DNA of 49,818 bases from Chlamydiae bacterium SM23_39 (GTDB lineage: Bacteria > Chlamydiota > Chlamydiia > Chlamydiales > SM23-39). The notes under the pieces were generated by a model. The model made no database searches. It saw only the letters and a list, made by a program, of their open reading frames with translations, and was not told the origin of the DNA. Of this stretch, positions 1 to 49,818 are shown piece by piece. Numbering within the stretch: position 1 is the stretch's first letter; each line of letters starts with the position of its first letter. The position numbers were made by a program, and so were the translations under genes. The stretch lies in the NCBI GenBank assembly GCA_001303765.1, contig LJUH01000001.1, forward strand, positions 1 to 49,818. Direction: 5' to 3'.

Positions 1-99
1 CATGAGAAAAAAGCCTTTTTTTAAAGGTTAATATATTGCACTATAGCAATTTATAAGGTTTTTTTCTCATTTTTTTTTATTTTTCATGAAATATTCGGG
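1..99 (+). repeat. Left arm of a 99-bp perfect inverted repeat. It is a copy of an internal 5' segment of an IS5-like transposase gene; the partner arm is 49715..49813.
   Basis: I reverse-complemented 1..99 by hand and it is identical base for base to 49715..49813. Identity stops at 100 versus 49714 (t versus t, non-complementary). On this side the window edge limits how far it could extend. Confidence 0.9.
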
Positions 100-404
100 T
101 TAATATCTTGAAGATATAAATTCCCAAGCTCTTTTTCCCACCATTGAAGATGTCCTCTTTTTACAACAGAAACTTTTTGTTCTTTAAAATATCTTTCAAT
201 AGCTTCTTTAAAAGTATGCCGTTTAGATTCAGAATATATTTGATGCCTACCTGCTCTAATATCCGATTCAATCCTTTGTATCCAACGTTTAGCATCGGTC
301 TTTCTACCAAATGTTGCAGTTAATGTTTTATAACCTCTCAACCTTATTTCTCCTTGAAACCGAATATTGCCATCTTTAAGAATCCTTTTTCTAATATACC
401 CCAT
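84..404 (-). pseudogene. Phage-type tyrosine recombinase (integrase), N-terminal fragment of about 106 aa, truncated at the repeat junction
   Basis: From ATG 404 the translation is MGYIRKRILKDGNIRFQGEIRLRGYKTLTATFGRKTDAKRWIQRIESDIRAGRH...FKEAIERYF, a typical integrase N-terminal arm-binding/SAM-like region. The catalytic domain is absent. The reading frame runs into the 99-bp repeat at position 99 and stops at 84. It lies just 3' of tRNA-Phe on the same strand. Confidence 0.6.
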
Positions 405-626
405 TTTTTTACTCCTTTTACCGCATCCAAGATTGTTAGTCCTTGAGAAAAACAATCTTATCTACTAAATTCCAACTTATTAAGGAGTGTTAATGCTAAT
501 GCCGTAATTATGATGTAATAGCCACTCCAAATCCAGCTTCAAAAAAATAATTGAAGCCATATGTGGGCTATTTAAAGAAATCTAGTATTGCGGCAATACT
601 ACGGGATTTCAGGTTTAAAAAACATA

Positions 627-699
<73 letters not shown>

Positions 700-741
700 A
701 AAAAATACAAGATATTAATAAAAGATAATTTTTGCAAGATT

Positions 742-2730
742 TTATTTTGCCTTAGAAAATTCTTCATTTAAACGATATCTAGAATAGATATCTAAAAAGA
801 TCATATCTTTCATAATCCTTAAAGCTTCTTTCATTTGAAAATCCAAATCTATTTTTTTATCTTTTGAGTTAATCTTTTCTATATAATCTTTATATTCTTC
901 ATCATTTTCCAATCTATAAGCACTATTTTTCTGTAGAATTGGCACCATTTTTTTCCAATAGGTAACAACTTTTTGAAGATAAGGAAGATAATTTATTTGA
1001 AATATTCTTTTAAGTTTAGGCTCCAAATCTTTCAGGTTATCATAAAAAACAGCTTCCACTTTTTCTGATGGCAAAGAATATTTTAAATATTTTTCTCCTA
1101 TTCTATACGATGAATAGATAGAAGGCACAACAATATCTGATTTTACTCCATCTACTTGGGTAGATCTACCCGAAGGAGTAAAATATTTTCCAACAGTTAC
1201 TTTAAAAAAATATTTGGATTCCTTATCTGTAACAGTTTGATACTGAATAGTTCCTTTACCAAATGTTCTATCATCACCTACTACTATTCCAACACCATAA
1301 TCTTGAAGAGCTTGTGCAACTATTTCTGATGCTGATGCTGACACCTTAGAAGTTAAAATAATTAAAGGACCATTATAATAGCTTTTTCCATTTAAATTTC
1401 TTAAATATCTTATTTCATTATTAGAATATTTTGAAATAGCTACTATTCCATTTTTTAAAAAAATACCCGCTACCTCTATAGCTTGTTTTAAAAAACCACC
1501 CGAATTTTCTCTTAAATCTAAAATAATTCCTTGTAAATCTCCTTTTTGCTTCAATATACTTATAGCTTTTTTAATATCTTTAGAACAACTTATGCCATTT
1601 GAATTTTCATAAAAAGCTTTTAAAACAAGTTTTCCAATAATACCTTCTCCAAAAGGTTCAAAAGAAAAGCTAACTCTTTCACATGACATCTCTATAGCTC
1701 TTGACTGCAGAGTAATATAAAATATCTTTTCATTTCTTTTTAATCCAAGAGAGATCTGTCCATTCTTTCTCTCTCTCATAATTTTTAAAACCTCTTCAAA
1801 TGGAGTCTCTTCAATGTTTTTATCATTTATAAAAACTATAATATCTCCCTTTTTTATTTGTTTTGAATCTTCAGCAGGACTTTTTTTTATTAAATCAAAA
1901 ATCATAACTCCTTCTATTGTTTCAGTAAGAACAACTCCTATCCCTTCAAATTCTTTTTCTAAATTAGCTCTTATCTCTCTGGCTTCCTCGTTAGTAAAAA
2001 AAGAAGTATGAATATCTAAACTTTTAGCAAAAGCTTTTAAAAACTGCAGTACAAAAAAATGCTCTCCTTTTTCCTTCATGGATAAATATCTATTTTCTAT
2101 CCTATTTTTTTTTCTATTATAAAGATCAAAAAGCTTTTCCATTTTTTTTTCGGAATCTATATTAACTATTTTTTGATGCTCTAAATAAAAATTTTTAAAT
2201 TCTTCTATCTGTCTCTGAAAAAGTTCTTTTTTATTATTAACAAAAAAAGAATTGGTTTTAGAATTTTTTTTTTTTAGGTTATTATCTTCTAAAAGATCTC
2301 TCAAATTCTTTTTTATTAAAAGACGATTTTTTTGAGCTCTTTTGATAGCTTTAAATATAGAATTATTTAAAACAAAAAAATCTGAAAAATCTTCTTTTTG
2401 AATATTACTGATAATTTTTTTTATTTTTTTTTCATCTAAATCCAAAAAAGATATCAACTCTTTTTTTAAAAAATATCTTTTTTCAAAATCAAACTCTTCA
2501 ACATATATTTTAAATATTCTCTTTAAAATTTTAGGAGCCAAAATTTTATTTTCTATATGATATTCAAAAAGTTCTTCCATAACTTTTTTTATATCTTTAA
2601 TATTATAGTTCTCTTCCCCAAATAAAAATGATATTTTTAATAAAAAAATTAATAAAAAAAACAAGGGGGTATAAAAAAACCTAGGACTACTTTTAACACT
2701 ACCAAACTTAGCGTCGTAAGCTTCGTCCAT
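742..2730 (-). CDS. Tail-specific (C-terminal processing) protease, S41 family with PDZ domain, chlamydial Tsp type
   Basis: 662 aa with an N-terminal hydrophobic segment. It has a PDZ-like region (GIGVVLTE...GVMIFDLIKKSPAE...GDIIVFIN) and an S41 core (LDLRENSGGFL...SASASEIVAQALQDYGVGIVVGDDRTFGKGTIQ). Confidence 0.85.
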   Translation of the reverse strand: MDEAYDAKFGSVKSSPRFFYTPLFFLLIFLLKISFLFGEENYNIKDIKKVMEELFEYHIENKILAPKILKRIFKIYVEEFDFEKRYFLKKELISFLDLDEKKIKKIISNIQKEDFSDFFVLNNSIFKAIKRAQKNRLLIKKNLRDLLEDNNLKKKNSKTNSFFVNNKKELFQRQIEEFKNFYLEHQKIVNIDSEKKMEKLFDLYNRKKNRIENRYLSMKEKGEHFFVLQFLKAFAKSLDIHTSFFTNEEAREIRANLEKEFEGIGVVLTETIEGVMIFDLIKKSPAEDSKQIKKGDIIVFINDKNIEETPFEEVLKIMRERKNGQISLGLKRNEKIFYITLQSRAIEMSCERVSFSFEPFGEGIIGKLVLKAFYENSNGISCSKDIKKAISILKQKGDLQGIILDLRENSGGFLKQAIEVAGIFLKNGIVAISKYSNNEIRYLRNLNGKSYYNGPLIILTSKVSASASEIVAQALQDYGVGIVVGDDRTFGKGTIQYQTVTDKESKYFFKVTVGKYFTPSGRSTQVDGVKSDIVVPSIYSSYRIGEKYLKYSLPSEKVEAVFYDNLKDLEPKLKRIFQINYLPYLQKVVTYWKKMVPILQKNSAYRLENDEEYKDYIEKINSKDKKIDLDFQMKEALRIMKDMIFLDIYSRYRLNEEFSKAK

Positions 2731-2936
2731 ATTTTATGCCCCCTAAGTGAATTATAGTATTATTTTAATTATCTAAACAAGTTTTATTTGATTTAATTAT
2801 TAAAAAATCATTTTAATTTGATTTAATTGGTTAATTTGTAAAACTTTATTTAATAATTTTATTTTTGCCATTTTATAAATAGTTTTTGCAAAAAAAATCT
2901 ATTCCATTTATATTTTTTATAATTTAGGAGAAAATT

Positions 2937-3308
2937 ATGCCGACTATTAACCAGTTAATAAAAAAAAAGAGAAAAACACCTATAAAAAGAAAAAAATCCC
3001 CAGCTTTAAAAAAGTGCCCTCAAAGAAGAGGAGTTTGTATTCAAGTAAAAACAAAAACCCCTAAAAAACCTAATTCTGCTCTTAGAAAAGTCGCATGGAT
3101 ACGCTTATCTAATGGGGAAGAAATAATAGCTTACATTCCAGGTATTGGACATAATTTACAAGAACATAGCATAGTTCTAGTAAGAGGAGGAAGGGTTAAA
3201 GATCTTCCTGGTGTGAGATATCATATAATAAGAGGTGCATTAGATTGCGCTGCTGTGCAAAATAGACTTCAAAGTAGATCTAAATATGGAGCAAAAAAAC
3301 CTAAATAA
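2937..3308 (+). CDS. rpsL: 30S ribosomal protein S12
   Basis: MPTINQLI...[21 protein letters not shown]...[30 protein letters not shown], unmistakable S12. Confidence 0.98.
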
Positions 3309-3319
3309 AGGAATTAAAA

Positions 3320-3790
3320 ATGTCTAGAAGAAGAAAAGCAGAAAAAAGAAAAATACCGCCTGATCCAATTTATAATAATGCTAATATAGCTAAATTTATA
3401 AATTGTCTTATGAAAAAAGGAAAAAAATCTTTAGCTCAAAAAATAGTTTATCAAGCTTTAGAATTATTTGCTAAAAAGGTAAAAATAGATAATCCAATGA
3501 AAGCTTTTGAACAAGCTTTGGAAAATGCAAAACCCTCATTACAAGTTAAATCTCGTAGAATTGGAGGAGCTACCTACCAAGTTCCTATGGAAGTCCCTCC
3601 TAATAAAAAACTCTATTTAGCAACTCGATGGATCATTCAAAATGCTAAATCAAAAAAGGGCAAATCTATGCTTGATGGGTTAATTTTAGAACTTACTGAT
3701 TGTTATAATAATCAAGGAGCTACTATAAAGAAAAAAGAAGAATTACACAAAATGGCAGAAGCAAATAAAGCTTTTGCACATTACAAATGA
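3320..3790 (+). CDS. rpsG: 30S ribosomal protein S7
   Basis: 156 aa with SRRIGGATYQVPMEV...RWII motifs, in str-operon position after rpsL. It ends in TGA, showing that TGA is a stop codon in this genome. Confidence 0.97.
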   Translation: MSRRRKAEKRKIPPDPIYNNANIAKFINCLMKKGKKSLAQKIVYQALELFAKKVKIDNPMKAFEQALENAKPSLQVKSRRIGGATYQVPMEVPPNKKLYLATRWIIQNAKSKKGKSMLDGLILELTDCYNNQGATIKKKEELHKMAEANKAFAHYK

Positions 3791-3801
3791 TAAGGTAAAA
3801 C

Positions 3802-5889
3802 ATGGCAAAAAGAGCAGAAACAGATAAAATAGAAAATGTTAGAAATATTGGGATAATGGCTCATATTGATGCTGGAAAGACAACAGCAACTGAAAGAATA
3901 TTATATTACTCTGGAAAATCTTATAAAATAGGAGAAGTTCATGAGGGTGCTGCCATAATGGATTTTATGGAACAAGAGCAAGAAAGAGGAATAACGATAA
4001 CCTCTGCAGCAACAACTATATATTGGAAAAACCATAAGATAAATATAATAGATACTCCAGGACACGTAGATTTTACAATAGAAGTTGAGAGATCTTTAAG
4101 GGTATTGGATGGTGCAGTTGCAATTTTTTGTGGAGTAGCTGGAGTACAACCACAATCTGAGACAGTATGGAGGCAAGCAGATAGTTATAAAGTTCCAAAA
4201 ATAGCTTTTATAAACAAACTAGATAGAATAGGATCTGATTTTTCCCAAGCTTTACAATCTATGAAAGAAAAATTAAAAGCTAATGCCATAGCTGTGCAAT
4301 GTCCAATAGGTTCCGAAGCAAATTTTAAAGGAGTAGTAGATCTTATCTCTATGAAAGCTCATATATTCAAAGAGGAAACATTAGGTGTAGAATATACAAC
4401 AGAAGAGATCCCTCCAGATTTAATAGAAAAATGTAAAAAAATGAGAATATTACTATTAGAAGAGTTAGCCACAATAGATGAAAAAAATGAAAATTTTTTA
4501 AATAAAGTTTTAGAAGATCCAGATTCAATAACACCTGAAGAGATAGATCCTATAATAAGAAAAGCTGTTTGTGATAATAAACTAAATCCTGTTCTTTGTG
4601 GAAGTGCTTTTAAAAATAAGGGCATACAGCAACTTTTAAATGCTATTATAAAATGGATGCCTTCTCCTTTAGATAGAGGGATTATTAAAGGTATAGATGA
4701 TAAAAATCAAGAGATAGTATTAGAACCAAAAGATGACAGCCCTCTTTCTGCTTTAGCATTCAAAATAATGACAGACCCATATGTTGGGCGTTTAACATTT
4801 TTAAGAATCTATTCAGGAACGTTAGAAAAAGGAAAAACTATAATAAACATATCTAAAGATAAAAAAGAGAGGATTTCTAGACTTTTAGAGATGCATGCAA
4901 ACCAAAGATATGATAGAGATGCTTTTTTTACTGGAGATATAGCAGCATGTATAGGACTTAAATATTCTGCTACAGGAGATTCTCTTTGTTCAGAAAATAC
5001 CCCTATCTTCTTAGAAAAGATGAGATTTCCTGAACCTGTGATCTCTATGGCTATAGAACCAAAATCTAAAGCTGGCAGAGAAAAATTGTCACAAGCCTTA
5101 AGTGCTCTTTCCGAAGAAGATCCCACTTTTAGAATACAAACAAATATAGAGACTGGACAAACAATAATTTCAGGGATGGGAGAGTTGCATTTAGAAATTT
5201 TAAAAGATAGAATGTTAAGAGAATTTAAAGTTGATGCTAATGTAGGAAAACCACAAGTTTCATATAAAGAAACAATAACAACAACAACAAAATCTGAAAC
5301 TAAATTTATAAAACAAACAGGAGGAAGAGGTCAATATGCTCATGTAGTTTTAGAAATAGAACCAAATGAAAGAGGAAAAGGCAATGAAATTATAAATAAA
5401 ATAGTAGGAGGTGTTATTCCTAAAGAATATATCCCCGCCACTATAAAAGGAATAGAAGAGGGATTAGCTACTGGCATTTTAGCAGGATATAATATTATAG
5501 ATACAAAAGTAAAAATAGTATTTGGATCTTATCATGATGTAGATTCTAGTGAAATGGCTTTTAAAATATGTGGTTCTATGGCTATAAAAGAAGCTGCTAA
5601 AAAATGTTCTCCAATACTTTTAGAACCTATAATGATTGTTGTAATTACAACACCTGAAGAATATTTAGGAGATATTATTGGTGATGTCAATAGAAGAAGA
5701 GGTAAAATAATAGGACAAAGCTTAAAAAATAATATATCAACAATAGAGACAGAGGTGCCTATTAGCGAAATGTTCGGATACTCAACTCAACTAAGGTCTC
5801 TATCTTCAGGAAGAGCAATATTTTCTATGGAACCTTCACATTTTGAAAGAGTTCCTTTAAAAATACAAGAAGAAATAATCAAAAAATAA
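3802..5889 (+). CDS. fusA: Elongation factor G
   Basis: 695 aa with [26 protein letters not shown] GTPase motifs and EF-G domains II-V. Confidence 0.98.
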
Positions 5890-5897
5890 AGGATAGT

Positions 5898-6221
5898 ATG
5901 GCTAAAAAAGAAAGAGGTAAAATTAGGATAAGATTAAAAGCTTATGATGCAAGGCTTTTGGATAGAGCTACTTTAGATATTGTTGAGACAGCTAAAAGAA
6001 CAGGAGCTAGAGTAATAGGACCAATCCCTTTACCTACAAAAAGAGAGATATATACTGTTTTAAGATCTCCTCACGTAGATAAAAAATCTAGAGAACAATT
6101 TGAAATTAGAACACATATTCGTTTAATAGATCTTTTAAACCCCACAGCTGATACAATAGATAAATTAAAAGATCTACCAATTGCAGCTGGAATAGATATT
6201 AAAATAAAAGCAGCTTCTTAG
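5898..6221 (+). CDS. rpsJ: 30S ribosomal protein S10
   Basis: 107 aa with IRIRLKAYD...[34 protein letters not shown]. Confidence 0.96.
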
Positions 6222-6556
6222 GCTTTTTCAGAAGTTTGCATATCATAAGCATTTCTATCGAAAACAGGAAAAGGTGGTTTTTCGAAAACCATTTTTTTTG
6301 AAATAATTTTATTATTTTCTAATATAAAAAGGTATCTTCTTATTTCTATAATTCTTCCAGCAGAATAAATGGTTTCTAAATATTCATATTCCATTTGATT
6401 ACTTTCCAACTTTTTAATAAAATTTGGTTTTCCTGCTTTTTTTATTAAAACTTTTTCAGTGGTACCAACAGAAATATCCCCAAAAATATCTTGAGTCATT
6501 GTTTTATGACCAACCGCACATGAAATAAACATTAAAAAAATAAAATACTTTTTCAT
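6218..6556 (-). CDS. Small lipoprotein, possibly BamE/SmpA-OmlA-like
   Basis: It has a signal peptide with a lipobox-like [24 protein letters not shown]...YEY...ILENNKII resembles the BamE fold pattern. Assigned from motif memory only. Its stop overlaps the rpsJ stop by 4 nt in convergent orientation. Confidence 0.35.
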
Positions 6557-6569
6557 TTTTTACACCCTT

Positions 6570-7019
6570 TTAAGATTTTTTCTTAGGAGTAATCCATATC
6601 TTTCCATCTATCTGAGTACGAAATTGGTCAGTTGTTACATATTCCGCATGCATTAAATAGCTTCCATCTTTTTGTAAATAATATGTTTCATAACCCTCAA
6701 AATTCAACCCATTATCTCTAAACTCCCATGCTATCAACTTATCATCATAAATTCCATATCCTATCACTTTTCCAATAGAAAGATTTTCCATCTCAACATT
6801 AAAACTTTTCATAGTAAAATCATAAAAACTAAGTTCATTTTTCATATTCTCAGAGATCCCATCTATTTGAATTTCCTGTGTAGCTTGAATATTTCCTGCA
6901 GAATCATTTTTTTTTACCATCCATTTAGTAAAAAAAACAAGGTTTTCTTCTACCATATTCAAAGTTACATTTCCCTCTCCCATCCAAATGTTAGGATTAA
7001 AAATAAATAAATGTTTCAT
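6570..7019 (-). CDS. Hypothetical protein (149 aa from ATG 7019)
   Basis: Long ORF in the rodA-family operon. ATG 7019..7017 shares one base with the upstream gene's TGA (TGATG). The track's first codon at 7022 is TTG. I recognise no family. Confidence 0.5.
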   Translation of the reverse strand: MKHLFIFNPNIWMGEGNVTLNMVEENLVFFTKWMVKKNDSAGNIQATQEIQIDGISENMKNELSFYDFTMKSFNVEMENLSIGKVIGYGIYDDKLIAWEFRDNGLNFEGYETYYLQKDGSYLMHAEYVTTDQFRTQIDGKIWITPKKKS

Positions 7020-8140
7020 CAAAACATAAACCTTCTAGCATATATATTTTGTAAAATACCCATAGCAACCATTGCTGTCACTACAGAACTTCCTCCATAA
7101 GTTATAAAAATAAGAGGAACACCCGATATCGGTAAAAACCCACACATCATTGCTATATTTATAATAATATGCATTATAAAATAAACTGCAATACCTGATG
7201 CTAAAAGTTTTCCAAAATAATCCTTTGTCACTCTTACCACTTTAAGACTAGAATGGATTATAAAATAAAATAAAAAAAGCAAAAAAACTATTCCCAAAAA
7301 TCCAAATTCCTCTGCATAAGCTGCAAAAATAGAATCTGTATATGATGCAGGAAGCCATCTTTTTGAAGCAAATTCTCCTTTCTTCCATCCAGTTCCAACC
7401 AAACCTCCTATAGCAATAGATATCTGCACAGATTTATGATGATAGGTATTAGGATTTAATCTCTCATATTGATATTCTTTAAAAAAAGGAGAAAAAAAAG
7501 GTCTCATTTTATTATGAGAAAAAATACCGATAAACATTAAAAAAATAACACTAAAAAAAATCAAACCAAAAACTAAAAACACCCTTAACAATTTTTTATT
7601 AATATCACCAAAATAACACATAACTAATGTAATAGGATATAAAATCAAAGCTGTTCCAAGATCTGGTTGATTTAATATTAAAAAAAAGGGAATACCGCTT
7701 ATTATTAAAATTTTAGAAGAAGACTTAAAAGATAAAATATTTTCTCTATTTTTTTCTAAAAACCATCCTAAACAAACAATAATAATCAATTTTGTATATT
7801 CAGATGGTTGAAAGCTTACATTTAAAAAGGGAAGTCTATACCATCTATGCACTTTATGAATAGGTTCTATAAAATATATTCCTAAAAGAAAAAATACCAT
7901 CACTAAATACAGTAAAAAAGAAAACTCCTTTAATTTTCTATAATCCCATCCAGCAAAGAAAAAAAAAGCTATCCATCCTAAAAAAAAAGCTGTCATCTGT
8001 CTTTTAACAAAAAAGGTAAAAAAAATATCTTCTTTTGTTCCTGTCATAGATGATATAACTAAAAAACTAATAACCATCAAAAGAGTTAATACAAATACTA
8101 ATTTATAATCTATTCTTAAAAGATATTTATGATTCCACAT
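7019..8140 (-). CDS. SEDS-family peptidoglycan glycosyltransferase (RodA/FtsW/SpoVE family)
   Basis: 373 aa and polytopic. It carries QPDLGTAL, TDSIFAAYAEEFGFLG and LPISGVPLIFITYGGSS, the characteristic SEDS motifs. I cannot separate RodA from FtsW from sequence alone. Confidence 0.85.
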   Translation of the reverse strand: MWNHKYLLRIDYKLVFVLTLLMVISFLVISSMTGTKEDIFFTFFVKRQMTAFFLGWIAFFFFAGWDYRKLKEFSFLLYLVMVFFLLGIYFIEPIHKVHRWYRLPFLNVSFQPSEYTKLIIIVCLGWFLEKNRENILSFKSSSKILIISGIPFFLILNQPDLGTALILYPITLVMCYFGDINKKLLRVFLVFGLIFFSVIFLMFIGIFSHNKMRPFFSPFFKEYQYERLNPNTYHHKSVQISIAIGGLVGTGWKKGEFASKRWLPASYTDSIFAAYAEEFGFLGIVFLLFLFYFIIHSSLKVVRVTKDYFGKLLASGIAVYFIMHIIINIAMMCGFLPISGVPLIFITYGGSSVVTAMVAMGILQNIYARRFMF

Positions 8141-8275
8141 AATTCATTACATTATTCCGCATCCTTTTTAACTTTCTCATTACCCGATTTCTTCCTCAAG
8201 ATTTTTTTCTCAATTTTTCTAAAACTTATTTAAACAAACATAGATTTTAAAAATTTTTCAATATAAACTTTAACT

Positions 8276-9010
8276 ATGTTAAATCTAAAAATAGTTAATA
8301 TTTTTTTAAATAAAATAACTTCTACCCAAAAATGGGCAGAAAAAAAAGAAGATACTTTTGATAAAAGTCTTATCACCTGTATAACAGCTAAAGAACAAAC
8401 TGAGGGTATAGGCAGATTTAATAAAAAATGGATATCTCCTACTGGCAATCTTTATTCCACATTTTATTTCCAACTACCTATAAATATTCAACATATTTAT
8501 TCAATAGGAATTATTTTAGCTATAAGCTTAGCAACTATTCTTAAAAAAAAAGGATTAGATATAAAAATAAAATGGCCTAATGATCTCTTATTAAACAACA
8601 AAAAAATAGCAGGGATATTATGTAATATAAAAAACACTGATGATAGCTATGCTATTTTTTTAGGTATTGGAATAAATCTTAATATGGATAAAAAATATTT
8701 TTCTCTAACAGACCAACCCATCTCTTCTTTAAAAAATGAAACAAAAAAAAATTGGAATATTAAAAAAACACTTATAGAACTACAAAATCAATTTTTAAAA
8801 AATTTAAAAATTTTTTTAAAAAAAGGATTTTTACCCTTCCATAAAAATTTTGAAAAATTTTTATCTCACAAAAATAAAAATATCTATTTTTCTTTTGGAA
8901 AAAAATTTTTTTCAGGTAAAATTTATAAAATAAATGAAGATGGTTCTTTAACCTTAAAATTAAAATCCAATAAATTAAAAACCTTTTATTCAGGAGAAAT
9001 TATTTATTAA
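8276..9010 (+). CDS. birA: Biotin--[acetyl-CoA-carboxylase] ligase, no N-terminal HTH (group I type)
   Basis: TAKEQTEGIGRFNKKWISPTGNLYSTFYF plus KWPNDLLLNNKKIAGIL...GIGINLN match the BirA catalytic core. Confidence 0.75.
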   Translation: MLNLKIVNIFLNKITSTQKWAEKKEDTFDKSLITCITAKEQTEGIGRFNKKWISPTGNLYSTFYFQLPINIQHIYSIGIILAISLATILKKKGLDIKIKWPNDLLLNNKKIAGILCNIKNTDDSYAIFLGIGINLNMDKKYFSLTDQPISSLKNETKKNWNIKKTLIELQNQFLKNLKIFLKKGFLPFHKNFEKFLSHKNKNIYFSFGKKFFSGKIYKINEDGSLTLKLKSNKLKTFYSGEIIY

Positions 9011-9678
9011 ATTTTTTCCCATCTATTTTTTTCATATAAATAAATAAGAGGCTCTCCAGTAGGTATCTCTAAATTAACCACCTCTTCTTCCGATAATTCA
9101 TCCAAATACATCACAATAGCTCTTAAAGAATTACCATGAGCAGATACAAAAACATTTTTTTTATTTTTTAAAAAGGGAACTATCTCTTTTTTAAAATAAG
9201 GAAGCGTTCTCTTCGCTGTCATCTCAAGACTCTCTCCTCCTGGAGGTGCTGTCTTATAACTTCTTCTCCAAAGCTTCACCTGTTCTTTCCCATATTTTTT
9301 CCTCATCTCATCCTTATTTAATCCCTGTAATTTGCCATACATCCTTTCATTTAAATGCCAAGATTTATAAATAGGAATACAATTTTTTTTACTATATTTA
9401 GAATATATCTTACTCCATTCTCCTGTTTTTCCTTTTTCTAAATGTAAAAATAGAGGTATCTTACCCTCCTTATGATAAAGCATAGCTAAAAACAGGGTAA
9501 GATGAGCTCTTACAAGAGTAGAAGTAAAGATAACATCTATATGAATATCTTTAATCTTCTTACCCCCTTCTATAGCTTCCTGCATCCCTTTTTCTGAAAG
9601 AGGGACATCTACCCATCCAGTAAAAAGATTAAGTTTATTCCATATAGACTCCCCATGACGCATTAAAATCAACTTCAT
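9007..9678 (-). CDS. gpmA: 2,3-bisphosphoglycerate-dependent phosphoglycerate mutase
   Basis: LILMRHGESIWNKLNLFTGWVDVPLSEKG...LNERMYG.LQG...SAHGNSLRA, histidine phosphatase dPGM signature. Confidence 0.9.
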   Translation of the reverse strand: MKLILMRHGESIWNKLNLFTGWVDVPLSEKGMQEAIEGGKKIKDIHIDVIFTSTLVRAHLTLFLAMLYHKEGKIPLFLHLEKGKTGEWSKIYSKYSKKNCIPIYKSWHLNERMYGKLQGLNKDEMRKKYGKEQVKLWRRSYKTAPPGGESLEMTAKRTLPYFKKEIVPFLKNKKNVFVSAHGNSLRAIVMYLDELSEEEVVNLEIPTGEPLIYLYEKNRWEKI

Positions 9679-9720
9679 AAAAAGTATCCTTTTTTACTAT
9701 AATAATTACTTAAAAATATT

Positions 9721-10422
9721 ATGCAAAGGTTAAGTAAAATTTTAGTATCTAGAGGCATAGCTTCCAGAAGAAAATGTGAAGAGATAATTAAAAACAACAG
9801 AGTAAAAGTAAATAATCAATTAATAACTCTTCCTCAATTTATGGTAGATGAAAAAAAAGATTTAATAGAGTTAGATAATATAAAAATTTCTAAAAAGGAA
9901 AAAAAAGTTTATTACATACTTAATAAGCCAGCAGGATATTTATCAACCAACTGTCCTTATACTAAAAAGAAAAAAGTAATAGACCTCTTCCCCAAAAAAC
10001 CTAGAATATTTACTGTTGGAAGACTAGATAAAAACAGCAAGGGTTTATTAATAATTACAAATGATGGGTATCTTGCTCATAAAATAATGCATCCCTCATC
10101 AAATATAGAAAAGGAATATTTAGTTTATACAGAACAAAAGATAACTTCTAAACATACAAAAATTATATCCAAAGGAATAATTATTAAAAACAGGATTATA
10201 AAACCAGTATCTTTAAAAAAGATCTCTTTTAACAGTGTATCGATAATTGTAAAAGAGGGGAAAAAACATGAGATTAGATTATTTTTAAAAAATGCTAATT
10301 TAAAGGTAAAAGATTTAATAAGAATAAGGATTGGTTTTTTAAAATTAAAAAATTTAAAAGAAGGAGAATATAGAAATATGACTAAAAAGGAAATCGATAA
10401 ATTTTTATTTTTTATTCCATAA
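9721..10422 (+). CDS. rRNA pseudouridine synthase, RsuA/RluB family (S4 domain plus catalytic domain)
   Basis: MQRLSKILVSRGIASRRKCEEII (S4), GRLDKNSKGLLIITNDG (catalytic Asp motif) and KEY.V. Confidence 0.85.
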   Translation: MQRLSKILVSRGIASRRKCEEIIKNNRVKVNNQLITLPQFMVDEKKDLIELDNIKISKKEKKVYYILNKPAGYLSTNCPYTKKKKVIDLFPKKPRIFTVGRLDKNSKGLLIITNDGYLAHKIMHPSSNIEKEYLVYTEQKITSKHTKIISKGIIIKNRIIKPVSLKKISFNSVSIIVKEGKKHEIRLFLKNANLKVKDLIRIRIGFLKLKNLKEGEYRNMTKKEIDKFLFFIP

Positions 10423-10534
10423 AAATAGTTACAATACTATTTTACGTGTACCTAAAACAAATAAGCAGAAAAATAGAAAAAAGTGCTTGGAACATTCAAA
10501 ATCTTTAATTGAAATTTTTTTTCAAATATTTTAA

Positions 10535-10698
10535 AAAAATTTTACAAGAGAAAAATTATTAGCAGAAGCTCATGGAGGCATTTCTTTTTTAGCGAAAGAA
10601 CAGATCTTAATAGAGAAAGTTTGTATGGAACTTTATCATTTCAAGGAAATACTACTATAATTAATCTTTTTCATATGCTTAATAATCTTGGACTATAA
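10535..10698 (+). pseudogene. HigA-family antitoxin (addiction-module antidote, HTH) remnant, frameshifted and without a start codon
   Basis: Two frames together read ...EKLLAEAHGGISFLAKE / TDLNRESLYGTLSFQGNTTIINLFHMLNNLGL*. This matches the C-terminal pattern of HigA-type antitoxins (G.sRE.LYkaLs..GNP....l..vl.aLGL). No partner toxin gene is visible. Confidence 0.45.
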
Positions 10699-10729
10699 TT
10701 AAAAAGGCCTCTGCACGATTAAAGAAATT

Positions 10730-11131
10730 TTATTTATCATCAAAATAAAAAGGATCTATTTCTTTTAGTTCCGGCAATTTATTTAGGTATTCAAATTCTT
10801 TTTTGCCTTTTTCTGTTATATCAAACCAAACCAATTCATACATATACAATTCTCTTCCTAAATTATCCCAATCATATTTTATTTTTTTTAAAATCTCATT
10901 AATGGGTATTTTCCAAGGAATAAACTTATTATCTTTAGTTAAATCTCCTGCTATTACTAATTTTTCTTCTAATAAGTTTTTAATAATTTCTAATGATGTT
11001 TTTTTTATTAATTCTTGATCTTCATAACGATAATATTGTTCAACAAAGCTTGGAACAAAATATAATGAGGTCCAATCTTCAATACAATATGCTAAAATAG
11101 CTGTTTTTGTTTTTTCAAATTTAATATCCAT
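10730..11131 (-). CDS. Candidate immunity protein for the upstream toxin-like protein (133 aa, acidic, no signal peptide)
   Basis: ATG 11131..11129 shares one base with the TGA of the 687-aa gene (TGATG), implying translational coupling. The protein is small and cytosolic-looking, and I recognise no family. Function is inferred from context only. Confidence 0.45.
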   Translation of the reverse strand: MDIKFEKTKTAILAYCIEDWTSLYFVPSFVEQYYRYEDQELIKKTSLEIIKNLLEEKLVIAGDLTKDNKFIPWKIPINEILKKIKYDWDNLGRELYMYELVWFDITEKGKKEFEYLNKLPELKEIDPFYFDDK

Positions 11132-13194
11132 CAATTTTTCTCCAAAAATTTAAGTTTAATATTATCTTTGATATCGGGTAATTTAATATCTATAGTTGGT
11201 GCCCCTGATTTTGATAGAGGTCTAAATCCTATTACCGTTCCATCTTGTAAAAGATACATTTTTCCTGAATATGAATTATCATTTATCAATTTTGCATTTT
11301 TAGTTAATTTATTAAATATTTTTATACTCTCTTTTTGACTTCCTTCAAAAAGGCGAATATATGGTTTAGTCCCAGCTTTTCCAATCCATTTTCCATTGGG
11401 TTTTATTATATTTACAAGGTCACTTTTTGTTGTAATTGAAGAAAAAACTTTAATATTTTTTAATATTCCAGATGAATGAGGCATAATTTTTTCTGCTGTT
11501 TTCCATGCACATACAGTTTCTGCAAAATTACCTGATCCTCCTATTCCAGCTAGAGCTTCTAGAATTACGACTCTTTCAGTTCTTTGTAAGTTCTTAGCAA
11601 GTATTGCAAGTTCTTTAGCACCTTTTATGCCTTTAGAAATTGCCTTAGCTGTAGCTCCTGGTATAAGAATATCAGCTCCATATTTACCGACTATATATCC
11701 TGATCTCTCACCCTTTTCTTTAGGGTATAAAGATTCCCATATATTGATTAACTCACAAACTTCTGGAGCTAATATTTTGCTTAACTCCTTCCATTCTTGA
11801 GAGTAAGCAAGTTTTGCAATATTAGAAAAGGAAACATATATTCCACGTCCTGTATCAACAGGATGAGTTATTGCATTAGCAGCAAATGAAATTAACTGTT
11901 TTCCGGATTCAACAGCACCTTTAGCTATACCAGTTGTTGTTCCTACACTAAAATCAAAACAGTCTACAAAAGTTATAGATTTTTCTGTATTAATTTGATC
12001 TTCCCTTATATAAACTTGGTAGTCATTTAAAGAATGTTCAAACTGTCCATCTTGCAAAAAAGCATAAGCTCTATCTAAATAAATATTGTGATTGTTTGGA
12101 TTGTTTGCAATTGCTTTTCCAAAATTATCTATTGCTTTGTCATAATGTTTATTATTTAAAGCTTGTTCACCTTGAATGCGAAAAAAGTTTTCTTGAAAAT
12201 TCTGATTAGAGTTGTCATTTTTATCCATATATAATGAAGCTTGATTGGTTGCAAAAACATTATCTACTTGTCCATGTCCTTGATTTATTATTTGTTCATA
12301 TGTTTCTAATAAAATATATTTTGGAATATTTTCAATAGCATTATGTGCTAAAGTAGAACCAATAATTCTTTCATTATTTGTTTTAATATAATTTTGATCC
12401 TTTGGATCTGAAATATGAAGGTTATTTTCAACAATAGTATCTTTATATTCAGAAATTTGATCATTAAAAGATTGATATAAAGTAAGATCTTGGGAATTAC
12501 TACTAGAATTTTCTGGAGATGGTATAGGATTAGAGGATAGGTTTTCTTCTTTCTTTGATTTTGAAGTGCAAGACTCAGGAGTAGTGGCTTCAGCTGCTTT
12601 AGTAGATTTTGCTATAGCAATTGTAGCTACTACTGCAATAGTACCCACAACTAAAGCTGATCCTATTATAAAAGCTTTCTTGTGCTTTTTTATATATTTT
12701 CTTACTTTTTTGAACTTCTTTTTAAACCAATTCTTACAAAGAATAATATCATATTGTCTATAGTAAACAGCTGGTATAATTTGATAATCACCAGTTCTAT
12801 AAGATGAATTTTCAAACGTAGCATCATCTTCATATGGACTTAAAAGTTCTTGAATATCTCTTTCTAATTCAGCTTTTTCTTCTTCTGTTGCATTTGAAAG
12901 TGTTCCACTTCTTGCTAAAAGAGCTAAAAAATAACTTATTTCATACAAATCTTGTTCTGTACAAACATCTTCTAATAGACCATTTTCTAATTCTTCAAGA
13001 AGCTTAATAACCAAATCATATACAAGAAGACCGTCTTCATTATAGAGTTGCTTCATAATATTCCCTTTATTAGCAAAATAAGATTGAGATTGAGTAGCTG
13101 ATGGATAAATTGGTGTTGATGCTATAAGAAAAGATACATTAGTAAAAATTAAGAAAAAGACAAAAAGCTTTGATTTTTTTAAAAGTTTTACCAT
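11131..13194 (-). CDS. Large secreted/membrane-anchored protein with polymorphic-toxin-like architecture
   Basis: 687 aa. The parts are: N-terminal signal-like segment, a lysine-rich stretch plus one TM helix (AFIIGSALVVGTIAVVATIAIA), a low-complexity S/N linker, a TPR-like unit (GEQALNNKHYDKAIDNFGKAIANNPNNHNIYLDRAYAFLQDGQFEHSLNDY), a helical segment with ILIPGATAKAISKG (pre-toxin-TG-like), and a distinct C-terminal module of about 110 aa ending YLLQDGTVIGFRPLSKSGAPTIDIKLP. Confidence 0.5.
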   Translation of the reverse strand: MVKLLKKSKLFVFFLIFTNVSFLIASTPIYPSATQSQSYFANKGNIMKQLYNEDGLLVYDLVIKLLEELENGLLEDVCTEQDLYEISYFLALLARSGTLSNATEEEKAELERDIQELLSPYEDDATFENSSYRTGDYQIIPAVYYRQYDIILCKNWFKKKFKKVRKYIKKHKKAFIIGSALVVGTIAVVATIAIAKSTKAAEATTPESCTSKSKKEENLSSNPIPSPENSSSNSQDLTLYQSFNDQISEYKDTIVENNLHISDPKDQNYIKTNNERIIGSTLAHNAIENIPKYILLETYEQIINQGHGQVDNVFATNQASLYMDKNDNSNQNFQENFFRIQGEQALNNKHYDKAIDNFGKAIANNPNNHNIYLDRAYAFLQDGQFEHSLNDYQVYIREDQINTEKSITFVDCFDFSVGTTTGIAKGAVESGKQLISFAANAITHPVDTGRGIYVSFSNIAKLAYSQEWKELSKILAPEVCELINIWESLYPKEKGERSGYIVGKYGADILIPGATAKAISKGIKGAKELAILAKNLQRTERVVILEALAGIGGSGNFAETVCAWKTAEKIMPHSSGILKNIKVFSSITTKSDLVNIIKPNGKWIGKAGTKPYIRLFEGSQKESIKIFNKLTKNAKLINDNSYSGKMYLLQDGTVIGFRPLSKSGAPTIDIKLPDIKDNIKLKFLEKN

Positions 13195-13337
13195 AAGACT
13201 TTCAACTTAAATTTATAGAATCTTATTTTTATTAAATAAAATTTTCAAGGTATTTAATCAAAAATTCAATTTCATACTACTAAATCTTTGTGATTCACAA
13301 ATATCTTTTTGAAGTTTTTTTTATTATAATACCCCCA

Positions 13338-13634
13338 TTATTCACAAAAAATAATTAAAGTGGATAATGAGGGCAGAATTTATAAGTTGTTTTTTTCAAA
13401 AACTCTTGGATTTAGAATCCAATATTCATGAGATCTACCTATATCTGAGAAAATCTTTTCACGAATAATCCATTCATAATCCTGTAGTAAATTTAAAGCT
13501 TTCCGAACCCTATGCGAGCATAAGAACTCTCATAGTCCTTGATGATAAATATCATGAACTTTAAACCTATTAGATAAGCGTGTTTGTTTAATGAAATTTA
13601 ATATAGTTAAGTGTAGCAAAATTGTGGCATTTTT
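13338..13634 (-). pseudogene. Gene remnant, possibly the winged-helix DNA-binding C-terminus of a larger protein
   Basis: One frame reads KNATILLHLTILNFIKQTRLSNRFKVHDIYHQGL*EFLCSHRVRKALNLLQDYEWIIREKIFSDIGRSHEYWILNPRVFE... There is no start codon, and an in-frame TGA lies at 13530..13532. The family is not identified. Confidence 0.3.
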
Positions 13635-13695
13635 TTATCAAATGCTTGTCTTTACTAAAAATTTTTTATAAACTTTTTAAAAACAAAAGATAGTT

Positions 13696-14534
13696 ATGAA
13701 AAACAATTCTACTGATAGTTCTCTTATTTTATATCAGACAGAAGATGGTCAAACTAAGATAGAAATTCATCTTATTGATAAAACTGTTTGGCTTTCTCAA
13801 GATCAAATGGCTGAGTTCTTTGATAAAGATAAAAGAACTATTTCTGAACATATTAGAAATATTTTTAAAGAAAGAGAACTTCTTGAAAAATCAGTTGTCC
13901 GGAATTTCCGGACAACTGCATCGGATAGCAAAAATTATGAGGTATTACATTACAATTTAGATGTTATTATTTCAGTAGGATATCGAGTAAAATCTCATAG
14001 AGGTACGCAATTTCGTATATGGGCAACTGCTAGATTAAAAGAGTTTCTTATAAAAGGCTTTGTTTTAGATGATCAAAAGTTGAAACGTTTAGGTGGAGAC
14101 AGCTATTTTGAAGAACTTCTTTCTCGTATACGAGATATTCGTTCATCTGAAAAAGTATTTTGGCGTAAAGTGCTTGATATCTATGCTACTAGTATTGATT
14201 ATGATCCTTCTGCAGAAACATCTGTGGAAATTGCAAAAAATTATTTAAGTGCTGATGAATTAAATATTCCAAATCGCCTTGTTTCAATATATTTAGATTT
14301 TGCAGAGCTTCAAGCTTTAGATCATAAACCAATGTATATGAAAAATTGGATGATTTTTTAAAAATGACTGATAAGAAAATTTTATCACATTTAGGAAAAG
14401 TTAGTCATGATAAAGCTTTAAAAAAAACTCGAGAGGAATTTTTAAAATATAAAAGTAAAATGATTGAAAATTCTTTTCCTCCTGTGGAAAAGCATTTTTT
14501 AAAGGCAGTAAAAGAAATAGAAAAATTACATTAA
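13696..14534 (+). pseudogene. rhuM: RhuM-family protein gene carrying an internal deletion and a frameshift
   Basis: The N-terminal two thirds are classic RhuM (LYQTEDGQTKIEIHL..TVWLSQDQMAEFF...NYEVLHYNLDVIISVGYRVKSHRGTQFRIWAT...SSEKVFWRKVLDIYATSIDYD). About 50 residues that normally separate the DIYATSIDYD... region from ...AKNYL are missing. The frame breaks near 14335..14348, and the C-terminus (LDDFLKMTDKKILSHLGKVSHDKAL...PVEKHFL) continues in another frame (14346..14534). Confidence 0.75.
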
Positions 14535-14557
14535 ATGATAAACAAAAGTAATCATAT

Positions 14558-14986
14558 ATGGCAAAAGAGCGTTTTAAAACCTGTGTTTCTTCTTATTTGA
14601 TTTTAAGAGATAAAGAAAAAGTGCTTTTATCTTTAAGAGGAAATACGGGATATAAAGATGGATATTGGGGGCTTGTTTCTGGGCATGTAGAAAAAGGAGA
14701 ATCTGCAAAGGAAGCAATAGTTAGAGAAGCTCATGAAGAAGCTGGGTTGATTTTAGATCCAAAAAATTTAAAATTTGTAACTATTATGCATAGAAAATCT
14801 GAAAGGGAAAATATTGATATATTTTTTGAAACTGATAAATATAAAGGAGAGATTATAAATAAAGAACCTCATAAAATTGAGAAATTAGAATTTTTTCATG
14901 TTAATTCTATGCCTTCTAATTTAATAGATTATATTCATAGAGTATTTATGGAGGAAAAATATTATTTTGAATTGGGTTGGTCATAA
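14558..14986 (+). CDS. NUDIX hydrolase
   Basis: 142 aa with a canonical Nudix box GLVSGHVEKGESAKEAIVREAHEEAGL (G-x5-E-x7-REUxEExGU). Confidence 0.85.
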   Translation: MAKERFKTCVSSYLILRDKEKVLLSLRGNTGYKDGYWGLVSGHVEKGESAKEAIVREAHEEAGLILDPKNLKFVTIMHRKSERENIDIFFETDKYKGEIINKEPHKIEKLEFFHVNSMPSNLIDYIHRVFMEEKYYFELGWS

Positions 14987-15002
14987 AATAAAGGAAAAAA
15001 TC

Positions 15003-15185
15003 ATGAAAAATTTAGATTATGAAAATATGACAGCACATTGTGGACTTGCATGTTTTAATTATGTGGTACATTTGGCAAAAACAGATGAAGATATAAGGAA
15101 ACATGTTGCAAAGCAATTTAATATGCCTTCTGAAAAAATTCCAGGACGTAGGTCTGTAAAAGGAAAAATATCCTATCATACTTAG
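15003..15185 (+). pseudogene. DUF3795-like (Cys-rich) gene fragment, degraded
   Basis: MKNLDYENMTAHCGLACFNYVVHLAKTDEDIRKHVAKQFNMPSEKIP resembles the N-terminus of DUF3795 proteins (yCGL.C..C.ay.....d..lr...ak........i.C.GC). The second Cys of the CxxC is Tyr, the downstream Cys motifs are lost, and the ORF stops after 60 aa. Confidence 0.35.
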
Positions 15186-15304
15186 AATGTAAAGTTTATA
15201 TAGGATTTTTTAATCTCTATTTAATTAAAATTTTAGAAATGGTTAAAATTTAATTTAACAAAAGATAAAACTCTTTAAAAAAAATTTGTTAAATCAAATT
15301 CTAT

Positions 15305-17206
15305 CTAAAACAAAAATTTTTTCTCAAAAAAAACCTTTTTATCTTTTTCATAAGCTTTCAAAAATATTCCATCTTCCACTATTATATTATAATCATTAAC
15401 AAATGTTACATCTTTAGCTTCAAAACAAGAATTACCCTTTAAAACAATTTTAAAAGATTCTTTCCTATGTATTTTATTTGTAATATAACTATTTTTTTTA
15501 GATTTATCTATACCCTTATTTATTATTTTTACATTTTTCAAAAGAGCTCTTTTAACACCAGGCTGATCCCCTTTTAAAATAAGCATACTTCCATCCAAAT
15601 ATATATTTTTTATTTCGATTTCTGCTATCTCTATCTGCATCTCTGATCCATATCTTATCTCCCCCCTTCTTATCTTTTTTGCAATATCTTCAAATAAAGG
15701 TCCAATAGAGGGAGATAGATAACAAAAAAAACAAAGATCTTTTTTTATAAAATCTTCAAATTTTTTTATTTTTGAAATTTTTATTTTAGAGTAATTTTTT
15801 AAAAGGTCAAAATAATTTTTTTGAAAATCATAAAAACAGGATAAGGGTGTTTCTAAATATTTTTTTTCATCATATTTTCTCTTTATACAAGAAATAGTTT
15901 TTTCTCTTTTATTATAAGTCAAAAATGTATTTAACTTTTTTTTATCTTCAGAATAGATTCCTTCAGAAATATTTTGCATCATAAGTTCTAACCTTCCAGC
16001 TTTTATCTTTTTATTACCTTCGAAAGCTTTATTCTTCATATTTAAAACCATCCCTGGAAAAGGTGATTTATCAACTACTCTTTCGATCTCTTTTAAATCT
16101 ACAAATAGAATATTTGTATTAGATGGAAATTTTAAAAATTTTTTTCCTTTTATAGGGATATTGCATCTTTCAAAATCAGTATATTCAATATTCGATAAAA
16201 AATATTTCTTACCCTCTTTTTTTAAAACATTTACCCCTTCTTGCGATTGCATCTTCCTACTGCAAGAGGCTACCCCAAATTTTTTATCTTCCAATACTCC
16301 ATATCCCATAAAAGCTAAAAGAGAATAATCAAATCCTGCTATAGGGTTATTTATCTGACGAACTATTCCCTTTTGAACCTTTTTTTTATATAACCAATCA
16401 AATACTTTATTATCCTTCATAAGCTTCCAAATAACTCCATGACCTGATGGTTTTAAAAGCAGTTTTAACTTATCTTCCAACACCCAATTTCCATTTTCAT
16501 CGATAACGGGAGATAAAAACTGTTTAAAAATAAAAAAATTATCTTTTCCCTTTTGAAACCATTTATTATCCTCTAAAATAGAAATAATATTACTATGGTT
16601 ATTTTTATCTTCGGAAGTCATAATAATAACAGGAATATTTATTTTTTTATTATAAATTTTAAAAAAAAGATTTTCATTAGCTTTAAGCTCTTCCATTAAA
16701 TGTTGCAACAATGTCTTTCCTAAAAAATTAAAAGATGCTACAGGAAGAGGTTTTTTAGTTTTTTCATCTATATGATTCAACCTATCCCCAACTCCTCCCA
16801 TAGGATATATTTTACAAAAAAAGGGTAATGATTCTATCCCTTTCGCTATATATTTTTTTATCTTTGAATTTTCAAAAATATTTATCAAAGGAGGATTAAA
16901 GATTTTTATATCTTCTTTTTTTTTAATATTTTTAATATCTAAAGCTTTTTTATAATATCCTACAATACCTCCTATATCTTTATAAAACAGATCTACTTTT
17001 AAAAGATCTGTTAACATTTTTTTTATAAGAACAAAAGAATCATTTATATTAACCTTTTTAAAAATCCTTTCTCCCTGACCTATTTTAATAAGAGAAAAAA
17101 TAATTTTTTTTTCTTCTAAAGAGAGCTTTTTTAGAATTTTAGAAAGACCTTTATTTTTTTTTAAAAAATTTTCTATCTCTTTTTCTTTTAAAAATTGCAT
17201 CCTCAT
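15305..17206 (-). CDS. UDPGP-family (UTP-sugar-1-phosphate uridylyltransferase-like) nucleotidyltransferase with N- and C-terminal extensions
   Basis: 633 aa. YPMGGVGDRLNH...PLP...NIPVIIMTSEDKNNH...FKQFLSPVID...KPSGHGVIWKLM...VRQINNP follows the eukaryote-type UDP-sugar pyrophosphorylase pattern (GG.G.RLG ... iMtS..T ... P.GhG ... vDN). Confidence 0.6.
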   Translation of the reverse strand: MRMQFLKEKEIENFLKKNKGLSKILKKLSLEEKKIIFSLIKIGQGERIFKKVNINDSFVLIKKMLTDLLKVDLFYKDIGGIVGYYKKALDIKNIKKKEDIKIFNPPLINIFENSKIKKYIAKGIESLPFFCKIYPMGGVGDRLNHIDEKTKKPLPVASFNFLGKTLLQHLMEELKANENLFFKIYNKKINIPVIIMTSEDKNNHSNIISILEDNKWFQKGKDNFFIFKQFLSPVIDENGNWVLEDKLKLLLKPSGHGVIWKLMKDNKVFDWLYKKKVQKGIVRQINNPIAGFDYSLLAFMGYGVLEDKKFGVASCSRKMQSQEGVNVLKKEGKKYFLSNIEYTDFERCNIPIKGKKFLKFPSNTNILFVDLKEIERVVDKSPFPGMVLNMKNKAFEGNKKIKAGRLELMMQNISEGIYSEDKKKLNTFLTYNKREKTISCIKRKYDEKKYLETPLSCFYDFQKNYFDLLKNYSKIKISKIKKFEDFIKKDLCFFCYLSPSIGPLFEDIAKKIRRGEIRYGSEMQIEIAEIEIKNIYLDGSMLILKGDQPGVKRALLKNVKIINKGIDKSKKNSYITNKIHRKESFKIVLKGNSCFEAKDVTFVNDYNIIVEDGIFLKAYEKDKKVFFEKKFLF

Positions 17207-17494
17207 ATTATAAAATAAAAATTTTTTAAAAATAAAATAGAAATATTTTATCTCATCAACTTCAGAAAAAAACTATAAAATTATAAAATAAAAAAATTTT
17301 AAAAAAAATATTTGGCAAAAAGTTATTATGGAAATCAAAATGACGTGCTCTCCAAAATCTATTCTATGATATACTTTACTAAGTAAAAGATTATATCTCA
17401 ATTACTTCAAAATCTCTAAATTTATTTTAGGAGTAATAGTTGAAAATTATTTTTTCAACAACTATATTCATCTTTTATTTAATAGGAATTATAG

Positions 17495-18385
17495 ATGTAT
17501 AAATTTTGCCTTACCATAATAACATCGTTGCTAATATACATTACTTGTCTTGTTGAAGGAGGTGAAATTGATCAAATGACTCTTGAAGAGAAAATTGGTC
17601 AGCTATTCATAACTTATTTTAATGGTGACTATGCAAATGAGCATGCGGAAAGGTTAATAAAAGAAACGAAAATTGGTGGAATTATTTACTACAATTTGAC
17701 AAATGGTCTTAAAGATCCTTCAAAAATTTTGAAAATGAGTAACGATTTACAAGAGTTAGCAAAACGTTATATTGGAATTCCACTATTTATCTCCACAGAT
17801 CAAGAAGGCGGGTTGGTTACAAGACTTTTAGAAGGATTTACTGAATTTCCAGGTAATGCAGCTCTTAGTAGAACTAATCAACCTGAACTAGCCTATAAAT
17901 CATGTTATTACATGGGAAAGGAACTAAGAGTTGTCGGGGTAAATTTCAACTTGGCTCCTGTGGTTGACGTAAATAACAATCCTTTAAATCCAATCATTGG
18001 AATTCGAGCATTTAGTAATAATAAGTATGATGTTGCGGCCTTTGGTAAGAAAAGCATTAAAGGCTTCAAGGATGGAGGTGTTATTTCTTGCTTAAAGCAT
18101 TTTCCTGGACATGGTGATGTTTCAGTAGATTCTCATAAAGCCTTACCGATAGTCTATAAGAATTATAATGAGATTGAAGATCTTGAACTTTATCCATTCA
18201 TACAGTTGATAAAAGAGGCTCCTGCTATCATGACTGCTCATATTTTATTTCCACAACTAGACTCTAAAAACTGTGCAACTTTGTCCTCTTTCATACTAGA
18301 AAAGATTCTGAGAGAAAAATTAAATTTTAATGGGGTTCTGCTAACAGACTCACTCACAATGCAAGGTGTTCTCAAAGAACACTGA
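17495..18385 (+). CDS. Glycoside hydrolase family 3 (NagZ/YbbD-like beta-N-acetylhexosaminidase), N-terminal catalytic domain; ends at an in-frame TGA
   Basis: It has a signal peptide, then MTLEEKIGQLF, DQEGGLVTRL, NFNLAPVVDV, KHFPGHGDVSVDSHKALP and LLTDSLTM, the GH3 domain-1 motifs. TGA at 18383..18385 is in the same frame as the next ORF. Confidence 0.8.
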   Translation: MYKFCLTIITSLLIYITCLVEGGEIDQMTLEEKIGQLFITYFNGDYANEHAERLIKETKIGGIIYYNLTNGLKDPSKILKMSNDLQELAKRYIGIPLFISTDQEGGLVTRLLEGFTEFPGNAALSRTNQPELAYKSCYYMGKELRVVGVNFNLAPVVDVNNNPLNPIIGIRAFSNNKYDVAAFGKKSIKGFKDGGVISCLKHFPGHGDVSVDSHKALPIVYKNYNEIEDLELYPFIQLIKEAPAIMTAHILFPQLDSKNCATLSSFILEKILREKLNFNGVLLTDSLTMQGVLKEH

Positions 18386-18392
18386 GGCATAG

Positions 18393-18398
18393 AGGAGG
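18393..18398 (+). promoter_or_regulatory. Shine-Dalgarno-like AGGAGG, 5 nt upstream of ATG 18404, 7 nt after the in-frame TGA
   Basis: The sequence ...aac ac TGA ggcatag AGGAGG ttgtc ATG aaa... is read directly. It could permit independent initiation of the distal GH3 segment. Confidence 0.45.
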
Positions 18399-18403
18399 TT
18401 GTC

Positions 18404-19147
18404 ATGAAAGCATTTAAAGCAGGCAACGATATTTTGCTTATAGGAAACCGAGATTTACAAAACCAAATTGATAGTGAAATCCATATTAATGAAATAATTC
18501 GAATTTATCATAGCATGATAAATGCAGTAAAAGAAGGAAAAATAAGTGAGGAAAGAGTCAATGCTTCTGTCTCACGAATTTTGAAATTAAAAAAAGATTA
18601 TGGTTTATTCACCTACCTCCCAACTAAAGATCAGGATCTAAAAAAAATACTTCGTTCGGAAGATCATTTGAAACTTGCAAATAAAATAGCCCATCGCTCT
18701 GTAAACATAAAAAAGTGGAATTTCAATTCTGATTTTTCAAAGTTGAATATTACAATTATAGCACCAAAAATTTTAGAAGAAAAAATCAAAAATACTGATC
18801 TTTTAAATTTAGGGAAACAAACATCCCTGTATGTATTTGAAGGTCTAGAACCATCTTCATCTGAGCAACAGCAATTATTAAAAGTAATTAAAAATACTGA
18901 TTACATAATTTTTTGCTCATATAATTCTTGGAAAATGCCAAAACAATTAGAGTTATTGAATAAAGTAGCAAGCCTTAAACCTACAGCTTGTATTGCAACT
19001 AGGGATCCTTATGACCTAGATGTACACCATTATTCTAATATTAAAATTGCTACATATAGCCCAACATCTTGCTCTTTACAAGTAGTAGCAGACTATCCAG
19101 TAAAAGAACCAAACCTATCTTTGTTTCTATTGAATTTTTTATTTTGA
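18404..19147 (+). CDS. Glycoside hydrolase family 3, end of domain 1 plus C-terminal domain segment (same frame as 17495..18385)
   Basis: KAFKAGNDILLIG matches the A.kAG.D.lL motif that closes GH3 domain 1, followed by about 230 aa. 18404 minus 17495 is 909, a multiple of 3. Confidence 0.65.
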   Translation: MKAFKAGNDILLIGNRDLQNQIDSEIHINEIIRIYHSMINAVKEGKISEERVNASVSRILKLKKDYGLFTYLPTKDQDLKKILRSEDHLKLANKIAHRSVNIKKWNFNSDFSKLNITIIAPKILEEKIKNTDLLNLGKQTSLYVFEGLEPSSSEQQQLLKVIKNTDYIIFCSYNSWKMPKQLELLNKVASLKPTACIATRDPYDLDVHHYSNIKIATYSPTSCSLQVVADYPVKEPNLSLFLLNFLF

Positions 19148-19161
19148 CAACATTGCCCTAT

Positions 19162-19184
19162 GGGAGTTCTTTCTCCCTTTTTTC
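19162..19184 (+). terminator. Possible rho-independent terminator after the GH3 gene
   Basis: gggag-ttcttt-ctccc followed by ttttttc. The stem is only 5 bp, so this is weak. Confidence 0.4.
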
Positions 19185-19358
19185 TTTTTGTTAGCAATAA
19201 GCTTTTTCTATCTTAAGACTTATTACTTCAAATAACTTTTATACTTTGGAATTTTCTCCGATATTGGCTATGGAATTTTTTCCTAATATTGATTAATTTT
19301 TAGAAGTAATTACTGATTTTATTTTAATAAAATATCATTTTTTTGATATAAAAAGGGT

Positions 19359-20033
19359 ATGCTTACAATAGCTAAACTTTTTGGAAAGTCTCCCTTCACT
19401 CCTCTTCAAAATCATATGAAAAAAGTCTCTTCATGCATAAAAGAACTACCTTCTCTTTTTATAGCCATATCTGAAAAAGACATGAAAAAAATAGAAGTCA
19501 TTGCAAAAAAAATATCTAAATTAGAACATGAAGCTGACCTTACAAAAAATGATATCAGAAACCATCTTCCACGAAGTCTTTTCTTACCAATAAATAGAAT
19601 AGATATTTTAGACATTCTATCTCTGCAAGATTCTTTTGCTGACAAAGCAGAAGATATTGCTGTATTAGCTACCTTTAAAATTTTGGAAAATTATGAAGAT
19701 TTAAAAAAAGATTTTGAAATATTTTATAAAGAAAACATCGAATCTTTTGTTATGGTAAAAAATGTAATAAAAGAATTTGATAGTCTTTTAGAAGCTTCTT
19801 TTGGAGGAATAGAAGCAGAAAAAGTAAAAGAGATGATAGAGCTACTTGCTTTAAAAGAACATAAAATAGATCGTCTTCAATACAATATAATAAAAAAACT
19901 TTATAGTTTAGAAGAAAAAATGAAATATTCTACTTTTAATCTTTGGCAAACAATGATAAAAGAGATTGGATCTCTTTCCAATCTTGCAGAAACATTAGGT
20001 AATAGAATTAGAATGATTCTGGAGCTAAAATAA
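19359..20033 (+). CDS. DUF47/TIGR00153-type PhoU-related phosphate transport regulator
   Basis: 224 aa and helical. LEHEADLTKNDIRNHLPRSLFLPINRIDILDILSLQDSFADKAEDIA is typical of the DUF47 partner of PiT transporters. It sits immediately upstream of a PiT gene. Confidence 0.75.
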   Translation: MLTIAKLFGKSPFTPLQNHMKKVSSCIKELPSLFIAISEKDMKKIEVIAKKISKLEHEADLTKNDIRNHLPRSLFLPINRIDILDILSLQDSFADKAEDIAVLATFKILENYEDLKKDFEIFYKENIESFVMVKNVIKEFDSLLEASFGGIEAEKVKEMIELLALKEHKIDRLQYNIIKKLYSLEEKMKYSTFNLWQTMIKEIGSLSNLAETLGNRIRMILELK

Positions 20034-20037
20034 TCTA

Positions 20038-21450
20038 ATGAACATAGAAATTATTTTAATAACGATTAGCATAATAATAGGGCTTTACATGGCGTGGAAC
20101 ATTGGCGCCAACGATGTAGCTAATGCTTTAGGCACTTCTGTTGGATCTAAAGCTCTGACTTTAAAAAAAGCTATTATAATAGCTGCCATATTAGAATTTG
20201 CTGGTGCATTTTTATTAGGAAGCCACGTCTCTTCAACAATACAAAAAGATATAATATATCCAGACTTTTTTTCATTTAATCCTACAATATTTGCATTAGG
20301 TATGATAAGTTCTCTTTTTGCTACTGCTATCTGGTTAAATTTAGCTTCTTACTTTTATCTCCCAGTATCTACAACTCATTCTATCATAGGATCGATAATA
20401 GGATTTGGAGCAATAGTAGGTGGATTACATGCGGTTAACTGGAGGGAGCTATCTTATATAATAACAAGTTGGATATTAACTCCTCTATCAAGTGGTTTTA
20501 TAGCATATCTTTTATTTAGTCTTTTACAAAAAAGAATTCTTTATGCTTTAAATCCTCTACAAGCAACAAAAAAATTGATTCCCTTTTTAACTTTTTTTTC
20601 AATATTCTTCTTTTTATTTTCATTTACCTTCAAAGGAACCTATTTCGATTTCTCTTTTATATCCTCTTTCCTCATCTCTTCCATTTTAGGTTTACTTTTT
20701 TATTTTATAGCAACTATTTTAATTAAAAGAGTTCCTGATATATCACCTCCTAATAAATATAGAATAAAGCCGCAACAAACTTTATACTTAGAAAAAGCAA
20801 TAAAACATCTTCAAAGGATAAAACTTTCATCTTTTGGTGACACATATGAAAAATCTTCTTATCTTTTAAAAGAATTAAGAGATTTAGAAAAAAAAATAAA
20901 AAAAGAAATTGAATTTTCTAAAACTACAACCCAATATATAAAGGTAGAAAAAATTTTTGGATATCTTCAAATATTAAGTGTTTGTTTAATAACTTTTGCT
21001 CATGGAGCAAATGATGTAGCTAATGCAATAGGACCAATAGCAGCTACAACTTCTATTTTAAAAAACCATCAAATATCTAATAAAGTAACCGTACCATATT
21101 ACCTATTACTTATAGGAGGTGCTGGCATAATAATAGGTTTAATATCTTGGGGATGGAGAATCATTGAAACAATAGGAAAAAAAATAACAGAATTAACACC
21201 CACAAGAGGTTTCTCTGCAGAATTTGGAGCAGCTATGACTATTCTATTTGCTTCAAAATTAGGCCTTCCAATATCCACAACTCATGCTTTAGTTGGAGCA
21301 ATATTAGGAGTAGGAATAGCTAGAGGTATAAATGCTATTAATTTAAAAACTTTAAGAGACATTATTTTATCTTGGTTTGTCACAATACCTGTATCTGCTA
21401 TATTAAGTATTGTAATATTTTATTTACTTAAAGCTATTTTTAATATTTAA
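20038..21450 (+). CDS. Inorganic phosphate transporter, PiT (PHO4) family
   Basis: 470 aa. It has duplicated GANDVANA motifs (WNIGANDVANALGTSVGS and HGANDVANAIGP), PVSTTHSIIGSIIG / PISTTHALVGAILG, and a central hydrophilic loop. Confidence 0.9.
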   Translation: MNIEIILITISIIIGLYMAWNIGANDVANALGTSVGSKALTLKKAIIIAAILEFAGAFLLGSHVSSTIQKDIIYPDFFSFNPTIFALGMISSLFATAIWLNLASYFYLPVSTTHSIIGSIIGFGAIVGGLHAVNWRELSYIITSWILTPLSSGFIAYLLFSLLQKRILYALNPLQATKKLIPFLTFFSIFFFLFSFTFKGTYFDFSFISSFLISSILGLLFYFIATILIKRVPDISPPNKYRIKPQQTLYLEKAIKHLQRIKLSSFGDTYEKSSYLLKELRDLEKKIKKEIEFSKTTTQYIKVEKIFGYLQILSVCLITFAHGANDVANAIGPIAATTSILKNHQISNKVTVPYYLLLIGGAGIIIGLISWGWRIIETIGKKITELTPTRGFSAEFGAAMTILFASKLGLPISTTHALVGAILGVGIARGINAINLKTLRDIILSWFVTIPVSAILSIVIFYLLKAIFNI

Positions 21451-21484
21451 CCAAAATAAAAAATCTCATATATATAAAAATGAT

Positions 21485-24028
21485 ATGGATAAAGAAAACT
21501 TAAATTTAACTGTAGATAATTTATTTAAAAAAATAAAACATTTCTTAATAACAAATTTAGGAAAAGTAGAAAAAGAAGCTTCTATCCAAGAATTTTATAC
21601 TGCTTTTTGTTTTGCTTTAAGAGAAGAGATCATGACTAACTGGTTAGCAACTGAAAAATCTTTTGAAAAACAAAATACAAAAATCCTATATTACCTCTCA
21701 ATGGAATATCTTCCTGGAAAATTTCTAAATAATAATGTAACAAATTTAAAAGCTAATGATTTACTAAAAGAACTTTTAAAAAAATCTAATAGAAAAATTT
21801 CTGATCTTTTAGAATGCGATTCAGAACCAGGTCTTGGCAATGGAGGATTAGGAAGGCTAGCTTCCTGTTTTCTAGATTCTTTAGCAACCCAAAAATATCC
21901 TGCAATAGGATATGGATTAAGATATCAATATGGAATTTTTTCACAAGAATTATGGGAGGGAAAACAGATAGAAAGACCTGACTGTTGGTTATTAAACTAT
22001 TTCCCTTGGGAATTTAAAAAAGATTTCCATTCTGTTTCTATATATTATAAAGGCAGCCTAATACCCGCTACTAACAGCCATGGAGATGAGATATTTCACT
22101 TAGAAGATTATGAAGAGGTAAGAGCTCTTCCTCATGATATTCCAATAATAGGATATTCTCATCAATCTGATTTCTCTGTTTTAACTTTAAGATTATGGTC
22201 TACCAAAGAATCTCCTAAAAATTTTGAACTTCAAAGATATAACGCAGGAGAATTAGGAGAAGCTGGAGAGAACAACTCTTTAACAGATGTACTCTATCCT
22301 AATGATAATAATGAAGTAGGTAAAAGGATCAGATTAAAACAAGAATTTTTATTAGCATGCGCTTCTTTACAAGATATTTTTAGACGCTTTGAAAAAAATT
22401 ATGATAACGTCTATCTATTTCCTGAAAAGGTTGAAATTCAAATAAATGATACACATCCTGCTTTATTAATAGCAGAACTAATGAGAAGACTTGTAAAAAA
22501 CTATGATATGCCATGGGAAAAAGCATGGGATATAACAAAAACCAGTTGTAATTATACCAACCATTCAACTTTAAAAGAAGCATTAGAAGAATGGAATGAA
22601 AAAAGGGTTGAATATCTACTTCCTCGTCAATATAAAACTATTCAAAAGATAAATCAAATGTTTTGTAATGAGGTAAGACAAAAATTTCCAAATGATGAAG
22701 AAAAAATACAAAGGCTCTCCTTTTTCGCAAATGGACAAATAAAGATGAGCCATCTAGCAATATATGGATCTAAAAAAATTAATGGAGTCTCTCAAATCCA
22801 TGAAGAGATATTAAAAACTAAACTATTTAAAGATTTTTATGATATGTATCCAGAAAAATTTCTAAATATAAATAATGGAGTAACTCCTCGACGATGGTTA
22901 TTAAATTGTAATCCTAGCCTATCACAATTTATAACTTCAAAGATAGGAAAAGAGTGGATAACAGATTTTAAGAAACTAGAAAAGCTTCATGATTTTGCAG
23001 ATGACAAAGAATCCCAAGAAGAATTTATTAAAATCAAAAAAAATAATAAAACAAGATTAATAGAATTTTTCTATAAAGAAAATCCGATAAGAAATTACAA
23101 AGGAAAAATAGTAGGCCGCTTTCCCTGTTTACCTGAAAATTCTCTCTTTGATGTACATATAAAAAGATTTCATGAATATAAAAGACAACTTTTAAATGCT
23201 TTACATCTACTTATATTATATGATGAATTAAAACGTGATATTAACAGCAGAAAAATAAAAAGGATGGTAATAGTAGGAGGAAAAGCAGCACCAGGTTATA
23301 CAATTGCAAAACAAACAATTATTCTCTTTTTCTGTATAGCAAGAAAAATACATTTAGATGCAAAAGTATCTCAAAAATTAAGATTAGCTTTAATAGAAAA
23401 TTACAATGTATCAAAAGCAGAAATAATAATTCCTGCTGCTGATCTATCTGAACAGATATCTACCGCTGGATTAGAAGCATCGGGCACAGGTAATATGAAA
23501 CTAGCTTTAAATGGAGCTTTAACATTAGGATCTATAGATGGAGCCAACATAGAGATGAAAAACTTAATAACAGAAAAATGGTGGCCTTTCTCTTTTGGAA
23601 AAACAGCAGAAGAGATAAAAGAAGCAAGACCAACATATAAATCATGGGAGATATACACTAAAAACCCAAAAATTAAAAAAGCTATAGATACTTTAAAAGA
23701 TGGTAGTTTAGTAAAAACAGAAGAAGAGCATAGAGCTCTAACGAATTTATATGAAAGGCTTTTAACTACAAAAGAACGTATGGCAGATTATTATTTTGTA
23801 CTATCTGATTTAGAATCTTACTATCAAACACAAAAAAAAGTAGAAGAACTATTTTTAGATAAAAACTTATGGGCAAAATATGCTATACATAACATAGCAT
23901 CTATGGGATATTTCTCTTCTGATTATTCAGTAGAAAATTATGCTAAAAATATTTGGAAATTACAAAAATGTCCTATAGATGAAAATATTTTAAAAATGGT
24001 AAAAGCTGAATATTTTGATATCTCTTAA
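21485..24028 (+). CDS. glgP: Glycogen/maltodextrin phosphorylase
   Basis: 847 aa with YLSMEYLPG, GLGNGGLGRLA.CFLDS, NDTHPAL, RFHEYKRQLLN, GGKAAPGY and the EASGTGNMK pyridoxal-phosphate site. Confidence 0.97.
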   Translation: MDKENLNLTVDNLFKKIKHFLITNLGKVEKEASIQEFYTAFCFALREEIMTNWLATEKSFEKQNTKILYYLSMEYLPGKFLNNNVTNLKANDLLKELLKKSNRKISDLLECDSEPGLGNGGLGRLASCFLDSLATQKYPAIGYGLRYQYGIFSQELWEGKQIERPDCWLLNYFPWEFKKDFHSVSIYYKGSLIPATNSHGDEIFHLEDYEEVRALPHDIPIIGYSHQSDFSVLTLRLWSTKESPKNFELQRYNAGELGEAGENNSLTDVLYPNDNNEVGKRIRLKQEFLLACASLQDIFRRFEKNYDNVYLFPEKVEIQINDTHPALLIAELMRRLVKNYDMPWEKAWDITKTSCNYTNHSTLKEALEEWNEKRVEYLLPRQYKTIQKINQMFCNEVRQKFPNDEEKIQRLSFFANGQIKMSHLAIYGSKKINGVSQIHEEILKTKLFKDFYDMYPEKFLNINNGVTPRRWLLNCNPSLSQFITSKIGKEWITDFKKLEKLHDFADDKESQEEFIKIKKNNKTRLIEFFYKENPIRNYKGKIVGRFPCLPENSLFDVHIKRFHEYKRQLLNALHLLILYDELKRDINSRKIKRMVIVGGKAAPGYTIAKQTIILFFCIARKIHLDAKVSQKLRLALIENYNVSKAEIIIPAADLSEQISTAGLEASGTGNMKLALNGALTLGSIDGANIEMKNLITEKWWPFSFGKTAEEIKEARPTYKSWEIYTKNPKIKKAIDTLKDGSLVKTEEEHRALTNLYERLLTTKERMADYYFVLSDLESYYQTQKKVEELFLDKNLWAKYAIHNIASMGYFSSDYSVENYAKNIWKLQKCPIDENILKMVKAEYFDIS

Positions 24029-24744
24029 AAAAGACTCCATTTCTTTTTTATCTGCAAAATAATTTCTTCCTTTTCCAACTCTTCAACTATTTTATTAAAC
24101 TTATTTATAATAGCTTCATTTTTTTTTAAAGAGACCAACCTTATAGCTTCATCTGTTAAATATCCCGTAATTTTAAGATCATCATACAAATTTCTCACAA
24201 AATTACCCGCTTCCAATCCATAAACCATAGCACCATCTAAAAATCCATTTGAAACATCATTTAAAAGCTCTGGTATAGAATCATATATCTTAATAAAAAT
24301 ATCTTCATATTTTTCTAAAAACAAAATACTACTTTCTCCTCTAATAATTCCTACCAATTTTTTTTTCATATCATCTAAAGAGGTATAACTACTCTCTTTT
24401 CTAACTACTAAAACATGCCCAATATTTAAAATAGGAAGAGAAAAACTATATTTATCCTTTAAAAATTGATAGGGGTTTTTAAAAGATAAAACAGCTTCTA
24501 CTTTTTCATCTTCTAATACTTTAAAAAGAGAATCAAAATTTTCTTTAACAAGAGTAAATCTAACATCTTTTTTCCCTGATATCTCTAAAAGAATCTCTTT
24601 GATATATCCATTTACATTACTTTGTAATTCTTTAAAATCCTTAGGATACCAAGAGGGATCATATCCTATACAAATTTTTTCTCCATTGTTTTGACATGAA
24701 AAAAAACACAAAAAAAAAGAAAAAAATATTATTTTTATTTTCAT
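24025..24744 (-). CDS. Periplasmic amino-acid binding protein (family 3 solute-binding, ArtJ-like) with lipoprotein-type signal
   Basis: 239 aa with signal FFLCFFSC, then GYDPSWYP...GY..E and VGIIRG..., the general SBP_bac_3 pattern. Assignment is moderately secure. It overlaps the glgP stop convergently by 4 nt. Confidence 0.55.
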   Translation of the reverse strand: MKIKIIFFSFFLCFFSCQNNGEKICIGYDPSWYPKDFKELQSNVNGYIKEILLEISGKKDVRFTLVKENFDSLFKVLEDEKVEAVLSFKNPYQFLKDKYSFSLPILNIGHVLVVRKESSYTSLDDMKKKLVGIIRGESSILFLEKYEDIFIKIYDSIPELLNDVSNGFLDGAMVYGLEAGNFVRNLYDDLKITGYLTDEAIRLVSLKKNEAIINKFNKIVEELEKEEIILQIKKKWSLF

Positions 24745-25082
24745 AACTAAAAAATAATATATCTATATTTTTATAAAAACAAAAAATTATAAAACATTTT
24801 TTATCTCAAAAGACTATATTATAAAATATATTTTAATTACTAAAAACAAAAAAGATAAAAATTCATTTTTAAAGAAATCATAAATTATTCAAGGCTTTGA
24901 ACCATCCGTTTTTTCTATTAAAAATCTCTAACTTTTTCCATATTTTATTGTTCATAAAACAATATTTTACTAAAATTATAAAAATCCAGATTTAAGGAGA
25001 TTTTTTTATGATACATTTTTCTTATTACTGAGAAAAAGAATTCATAAAATTATTGCTTCTAAACTAAAAAATTAAAAAAACT

Positions 25083-25338
25083 ATGACTAACAACACCTAT
25101 TTTAATTTTATATCTCGGATCAAGCCTGCTCATCAAAATGATGTTAACGCAATGATTTTAGCAGGTGATAGTTTTATCACTGGATCTAAAGATACAACTA
25201 TAAAAAGATGGAATAATAACAAAAAAACATCCGGTAAAGATTCACAATCTTTTAAAAAAAGGCAATACAATAATATCAGCTTGTTCTGATTCTTACTCAA
25301 AACATACTTTTTTAACTTTTTGGGATTATAGAAAATAA
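25083..25338 (+). pseudogene. WD40-repeat protein gene remnant (about two repeats, frameshifted in an A-run)
   Basis: Frame 1 reads AHQNDVNAMILAGDSFITGSKDTTIKRWN, a canonical WD40 unit. After the A7 run at about 25254..25260 a second unit continues in another frame: GNTIISACSDSYSKHTFLTFWDYRK*. Confidence 0.5.
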
Positions 25339-25712
25339 TTTTTTCTCTACTGAATTTTATATAAAATACTTTTCTAATCACTTTAAAGAGTGTTGTCTTA
25401 CCTCTTCAAAAAAATAAAACTTTAATATATAAAATTTTTATCTACTTTTTAAATAAAAAATAAATTTTTTGAAATTTTTTTTAATTAAAAAAAAATTTTT
25501 AATTTGTAAAAATAAATAAGATAAAAAATCTTTTTTAAAGAAAAAATAAAAATTTAGCAAAATCATAAAAATCTATTTTCTTCAGAAAACAATTTTTTAG
25601 TATTAGACATCTAAAAAATTTATAATTAAAAAATATAAATCTTCAAAAGTTTTTAATTCTTTGGAAAACCTAAAAATGATATAAAAAAAATAAAAACTAA
25701 AAAAAAGAAAGA

Positions 25713-26537
25713 ATGATGTTTAAAAAGTTAAGTATATTTATAATTTTTTTACTTCTTATAGGATGTGCAGAAAACCAATCCATCGTAAATCTAATCTCAG
25801 AAAGAGAAGCTAATGAGATAATAGTATTCTTAGCTTCTCATGGTATTGAAGCTCAAAAAATACAAGCTGCAACTACTGAAATGATAGGTGGGCAAGCTCC
25901 AACAAACCTTTGGAATATAATGGTAGATCCAGATGATGCTATAAGAGCTATGTCATTACTCAACCAACAAGGATTGCCAAGAAGAAAAGGAGCAACTCTT
26001 TTAGAGCTTTTTGCAAAAGAGGGCCTTATGTCTTCTGACAAAGAGGAAAATATAAGATATCAAGCTGGTATAGAAGAAGAATTAAAAAATATTATAAGAA
26101 AAATAGATGGTATATTAGATGCAGATGTACAAATATCTTTTCCTACTAGTGAACCTCTGCCAGGGGCAGAACCTCAAAAAATAAAAGCTGCTGTGTATGT
26201 AAAACATCAAGGAGTATTAGATGATCCTAATAACCATTTAGAAACAAAAATAAAAAGACTTGTTTCTGGAAGTATTGAAAACTTAGATTTTGATAATGTA
26301 TCCGTGATTCCTGATAAATCAACCATTTCTACCATCTCTTTAACAGAAGAAAAAGATGAAATAGCCAAAAAAGCTAGAGGAAAAGAATATGTTAGCATTT
26401 GGTCTATAATTATGACAAAAAATTCAGCTCCCAAATTTAGAATGATCTTTTTTTCTTTAATAATTTTAATAATTGTCCTCGGAAGTATAACAACATATTT
26501 ATTATTTAAATATTATTCTACAACATCAAAAAAATAA
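25713..26537 (+). CDS. sctJ: Type III secretion inner-membrane ring lipoprotein SctJ (CdsJ/YscJ family)
   Basis: It has the lipobox LLIGC, then LISEREANEIIVFLASHGIEAQK...W.I.V...DA.RA...L...GLPR...LF and a C-terminal TM helix. Confidence 0.88.
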   Translation: MMFKKLSIFIIFLLLIGCAENQSIVNLISEREANEIIVFLASHGIEAQKIQAATTEMIGGQAPTNLWNIMVDPDDAIRAMSLLNQQGLPRRKGATLLELFAKEGLMSSDKEENIRYQAGIEEELKNIIRKIDGILDADVQISFPTSEPLPGAEPQKIKAAVYVKHQGVLDDPNNHLETKIKRLVSGSIENLDFDNVSVIPDKSTISTISLTEEKDEIAKKARGKEYVSIWSIIMTKNSAPKFRMIFFSLIILIIVLGSITTYLLFKYYSTTSKK

Positions 26538-26540
26538 AAT

Positions 26541-27407
26541 ATGCAAAATGCTTCAATAGTGATATTAAATGAATTTTTAAAAAAATTTGCTGAAAAAAAA
26601 AGAAAAAACATGCTTTCTTTTCTATCCGATGAAATAAGAAAAAAAATAGAAAAAACACCCCATTTAAAAGTCTCCATAGATTTTGAAAAATTTGAACCTC
26701 AAAATATCATAAAAGAGATCCACTATTCATGGTATCTTCCCTTTTTAAAAAAATTTCCTAAAAAGCAACAGCTATGGTTTTTGTCTTTATTAGAAAAAAA
26801 TATCTCTGAAAAATTAAAAAATTTTTTACAAATAAAGGAAAAAATAAAAAAATTACCTATATTTTTCTCTTTTTTTTTACAAAAAATTTTTTTTAAAGAA
26901 ATTTTAGATGATTATATTCTACCAAAAGAATATCTTGTACCAAGCAAATTAAATTTTTTATTAAATCTTTCTAAAAACAATTTAATAAAATTAATAAATT
27001 TCTTAGCTCTTTTTGATTTAGCAAAAGAGATTCCAAAAATAATAGATACTAAAATATTAAAAAAAATAGATAAACACCTTTCTAAAGAAGAAAAAATCTT
27101 TCTACATTCTAAAATAAAATATAAAGAATCCTTTTCTTTTCCAAAATTACAAATAAATAAATATATAAATTCAAAAGAAGCTTTTAAATTAATGCTTCAT
27201 AAAAGAGGGATTATTAGATTTGCTAAAGCTTTATCAACACAAGATAATAATTTAATATGGCATATTTCCCGCAAGCTAGATATAGGAAGAGGAAAAATAT
27301 TATATGAACTATCCCAAAAAGATAAATTTTTTGAAATATCTAAAAGTATTACTTCAAATATTATTCAGATATTACCTATTATAACAAAAGAAGAAGAGTA
27401 TGAATAA
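26541..27407 (+). CDS. Hypothetical protein in the SctK position of the chlamydial T3SS cluster
   Basis: 288 aa, lysine-rich, with no motif I can name. It lies between sctJ and sctL, as does the unnamed gene between cdsJ and cdsL in Chlamydia. Its stop overlaps the sctL start. Confidence 0.4.
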   Translation: MQNASIVILNEFLKKFAEKKRKNMLSFLSDEIRKKIEKTPHLKVSIDFEKFEPQNIIKEIHYSWYLPFLKKFPKKQQLWFLSLLEKNISEKLKNFLQIKEKIKKLPIFFSFFLQKIFFKEILDDYILPKEYLVPSKLNFLLNLSKNNLIKLINFLALFDLAKEIPKIIDTKILKKIDKHLSKEEKIFLHSKIKYKESFSFPKLQINKYINSKEAFKLMLHKRGIIRFAKALSTQDNNLIWHISRKLDIGRGKILYELSQKDKFFEISKSITSNIIQILPIITKEEEYE

Positions 27408-28029
27408 ATTTTTTTCATTATTATCAGAAAAAAAAATAGCTTTATCTCCTGGAGAAAAAATAATCCCCAAAAAAGAATTCAGCTCTTTAAAAAAGGCAAA
27501 TGAAATTTTATTAGAGGTAAAAAGAGAAGCTTTAAAATATAAAAAAGAGATTACAAAAGAATGTGAACTATTAAAAGAGACAGCATATAAAAAGGGATTT
27601 GATGAAGGGCTTTTAAAATTAAATACTCATATTTTAACATTATCCAATGAAATTAAAAATTTTTCTGAAGAGATGAAAAAAAAGATCCTTCCTATTGCAT
27701 TAAAAGCAGCTAAAAAAATATTAGGAGAAGAATTAAAACTATACCCTGAAAGAATATTAAATATTGTTACACAATCTCTAAAACCAGTAATGCAGCATAA
27801 ACAGATAAAAATTTTTGTGAATAAAGAAGATTTAAAAATTTTAGAAAAACATAAAAATAAAATAAAAAAAATACTACAACAAGTAGAAATATTTTCTATA
27901 CAAGAAAGAGATGATATAGAAAAAGGAGGATGCATTATAGAAACAGAAGCTGGTATCATAAATGCTCAACTAGAAAACATATGGCAAACATTAGAAGTAG
28001 CTTTTGAAGAATATATGAAAAAACGGTAA
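27400..28029 (+). CDS. sctL: Type III secretion stator protein SctL (CdsL/YscL/FliH family)
   Basis: 209 aa with coiled N-terminal half, EA..KG..EG, LA..A..KILG.EL....E.I..IV and a GGCIIETE.G..INAQLE ending typical of FliH/SctL. Confidence 0.8.
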   Translation: MNKFFSLLSEKKIALSPGEKIIPKKEFSSLKKANEILLEVKREALKYKKEITKECELLKETAYKKGFDEGLLKLNTHILTLSNEIKNFSEEMKKKILPIALKAAKKILGEELKLYPERILNIVTQSLKPVMQHKQIKIFVNKEDLKILEKHKNKIKKILQQVEIFSIQERDDIEKGGCIIETEAGIINAQLENIWQTLEVAFEEYMKKR

Positions 28030-28032
28030 CTT

Positions 28033-28779
28033 ATGAAAAAGGTGTTTTTTTTATTCTTTTTCTCTTATATAGAAACAATTTTTGCTCAAGCTCCAGAAAT
28101 AGCAGGAATAGATCAACCAAATGTAGTTACTAAATTAGCAGTACTGGTAGGTATTGCAACACTACCTTTTATAGTTATGCTACTCACATCTTTTGTAAAA
28201 ATAGTTATAGTATTATCCCTTTTAAGAAATGCTATAGGAGTACAACAAACCCCTCCTAATCAAGTGATAAATGGAGTTGCTCTACTTTTATCAATTTATG
28301 TTATGTTCCCTACTGGTTTAGCAATGTATAACTCTTCTAAAGAGGTAATAGAAAAGCAGTCTCCTACAGAAATAGTTTCTGGGCAAACCCCTCTTTATTT
28401 AATAAATATTGCAAATAAAGCAAAGGAACCTCTTAGAGAATTTTTACAAAAAAATTGTACAATAAAACATATAAGAGGATTTTATCAGATAGCTCGTCGC
28501 GTTTTTCCTAAACCCTATAATACTAACATACAAATATCTGATTTTATAATTTTAATTCCCTCTTTTATAACCAGTCAATTACAAGGAGCTTTTGAAATAG
28601 GCGTGCTGATCTATCTTCCCTTTTTTGTAATTGATTTAGTAACTTCTAACATACTTTTAGCAATGGGTATGATGATGTTATCACCATTAACCATAGCATT
28701 ACCAATAAAACTACTACTTTTAGTTATGTTGGATGGTTGGACAATATTAGTTCAAGGATTAATTTTAACGTTTAGGTAA
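28033..28779 (+). CDS. sctR: Type III secretion export apparatus protein SctR (FliP family)
   Basis: FVKIVIVLSLLRNAIGVQQTPPNQVINGVALLLSIYVMFP and FEIGVLIYLPFFVIDLV.SNILLAMGMMMLSP are FliP/SctR signatures. Confidence 0.93.
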   Translation: MKKVFFLFFFSYIETIFAQAPEIAGIDQPNVVTKLAVLVGIATLPFIVMLLTSFVKIVIVLSLLRNAIGVQQTPPNQVINGVALLLSIYVMFPTGLAMYNSSKEVIEKQSPTEIVSGQTPLYLINIANKAKEPLREFLQKNCTIKHIRGFYQIARRVFPKPYNTNIQISDFIILIPSFITSQLQGAFEIGVLIYLPFFVIDLVTSNILLAMGMMMLSPLTIALPIKLLLLVMLDGWTILVQGLILTFR

Positions 28780-28782
28780 AAA

Positions 28783-29052
28783 ATGTTTCAAAGTGAAATA
28801 TATCAATTAACCTATCAAGCTTTAATCTTAATACTTCTACTTTCAGGACCTCCTATTATTATAAGCATGATATTAGGACTCCTCGTTGCAATATTCCAAG
28901 CAGCTACTCAAATACAAGAACAAACACTCTCTTTTACAGTAAAACTGTTTGCAGTCATTCTAACAATCATTATTTTAGGTGGATGGCTTAGTGCTCAAAT
29001 ATTTCATTTTGCTAACACAATTTTTACTAATTTCCCTACCTGGAAATCATAA
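28783..29052 (+). CDS. sctS: Type III secretion export apparatus protein SctS (FliQ family)
   Basis: 89 aa with LSGPPIIISMILGLLVAIFQAATQIQEQTLSF.VKL. Its stop overlaps the sctT start (TAATG). Confidence 0.93.
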   Translation: MFQSEIYQLTYQALILILLLSGPPIIISMILGLLVAIFQAATQIQEQTLSFTVKLFAVILTIIILGGWLSAQIFHFANTIFTNFPTWKS

Positions 29053-29900
29053 TGCAAGATCTATTATCCTCCACCGACAACTATTTTTCTCTTCTTTTAA
29101 ACTATGCATCTGTTCATCCTACAAGCATTTTAGCAGCTTTTTTTTTAACTTTATCACGAATCTTACCTATTTTAATATTAGCTCCTTTCCTAGGTAGCAG
29201 AAATCTTCCTAATCCCATAAAAATAATGTTTGCAGTATCTTTATGCGTAATAATTCTTCCTAAAATAGTTTTATCTTTAAAAAAAGAACTTTTTTTAGAT
29301 TTAAATTTTGTTGGTTATGCTTTAAAAGAACTTCTCTTTGGTTTTATTTTAGGGTTTTTAGTAGCCATCCCTTTTTATATAGCTCAAGCTTCTGGTAGTT
29401 TAATTGATCATATTAGAGGATCTGCTTCCTTACAAGTTACTGACCCCACCACTCGTTCTCAAACAGGTCCTGTTGGAATATTCTATAACTATATTTTAAT
29501 AGTAGTATTTTTTTATATAGGAGGTCCCTTCTATTTTTTTAATGCTCTTTTTAATTCATTTGAGTTAATTCCTATCGATGGATTATTAAATCTCAATTTT
29601 TTCTCTTTAAAACTTCCTTTCTGGCAACTTATAATAACTCTTCTTCATCATCTTCTAAGCTTAGCTATACAATTAGGAGCCCCTTCTATTATTGGCATAT
29701 TAATGGCTGAAATGTTTTTAGGTATAGCAAATAGATTAGCTCCTCAAGTACAAATAGTATTTTTAGGAATCTCTCTAAAATCTTTCGTTGGATTAGCTCT
29801 TTTAGCCGCAGCCTGGTTTTTTATATTAAAACAGCTTGGAAAAGAATCTCTTTCATGGGTCAAAATAATGTCACAAACAATAAATCAAATAACACCTTAA
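29052..29900 (+). CDS. sctT: Type III secretion export apparatus protein SctT (FliR family)
   Basis: 282 aa and polytopic, with SGSLIDHIRG and MAEMFLGIANRLAPQVQIVFLG, in operon position after sctS. Confidence 0.88.
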   Translation: MQDLLSSTDNYFSLLLNYASVHPTSILAAFFLTLSRILPILILAPFLGSRNLPNPIKIMFAVSLCVIILPKIVLSLKKELFLDLNFVGYALKELLFGFILGFLVAIPFYIAQASGSLIDHIRGSASLQVTDPTTRSQTGPVGIFYNYILIVVFFYIGGPFYFFNALFNSFELIPIDGLLNLNFFSLKLPFWQLIITLLHHLLSLAIQLGAPSIIGILMAEMFLGIANRLAPQVQIVFLGISLKSFVGLALLAAAWFFILKQLGKESLSWVKIMSQTINQITP

Positions 29901-29904
29901 ATAT

Positions 29905-31098
29905 CTATTTTAATTTCATTATTATCTTTTTCAACTCTTCAACAAAAATATCTATATCTTTTTTAGTATTATATATACCAAAAGATACTCTTAAAGCTGA
30001 AGAAATATTAAATTTTCTCATTGTAGGTTGAGCACACATATGCCCTGATCTTACAGCAATATTTTTTGTATCTAAAAAAAGAGCTATATCTAATGGATGG
30101 ATATCTTTTAAATAAAAACTTACTAGGGAAGACTTATTATCTGCATTGCCAATAATAGTTATCTCTTCTATCTCTTTTAATTTTTTTTCTAAAAAAATTC
30201 TAAGCTCATTTTCATAAAATAAAATTTTTTCCAATCCAATTTTTTCTATATATTCCACTGCTTTTTTTAATCCAATAACTTGAGCAATCATAGAAGTCCC
30301 CGCTTCAAATCTCACAGGAGGTTTTTGATAAGTAGAAAAAAAAAGTTCTACACTATCTATCATATCACCTCCTCCTTTTATTGGAGGCATTTTTTCTAAT
30401 ACATTTTTCTTACCATAAAGCACTCCCACTCCTGTAGGACCATACATCTTATGTCCAGAAAAAGCATAGAAATCTGCATCTATTTTTCTAACATCTACTT
30501 TTAGATGAGCTATTGATTGTGCTCCATCTATTAAAACTAAAGCATTTTTTTTATGAGCTAGATCGATAATATTTTTAATATCATTAATAGTTCCTGTTGT
30601 ATTAGCTATATGAGCTACTGCTACAATCTTAGTTTTATCAGAAAGAATTTTTTTATAATGATCTAAAATTAATTCCCCTTTTTTATTCATAGGAATTATT
30701 TTTAATTTAGCTTTTTTTTCTTTCGCAACCATCTGCCAAGGAACTAAATTAGAATGATGTTCCATCTCACTTACAATTATCTCATCATCTTTTCTTATAT
30801 AATCTTTTGCAAGAGATCTTGCTACTAAATTAATAGAATCAGTAGTACCACTAGTAAATATGATCTCCTCATCACTAGCATTTATAAATTGAGCTATTTT
30901 TTTTCTAGATTCATTATAATATTTTGTAGCTTCATCTGATAATTTATATGCTCCTCTATGTACTGTTGCATAATATTTAGAATAAAAATCTTTTAATGTG
31001 TTTATAACACATATAGGCTTATGTGAAGTAGCTGCAGAGTCTAAATAAACAAGAGACTTTTGATATTTAAAAATTGGAAAATCTTTTTTTACATCCAT
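29905..31098 (-). CDS. sufS: Cysteine desulfurase SufS (class V aminotransferase, group II)
   Basis: YLDSAATSHKP, HHSNLVPWQ, FSGHKMYGPTGVGVLY (PLP lysine) and RSGHMCAQP (active-site Cys). Confidence 0.92.
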   Translation of the reverse strand: MDVKKDFPIFKYQKSLVYLDSAATSHKPICVINTLKDFYSKYYATVHRGAYKLSDEATKYYNESRKKIAQFINASDEEIIFTSGTTDSINLVARSLAKDYIRKDDEIIVSEMEHHSNLVPWQMVAKEKKAKLKIIPMNKKGELILDHYKKILSDKTKIVAVAHIANTTGTINDIKNIIDLAHKKNALVLIDGAQSIAHLKVDVRKIDADFYAFSGHKMYGPTGVGVLYGKKNVLEKMPPIKGGGDMIDSVELFFSTYQKPPVRFEAGTSMIAQVIGLKKAVEYIEKIGLEKILFYENELRIFLEKKLKEIEEITIIGNADNKSSLVSFYLKDIHPLDIALFLDTKNIAVRSGHMCAQPTMRKFNISSALRVSFGIYNTKKDIDIFVEELKKIIMKLK

Positions 31099-32068
31099 CT
31101 TTCAAAAAAATATTTTTAACATATTGTTTTAATTGTTGTTTTAAACTACTAACGTTTACCATTTTTATGATTTCTTTGCAAAAGCTTTTAATAAATAAAT
31201 ATTTGGCTTCTTTACATCCTATGCCTCTTGTTTTTAAATAAAAAAGATCTTCTTCTTTTAAATTAAACAAATTAGATCCATGATAAGCTTCTACCTCATC
31301 AGAAGAAATAACTAAAAAGGGACTACTTAAAACTTTTGCTTTTTCTTCTAAAATAAAATTTTTATTTAATAAAGAACAAAAAGAGTTTTTAGCTTTTTTT
31401 GTTATATAAACTTCAGATTTAAAATTTGAGATAGATTTCTTTTTTAAAATTACTTTAAATTTCTGTTGAGAAACTGTTTTTTCATTCTCATGTGTTACTT
31501 TTAAATCAAAAAAAGATCTATTTTTTTCTCTTAAAAGATTTAATCCATTTAAAAAAAACTTAGAATTTTTTTTATTTAAAGATATTTTAAAATCGAGGTA
31601 CTGCATATCGATGGAACCATAAGGATCTAAATTAAAAGGAAATATTTTTATATCAAAAGTAGAATCCTCTTCTAAGAAAGCATTAAAAAAATGAAAAATA
31701 GATAAGTTACAACATTTTGAAAAAAAATAATTTTTTTTCAAAATAGCTCCTTTTTTCAAATAAAATTCAATATTTTGATTTACCCATATTTTTTCTTTTT
31801 TTAAATTTATCATGTTAAAAAGGATCTCTGCTTGAGAATTTTCTTCTAATAAAACAACTATTTTAGGAAAGACTACATCATCTTTTTCTAAAATATTTAA
31901 AATTTGAATAGGTTTTTTTATATTTTTTTTTATTTTCACAAAAACACTATCAAAATTTTCAGATATATCTAAAAGATTTGAAATATGAGATAATTTTTTA
32001 CAAAAAAAACCATTAAACAAAATTAAATAAGAATTCAAATTATTAAAAAGATAATCTTTATAATTCAT
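31067..32068 (-). CDS. sufD: Fe-S cluster assembly protein SufD (divergent)
   Basis: It lies between sufC and sufS, with the C-terminal pattern EAYHGSNLFNLKEEDLFYLKTRGIGCKEAKYLFIKSF typical of SufB/D. I prefer ATG 32068 (preceded by AGAGGGG). The track ORF extends to ATG 32089. Confidence 0.7.
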   Translation of the reverse strand: MNYKDYLFNNLNSYLILFNGFFCKKLSHISNLLDISENFDSVFVKIKKNIKKPIQILNILEKDDVVFPKIVVLLEENSQAEILFNMINLKKEKIWVNQNIEFYLKKGAILKKNYFFSKCCNLSIFHFFNAFLEEDSTFDIKIFPFNLDPYGSIDMQYLDFKISLNKKNSKFFLNGLNLLREKNRSFFDLKVTHENEKTVSQQKFKVILKKKSISNFKSEVYITKKAKNSFCSLLNKNFILEEKAKVLSSPFLVISSDEVEAYHGSNLFNLKEEDLFYLKTRGIGCKEAKYLFIKSFCKEIIKMVNVSSLKQQLKQYVKNIFLKDGCKKRFSNF

Positions 32069-32777
32069 ATCCCCTCTTTTCCATTTCATATGCTAACTCA
32101 GCTCCCCCACTTTTTATTATTTTACCTCCAACAATTATATGAACCTTATCCACATCTATATAATCTAAAATTCTACTGCAATGAGTTATCACAATAAAAG
32201 TTTTACCCTCTTCTTTCATATTATTAATTTTTTTTGATACTATTTTTAAAGAATCGATATCTAATCCTGCATCTATTTCATCTAATACTATAAAATTAGG
32301 AGATAACATTTCCATTTGAAGTATCTCATTTTTTTTCTTTTCTCCTCCTGAAAATCCTAAATTTATTGCTTTATCTAGTAACTCTTTTCTCATTTTTAAA
32401 ATTTGCATTTTTTTTATTAAAATTTTTTCAAATTCTTTTTTATCTACCTCATTTTTTTTATTTTGATGATAAAGAGAATAAAAAAAATCAAACATAGAAA
32501 TATTTTCAATAACAGGAGGGTTTTGAAAACTAACAAAAATCTTTTTTTGAACTCTTTCCTCTAAAGATAAAAAAGATAGATCCATCCCATCATATATAAT
32601 TTCACCTTTTTTGATATTATAAACTGGATATCCAGCTAAAACTTGAGCTAAAGTAGATTTACCTACACCATTAGGTCCCATAATAATATGTATCTCTCCC
32701 TTTTTTATTGAAAGATTAAAATCTTTTAAAATATCTCTTTTTTCTATCTCTACTTGCAAACCAATAATTTCTAACAT
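32058..32777 (-). CDS. sufC: Fe-S cluster assembly ATPase SufC
   Basis: Walker A GPNGVGKST, ABC signature FSGGEKKKNEILQ and Walker B FIVLDEIDAGLD. Confidence 0.95.
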   Translation of the reverse strand: MLEIIGLQVEIEKRDILKDFNLSIKKGEIHIIMGPNGVGKSTLAQVLAGYPVYNIKKGEIIYDGMDLSFLSLEERVQKKIFVSFQNPPVIENISMFDFFYSLYHQNKKNEVDKKEFEKILIKKMQILKMRKELLDKAINLGFSGGEKKKNEILQMEMLSPNFIVLDEIDAGLDIDSLKIVSKKINNMKEEGKTFIVITHCSRILDYIDVDKVHIIVGGKIIKSGGAELAYEMEKRGYEL

Positions 32778-32779
32778 AA

Positions 32780-34174
32780 TTAACCCATCAAATTTTCTAA
32801 TTTTAAAAATAATAACTCTTTAGCTTCTAAAGCAAATTCATAAGGAATTTTTTCTATTACCTCACAACAAAATCCATTAACAATCATATTTATTGCCTTA
32901 TCTTTATCGATACCCCTCGTTTGAAGGTAAAATATCTTATCTTCATCTATTTTATAAATAGAAGCTTCATGCTCCACAGAACAAAGATTACTATCTCCTT
33001 CTATAGTAGGAAAGCTATAAGAATGACCTCCTTTTCCTATTAAAATAGAATCGCATCTAGAAAAATTTCTACTATTTTTAGCTTCAGGAAAAATTTTTAC
33101 CATGCTTCTATAAGTATTTCTTGATCTCCCCAATACAATACTTTTAGATAAAATAGTAGAAGAGCTATTTTCTCCTAAATGGATCATCCTTGTCCCAGTA
33201 TCTGTCTGCATAAACTTATCAGTAATAGAGACAGAATAAAATTCTCCTTTTGAATTTTTTCCTTCCAAAATACAGCTGGGATATTTCCAAGTTATTTTTG
33301 ATCCCATTTCTACCTGTGTCCATGATATTCTGGAATTTTCTCCTAAACATCTTCCTCTCTTTGTAACAAAATTATAAACACCACCAGGAGGCCCTGAATA
33401 CCAATTTTGAATAGTAGAATATTTTACATAAGCATTATCTAAAGCTATAATTTCTACAACGGCTGCATGTAATTGCTTTTCTTTAAAAGAAGAGGCTGTG
33501 CATCCTTCTAAATAACTTAAAGAAGAATTTTTTTCTGCTATTATTAAAGTTCTTTCAAATTGTCCAACATTTTTTTCATTAATTCTAAAATAAGTTGAAA
33601 GTTCAACTGGACATTGCACTCCTTCCGGCACAAATACAAAAGAACCATCTGAAAAAACAGCTGAATTTAATGCAGAATAAAAATTATCTTCACTTTTAAC
33701 AACAGTAGCTAAGTATTTTTTTATTATATCAGGATACTTTTGAATAGCTTCCGAAATAGAACACAAAATAACTCCATATTTTTTTAATTCTTCTTGAAAA
33801 GTAGTTCCAACAGACATTGAATTAAAAACGATATCTATTGCAAAATTTTTTTCTATATCTACTCCTAATCTATTTAATTCTTTCTTTACTTTAGGATCAT
33901 TTTTTTTTATTTTAGGTTTTGAAAAATAAGATATTTCTTGTAAATCTATTTTCTTAAAAAAAAGATTTCCCCAAGAAGGTTCTTGCATTTTTTTAAATTT
34001 TCTATAAGCATCCAACCTAAATTCTAATATAAAATCGGGTTCTTTTTTTTCTTTTGATATTTTTTTTATAATATCTTCAGATAATCCTTTTTCAAAGGTC
34101 TCCGATCTTATCTCAGATCTAAATCCATACCTATATTCAAGTTTTTTTTTAAAAAATTTTTGATCTATATTCAA
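32780..34174 (-). CDS. sufB: Fe-S cluster assembly scaffold SufB (apparent TTG start)
   Basis: 464 aa with YSALNSAVFSDGSFVFVP.GV, FERTLIIAE..S.LSYLEGCTA, HEASI.KIDEDKIFYLQTRGI....A..MIV.GFC. The first codon at 34174..34172 is TTG and there is no upstream ATG in frame. Confidence 0.93.
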   Translation of the reverse strand: MNIDQKFFKKKLEYRYGFRSEIRSETFEKGLSEDIIKKISKEKKEPDFILEFRLDAYRKFKKMQEPSWGNLFFKKIDLQEISYFSKPKIKKNDPKVKKELNRLGVDIEKNFAIDIVFNSMSVGTTFQEELKKYGVILCSISEAIQKYPDIIKKYLATVVKSEDNFYSALNSAVFSDGSFVFVPEGVQCPVELSTYFRINEKNVGQFERTLIIAEKNSSLSYLEGCTASSFKEKQLHAAVVEIIALDNAYVKYSTIQNWYSGPPGGVYNFVTKRGRCLGENSRISWTQVEMGSKITWKYPSCILEGKNSKGEFYSVSITDKFMQTDTGTRMIHLGENSSSTILSKSIVLGRSRNTYRSMVKIFPEAKNSRNFSRCDSILIGKGGHSYSFPTIEGDSNLCSVEHEASIYKIDEDKIFYLQTRGIDKDKAINMIVNGFCCEVIEKIPYEFALEAKELLFLKLENLMG

Positions 34175-34267
34175 AAAAACCTCTTAAGGTAATAGATTTT
34201 ATCCTATACTGAATAAATATGTCAATTTTTCAAAAAATAGATCATCTTAAAAAAATATTTACTATTA

Positions 34268-35020
34268 CTATTTACTTTTAATAGCTACCACTGTTGCATG
34301 ACGTCCTGTTATCTTATCTCTTCTATAAGAATAATAATCTTTTGGATTACAATAGGTACATATTTTACTTATCTCAATATTTTCTCTTTTAATTCCTAAA
34401 TCTAAAAGCTGAGATTCTGCAATATCCCAAAAATCAAATAGATAATGATCTTTCTGAAAAGCCCAATATTTTTTAGGAAAATCTTTTTTATAATTTTTAA
34501 ATTCGGAATGTTGGAAACATATGCTAGGAGAGATAGATACTAAAATATTATCTATTTGTGACCCTTCCCTTAAAAAATTCTCTACCATCTTACTATAAAT
34601 ATTGCCAATAATACCTCTCCATCCTGCATGAGCAATTCCAATAATCTGATTTTCCTTATCAAAAAAAATAGCTGCTTGACAATCCGCATGGGTCACAGCT
34701 AATCCAATATCTTTTTCTTTAGTATAAAGACCATCTGCTACTTTAAAATTTAAAAAATTATTTCTATCTATCTCAATAATCTTAATTCCATGTTCTTGTT
34801 TAGCAAACACCAAATTATCTACTCTCATATTTTTTTGAATAAAACTACGATTTACTTTTACATTATCAGGATGATCTCCTACAGAATCTGATAAGTTTAA
34901 AGAATTAAAAGCACCAGTGCTTGTTCCCCCATGTCTAAGAAAAACTTTTCCAATAACATCTGGATAATTAGCTAAAATATCAAAATCCAACCATTCTAAA
35001 TCTTTATTTTCAACTTCCAT
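34268..35020 (-). CDS. pgeF: PgeF/YfiH-family (DUF152, Cu-oxidase_4) purine nucleoside phosphorylase / peptidoglycan editing factor
   Basis: FAKQEHG, VTHADCQAAIFFD....IGIAHAGWRG and CTYC....YYSYRRD motifs. Confidence 0.88.
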   Translation of the reverse strand: MEVENKDLEWLDFDILANYPDVIGKVFLRHGGTSTGAFNSLNLSDSVGDHPDNVKVNRSFIQKNMRVDNLVFAKQEHGIKIIEIDRNNFLNFKVADGLYTKEKDIGLAVTHADCQAAIFFDKENQIIGIAHAGWRGIIGNIYSKMVENFLREGSQIDNILVSISPSICFQHSEFKNYKKDFPKKYWAFQKDHYLFDFWDIAESQLLDLGIKRENIEISKICTYCNPKDYYSYRRDKITGRHATVVAIKSK

Positions 35021-35135
35021 ATATTTTTCCTCTTACAAAAGAGTAGAATACTTTTTATTTTATGTCGATAAAAACCATTTTTTCAAAAATTTTTATTTGA
35101 AAAAATAAAAATATAAATTATTCTTTTGATTAATA

Positions 35136-35792
35136 ATGAAAAAGTTATTTTTTCTAAGTATTTTTTTTGTTTCCTCTTTTGTGCAAGGTGGCTGTAGAGA
35201 TGTTTTTCATGAGTATTTACAACCAATATGTGATTTATATCATAATACTAAACATGATTATTATTTAGCGCTTCCCAAACCATTATCAGACTGGCAAATT
35301 TATGATGATCAAAAAAAAGATGAAATAGTTGTTTCTTATAAAAATATTCCTTTTTTTTCTGTTTTAGCTATTGAAGGGAAAAATGATATTGATTGTACTA
35401 AACACTATAGATACAAAAGCAAATTATTAGAAATTGCAAAATCTATAGCACAAAATGCAAAGAAAGGTTTGCAAATTGAAAAAGCGGTATTTAAAAAAAA
35501 TTTAGAAGAGCTCGACATATATTATATTTTTATAGAAGGAAATGTTAATGGAAAAAAATCTTATCACTTTATTACTTCTTTGGATTATCAATGGTTTGAT
35601 TTTTTTACTGATGTAGATGAAAAATATAATGAATGTTTAGAGGAAAAATTAGATAAGTTTTTTATGGACCTTATCAAAAATTTTGATGAAGAAGAAGATG
35701 AGGATGAATATGAAGAAGATGAAGCTTATGATGCTGCAAATTTTTTATTTGAGATGTTTGCTATAGATCTTTATACTAAAAATTCTTTTTAA
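35136..35792 (+). CDS. Hypothetical secreted protein with strongly acidic C-terminal tract
   Basis: It has a signal peptide MKKLFFLSIFFVSSFVQG and NFDEEEDEDEYEEDEAYD near the C-terminus. I recognise no family. Confidence 0.5.
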   Translation: MKKLFFLSIFFVSSFVQGGCRDVFHEYLQPICDLYHNTKHDYYLALPKPLSDWQIYDDQKKDEIVVSYKNIPFFSVLAIEGKNDIDCTKHYRYKSKLLEIAKSIAQNAKKGLQIEKAVFKKNLEELDIYYIFIEGNVNGKKSYHFITSLDYQWFDFFTDVDEKYNECLEEKLDKFFMDLIKNFDEEEDEDEYEEDEAYDAANFLFEMFAIDLYTKNSF

Positions 35793-35825
35793 AGTTTAAA
35801 ATAAATTTTTTCCAACAGTCATATT

Positions 35826-36986
35826 TTAAGAAGAAAGAATCAATTCCAATCCAATAGCTGCCCCTATAGCAATAGCATCTTCATCCACATCAAATTTAGA
35901 AGAATGCGATATCTCAAAAATATTTTTTTCTTCGTTCCTAGCACCTAAAAAGAAAAAAGCGCCTTCTACCTTTTGAAGGTAATAAGAAAAATCTTCACCG
36001 CAAAGAGTATTTTCATATTTAGTATCTACATTTTTTTTGCCAACAATTTTTTCAGCAACTTCTATTACTCTTTTAGTTCCATATTCTTTATTTATTACGG
36101 AGGTATAAGCTCTAGCAAAATCAAATTCACATTTATATCCTTGCATTTTTAAGCTTTTAACACTATTCCACATAAACTCTTCTATTAAATTCATATCTTC
36201 CTTACTATATGATCTAACAGTACCTGATAACTCAGCTTTATCAGATATTACATTATGTATATTTCCTGAGATAAACTTACTTACACTTAAAAGTGTAAAA
36301 TGTGTAGCATTGATTCTTCTAGTTATGATTGATTGCCATAAATTTATTAAATTAACAGCTGCTAAAAGAGGATCTAATCCAATATGAGGCGTAGCTGCAT
36401 GGGTTCCCTTCCCCTTTAAAATAAGATCAAAATTAGCTACATTTGCCGTCACTGCTCCCTCTTTTATCTTAATTTTTCCTGTTTCAATACTAATATCTTT
36501 ATGAAACCCATATATCTCATCAACATCTTCTAAACACCCCTCCTTTATCATTCCTAAAGCTCCTCCTGGAGGATTTTCTTCATTTGGTTGAAAAATAAAT
36601 CTAACATTACATGATAATTTTTTCTTATTTTTAACAACCAACTTAGCAATTAAAAGAGCTGCTGCCATATGTGCATCATGCCCACACATATGCGCAACAC
36701 CTGGAATTTTCGATACAAAAGAATGGGTATTCTCTTCTTTAACTGGTAAAGCATCCATATCAGTTCGCCATGCTATAGTTTTTTTAGTTTTATCTATTAT
36801 AAGATCTGCAATAAATCCATAGCCCCAACATTTTTTTATTTTATATCCTAAAAATCTCATGACCTCTTGACAATATAAAGAAGTATTTTTTTCTTGCATT
36901 CCCAATTCTGGATACATATGTAAAAAACGCCTATGCTTAACAGCCCAATTTAATTCTTCAAAAGCACTTTCTTTAATATTGGCCAT
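35826..36986 (-). CDS. M20-family amidohydrolase (N-acyl-L-amino-acid amidohydrolase / hippurate hydrolase type, M20D)
   Basis: RR.LH..PEL...E, AWRTDMDALP, HMCGHDAHMAAALL, FIFQPNEE.PPGGA and HS..FD.DE. Confidence 0.85.
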   Translation of the reverse strand: MANIKESAFEELNWAVKHRRFLHMYPELGMQEKNTSLYCQEVMRFLGYKIKKCWGYGFIADLIIDKTKKTIAWRTDMDALPVKEENTHSFVSKIPGVAHMCGHDAHMAAALLIAKLVVKNKKKLSCNVRFIFQPNEENPPGGALGMIKEGCLEDVDEIYGFHKDISIETGKIKIKEGAVTANVANFDLILKGKGTHAATPHIGLDPLLAAVNLINLWQSIITRRINATHFTLLSVSKFISGNIHNVISDKAELSGTVRSYSKEDMNLIEEFMWNSVKSLKMQGYKCEFDFARAYTSVINKEYGTKRVIEVAEKIVGKKNVDTKYENTLCGEDFSYYLQKVEGAFFFLGARNEEKNIFEISHSSKFDVDEDAIAIGAAIGLELILSS

Positions 36987-37051
36987 GAAAAAACTCCTTA
37001 TAAGGTAAAAAGATGTTTATATATTTTTTTATATTAAATGCAAAGAAAATT

Positions 37052-38656
37052 TCATTGTTTTTTATATTTTTGATAAAAAATATCTAAAAGATTACTTACA
37101 TTTTTACCAATTTCCTTATAACATTCATCAGGAAGGTTAGCTAAAGAGATCCTCATAGACCATTTAGGCCCAGCAAATCCTTTGCCAGGAAGTAATATAG
37201 TCAATTTTTCTTCCGCTAACTTAAATAAAAACTCTAAAGGATCAATATTTTTCTCTAAATAATCCGCAAAATCTTTTGAATATTTTATCTTTGCTATCTT
37301 TCTAAGATCTATCAAAGAATAATAATAGGTGTTACCTTTTTCTTCTGGTATAGGTATTTTTAGATTATTATAAAAATCATTTATCCTTTTTTTTAATTTT
37401 TCATGTATCTTTTTTTTATACTCTTTTTTTTCATCCATAAGCTCATAAAGAGCAAAGAGAGTCATAATAGATTGTTGAGGACCTGAAAGTCCTCCGGTAT
37501 GAGCTAAAGCTTCATCTCTACTATCTAGTTCCAGCCTTTCAATAAAAATAACTTCTCTTGGATTAGCTGCAACCATACCATATCTTTTATCTAACTCTTT
37601 TTTTTCTTTTTCTGGTAACTTTTTTATCAACTTATCTATTATATTATTTTTATGTAACATAATAAGACCCAACCTCCATCCAGTAACACCAAAATATTTA
37701 GAAAAAGAATATATACAAACAACATTTTCAGGCAGTTCTTTCACTAAAGAATGAAACTTTTCAACAAAAGTAGCATATACCGTATCAGTAAAAATAATAA
37801 GATCTTTTCTTTCATTCTTAACAAATTCAACTACAGTCTTCATAATATCATCGCTCATAACAACAGATGTAGGGTTAGCTGGATTAACTAAATAAACAGC
37901 TTTTATGTTTGGATCTTTTAATTTTTCTAATTCTTTTATTGGTACTTGCCAATGCAATTCCTCTTTAGATTGCAATAAGACCTCTACCAAATCAAAACCA
38001 GAGAGAGTGGGCATTTCTAAATAAGGAGAAAAAATAGGAGTAATTATTGCTACCTTATCCTTTTTTTCAAAAATTTTATTTATTTTAAGAGATTTAAAAA
38101 GATATACCATAGCTGCAGCTGCTCCCTCTGTAGCAAAAAGATCAAACATCTCTTCTCTAAAATCATTATTTAATCCTAAGATTTGAAATAGATATCTTTT
38201 TAAAATTTTTTCCATTAATGGAAATATTCTAGGTGGAGAAGGATAAAAATCTCCTAAAGCAGCATCAACCATTGTAAATACAAAATCATCAGGAGAAAAA
38301 TTAAATTTTTCAATAGAATAATCTATAGCTTTTTTTAAAAACTGAACTTCTATATGATCTTTTTTTTTCTCTAAAAACTCATTTAATTTTTCATATATTT
38401 TATTTTTTTCAGGCCTATTTCCTAAATCCTCTTCTTTAAAACTATTAGCTAATTCAGAAGCAAATAAAATAAGATAAGAAAAACTTTTTCTTACTAAAGT
38501 ATTTAAAAAATTAGGATTTCCTCTCCCTGCATTAAGAACTCTTACTTTTTCTCCCTTTTTTATCTTAATCTCACATGATTTATTAGCTATATCTATAAGC
38601 TCATTTTTTATTTCAAAAGGGCTCATTTTTTTATATTTTTCAAAATTTTTATTCAT
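37052..38656 (-). CDS. asdA: Aspartate 4-decarboxylase (bifunctional aspartate aminotransferase / L-aspartate beta-decarboxylase)
   Basis: About 534 aa from ATG 38656 (AAGGA upstream). MNKNFEKYKKMSPFEIKNELIDIA...LNAGRGNPNFLNT parallels the remembered AsdA N-terminus (...LSPFELKDELIKIA...LNAGRGNPNFL). It has a fold-type I PLP core (YSFSKYFGVTGWRLG). The size is typical of AsdA and unlike ordinary aminotransferases of about 400 aa. Confidence 0.8.
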   Translation of the reverse strand: MNKNFEKYKKMSPFEIKNELIDIANKSCEIKIKKGEKVRVLNAGRGNPNFLNTLVRKSFSYLILFASELANSFKEEDLGNRPEKNKIYEKLNEFLEKKKDHIEVQFLKKAIDYSIEKFNFSPDDFVFTMVDAALGDFYPSPPRIFPLMEKILKRYLFQILGLNNDFREEMFDLFATEGAAAAMVYLFKSLKINKIFEKKDKVAIITPIFSPYLEMPTLSGFDLVEVLLQSKEELHWQVPIKELEKLKDPNIKAVYLVNPANPTSVVMSDDIMKTVVEFVKNERKDLIIFTDTVYATFVEKFHSLVKELPENVVCIYSFSKYFGVTGWRLGLIMLHKNNIIDKLIKKLPEKEKKELDKRYGMVAANPREVIFIERLELDSRDEALAHTGGLSGPQQSIMTLFALYELMDEKKEYKKKIHEKLKKRINDFYNNLKIPIPEEKGNTYYYSLIDLRKIAKIKYSKDFADYLEKNIDPLEFLFKLAEEKLTILLPGKGFAGPKWSMRISLANLPDECYKEIGKNVSNLLDIFYQKYKKQ

Positions 38657-40076
38657 TCTTTTTTCCTTTATATCTTTCATGTATCCAATGCTCTTTTTTA
38701 GCTATAGTCAAAATAGTAGGTATGATAAAAACTATTAAAAATCCCATAAAAATGGTCATAAAATAAAAGATATGATTTTTTGGAGAGAGTTCTAAAGGTG
38801 GAAATAATGCAACAACAAATAAAAATAAAATAGTGATAATTCCTAAAGATCCTATTATCCACATTCCAGAATTCTTCTTTCCAGGAATATAATAGGCTCT
38901 TTTAACTTCAGGATGTTTATATCTTAAATAAATTCCAGAAATAATCATTAAAAAATACATGCTCGCATATATCATCATAGACAGAGCTATAGATATCCAA
39001 AAAGCAATATTTATCTTATCAGAAATCATTAAAAAAGATCCTATTAAAGATATCACAATTCCTTGAACTATCAAAAGATTTCTAGGTATGCCATGTTTAT
39101 TAACCTTGGTAAGGAAGGGAGGGAAAAATCCTCTTTTTGCTGCTTCTAAAAGTCCTTTCACAGGGCCCATCAACCAAGCATTAGCTCCACCTATTGCTCC
39201 TCCTGCTACTAAAACTCCTATATAAGGAACAATCCATCCAACATTCATTTTTCTTAAAAACATTTCAAAAGCTTGCATAAAACCTGAAACAAAACTGATA
39301 TCTCTTTGAGGCACTACGATAGCCACAGAAAAAGCTCCTAATAAATTAACGGCAAGACCTATTATAACCACAAAAAAAATAGCAACAGGATAATTTCTAG
39401 CAGGATTAATAACTTTTCCAGCATGATTAGAAGAAGCTTCAATACCTGTAAAAGTCCTTGTAAAACTTAAGATTAAAACTAGAGTAGCAAATTTTTTAAA
39501 ATCTGGAAAAATATTCTTAGGAGTAAATGATAGATCTATACTTAAAGGATTATCCGAAAAAAAATAAAAAACACCTAATACTATCATCAAAATAGCAGGA
39601 AGCAATACTCCCAATAAAAAACAACAAGTACTAACTAAGCTATTAACTCTTACACCTTTTAAACTAGCCAATGTACATGTCCATAATGCAACAAATAAAA
39701 CAGATATCAAAAATATTTTATTAGCAGCAAGATCAGGAGCAATTACATAAGCAAAAGATCCTCCAACAAAATAAAACATAGATATAACACTCAATAACAT
39801 ATTGGTCCATTGTAACCAACTAGCTAAAAATCCAAATTTAGAACCAAAAGCTTTTGTAACCCAAACAAAAACACCTCCTTCTTTTGGCCATCCGGTAGCA
39901 AGTTCTGCAGAAATTAAAGCTGTTGGAATAAAAAAACAGATTGCTGCTATCAATCCAAAAAATATCATGTGAAGTCCCGTCTCTGCCATAGATGGAACAT
40001 TTCTAATGCTTACAACAAAAGCAGAAGAAAGTGTTATCAAAATAAATAAATTTATTTTATCCTTTTTTTGATTCAT
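38649..40076 (-). CDS. APC-superfamily amino acid antiporter, GadC (glutamate:GABA antiporter) family
   Basis: 475 aa with about 12 TM helices. It is collinear with remembered E. coli GadC: FFIPTALISAELATGWP.EGGVFVWV, FPDF.K..TLV, TG.EAS..H, NP.R.YP.A, GP..G, FPP.L.KVNKHGIP and RYKHPE.KR.Y.IPG. Its stop overlaps the asdA start by 8 nt. Confidence 0.8.
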   Translation of the reverse strand: MNQKKDKINLFILITLSSAFVVSIRNVPSMAETGLHMIFFGLIAAICFFIPTALISAELATGWPKEGGVFVWVTKAFGSKFGFLASWLQWTNMLLSVISMFYFVGGSFAYVIAPDLAANKIFLISVLFVALWTCTLASLKGVRVNSLVSTCCFLLGVLLPAILMIVLGVFYFFSDNPLSIDLSFTPKNIFPDFKKFATLVLILSFTRTFTGIEASSNHAGKVINPARNYPVAIFFVVIIGLAVNLLGAFSVAIVVPQRDISFVSGFMQAFEMFLRKMNVGWIVPYIGVLVAGGAIGGANAWLMGPVKGLLEAAKRGFFPPFLTKVNKHGIPRNLLIVQGIVISLIGSFLMISDKINIAFWISIALSMMIYASMYFLMIISGIYLRYKHPEVKRAYYIPGKKNSGMWIIGSLGIITILFLFVVALFPPLELSPKNHIFYFMTIFMGFLIVFIIPTILTIAKKEHWIHERYKGKKNE

Positions 40077-40122
40077 CTTTTATTATGATATATAAAAATT
40101 AAAAAAAATCTTGTCAAAGAAA

Positions 40123-41757
40123 TTAAAAATCTAAAAATATTCCTGCATGAATTCTTGAATGCCATCCTTCAGGAAAAAATCTTCCATGAATACTTTTTAA
40201 CTGAATACCATAATCAACTCTTGCATTCAAATACTCCTTAATAGAAAATCTAAGACCAGGACCTACAGATAACAGTCTAGCATTATTTTTACTTAAAATA
40301 TTTTTATCTACATCTGTAACCATTCCAAAATCTATAAACCCTAAAAATTGTATTTTTTGTTTTCCATCTTTTTGCAAATCAAAAGCATCTGTTCTAATTT
40401 CATTAACCAATAAAAAACCTTGATCTCCAATAACTTCATTTTCTCTATATCCTCTAACTGTTCTAAATCCTCCTAAAGAAAACTGTTCTATTGGCAGTAA
40501 TTTGCTACTAGAAGCTTGAAAGGAAGTTTTCAATATCCAAGAAAATTTTTGTGGTAAAGGAATATTAAGGTCTATATCTAACAAGCCATACACATAATTA
40601 CTTTTAGCTCTTTCTCTTTCCTGTTCAAAATATTTTCTTTTATTATATCTAGTCATCTTCCCTGGACTTATAAAAACATTAATTCCTAATAAAGCATTAA
40701 ATCTATCTTTAGAATAAGTCCCCTCATATTTAAGAAGGAATTGAGATACATCTATAAATGAATCATATATCAAAGTCTCTTGATATATTATAAAATTATT
40801 TGTTCTTTTAAAATCATATCCTAAAACAAATTCATGTTTATAATTTTCAAAAGTAGGTAATGGGATAACATATCTACCTATTAGACTCCATGCTTTACCA
40901 TCCAAATTTTGATCAGGTTCATAATCGGGCTTTGTTTTAACATAATATCCAAAAACTCTTAAAATATTTCTTTTCCATAAATTAGCTATATAATTACCTG
41001 ATACTCCCCACCATTTATTTAATTCCGATGAAGACATAAATTGTGCATTAGCTTCATCATTACCAAAACAACTAGCAATAGTAACTCCAGCAATATATCT
41101 AGAAAGTCCGGTATCTTTCGTTCCAGTATTTTCATATCCTCCATATACTTTTACAGGAAATCTATCTTCTGTCTGCAAAATAATATTTGTTTCTCCTAAC
41201 TCTTCTCCAGGTTCAAAAATCAATGAAGTAGTATGAAAAGGACTAGTATTTAACCAAAAAACCTCTTCCTGTATTTGATCTTTATTGATAATTTCTTCCG
41301 TTTTTATTTTTAAGCTATTTTTTATTTTTTTATTAGAAAAAAATCTAGCTCCTTCTGCTTTTATTTTTCCTAATTTACCTAAAAGAACTAAAATTTTAAT
41401 ATTTCCTAAGGTAACATCTTGCCCTTCTAAAATATGTACAGATACTATATAAGAACTATTTTTTTCATAATAATCAACAACAGCTTTTTTTATCTCTTCT
41501 AAAATATCTGTCGTCAAAGGCTTTTTTAAAAATTTAGACATCTCTTTTTTAAAAGGAGTTTTTTTTGGAACTTCTAATCCTAATATAACAATACCTTCTT
41601 CAGTAACATCTATCTTTTGCTTTTCATCTCCCATAAATATAAGAGAATTGATAAATATCTCTTTTTTTTTATTCTCAACAAGTTCTCTTTCTTCTGTAAA
41701 ATCCTCTCCATATCCAAAAAAGCTAATAAGTAAAAACACCCAAAGATATCTTTTCAT
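40123..41757 (-). CDS. Two-partner secretion outer-membrane transporter TpsB (ShlB/FhaC/HecB family, POTRA plus beta-barrel)
   Basis: 544 aa with a signal peptide and a POTRA-like N-terminal third. It has QFSLGGFRTVRGYRENEVIGDQGFLLVNEIR (the ShlB-type motif) and ends in an aromatic residue (IFLDF). Confidence 0.85.
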   Translation of the reverse strand: MKRYLWVFLLISFFGYGEDFTEERELVENKKKEIFINSLIFMGDEKQKIDVTEEGIVILGLEVPKKTPFKKEMSKFLKKPLTTDILEEIKKAVVDYYEKNSSYIVSVHILEGQDVTLGNIKILVLLGKLGKIKAEGARFFSNKKIKNSLKIKTEEIINKDQIQEEVFWLNTSPFHTTSLIFEPGEELGETNIILQTEDRFPVKVYGGYENTGTKDTGLSRYIAGVTIASCFGNDEANAQFMSSSELNKWWGVSGNYIANLWKRNILRVFGYYVKTKPDYEPDQNLDGKAWSLIGRYVIPLPTFENYKHEFVLGYDFKRTNNFIIYQETLIYDSFIDVSQFLLKYEGTYSKDRFNALLGINVFISPGKMTRYNKRKYFEQERERAKSNYVYGLLDIDLNIPLPQKFSWILKTSFQASSSKLLPIEQFSLGGFRTVRGYRENEVIGDQGFLLVNEIRTDAFDLQKDGKQKIQFLGFIDFGMVTDVDKNILSKNNARLLSVGPGLRFSIKEYLNARVDYGIQLKSIHGRFFPEGWHSRIHAGIFLDF

Positions 41758-41808
41758 ATTTATTTAGTAATATTAAATTTTTTTTATCGCGTCAACCTTG
41801 TAAAACTT

Positions 41809-44800
41809 TTATTTAATAAATATTTTAAACAATTTTGAATATCTTAAAGGAGTAAAACAATTTTTTCCCTCTTTATAACATTCAAAAAATCTAAGATAAA
41901 TAGGATAATAAAAATAAAAAGATTCATATTCACTATAATCTATTTTATATGTTAAAGAAGCATCAGTTGATAATATTCTAAACAACTCGCTAGGAGGTAT
42001 TGGCGGCACAGGTGGTTCTGGTGGGTATATTACATTTTGTATATTCAATATTCCTCCTGTTCCTGTAGCAGTACCTCCTACTAAATCAACATATACAGGA
42101 GGTGTGTAATTAGAATAATCCAAAGTATTATCTAATCCTATTCCATTAACAATCCCTGCAACACCTTTCTGATCAGAAAATACAAATGTATCCGGCTGCA
42201 AGTTGCCTGTAAGATCTGTTATATGTGAAAAGCTTACCCCCCCTACATCTCCTGAATTTATACCTGTTATATTCCAAGTATTAACTACATTAGGTCCCAC
42301 TAAAGTATTTACTCCTCCTACTCCACCATTTATAGTAGATATTGTTCCTCCATTTAAATAAAAAATATCATCATTACTTCCACCAGTAATTGAAGTTAAA
42401 GTTCCTCCATTTATATTATAGATATTATTTCCAGATATTTCATTTATAAATTCCATATCACCACCGTTCATATTGTAAGTATTATCTCCACTATTTCCAT
42501 TCAATACTTCAATATTAAAGAAACTAGTAGCTCCAGCAGATAGAGGATTAATATTACCCGAGTGTATACCATTTACAGTAAATGTCGTATTTTCTGGTGG
42601 AGCAACAATAGTATTACCTGTACCTCCACTACCATCAATGAAACTACTGATAAAACCTCCAATACTAAAGTTATATGTATCATCTCCCAATAATCCTCCC
42701 ATCAATTTTAAAAAGTCAGTGAAAGAAGGACCTCCTGTTATATTACCTGCATCATTTGCAGTTATATTCCATGTACTTCCACTTGTTGGCCCATAAAAAG
42801 TATTTGTTCCTCCACTTCCATTTAAAGTACCTGTTATTCCACTAGCATATATATAAAAAGTGTCATTATTAGCTCCTCCAGTAGCAGTAAAAGCTGCAGC
42901 TGTTATAGAAATGCCTGCATTTATTGTTAAAGATCCCGGATTTATTTGTCCTAGAAGAAAATCAATATTATTAGCACCTGCTGATAAATTCCCTGAAATA
43001 GTTATCGAATCACCTGCTATAAACTTTATTGAATCTAAGAAGGTATAAGCACCACATGTGATAGATGCAGTATTGGTATTATCACCAATGGTTATCAAAT
43101 TAAAACCATCTGCAAAAGTATTCAATGCTGATACAGGAAGCAAAAGACCTGCTCCTGTCCCTGCTAATCCAATAGATCTACTAACGGAATTAGGATAAAC
43201 TTTTAAATCGGTATTCCCTGAAATAGCACCCCCTGCTAAATTCATCGTATCTCCAATAAGAGTAACAGATCCATTAACAGCATCAATATCTTGTGAATTA
43301 TTATAGATAGCATATCCAGAACCAGACCCATATCCTTTTATCTGTATAGATCCAGTACTTTGACTTACTATATTACCAGCTTCCAAATAAACAGAATGAG
43401 AGCTAGCTCCTGTCCCACTTATTCCTTCAACATCGATATTTCCTCCTCCATTAGATGCAATTTTATCATTACTATTCATAACAAGATGAACACCATGATT
43501 ATTATTTCCTGTTCCTCGTCCTGTTCCTTTAACAGTTATATTTCCCGTATTTGAAACAATATCAGATGTAATACCATAGATATAAACTCCAACATTACTA
43601 TTAACTCCATTACCTCCTATCCCTTCTACAGATATGTTTGCTGTTGAAGCTGTTGCATCTATCTGTCCTCCATTTTCAATATTGATTCCTCTATTGTAAC
43701 TACCAGTACCACTGGTATTTCCTTCTCCCTTTAAACTTACATCTCCTACTCCTCCAGTAATGGTAGCTCCATTAATATGTATTCCTTCACAATAATCTGT
43801 CCCTGGACCTCCTTTACATGGATTACCCCCTAATCCATCGGAAAAAATTATTTTAGCATTATTAGTAGAAAGAACTTCAGAACTCGAGTTCATATAAACT
43901 CCAAAATTATTAGTATTTGTACCATTAGATACTCCATATAAAATTATATCTCCGTCAACTGATTGCACTTTTACATTTAAACCATCGAGAGTTATTCCAT
44001 AATTATCATTTGTTGAGGTTGCACTCCCTCCTGTTCCTTCTAAAGTTATAGTACCGGTACCTGTAGAATCTACCATTGAATAATTTGCAGAAAGATATAT
44101 GCCATAATTATTATTACCACTTCCATTACTAGAACCTGTCAATAAAATAGTTCCAGTAGAAGTAGAAGAGATAACCGTATTATTAGCTATATTAGGACCT
44201 CCATCCAACTGGATCCCATAATTTGTATTCGTTCCTACTCCACCACCACCTCCTCCTACACCTGTTAAATCTATTTTTGCTGATCCAGAAGAAGTTATCA
44301 AAGATCCTTGATTCAATACTATCCCTTCATTGCCACTTCCTAGTGGTCCACCTCTACCAAGAAGAGTTATATCACCATCTATAGAGGTTATCTGTGCTCC
44401 ATTGTTGAGAACTATCCCATCATAGCTAGCTCCTGTTATAGAAGCTGTTGTTTGAAAATCAAAAGCATCAAAATTAGCTCCGCTAAAAGTATTGCTTAAC
44501 ACAATTCCCGCTGCTATATCGATAGTTCTATCTGCTATCAAAGTAAGTTTTGTATTAGTTGCCCATGTTATATTTGTCTGTATACTTATAGTTCCGTTGC
44601 TATTACCTCCGATACCATCTGTTTTAACTATTACATTATTAAATGCAAGAGCATTTGTAAGGTCAACAACATATAGATTTGCAGGAGAACTAGCTGGTTG
44701 ATAAGGATTAGTAAAAGCAGGATTGCTTGGAGAAGTATTTGTTATATTTATATCTACAGGGTCTAAAGTTAATTCTCCTATCTTCCCAAAAGATGATAGA

Positions 44801-45918
44801 GTAGATACCCTTCCTTTAAATAAAAGATCTTTTTTGGAAGAAATTTCTACAAAACCTCCATTACCTTTAACAGTTTCTGCTGATATGTTTCCATAAAAAT
44901 GGTTTTTTCTATCTCCCCAAAGAAATATTTGTCCTCCATCTCCTTCTATTGAATCAGCTTTAATAACAGAATCTTCGGAAAGATACAAATTCTCAGTAAA
45001 TCCTTTCTTACCAATGTTAACATTGCCACCCTCTAAATCTCCTGATACATCAAGATAAGCTTTATCCTTTATCTCTATCTCTTTTCCTATTACCTCTATA
45101 TCTCCTCCCTTCTTATCTTTCGATGCTGTTAGTTTCCCATCTATATTAACTTTTCCCTCTTTTGCTCCTAAAAATATCCTTCCCCCTTTCTCATAAATAG
45201 TATTTGCTTCTATCAACCCTTCTTGATTTATTGCAAAAGAATCTATATTAGAAGCTTTAAGAGCTATATTTAATGCTTTAAGGACACCTTTATTATCAAC
45301 AGATCCTAATCCCTTAGGTTTTATTATTATATTTTCATCTTCTTTAAATATAAATATCTCTTCAGCTCCTATTAAATTAATATCTCCTTTAGTAGATTCT
45401 ATCTTACCCTCATTTTTTATCCGCTTAGAAAAAATATAAACTCCTTTCTCTCCTAAAATAGTCCCTTTATTTTCTATTTGGCCTTTTTCATTTTTAAAAA
45501 AATTTATATTTTCATCTTTTAAAAATTGGGAGTTAGCAATATCTAAAGTAGAAGCTATAAATTTTTGTGTTTTTATTAATCCTGACTTACCTATAACGAT
45601 ACCATTCTTATTTATTAAAAAAACTTTTCCGTTAGAAGAGAGAGTACCAAAAATATTAGAAACATTTTTTGAAATAACTCTATTTAAACTACAAGAAGAT
45701 TTAGAAGGTTGAATTATTTTTGTTATCTCATTTTTATCTATAGAAAAATTCTTCCAATCAATAATAGATTTATGACTATTTTGATTTATTGTTAAAGTTC
45801 TTGCTTCTTTAGAAAATTTTACCTCTCCATGAATAACTTTAGGATTTGAAGGATTGGAAATAATATAAAAAGGAAAAACAAAAAAAGATAACTTCAAAAA
45901 ATTATAAACTTTTAACAT
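41809..45918 (-). CDS. Two-partner secretion exoprotein TpsA (filamentous-haemagglutinin-like N-terminal TPS domain plus long Gly/Asn/Thr-rich beta-helical repeats)
   Basis: 1369 aa. After the signal peptide: NPKVIHGEVKF...TINQNS.KSIIDWKNFSI....T.I.QPS.SS.SLNRVIS.N.S.IFG.L.SNGKVFLINKNGIVIG, which is the TPS secretion domain. Further on: GNGGFVEISSKKDLLFKGRVS...G..GELTLDPVDINI. Then about 700 aa of imperfect G-x-I/V-L...G-x-G repeats, a PPEPPVPPIPP tract and an aromatic/Cys-containing tail. Confidence 0.85.
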   Translation of the reverse strand: MLKVYNFLKLSFFVFPFYIISNPSNPKVIHGEVKFSKEARTLTINQNSHKSIIDWKNFSIDKNEITKIIQPSKSSCSLNRVISKNVSNIFGTLSSNGKVFLINKNGIVIGKSGLIKTQKFIASTLDIANSQFLKDENINFFKNEKGQIENKGTILGEKGVYIFSKRIKNEGKIESTKGDINLIGAEEIFIFKEDENIIIKPKGLGSVDNKGVLKALNIALKASNIDSFAINQEGLIEANTIYEKGGRIFLGAKEGKVNIDGKLTASKDKKGGDIEVIGKEIEIKDKAYLDVSGDLEGGNVNIGKKGFTENLYLSEDSVIKADSIEGDGGQIFLWGDRKNHFYGNISAETVKGNGGFVEISSKKDLLFKGRVSTLSSFGKIGELTLDPVDINITNTSPSNPAFTNPYQPASSPANLYVVDLTNALAFNNVIVKTDGIGGNSNGTISIQTNITWATNTKLTLIADRTIDIAAGIVLSNTFSGANFDAFDFQTTASITGASYDGIVLNNGAQITSIDGDITLLGRGGPLGSGNEGIVLNQGSLITSSGSAKIDLTGVGGGGGGVGTNTNYGIQLDGGPNIANNTVISSTSTGTILLTGSSNGSGNNNYGIYLSANYSMVDSTGTGTITLEGTGGSATSTNDNYGITLDGLNVKVQSVDGDIILYGVSNGTNTNNFGVYMNSSSEVLSTNNAKIIFSDGLGGNPCKGGPGTDYCEGIHINGATITGGVGDVSLKGEGNTSGTGSYNRGINIENGGQIDATASTANISVEGIGGNGVNSNVGVYIYGITSDIVSNTGNITVKGTGRGTGNNNHGVHLVMNSNDKIASNGGGNIDVEGISGTGASSHSVYLEAGNIVSQSTGSIQIKGYGSGSGYAIYNNSQDIDAVNGSVTLIGDTMNLAGGAISGNTDLKVYPNSVSRSIGLAGTGAGLLLPVSALNTFADGFNLITIGDNTNTASITCGAYTFLDSIKFIAGDSITISGNLSAGANNIDFLLGQINPGSLTINAGISITAAAFTATGGANNDTFYIYASGITGTLNGSGGTNTFYGPTSGSTWNITANDAGNITGGPSFTDFLKLMGGLLGDDTYNFSIGGFISSFIDGSGGTGNTIVAPPENTTFTVNGIHSGNINPLSAGATSFFNIEVLNGNSGDNTYNMNGGDMEFINEISGNNIYNINGGTLTSITGGSNDDIFYLNGGTISTINGGVGGVNTLVGPNVVNTWNITGINSGDVGGVSFSHITDLTGNLQPDTFVFSDQKGVAGIVNGIGLDNTLDYSNYTPPVYVDLVGGTATGTGGILNIQNVIYPPEPPVPPIPPSELFRILSTDASLTYKIDYSEYESFYFYYPIYLRFFECYKEGKNCFTPLRYSKLFKIFIK

Positions 45919-45965
45919 AACCCTTTTTTCTTCTAAGTAACATAAAAAAATTTAAAAAAAAATAA

Positions 45966-48425
45966 TTATTTTATTTTCTTCATATGCTTAGATAAAGCTT
46001 TAGATAATTTCATCATATCTATAGGCTCTTTACCTATTATCTTAGATAACTTTTCATCAGGAATAATTTCTCTTTTGTTCTTAGGATTTTGAAGGTTTTT
46101 TGATTTTATATAAGACCATATCTTTTTCAACACATCACTTCTAGTAGCTTCTTTTTCTTTAATAATAGCTTCTAACTCCTCAGAAATCTTATATCCGTTC
46201 TTCTTTGTTTTTTTAGCATAAGGAGTTTTTGGATGATGAGCATCATATTTAGGTTCCAAAGCTTTTAAATCATTAACAATGATATTGCATTCAGGAAAAT
46301 TACTACACGAATAAAATATTTTTCCAAACCTAGACCGCCTCATAACTATTTTACCATCGCATCCCAATGCTGGACAATCTAATCTCTCTTTAAGAGGAAT
46401 AACCTTTTCTCCTCTTTTAGGAACGGTTACTATCCCCTGACATTCTGGATAATTAGAACATCCCAAAAATACCCCATATTTCCCATGCCTTATAACCATT
46501 TTAGCTCCACATTTAGGACATAGTTGATCCCATTCAAAATCTTCAGCATAATCCTCTTTTTTAAATTCTAAAGATTCTAAAGTAGCCGTATAATCACATT
46601 TTGGATAATCGCTGCACCCATAAAAATAGTTATTTTTCGACCATATCTTTAAAAGTTTTTTCCCACATTTAGGACATTTAATATTTGTCTCTATTCTAGG
46701 AGCAGAAGCTTCTTTTTTAGCTTTCTCTACCATAGGCATAAAGGCTTCCCAAAAACCCTTTATTAAAGACTTCCATTCTCTTTTATTTGCTGCTACTAAT
46801 TCTAAATCATCTTCCATAGCTGCAGTAAAACCAATATTCATTATAGGAGAAAAATTTTCTTCTAACATATATGCTATAACCTTACCTAACTCTGTTGGTC
46901 TTAAACTTGTTTTTTCTTTTATAGTATATTCTCTATTCTGTATCTTATTCATTATTGAAGAATAGGTAGATGGTCTTCCTATCCCTGATTTCTCTAATTC
47001 TTTAATCAATGATGCTTCAGTAAACCTAGCAGGAGGTTTTGTAAAAGATTGTAAAGGAACAATCTCTTCTAAAACAAGGCGTTGTTTCTCTTTTAAAGGA
47101 GGTAGTTTTTCCTTTTCCTCTTCTTTCTCTTCATCTTTTTTTTCCTCATAAAGAACAAGAAATCCTAAAAATTTTATATAAGAGCCTATAGCTTTTAAAA
47201 GCATATTATCTGCTTTAATATCTACAACAGTAGATTCATAGGTAGCATATTTCATTTGAGAAGCTATAAATCTATTCCATATTAAAAGATACAATTTATA
47301 TTGATCTTCTGTTAAATATTTTTTAACTTTTTTTGGATGCAGAGAGATATTAGTAGGACGAATAGCTTCATGTGCTTCTTGAGCTGACTTTTTACTAACA
47401 TAAAATATAGGTTTCTCGGGTATATATTTTTCTCCATACTCTTTTTTTATAAAATCTCGAGCTTGAAAAATAGCTTCCTTGGTAACTTTTACAGAATCTG
47501 TTCTCATATATGTTATAAGTCCTTCTATTCCCTCTTTTCCCATATCTATCCCTTCATATAAGGTTTGAGCTAAAGACATTGTTCTTGAAACAGAAAATCT
47601 AAAATGTCTACTCGCTTCCTGTTGCATAGTGGATGTTATAAAAGGAGGAGTAGGATTTCTTTTTTTTATTTTTTTTTCTATTTTTTCTACTATAAAAGAA
47701 CTCTTCTTTAATCTATTAACAACAGAATCAGCTGTTGCTTGATCTGGTATTAAAAAAACATTCTCTTTTTTTTCTTTTTCTACCTTTTTCCCATCTACAG
47801 AATATAAAAAAGATTCAAAAGAGAGTTCTTTTTCTTTAAAAATAGCTTTTATATTCCAATACTCAATAGGTTCAAATTCATCTATCTCCTGTTCCCTATC
47901 AACAACAAATTTTAAAGCAACCGACTGCACCCTTCCTCCTGAAGTCCTTCTTTTTAATTTTTTAGATAAAATAGGAGATACAGTATATCCAACAATTCTA
48001 TCTAAAAGACGTCTTGCTTGCTGAGCATTTACTAAAGATAAATTTATCTCTCTTGGATGTTTTAAAGATTCTAAAACAACATTTTTTGTTATTGAATTAA
48101 AAGTAATTCTTTTTATATTTGTTCCCTTAGGTAATATAGAAGCTATATGCCATGCTATTGCTTCTCCTTCTCTATCAGGATCAGGACAAAGATATACTAA
48201 ATCAACTTTTTTTGTTGCTTCTTTTAAATTTTTAATTACATCTTTTTTTCCTGGGAGGATAGTATATTTTGGTTCAAAATTTTTTTCTATATCTATACCA
48301 AATTCTTTTTCAGGCAGATCTCTAATATGACCAACAGATGATGCAAAAAAATAATTTTTCCCTAAAAACTTTTTTAATGTTTTAATTTTTGCAGGAGATT
48401 CTACTATTATTAAAATCTTTGTCAT
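45966..48425 (-). CDS. topA: DNA topoisomerase I with C-terminal SWIB/MDM2 domain
   Basis: 819 aa with a Toprim domain (LIIVESPAKIKT, DPDREGEAIAWH), an active-site region (ITYMRTDS) and several CPKCG/C..C zinc ribbons. The C-terminal ISEELEAIIKEKEATRSDVLKKIWSYIKSKNLQNPKNKREIIPDEKLSKIIG matches the SWIB pattern. Confidence 0.92.
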   Translation of the reverse strand: MTKILIIVESPAKIKTLKKFLGKNYFFASSVGHIRDLPEKEFGIDIEKNFEPKYTILPGKKDVIKNLKEATKKVDLVYLCPDPDREGEAIAWHIASILPKGTNIKRITFNSITKNVVLESLKHPREINLSLVNAQQARRLLDRIVGYTVSPILSKKLKRRTSGGRVQSVALKFVVDREQEIDEFEPIEYWNIKAIFKEKELSFESFLYSVDGKKVEKEKKENVFLIPDQATADSVVNRLKKSSFIVEKIEKKIKKRNPTPPFITSTMQQEASRHFRFSVSRTMSLAQTLYEGIDMGKEGIEGLITYMRTDSVKVTKEAIFQARDFIKKEYGEKYIPEKPIFYVSKKSAQEAHEAIRPTNISLHPKKVKKYLTEDQYKLYLLIWNRFIASQMKYATYESTVVDIKADNMLLKAIGSYIKFLGFLVLYEEKKDEEKEEEKEKLPPLKEKQRLVLEEIVPLQSFTKPPARFTEASLIKELEKSGIGRPSTYSSIMNKIQNREYTIKEKTSLRPTELGKVIAYMLEENFSPIMNIGFTAAMEDDLELVAANKREWKSLIKGFWEAFMPMVEKAKKEASAPRIETNIKCPKCGKKLLKIWSKNNYFYGCSDYPKCDYTATLESLEFKKEDYAEDFEWDQLCPKCGAKMVIRHGKYGVFLGCSNYPECQGIVTVPKRGEKVIPLKERLDCPALGCDGKIVMRRSRFGKIFYSCSNFPECNIIVNDLKALEPKYDAHHPKTPYAKKTKKNGYKISEELEAIIKEKEATRSDVLKKIWSYIKSKNLQNPKNKREIIPDEKLSKIIGKEPIDMMKLSKALSKHMKKIK

Positions 48426-48494
48426 AAAATATACTTTAAAAAAAAAAATATTTTTTTCAAATAATAACTTTTTTATAATTTATAAGAAAAAATC

Positions 48495-49367
48495 ATGAAA
48501 GAAAAATTATTAGAATTAAATAAAGAGGGATTTATACCAGGACCTACAGAAACGGAAGACCTTTTTTTTAAAAGAGTTAACCTTACAAAAGAATTATTAA
48601 AAGAAAAAAAAAATTTTTTTGAAAAAAGAAAAAAAAATATTCCTTTTAACATGGAAGATCATTTAAAAAAGCCTGATGTAAATTGGGTAAAGGCAACGCT
48701 GCTTAATCTATTCGATTTTTCTGGAAACCATTTTTCTGCTTTTTTTTCTAATGAAAAATTAAAAATTTTTCAAGGAGCTGCAAGCTGGATAGTAGATATT
48801 GAAAATGTTAATATCCCATTATTACAAATTAGAAAAGGATTTAAAAAGGGTTCTTTTTTAAAAATATATGACCTATCAGATGTGATAGCTCATGAACTCG
48901 TCCACTTTGCAAGAGTTGCATTTGATGAACCTATATATGAAGAATTTTTTGCTTATTTAACCTCTACTAATATTATTAGAAAAATTTTTGGTCCTCTTTT
49001 TTCTTCTTATAAAATCTTTTATCTTTTTTTATTTTTTTTCTTTTTTGGTCTTCTCTTCCATCCAGCCTTTCCATTTATAAGTATAGTTTTTTCTACCGTA
49101 TCATTTACAATATTAAGCATTGCACTTTTTAAATTATTTTTTAGAAAAACTATTTTTCATAGATGTTATAAAAAACTATTTTCTATTTTTAAAAATAAAA
49201 AAAAACCATTAGCTGTAATGTTTAGATTAAAAGATAAAGAGATAAAAAATTTTGCTAAAATGTCTAAAAAAGAAATTATAAAATATGCACAAGAAAAAAA
49301 AGAAAAAAATCTTAGATGGAAAATTATATATTTTGCTTATTTTGAGGATATTATCTCTTCAAGTTAA
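48495..49367 (+). CDS. Hypothetical membrane protein with an HExxH motif (possible zinc metallopeptidase-like)
   Basis: 290 aa. VIAHELVHFARVAFDEPIYEEFFAY is followed by two or three hydrophobic helices (IFYLFLFFFFFGLLFHPAFPFISIVFSTVSFTILSIALF). I recognise no family. Confidence 0.45.
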   Translation: MKEKLLELNKEGFIPGPTETEDLFFKRVNLTKELLKEKKNFFEKRKKNIPFNMEDHLKKPDVNWVKATLLNLFDFSGNHFSAFFSNEKLKIFQGAASWIVDIENVNIPLLQIRKGFKKGSFLKIYDLSDVIAHELVHFARVAFDEPIYEEFFAYLTSTNIIRKIFGPLFSSYKIFYLFLFFFFFGLLFHPAFPFISIVFSTVSFTILSIALFKLFFRKTIFHRCYKKLFSIFKNKKKPLAVMFRLKDKEIKNFAKMSKKEIIKYAQEKKEKNLRWKIIYFAYFEDIISSS

Positions 49368-49440
49368 GAAACATCTGAAAAATTCTGAAATTACAAAAGA
49401 TAAAGAAATTTTTATGATATTTTCAAAAATTTTTAATGTG

Positions 49441-49813
49441 TTAAAAACTTCTTTTTCCATTTTTTTCATTATGTTGCCAATAGTTTTTTTTTCTTACTTT
49501 AAAAAGGACTATGAATAATAATTGCATCTACTATTGTTCCCTCTTTTATAAAAAATCCTTTTTCGGTTAAACGAGAAAAAATTAAAAAAATTTCTTTAGT
49601 AAGTTTATGTTTTTCTAGTAAATGACTAAAATGCAATATTGTTGTTTCACCGGGCACTCTATCTTCCAAAAGATCTAATTTTAAAAATTTTTGAAAAAAA
49701 TTTCTATCATATATCCCGAATATTTCATGAAAAATAAAAAAAAATGAGAAAAAAACCTTATAAATTGCTATAGTGCAATATATTAACCTTTAAAAAAAGG
49801 CTTTTTTCTCATG
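49441..49813 (-). mobile_element. IS5-family-like DDE transposase gene remnant (N-terminal DUF772-type region only), inactivated
   Basis: The minus-strand frame 49789..49499 reads ...HEIFGIYDRNFFQKFLKLDLLEDRVPGETTILHFSHLLEKHKLTKEIFLIFSRLTEKGFFIKEGTIVDATIIHSPF*. This matches the IS5-type pattern (...fr.FlGl.l.d.vPd.TTi..Fr..Le.h.l...if......l...G......GTIvDATII.aPsS). There is no start codon and the stop comes early. A shifted frame continues KVRKKNYWQHNEKNGKRSF* down to 49441. The DDE catalytic region is absent. Confidence 0.6.
49715..49813 (-). repeat. Right arm of the 99-bp perfect inverted repeat (partner 1..99)
   Basis: This is the exact reverse complement of 1..99. Here the sequence continues inward as the transposase remnant, whereas the left arm abuts the integrase fragment. 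Confidence 0.9.
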
Positions 49814-49818
49814 AATAA

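Follow-up and report, generated by a model that had tools for sequence, protein, structure and literature searches.

The window analysed here, a stretch of 49,818 nt from Chlamydiae bacterium SM23_39, carries on its minus strand a large and a small gene that overlap by a single base. The larger ORF (11131..13194) encodes a protein of 687 aa. The smaller one lies in an open frame spanning 10730..11134 and yields a 133-aa protein, immA (10730..11131), when translation starts at the ATG at 11131..11129. A TTG one codon 5' of this ATG gives an alternative product of 134 aa. Base 11131 belongs to both the TGA of the toxin gene (11133..11131) and the ATG of the small gene, creating the TGATG at 11129..11133, and the ORF coordinates bear out a one-base overlap proposed in an earlier note on this DNA. 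A Shine-Dalgarno-like GGAG, read from the sequence, is found at 11140..11143 on the same strand, 8 nt 5' of the immA ATG and within the last codons of the toxin gene. Because of the overlap and the position of this GGAG, immA would probably be made by translational coupling. Scanning for promoters and terminators gave nothing above chance.

The earlier note had described both genes as intact in surroundings that are almost wholly pseudogenised, a picture that did not survive inspection of the window. ORFs of 100 aa or longer take up 90% of its length, and the FtsW/RodA, lipoate ligase, phosphoglycerate-mutase-type, pseudouridine synthase, NUDIX, UGPase and GH3 genes nearby are intact; the RhuM gene adjoining the pair is the only split neighbour. 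Scarcity of homopolymer runs, also claimed, was seen for the toxin gene (4.4 runs of at least 6 nt per kb, against a median of 10.6/kb in the other large ORFs of the window) and not for the small gene (9.9/kb), and with a range of 0-24 among the other ORFs the property is not distinctive. A repeat scan detected no flanking repeats and no mobile-element or island boundaries.

The modular layout previously ascribed to the 687-aa protein was confirmed, each of the modules being present in the sequence. By inspection, residues 1-26 (13117..13194, minus strand, as for all the following features) resemble a signal peptide, with MVKLLKKSK, a hydrophobic core and IAS followed by TP; this segment has a net charge of +4 and a GRAVY of 1.39, and ends of the type (V/I/T)-A-S followed by E are kept in the full-length homologues (alignment A5). 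The acidic N-terminal domain that follows (aa 27-150, 12745..13116; pI 4.1) is conserved across the homologues in A5 and is without a match in Pfam, NCBIfam or the PDB. Residues 151-196 (12607..12744) combine Cys153 within a polybasic stretch (aa 151-173, net +12) with a single hydrophobic helix (aa 174-196, GRAVY 2.17); Cys153 is invariant in A5, and W156 and K159 are invariant or nearly so. A low-complexity Ser/Asn/Pro linker and then a conserved segment occupy aa 197-330 (12205..12606), the first part of the linker being Ala/Ser-rich and variable in the homologues. The region at aa 331-405 (11980..12204) is TPR-like, as judged from weak Pfam matches at aa 335-405 to TPR_2, TPR_11 and TPR_16 (E 5.8e-5, for TPR_2, to 5e-4, all below the Pfam gathering cut-offs), from TPR proteins in the PDB that match the 687-aa protein at E 8e-5 and weaker, and from the precomputed TPR matches that the homologues carry.

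The last part of the scaffold, aa 414-554 (11533..11955), is a pre-toxin region that begins with GERSGYIVGKYGADILIPGATAKAISKG and ends in LEALAGIGG, has ILIPGATAKAISKG at aa 509-522, and is matched by an A5-derived profile at E 1.2e-71. A version of this ~140-aa region is present in all chlamydial loci and, shortened, in orphan cassettes. The identification of the region as PT-TG had to be given up, since the PT-TG profile (Pfam PF14449) matched neither the window protein nor its homologues at E<=1. Pfam and NCBIfam scans of the 687-aa and 133-aa proteins returned only the sub-threshold TPR matches, and none of the known trafficking domains searched for (RHS, FHA, LXG, PAAR, MafB-N) was found in the 687-aa protein. 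The ~40 homologues of the scaffold all come from Chlamydiota MAGs or metagenomes. The topology is puzzling in that a cleavable signal peptide is combined with a TM helix whose positive flank is N-terminal, so that either the toxin would be left on the cytoplasmic side or the positive-inside rule would be broken.

Beyond the scaffold, the variable C-terminus (11134..11532) consists of a linker (aa 555-571) and a compact candidate toxin module, toxA (aa 572-687). The AlphaFold model, obtained with a 159-aa query, has a mean pLDDT of 83, and its blocks from residue 41 on (aa 569 of the protein) reach 86-96. An exhaustive profile search (E<=1e-3) assigned 464 representative clusters to the toxA family. 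In 138 of 146 representatives the domain ends no more than 10 aa from the C-terminus, and its carriers include RHS (6 proteins), Fil_haemagg (2) and phage portal (1) proteins. A C-terminal motif pointed out in the earlier note is real and marks this family at the extreme C-terminus of such carriers. Conservation across the family (alignment A6) covers PxGxxIGxxG, R614, G618, L630, R658, S661, G664 and PTID at 666-669. The median pI of toxA is 9.4-9.8, with some acidic homologues (pI 4.1-6.7).

Pfam and NCBIfam scans, including Pfam on the non-chlamydial carriers, gave no family for the toxA domain. Searching the PDB by sequence, whether with the single protein or with profiles A2, A3 and A8, recovered TPR or noise only, and Foldseek comparison of the toxA model with the PDB and BFVD gave no match at E<0.001. 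Foldseek matches to nucleotidyltransferases and PTPs, with RMSD of 8.5-19 Å and probability <=0.10, were treated as noise. Ntox7 (motif DGx+xhR) and Ntox20 (partner Imm-NMB0513) were weighed on their descriptions as possible identities of toxA, and the motif fails to match. The predicted order of secondary structure elements is strand, helix and five strands, and the conserved polar residues are Arg, Ser, Thr and Lys, without His. This predicted pattern is compatible with a RelE/colicin E5-like enzyme (BECR fold), though Foldseek gave no such match. In two further loci, a Hint-like motif ending in VHNSC (L037) and an RHS-core-like motif (L038) were noticed by eye only and were not confirmed by Pfam.

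The downstream protein, immA, is acidic (pI 4.9) and, by inspection, has no hydrophobic N-terminus, in agreement with its earlier description as a signal-less protein. It is the candidate cognate immunity protein of the pair and has 68 homologues. Its AlphaFold model (pLDDT 92.5) has a winged-helix-like appearance. Foldseek detected a weak likeness to winged-helix proteins only (PadR/MarR and 2o5h; E 0.08-0.15, TM ~0.5), none reaching E<0.001. W73 and W88 are invariant in the family and W102 nearly so, and a pI of 4.3-5.7 was calculated for 20 of 20 proteins examined. Pfam searches of the 68 chlamydial homologues and of non-chlamydial ones gave no family for the domain; DUF596 was not among the 25 most-matched Pfam families for the chlamydial set (E<=1) and had no match in five non-chlamydial proteins (E<=0.1). 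The immA profiles A3 and A8 do not recover 2o5h in the PDB at E<=10. An immA homologue lies directly 3' of toxA-type C-termini in 44 of 57 assessable loci. These loci include contigs of 55-70% GC that lack the chlamydial scaffold, where the chlamydial immA profile matches at E 1e-7 to 2e-22. As judged from these sequence relationships, toxA and immA are a widespread putative toxin/immunity pair that elsewhere sits at the tips of RHS, CdiA-type and phage-portal proteins.

If toxA is one of several exchangeable toxins, relatives should combine the same N-terminus with different C-termini, a check that the earlier note had proposed. We observed that 17 full-length homologues align over ~555 residues and diverge fully after LEALAxxGG. 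Past this single junction at least seven unrelated C-terminal types occur across all loci (alignments A1 and A5), the exchanged part being the last 100-175 residues. One sister tail is Ntox50 (PF15542; E 6.4e-25) at the same position, and another is DUF4258 (PF14076; 30.5 bits against a cut-off of 25). The SM23_39 MAG itself encodes a second paralogue (AMS24_03795) whose N-terminal region is 83% identical and whose tail is different. Conservation of the downstream ORF with the C-terminus, also proposed as a check, was found as well: at ~30 loci each tail type strictly covaries with its own family of small downstream ORFs, toxA with immA among them. Orphan toxin/immunity cassettes were found downstream of the main gene in two related loci (L003 and L004). 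In L003 the orphans match the main gene at 95.7% DNA identity over 423 bp and 94.7% over 190 bp, stopping at the junction. Since these silent cassettes keep near-identical pre-toxin DNA, they would provide a substrate for swapping by homologous recombination. A tblastn search of the 49,818-nt window with all tail types and immA found no orphan cassette there.

Taken together, these results make it very likely that the larger gene encodes a polymorphic toxin built on a Chlamydiota-specific scaffold and that the smaller one is the immunity gene belonging to it. We infer toxin activity for the window's own tail, which belongs to a pair of families with no characterised member, from its sister tails, which are Ntox50 and DUF4258 domains, and from its place at the tips of RHS, Fil_haemagg and portal proteins. 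The charge complementarity between basic toxA and acidic immA was counted in favour of a toxin and its immunity protein; the acidic toxA homologues count against it, as do the puzzling topology and the lack of an orphan cassette in the window. In the mechanism we propose, the 687-aa protein would be exported through Sec, and the polybasic/TM module would hold it at, or insert it into, a membrane. The C-terminal domain would then be passed into a cell next to the producer, most likely a fellow chlamydia, where toxA would act in the cytoplasm, probably on RNA or other nucleic acid. The acidic, winged-helix immA would bind the basic toxA domain one-to-one, and the producer and its kin would be protected because of this binding. 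The occurrence of the gene pair on a chlamydia-only scaffold suggests direct fighting among these bacteria. Our most far-reaching proposal, for which we see an even chance, is that uncultured chlamydiae (Anoxychlamydiales, Parachlamydiales and Rhabdochlamydiaceae) inject swappable toxins into rival chlamydiae by means of a lineage-specific, previously undescribed scaffold, and that toxA and immA represent two widespread families, both new, whose fold is missing from the PDB.

A different target is conceivable. The protein may instead be an effector that reaches a eukaryotic host by a route such as type III secretion or vesicles, with the small protein merely guarding the producer before export; the polybasic/TM module would enter a membrane of the host or of the inclusion, and host RNA would be the target of the C-terminus. 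The juxtamembrane Cys with its polybasic stretch resembles eukaryotic membrane-targeting signals, TPRs are a common effector module, chlamydiae usually live in association with hosts, and toxins of the RNase type, Ntox50 among them, would kill eukaryotic cells too. Marine-sediment chlamydial MAGs moreover encode NF-T3SS (Dharamshi et al., bioRxiv 10.1101/577767), which also fits this explanation. Host-directed toxins of intracellular bacteria, however, typically come without immunity genes (Zhang et al. 2012, PMC3482391), whereas the scaffold family combines polymorphism with immunity genes and orphan cassettes. The toxA/immA pair is also used by RHS and CdiA-type proteins of non-chlamydial bacteria, and the homologues have a conserved, putative Sec-type signal peptide and no obvious type III secretion signal. 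We therefore regard a host-directed role as unlikely, though it and a role in competition are not mutually exclusive.

Far less probable is an addiction module of the toxin-antitoxin kind, in which the toxin would stay unexported and the genes would stabilise themselves or a genomic islet. The tight translational coupling would suit such a module, the TM helix could act as a stop-transfer after a cleaved signal peptide and so keep the toxin cytoplasmic, and the adjoining RhuM gene hints at an accessory region. Toxin-antitoxin toxins are small and stand-alone. Here toxA is the end of a long protein (687 aa) in which a putative signal peptide, the TM helix and the TPR have been kept across Chlamydiota, which argues against a type II module with its small cytoplasmic toxin. 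Competition systems are characterised by orphan cassettes and by the exchange of C-termini, and the repeat scan revealed neither flanking repeats nor boundaries of a mobile element. It is harder still to believe that no toxin is involved, and that a membrane or surface protein displays a variable binding or antigenic domain for which the downstream gene supplies a dedicated chaperone. The lack of an enzymatic motif or known fold in toxA would agree with this; sister proteins, however, have genuine toxin domains in the equivalent place, and toxA at the tip of RHS and CdiA-type proteins occupies the position of a toxin.

Injection of swappable toxins into rival chlamydiae, if it occurs, would imply antagonism between cells, together with kin discrimination, in a phylum considered obligately intracellular. 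Intracellular bacteria have been reported to carry toxin domains and hardly any immunity genes, with Odyssella as the exception, and the conclusion drawn was that competition with conspecifics does not occur among them (Zhang et al. 2012, PMC3482391). A complete competition-type system, with polymorphic tips, cognate immunity genes and orphan cassettes across several chlamydial orders, makes antagonism between chlamydial strains testable, within a shared host cell or outside the host. It is relevant, too, to doubts that Anoxychlamydiales are obligately, or strictly, intracellular (Stairs et al. 2020, PMC7449678), and for the present lineage the obligate-intracellular premise is itself uncertain. 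Our analysis further defines a new carrier architecture and presents the toxA/immA domain pair (464 toxin clusters), absent from Pfam and NCBIfam and with no relative in the PDB, as a target for structural and biochemical work.

Toxin-type domains have been described in Chlamydiae, some of them on proteins with TPR, ankyrin or Sel1 repeats, and the effectors of Waddlia, Parachlamydia, Protochlamydia and Amoebophilus, which reportedly lack immunity genes, were interpreted as host-directed (Zhang et al. 2012, PMC3482391). Unlike these, the scaffold family has immunity genes, covariation of tail and immunity gene, and orphan cassettes. With Neisseria MafB/MafI it has in common a putative Sec signal peptide, an N-terminal domain peculiar to its lineage, C-terminal polymorphism, an immunity gene placed downstream and orphan cassettes. 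The MafI-type immunity protein NMB0513 (PDB 2o5h), a winged-helix protein with conserved Trp residues, is one of those that the immA model resembles best in structure (TM 0.50, E 0.15). In contrast, there is no sequence relation to MafB-N (DUF1020) or DUF596, and MafB has neither a TM helix nor a TPR. The prePAAR effectors of type VI secretion systems, such as Tse6, have N-terminal TM helices. They resemble the chlamydial protein in having hydrophobic helices in the carrier part, which could help to cross the target membrane; the latter differs in lacking a PAAR domain and any sign of T6SS association and in having a putative Sec signal peptide. With Rhs and CdiA only the C-terminal module is in common, as Pfam finds no RHS/YD or filamentous-haemagglutinin repeats in the window protein.

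Polymorphic toxin systems as a class, including Rhs, CdiA, MafB and LXG systems with orphan CT/immunity cassettes, were delineated by Zhang, de Souza, Anantharaman, Iyer and Aravind (2012, PMC3482391). The chlamydial scaffold departs from them in lacking RHS, Fil_haemagg, LXG/WXG, PAAR, MafB-N, PT-TG, PT-HINT and VENN domains, and is built instead from a putative signal peptide, an acidic domain, a polybasic stretch with one TM helix, a TPR-like region and a new pre-toxin region of ~140 aa. Like them, it keeps its N-terminal and central portions constant, sets off the tail by a pre-toxin region, varies strongly in the putative toxins at its C-terminus and is followed directly by a gene for the matching immunity protein. 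In the relatives L003 and L004 there are also orphan cassettes that keep homology for recombination. Common to both are Ntox50, DUF4258 and the unnamed toxA, which is found on RHS and FHA proteins as well.

In Chlamydiae bacterium SM23_39, whose 49,818-bp contig makes up the window, the candidate toxin and immunity genes are AMS24_00075 and AMS24_00070. Both occupy the minus strand, where ORF calling placed a 687-aa ORF at 11131..13194 and a small ORF, 133 aa when read from its ATG, at 10730..11134. The TGA of the former (11133..11131) shares one base with the ATG of the latter (11131..11129), as the earlier note had described, and a GGAG (11143..11140) lies 8 nt upstream of that ATG. Each module named in that note was found in the 687-aa protein: aa 1-26 resemble a signal sequence, aa 27-150 form an acidic domain (pI 4.1), and aa 151-173 are polybasic (net +12) and lead straight into a single hydrophobic helix (aa 174-196, GRAVY 2.17). 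Next come a linker rich in Ser and Asn, a TPR region (aa 335-405, weak matches), ILIPGATAKAISKG at aa 509-522, and a basic C-terminal module (aa 572-687, pI 10.0). At pI 4.9, the 133-aa protein is acidic.

When used as a query, the last 228 residues retrieved 22 proteins, of which the named ones come from chlamydial MAGs and the remainder are unnamed metagenome proteins. All share the stretch GEKSGYIxGKYGADILIPGAxAKAISxGxKGAKELxxIAKNLQxTExxxxLEALAETGG and then continue into unrelated tails. The first 458 residues likewise retrieved 22 proteins, mostly full-length or nearly so. In an alignment of 17 full-length homologues (A5), similarity extends over ~555 residues and is absent thereafter, confirming that one N-terminal scaffold carries different C-termini. 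A PT-TG assignment of the pre-toxin region was not sustained, as Pfam gave no match at E ≤ 1. Within the same MAG, the paralogue AMS24_03795 (P0092) is 83% identical in its N-terminal region and has a different tail. This type C tail, encoded on another contig, lacks ~33 residues including the conserved AKHGGR motif when compared with locus L005 (…TKAGRAL|NDPKK…), and is possibly an inactivated toxin. In variant scaffolds that lack the pre-toxin region (P0019, 387 aa; P0020, 193 aa; P0119; P0123), the type A toxin directly adjoins the N-terminal helical domain or sits on a polybasic/TM segment with a different linker.

Scanning one genome per species yielded 24 scaffold loci, all in MAGs and none in a cultured chlamydia. 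Most are labelled Chlamydiae, Chlamydiales, Anoxychlamydiales, Parachlamydiales or Rhabdochlamydiaceae, four 'uncultured bacterium' and one Verrucomicrobia. The last (L026, JAFEGJ010000005.1, 'Verrucomicrobia bacterium SZAS-15') combines the chlamydial scaffold with an Ntox50 tail, and represents either mislabelling or mis-binning of a chlamydial contig or an occurrence of the scaffold outside Chlamydiota.

For each locus, the sequence beyond the pre-toxin profile and the next ORF were extracted. Tail type and downstream family covary across loci, so that the downstream ORF is conserved together with the C-terminus. Tail A, that of the window (IRLFEGG ... SKSGPPTIDIK), precedes the 133-aa family; tail C (TKAGRALAKHGGR) a 73-86-aa family; tail E (...AHIPLEEF) a 99-126-aa family; tail F (KEIQKG...NPxKY) a 79-80-aa family or its tandem 177-179-aa version; tail G (PHxxPHxHxE) an 80-82-aa family; tail H (Ntox50, PF15542, E 6.4e-25) a 94-109-aa family; and tail D (DUF4258, PF14076) an 84-aa ORF. 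The distance from toxin stop to next start is -23 to +59 nt, in the majority -16 to +11 nt. The tandem type F proteins are internal duplications found in three MAG loci: L025 7058.. (Parachlamydiales), L022 6661.. (uncultured Chlamydiae) and L023 7103.. (uncultured bacterium).

Arrays of 5'-truncated cassettes accompany some full-length genes. In L003, a chlamydial contig of 2.07 Mb, two orphan cassettes come after the full-length gene and its 79-aa partner. In both, a pre-toxin fragment leads into a type E tail, and a partner of 122 or 123 aa completes the cassette. Over their pre-toxin fragments the two orphans match the main gene at 95.7% (423 bp) and 94.7% (190 bp) DNA identity, and this similarity ends at the junction. 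A comparable array at L004 has two type A remnants among its members, and a gene of the 133-aa family comes after each. The window itself contains no orphan cassette by tblastn with all tail types and the 133-aa immunity family (immA). Elsewhere, 'long' immA proteins of 204-232 aa (L010 2260..2877; P0028, P0040, P0056, P0057, P0074, P0077, P0078, P0084; L063, L083) join the immunity domain in frame with a degenerate type A toxin C-terminal fragment, with another immA gene next; they resemble decayed orphan cassettes that are being read through.

The family and fold searches proposed in the earlier note left both the C-terminal module (toxA) and the 133-aa protein unmatched in Pfam and NCBIfam, in sequence searches of the PDB, and in Foldseek comparisons of their models at E < 0.001. 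The toxin model has a mean pLDDT of 83, with block means of 86-96 beginning at query residue 41 (of 159). The 133-aa model (pLDDT 92.5) is winged-helix-like, and its best matches, all non-significant, include PadR/MarR regulators and 2o5h (NMB0513), the prototype member of the Imm-NMB0513 immunity family (Zhang et al., PMC3482391).

An exhaustive profile search with toxA yielded 464 representative clusters at E ≤ 1e-3, and the domain ends ≤10 residues from the C-terminus in 138/146 representatives. Among the top representatives, just a few possess the chlamydial scaffold; toxA is also found on RHS-repeat proteins reaching 3092 aa in length, a filamentous-haemagglutinin-type protein and a phage portal protein, among other carriers. 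The portal protein (P0167, 582 aa, from the representative search; PF04860, E 1e-84) bears toxA as a C-terminal fusion, suggesting phage-borne delivery or carriage of the toxin. A metagenome scan added 52 loci. On contigs with 55-70% GC that lack the chlamydial scaffold, an ORF of ~105-130 aa comes next after toxA, at -25..+11 nt, and the chlamydial immA profile matches this ORF at E 1e-7 to 2e-22. An immA-type ORF follows 44 of the 57 assessable toxA termini, and nine divergent termini are followed by a different, mutually similar ORF of 176-199 aa, presumably a second immunity family. In this subgroup (L052, L068, L069, L074, L075, L077, L079, L081, L082), some termini are on RHS or Fil_haemagg carriers, and the ORF conserves …ISHE(E/N)HA(V/L)…GG… and has no Pfam match. 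Conserved family-wide in toxA are PxGxxIGxxG, R614, G618, L630, R658, S661 and G664, with S663, P666, T667, I668, D669 and K682 nearly invariant; immA conserves D19, L23, W73, I84, W88 and F103.

These comparisons show a polymorphic-toxin-system architecture and a conserved toxin/immunity gene pair. The 687-aa protein would be exported by Sec, since its signal-peptide-like N-terminus is conserved with (V/I/T)-A-S|E-type ends, and the polybasic/TM module may anchor it or help it cross the target membrane. The TM helix has its strongly positive flank on the N-terminal side, which is hard to reconcile with signal-peptide cleavage should the toxin have to end up outside. The C-terminal domain, once released or delivered, would act on a cytoplasmic target. 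RNA is the probable one because this small α+β domain conserves Arg, Ser, Thr and Lys without His or an acidic metal-binding cluster, is mostly basic (median pI 9.4-9.8) with a uniformly acidic partner (pI 4.3-5.7), and has RNase-type domains as sister tails.

The earlier note had also described the surroundings as pseudogenised, which does not hold: ORFs of at least 100 aa span 90% of the window, and the flanking housekeeping genes (FtsW/RodA, lipoate ligase, histidine-phosphatase-type mutase, pseudouridine synthase, NUDIX, UGPase, GH3) are intact. Its homopolymer argument for acquisition is weak, with 4.4 runs/kb in the toxin gene and 9.9/kb in the small one, compared with a median of 10.6/kb (range 0-24) in the other large ORFs. 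The sole broken gene seen near the locus is a RhuM-family virulence gene (PF13310; 13696..14534, plus strand), directly upstream of the toxin gene and divergent from it. It is split into ORFs of 221 aa (PF13310 positions 1-115) and 62 aa (PF13310 positions 210-248), and is probably a frameshifted pseudogene or an assembly error. In a related Anoxychlamydiales contig (L001), the pair has genes for a Fic-domain protein and an AAA_14/DUF4143 protein nearby (10014..10892 and 4181..5494); like RhuM in the window, these neighbors suggest a variable accessory region.

Comparative evidence thus supports reading the 687-aa and 133-aa proteins as a putative polymorphic toxin and immunity pair, and the observation behind the earlier note's claim is real. 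The novelty lies in an apparently Chlamydiota-specific carrier and pre-toxin region, as judged from the homologues, together with a toxin/immunity domain pair that is widespread, yet without a Pfam or NCBIfam match. Zhang et al. 2012 (PMC3482391) list several toxin domains in Chlamydiae, and König et al. 2019 solely cite that work for 'classical polymorphic toxin domains' in Protochlamydia. Such a system is unmentioned in the later chlamydial papers searched: Köstlbacher et al. 2021 do not mention 'toxin', 'immunity', 'Rhs' or 'contact-dependent', nor do Stairs et al. 2020 (PMC7449678) and Dharamshi et al. 2019 (bioRxiv 10.1101/577767) mention 'toxin'. Stairs et al. doubt that Anoxychlamydiales are obligately intracellular; a lifestyle of that kind would make bacterium-to-bacterium antagonism less surprising in that lineage; however, the scaffold family is present in Parachlamydiales and Rhabdochlamydiaceae MAGs too.

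What the first reader, a model, noticed from the sequence alone, without database searches (positions are those of the whole stretch)
35826..40076. GadC-family antiporter translationally overlapped with aspartate 4-decarboxylase: a putative aspartate/alanine decarboxylation-antiport module with a non-canonical transporter
What the sequence shows: a 475-aa APC transporter, collinear with E. coli GadC along its length, ends 8 nt inside the start of a gene of about 534 aa. That gene's N-terminus and size match aspartate 4-decarboxylase (AsdA, Asp to Ala plus CO2). An M20D aminoacylase gene follows 65 nt downstream on the same strand.

Established knowledge:
- GadC pairs with glutamate decarboxylase in acid resistance.
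- In Tetragenococcus the aspartate decarboxylase AspD pairs with AspT, an AAEx-family aspartate:alanine antiporter, to generate proton-motive force.
- Chlamydia species have an arginine decarboxylase/antiporter system (AaxABC).

Inference: the decarboxylase partner of a GadC-like exchanger has been swapped for AsdA. This predicts electrogenic aspartate(in)/alanine(out) exchange that consumes a cytoplasmic proton. It would be either an energy-scavenging device or a pH-homeostasis device for an intracellular bacterium feeding on host aspartate. The aminoacylase might liberate the substrate from N-acylated amino acids; this last point is pure speculation. I do not know of this specific transporter/enzyme pairing having been characterised.
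Basis: partly seen in the sequence, partly recalled or inferred. Interest (0 to 1): 0.6.

Follow-up and report, generated by a model that had tools for sequence, protein, structure and literature searches.

The report
Aspartate decarboxylase paired with GadC-like carrier
A small environmental chlamydia carries an aspartate 4-decarboxylase gene fused by an 8-base overlap to a GadC-family amino-acid carrier instead of the usual AspT exchanger; this gene pair recurs in chlamydiae, Dependentiae and DPANN archaea and most likely swaps aspartate for alanine to energise the membrane, though no activity has been measured.

Summary
On the minus strand, a 475-aa APC carrier (38649-40076) ends 8 nt (ATGAATAA) inside a 534-aa gene (37052-38656). 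That gene passes both curated AsdA models. An M20D amidohydrolase gene follows after 65 nt.

The carrier belongs to the GadC/TyrP branch but is an orthologue of neither. It scores about 360 bits against cut-offs of 630-673, has no C-plug, and the genome has no Gad-type decarboxylase.

The pair is not a chance neighbourhood:
- Carrier-then-AsdA recurs in 8 of 11 AsdA-bearing genomes among 400 Chlamydiota.
- It also occurs in Dependentiae and Woesearchaeota contigs, and in 21 of 32 informative metagenome loci.
- All carrier-linked AsdAs form one clade.
- The two proteins' distances correlate (Mantel r 0.86).

Sister operons hold AspT in the same slot, often with a periplasmic asparaginase. The carrier clade has an invariant Arg at the AdiC Trp202 substrate-site position.

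Best reading (about 0.6): electrogenic aspartate/alanine exchange plus decarboxylation, in a genome where no respiratory-chain family was found. Transport has not been tested. The M20D gene is not part of the conserved module.

The scan noted the same module earlier on other DNA (e1-4683214, e1-5216091). I found no paper describing it.

The parts
38649..40076 (-). 475-aa APC-superfamily carrier of the GadC/TyrP (glutamate:GABA antiporter) branch. It belongs to a distinct AsdA-associated clade with invariant Arg207 and has no C-plug.
   Evidence: Family scores: PF13520 232 bits; GadC models 365, 358 and 325 bits and TyrP 348 bits, all far below their cut-offs of 630-673. Structure: 4DJI E 1e-74; AF2 model pLDDT 89.5, and its best PDB match is GadC, TM 0.88. 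Tree and clade residues.
37052..38656 (-). 534-aa aspartate 4-decarboxylase (AsdA, EC 4.1.1.12 family).
   Evidence: NF006755 670 bits (cut-off 321) and TIGR03801 614 bits (cut-off 435). PDB 2ZY3/2ZY4 E 5e-124, aligned 1-533 against 1-528. Invariant NAGRGNPN (R45), S-x-S-K (K320) and R502. It sits in the single clade of carrier-linked AsdAs.
38649..38656 (-). 8-nt overlap ATGAATAA: the AsdA start codon lies inside the carrier's last codons and stop, which indicates translational coupling.
   Evidence: Sequence read. In 24 non-redundant pairs the spacing runs from -32 to +11 nt in 22 of them, measured from the longest ORFs.
35826..36986 (-). 386-aa M20D-family amidohydrolase, 65 nt downstream on the same strand. 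It is probably co-transcribed here but is not part of the conserved module.
   Evidence: TIGR01891 314 bits (cut-off 154); CpsA model 330 bits, below its cut-off of 500. RBS-like TAAGGAG. No signal peptide. No M20D lies beside the pair in any other locus examined.

Best explanation
This is a two-gene precursor/product exchange module. The GadC-family carrier imports L-aspartate, probably as the anion, and exports L-alanine. AsdA converts aspartate to alanine plus CO2 in the cytoplasm and consumes a proton. The net result is one negative charge moved in and one proton consumed per turn. That gives a membrane potential and a pH gradient without respiration, as in the AspT/AspD cycle of Tetragenococcus, but here a non-homologous carrier does AspT's job. 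Where a signal-peptide asparaginase sits beside the pair (unlinked in this genome), external asparagine feeds the cycle.

Shown: gene identities, the overlap, conservation and co-evolution of the pair, positional equivalence to AspT, and the clade-specific Arg at a substrate-site position.

Inferred: the substrates, exchange stoichiometry, electrogenicity and physiological role (energy versus pH control).
For: 1. AsdA identity is firm.

2. The carrier-then-AsdA order, tightly spaced or overlapping, recurs widely:
- Same-family genomes G017, G020 and G021, and GCA_040961015.
- 8 of 11 AsdA-bearing genomes among 400 sampled Chlamydiota, in 4 GTDB families.
- Two Dependentiae contigs and two Woesearchaeota contigs, one in clearly archaeal context.
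- 21 of 32 metagenome loci that have enough downstream sequence.

3. All 24 carrier-linked AsdAs form one clade (SH-aLRT 96). AspT-linked AsdAs lie across a 100-supported split. Carrier and AsdA pairwise distances correlate: Mantel r 0.86, reached by 0 of 2000 permutations.

4. The carrier fills the same slot as AspT. G035, in the same order, has AsdA-AspT. Omnitrophota and Thermodesulfobacteriota have AsdA-AspT-asparaginase. Woesearchaeota and other metagenome loci have carrier-AsdA-asparaginase. The asparaginases carry signal peptides.

5. Arg207 is invariant in all 48 members of the clade, and is Leu or Ile in 7 other chlamydial paralogues and in GadC. It is Arg in 103 of the 120 nearest database homologues. 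Profile alignment places it at AdiC Trp202, at the end of TM6a beside the unwound stretch. A cationic side chain there could bind the beta-carboxylate.

6. The nearest characterised relatives, by NCBIfam model names, are both decarboxylase-coupled antiporters (GadC, TyrP). No Gad/TyrDC-type decarboxylase (PF00282) was found in this 97%-complete genome.

7. No NQR/Rnf, NuoH, cytochrome bd or COX1 was found in the genome, whereas 4 nucleotide translocases and V-type ATPase subunits are present. 10 of 12 AsdA-bearing chlamydial genomes lack cytochrome bd, against 11 of 36 non-carriers among the relatives.

8. The established AspT/AspD cycle is described in PMC12462496 and PMC9508256.
Against: - No transport or enzyme assay exists for any member of either clade.
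- Carriers of the same clade, Arg207 included, persist without AsdA. Examples are the tandem copies beside an OppA-like gene in G011 and G023, genomes where no AsdA was found. The carrier therefore does not strictly need AsdA.
- Two genomes of one genus keep AsdA but have no carrier beside it; their order is MFS-DeoC-AsdA.
- The genome encodes alanine dehydrogenase (TIGR00518, 441 bits against a cut-off of 392), so alanine could be burnt rather than exported.
- The Arg207 argument rests on alignment to AdiC at about 24% identity and on the secondary structure of a model.
- The cytochrome bd association is not corrected for relatedness.
Confidence: 0.62

Rival explanations
1. Net aspartate uptake for catabolism or alanine supply. 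The carrier simply imports aspartate, by symport or by exchange with some other solute. AsdA makes alanine, which is kept for peptidoglycan and protein or oxidised to pyruvate by alanine dehydrogenase. Alanine is not obligatorily exported and no membrane energisation results.
For: - Alanine dehydrogenase and alanine racemase are encoded in the genome.
- Carriers of the same clade occur in genomes with no AsdA, and AsdA occurs without the carrier in one genus.
- In Francisella, AsdA is discussed as a source of alanine from aspartate (PMC5478678).
- About 25 of the 80 closest AsdA loci have no adjacent transporter at all.
Against: - With alanine dehydrogenase present, alanine can be made from pyruvate, so AsdA is not needed for supply.
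- A separate SDF-type dicarboxylate/amino-acid symporter already exists.
- The carrier sits exactly where the AspT exchanger sits in homologous operons.
- Its characterised relatives are exchangers.
- Tight translational coupling and co-transfer of the pair across phyla fit a stoichiometric two-part device better than a general importer.
Confidence: 0.22
2. The coupled device works on a different substrate pair. One option is Glu/GABA or Gln, as the automatic names suggest. Another is a further AsdA substrate such as cysteine sulfinate, since desulfination is a known side activity of AsdA enzymes (from my own knowledge).
For: - Database names for relatives say 'glutamate:GABA antiporter'.
- The best family models are GadC models.
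- Substrate specificity in the APC superfamily is hard to read from sequence.
Against: - Scores are about half the equivalog cut-offs.
- No PF00282 decarboxylase was found in the genome.
- There is no C-plug.
- The clade differs from GadC at substrate-site positions, including L212 to Arg.
- The conserved partner is AsdA, and periplasmic asparaginase, which yields aspartate, is a recurrent third gene.
Confidence: 0.08
3. The adjacency is fortuitous: two unrelated genes packed together in a compact genome.
For: Gene overlaps are common in small AT-rich genomes. The M20D neighbour shows that non-functional adjacency does occur at this locus.
Against: - The same order recurs in three phyla.
- The linked AsdAs form a single clade.
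- Mantel r is 0.86.
Confidence: 0.01

Closest known systems
AspT/AspD (asp operon) of Tetragenococcus halophilus, and the widespread TIGR03801/TIGR03802 (AsdA + AspT, AAEx family TC 2.A.81) gene pair
   Same: - The same enzyme family (AsdA).
- The same two-gene logic: a decarboxylase next to a carrier.
- The same optional third gene, a periplasmic asparaginase, in homologous operons.
- The predicted chemistry is the same: aspartate(1-)/alanine(0) exchange that generates proton-motive force (PMC12462496, PMC9508256).
   Different: - The carrier is not homologous to AspT. It has no Asp-Al_Ex (PF06826) or TrkA_C domain and instead has a 12-TM APC/LeuT-fold of the GadC branch.
- Gene order is carrier-then-AsdA, whereas AsdA-then-AspT is common.
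- The linked AsdAs are a separate clade.
- The hosts are host-dependent lineages (Chlamydiota, Dependentiae, Woesearchaeota).
GadC/GadB glutamate:GABA antiport system of E. coli (PDB 4DJI)
   Same: - Closest solved structure and closest curated family: TM 0.88, 30-31% identity, collinear over 458 columns.
- The same principle of a decarboxylase coupled to a precursor/product exchanger.
- E213 and W301 match GadC E218 and W308.
   Different: - Scores are about half the equivalog cut-offs.
- The partner is AsdA, a fold-type I aminotransferase-like enzyme, not a Gad-type decarboxylase. None of the latter was found in the genome.
- The alignment ends at GadC residue 472 and only 10 residues follow, so the C-terminal plug is absent. 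That plug gates GadC at acid pH (role recalled from Ma et al. 2012).
- Arg207 replaces GadC Leu212.
AaxABC arginine:agmatine system of Chlamydia, and AdiC/AdiA of E. coli
   Same: A decarboxylase-antiporter module that uses an APC-superfamily carrier, with a precedent in chlamydiae (PMC2720952, abstract seen).
   Different: - It is only distantly related: AdiC model 66 bits, 24% identity.
- The substrates are basic rather than acidic.
- The enzyme is a pyruvoyl- or PLP-dependent arginine decarboxylase, not AsdA.

Membership tests
Aspartate 4-decarboxylase AsdA (TIGR03801 / NF006755, EC 4.1.1.12) | Whole-protein score above the curated equivalog cut-offs | tested here: met
   670.3 bits against a cut-off of 321, and 614.4 against 435.1. 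In-genome search gave 614 bits, over the cut-off.
Aspartate 4-decarboxylase AsdA (TIGR03801 / NF006755, EC 4.1.1.12) | Full-length collinearity with solved AsdA, including the N-terminal region that ordinary aminotransferases lack | tested here: met
   Residues 1-533 align to 1-528 of 2ZY3/2ZY4, E 5e-124. Ordinary aminotransferases match only residues of about 141-347, at E 1e-13.
Aspartate 4-decarboxylase AsdA (TIGR03801 / NF006755, EC 4.1.1.12) | Catalytic and binding residues: the PLP lysine in S-x-S-K, the Arg of the NAGRGNPN motif, and the C-terminal carboxylate-binding Arg | tested here: met
   K320, R45 and R502 are invariant in six homologues. They align to K315, R37 and R497 of the solved enzyme. 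The roles of these residues are recalled from the structural papers; I did not re-read them here.
Aspartate 4-decarboxylase AsdA (TIGR03801 / NF006755, EC 4.1.1.12) | Beta-decarboxylase activity on L-aspartate | not testable with these tools
   This needs an enzyme assay. No member of the carrier-linked clade has been characterised, as far as I could find.
GadC glutamate/glutamine:GABA antiporter (TIGR03813, NF053662, TIGR00910) | Score above the equivalog cut-off | tested here: not met
   364.7 against 650, 358.4 against 640, and 324.8 against 673.5.
GadC glutamate/glutamine:GABA antiporter (TIGR03813, NF053662, TIGR00910) | A cognate glutamate decarboxylase in the genome or operon | tested here: not met
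   The neighbour is AsdA. PF00282 was not found in the 97%-complete genome.
GadC glutamate/glutamine:GABA antiporter (TIGR03813, NF053662, TIGR00910) | C-terminal plug (about the last 35 residues of E. coli GadC) | tested here: not met
   The profile alignment ends at GadC residue 472 of 511, and the protein has only 10 more residues.
APC superfamily, GadC/TyrP (glutamate:GABA antiporter) branch | AA_permease_2 domain, LeuT-type fold with breaks in TM1 and TM6, and closest to GadC among solved structures | tested here: met
   PF13520 232 bits. The model has pLDDT 89.5 with helix breaks at residues 22-26 and 209-211. Match to 4DJI: TM 0.88.
Tyrosine:tyramine antiporter TyrP (NF040513) | Score above the equivalog cut-off | tested here: not met
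   347.7 bits against 630. No PF00282 decarboxylase was found.
AspT / aspartate:alanine exchanger family (AAEx, PF06826, TIGR03802) | Asp-Al_Ex membrane domains with central TrkA_C domains | tested here: not met
   The window carrier has no such Pfam hit. The G035 neighbour of AsdA does hit it, with PF06826 at 227 bits plus TrkA_C. So the window carrier may work like AspT, but it is not a member of that family.

The most novel reading that the evidence does not exclude
The carrier-AsdA pair is a horizontally mobile, respiration-independent membrane-energising cassette. It is shared by three unrelated lineages of host-dependent microbes: Chlamydiota, Dependentiae and DPANN Woesearchaeota. A GadC-type carrier was converted, through Arg207 and loss of the acid-gated C-plug, into an electrogenic aspartate(1-)/alanine exchanger that works at neutral pH. 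This gives non-respiring symbionts a way to make membrane potential from host asparagine or aspartate instead of spending imported ATP.
Probability: 0.35. Interest if true: 0.72.

Novelty: new variant of a known kind. Interest (0 to 1): 0.55.

Why it matters
Decarboxylation-driven precursor/product exchange is a textbook way to make proton-motive force without respiration. For aspartate, the only known carrier is AspT (AAEx family).

Here a non-homologous carrier from the GadC branch has taken that slot. It co-evolves with its own AsdA clade and has spread across bacterial and archaeal symbionts.

If confirmed, this would:
1. Add a second, independent solution for aspartate/alanine exchange.
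2. Correct the 'glutamate:GABA antiporter' names given to hundreds of database entries.
3. Offer a defined residue (Arg207 against Leu in GadC) for studying how APC carriers select acidic substrates at neutral pH.
4. Point to a way in which non-respiring chlamydiae, Dependentiae and DPANN archaea energise their membranes from host amino acids.

Tried and rejected
- **Promoter/terminator scan of 35000-42000.** It found 36 promoter-like sites against 41 expected and 4 terminator-like sites against 2 expected. This is uninformative in 27% GC DNA and was not used.
- **M20D as a substrate-liberating part of the module.** Rejected: tblastn with the M20D protein found no copy beside the pair in about 140 loci. 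The only hit was an unrelated 31% match 4 kb from an Ochrobactrum AsdA.
- **A third, consistent transporter type beside AsdAs that have neither AspT nor the GadC-like carrier.** None emerged. The neighbours were heterogeneous: phospholipase B-like, S51 peptidase, radical SAM, SSF symporter, TPR proteins, QueC and a dehydrogenase.
- **MAFFT alignment of the clade with AdiC.** It scrambled the TM6 region. I replaced it with a profile alignment (hhalign), which agrees with the G-x-E motif register.
- **Measuring Arg207's distance to the TM1 break in the AF2 model.** The coordinates are not exposed to scripts, so only the model's secondary structure was used.
- **Literature searches for the pairing.** No paper in the held library links AsdA to an APC/GadC-type carrier or discusses AsdA in chlamydiae.
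- **Complex prediction.** Not run, because no physical binding between the two proteins is claimed.
- **The search of protein representatives.** Not run, because that library has no genomic context.

Full report
**1. What is at the coordinates**

Three genes lie head to tail on the minus strand:
- a 475-aa ORF at 38649-40076;
- an ORF at 37052-38680, 542 aa from the first ATG;
- a 386-aa ORF at 35826-36986.

Reading the DNA shows the first gene ending ...AAG AAT GAA TAA. An in-frame ATG of the second gene sits inside that string (ATGAATAA). The 534-aa start at 38656 is the right one. It aligns residue 1 to residue 1 with the solved Pseudomonas dacunhae enzyme and with five homologues. The third gene starts 65 nt after the second one's stop, behind TAAGGAG.

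**2. What the genes are**

*The enzyme.* The middle gene passes both curated aspartate 4-decarboxylase models: NF006755 at 670 bits (cut-off 321) and TIGR03801 at 614 bits (cut-off 435). It matches PDB 2ZY3/2ZY4 and 3FDD over its whole length at E of about 1e-124. Ordinary aminotransferases match only the central third, at about 1e-13. The S-x-S-K lysine (K320), the NAGRGNPN arginine (R45) and the C-terminal arginine (R502) are invariant.

*The carrier.* The first gene is an APC-superfamily carrier (PF13520).
- Its best curated models are three GadC models (365, 358 and 325 bits) and TyrP (348 bits). All are at about half their cut-offs of 630-673. AdiC-type models score about 66 bits.
- It is collinear with E. 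coli GadC (4DJI), residues 7-457 against 12-464.
- An AlphaFold model built on 52 relatives (pLDDT 89.5, pTM 0.89) has GadC as its best PDB match, TM 0.88.
- The alignment ends at GadC residue 472 and only ten residues follow, so the C-terminal plug of GadC is missing.
- It is thus a member of the GadC/TyrP branch, but an orthologue of neither.

*The third gene.* This is an M20D amidohydrolase (TIGR01891, 314 bits) with no signal peptide.

**3. Whose genome**

The window is contig C49 of a 1.13-Mb, 27% GC genome that is 97% complete. Two observations place it in Chlamydiota:
- A TopA-SWIB fusion at 45966-48425.
- The record titles of related genomes, 'Parachlamydiales bacterium' and 'Chlamydiae bacterium'.

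**4. Is the pairing more than adjacency?**

Yes. Several independent lines agree.

*Relatives.* Among 41 relatives, five have AsdA. In G017, G020 and G021 (same family) the closest homologue of the carrier lies directly upstream on the same strand. An NCBI assembly, GCA_040961015, shows the same arrangement.

*Phylum sample.* In an even sample of 400 Chlamydiota genomes, 11 have AsdA above the cut-off:
- 8 have the carrier directly upstream, in four GTDB families;
- 1 (G035) has AspT;
- 2, from one genus, have MFS-DeoC-AsdA with no carrier.

*Metagenomes.* I searched metagenome contigs with the carrier alignment and obtained 44 loci.
- 32 have enough downstream sequence to judge. Of these, 21 have AsdA next, two of them cut by the contig end.
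- Some of these contigs are the same as genome contigs already counted, so the numbers are loci, not independent genomes.

*Other phyla.* Contexts of three database homologues named by their sources show the same pair with 54-55% identical AsdAs:
- two are named Dependentiae;
- one is named Woesearchaeota, and it sits beside archaeal L31e and Pus10-type genes.

*Trees and distances.*
- On an AsdA tree of 101 sequences, all 24 carrier-linked AsdAs form one clade (SH-aLRT 96). Its sisters are unlinked AsdAs of Thermodesulfobacteriota, Elusimicrobiota and Sumerlaeota. AspT-linked AsdAs, including the chlamydial G035 copy, lie across a fully supported split.
- On the carrier tree, all linked carriers fall in one 48-member clade. 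That clade excludes the genome's two other GadC-like paralogues.
- Carrier and AsdA distance matrices correlate: Mantel r 0.86, reached by 0 of 2000 permutations.
- Spacing is -32 to +11 nt in 22 of 24 pairs.

The pair therefore arose once and has been inherited and transferred as a unit.

**5. Why aspartate/alanine exchange is the best reading**

*The carrier occupies AspT's slot.* Of the 80 closest AsdA loci in species-representative genomes, about 50 have an AspT homologue adjacent, 3 have the GadC-like carrier and about 25 have neither. Several AspT operons run AsdA-AspT-asparaginase (Omnitrophota, Thermodesulfobacteriota). Woesearchaeota and other loci run carrier-AsdA-asparaginase. G020 has the asparaginase divergently upstream.

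*The asparaginases are exported.* They have N-terminal signal peptides, including the unlinked copy in this genome on C19. Asparagine is therefore deamidated outside the cytoplasm, and aspartate is the species that must cross the membrane.

*The carrier clade has its own substrate-site signature.*
- Arg207 is present in 48 of 48 clade members. It is Leu or Ile in seven other chlamydial paralogues and Leu212 in GadC. It is Arg in 103 of the 120 nearest database homologues.
- A profile alignment puts Arg207 at AdiC Trp202, with F209, G211 and E213 matching AdiC F204, G206 and E208.
- In the model, Arg207 is the last turn of TM6a, before the break at residues 209-211.
- From the AdiC literature (recalled, not re-read), Trp202 lines the substrate site. 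A guanidinium there is a plausible partner for aspartate's beta-carboxylate.
- Together with the missing acid-gated plug, this suggests transport of the anion at neutral pH. That differs from GadC, which takes protonated glutamate at acid pH.

*No cognate decarboxylase for the annotated function.* No PF00282 (Gad/TyrDC-type) decarboxylase was found in the genome. The 'glutamate:GABA antiporter' name carried by relatives therefore has no enzyme to go with it.

**6. Physiological context**

The genome has four nucleotide translocases and V-type ATPase A/B-like subunits. I found no NQR/Rnf, NuoH, cytochrome bd or haem-copper oxidase.

Cytochrome bd was found in 2 of 12 AsdA-bearing chlamydial genomes, against 25 of 36 non-carriers among the relatives. 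These genomes are kin, so this is a hint and not a test.

An exchange/decarboxylation cycle that moves one negative charge in and consumes one proton per turn would give such an organism membrane potential without spending imported ATP. This is the mechanism established for AspT/AspD in Tetragenococcus (PMC12462496; PMC9508256).

**7. What argues against this reading, and the rivals**

- Nothing has been assayed.
- Carriers of the same clade, with Arg207, persist as tandem copies beside an OppA-like gene in G011 and G023, where no AsdA was found.
- One genus keeps AsdA without the carrier.
- The genome encodes a bona fide alanine dehydrogenase (441 bits against a cut-off of 392) and an alanine racemase. 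Alanine could therefore be used rather than exported.

The main rival (0.22) is net aspartate uptake feeding alanine or pyruvate. Francisella is a precedent for AsdA as an alanine source (PMC5478678). Against this rival:
- alanine dehydrogenase makes AsdA unnecessary for alanine supply;
- an SDF-type symporter is already present;
- the AspT-slot equivalence and cross-phylum co-transfer fit a two-part device better.

A different substrate pair gets 0.08 and chance adjacency about 0.01.

**8. The M20D gene**

It is probably co-transcribed here: same strand, 65-nt spacer, and no convincing terminator. No other locus with the pair has it. It is not part of the conserved module, and the idea that it liberates substrate has no support.

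**9. Novelty**

The kind of system, a decarboxylase plus a precursor/product exchanger, is well known, and the AsdA-AspT pair is curated (TIGR03801/03802). The variant here is a non-orthologous replacement of AspT by a dedicated GadC-branch clade, spread among Chlamydiota, Dependentiae and DPANN archaea.

I found no paper on it in four searches.

This scan had already noted the same module on other DNA: e1-4683214, a chlamydia with AsdA behind two GadC-type carriers led by oppA, and e1-5216091, a DPANN archaeon. My loci L122, L020/L021 and L166 show those same arrangements independently.

Verdict: real, conserved, probably functional as proposed, and biochemically untested.

Noticed in passing
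own genome, G000:C52:38582-42656 (locus L162:4583-8657): A second enzyme-carrier pair in the same genome. A 356-aa ornithine-racemase-like PLP enzyme (NF040742, 426 bits, below its cut-off of 480) overlaps by 11 nt the start of another GadC-like carrier (466 aa; GadC model 434 bits, below 650). A third APC permease (517 aa) follows. This may be another dedicated amino-acid conversion/exchange unit.
   Followed up: partly
window 40123-45918 (-): A two-partner secretion pair lies directly upstream of the carrier: a TpsA-like 1369-aa protein with a TPS domain and a ShlB/FhaC-type TpsB. In GCA_040961015 a 2343-aa TPS-domain gene lies directly downstream of the carrier-AsdA pair, so the neighbourhood partly recurs.
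   Followed up: partly
window 45966-48425 (-): A topoisomerase I with a C-terminal SWIB/MDM2 domain. This fusion is typical of chlamydiae and supports the taxonomic placement.
   Followed up: yes
window 35136-35792 (+): A 218-aa ORF with a signal-peptide-like N-terminus and a strongly acidic C-terminal stretch. It has no Pfam or NCBIfam hit. It is convergent with the M20D gene.
   Followed up: no
own genome (G000, whole): No NQR/Rnf (PF03116), NuoH (PF00146), cytochrome bd (PF01654) or COX1 (PF00115) was found in this 97%-complete genome. Four TLC nucleotide translocases and V-type ATPase-like subunits are present. It looks like a non-respiring chlamydia.
   Followed up: partly
L159 (G141:C1:1372000-1387000) and L160 (G097:C35:48000-62000): Two genomes of one chlamydial genus have an MFS sugar transporter, a DeoC/LacD aldolase and then AsdA, with no GadC-like carrier. 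G017 has DeoC - carrier - AsdA. The carrier therefore seems to have been lost from between DeoC and AsdA in that genus.
   Followed up: partly
L019 (G035:C14:7569-10917): A chlamydia of another family in the same order has the canonical AsdA-AspT pair. Its AsdA groups with Desulfohalobiaceae and Thermodesulfobacteriota sequences, which indicates a separate acquisition of the classical module.
   Followed up: yes
L073 (uncultured Desulfobacteraceae contig), 3865-9987: Asparaginase - AsdA - AspT, followed by a divergently oriented GadC-like carrier (38% identical to the window's). That carrier belongs to the non-linked paralogue group and lacks the clade's Arg207.
   Followed up: partly
L020 (G011:C6:6478-10916) and L021 (G023:C69:3532-7977): Tandem duplicates of the AsdA-associated carrier clade sit behind an OppA-like solute-binding protein gene (SBP_bac_5), in genomes where no AsdA was found. 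L122 has two carriers and then AsdA.
   Followed up: partly
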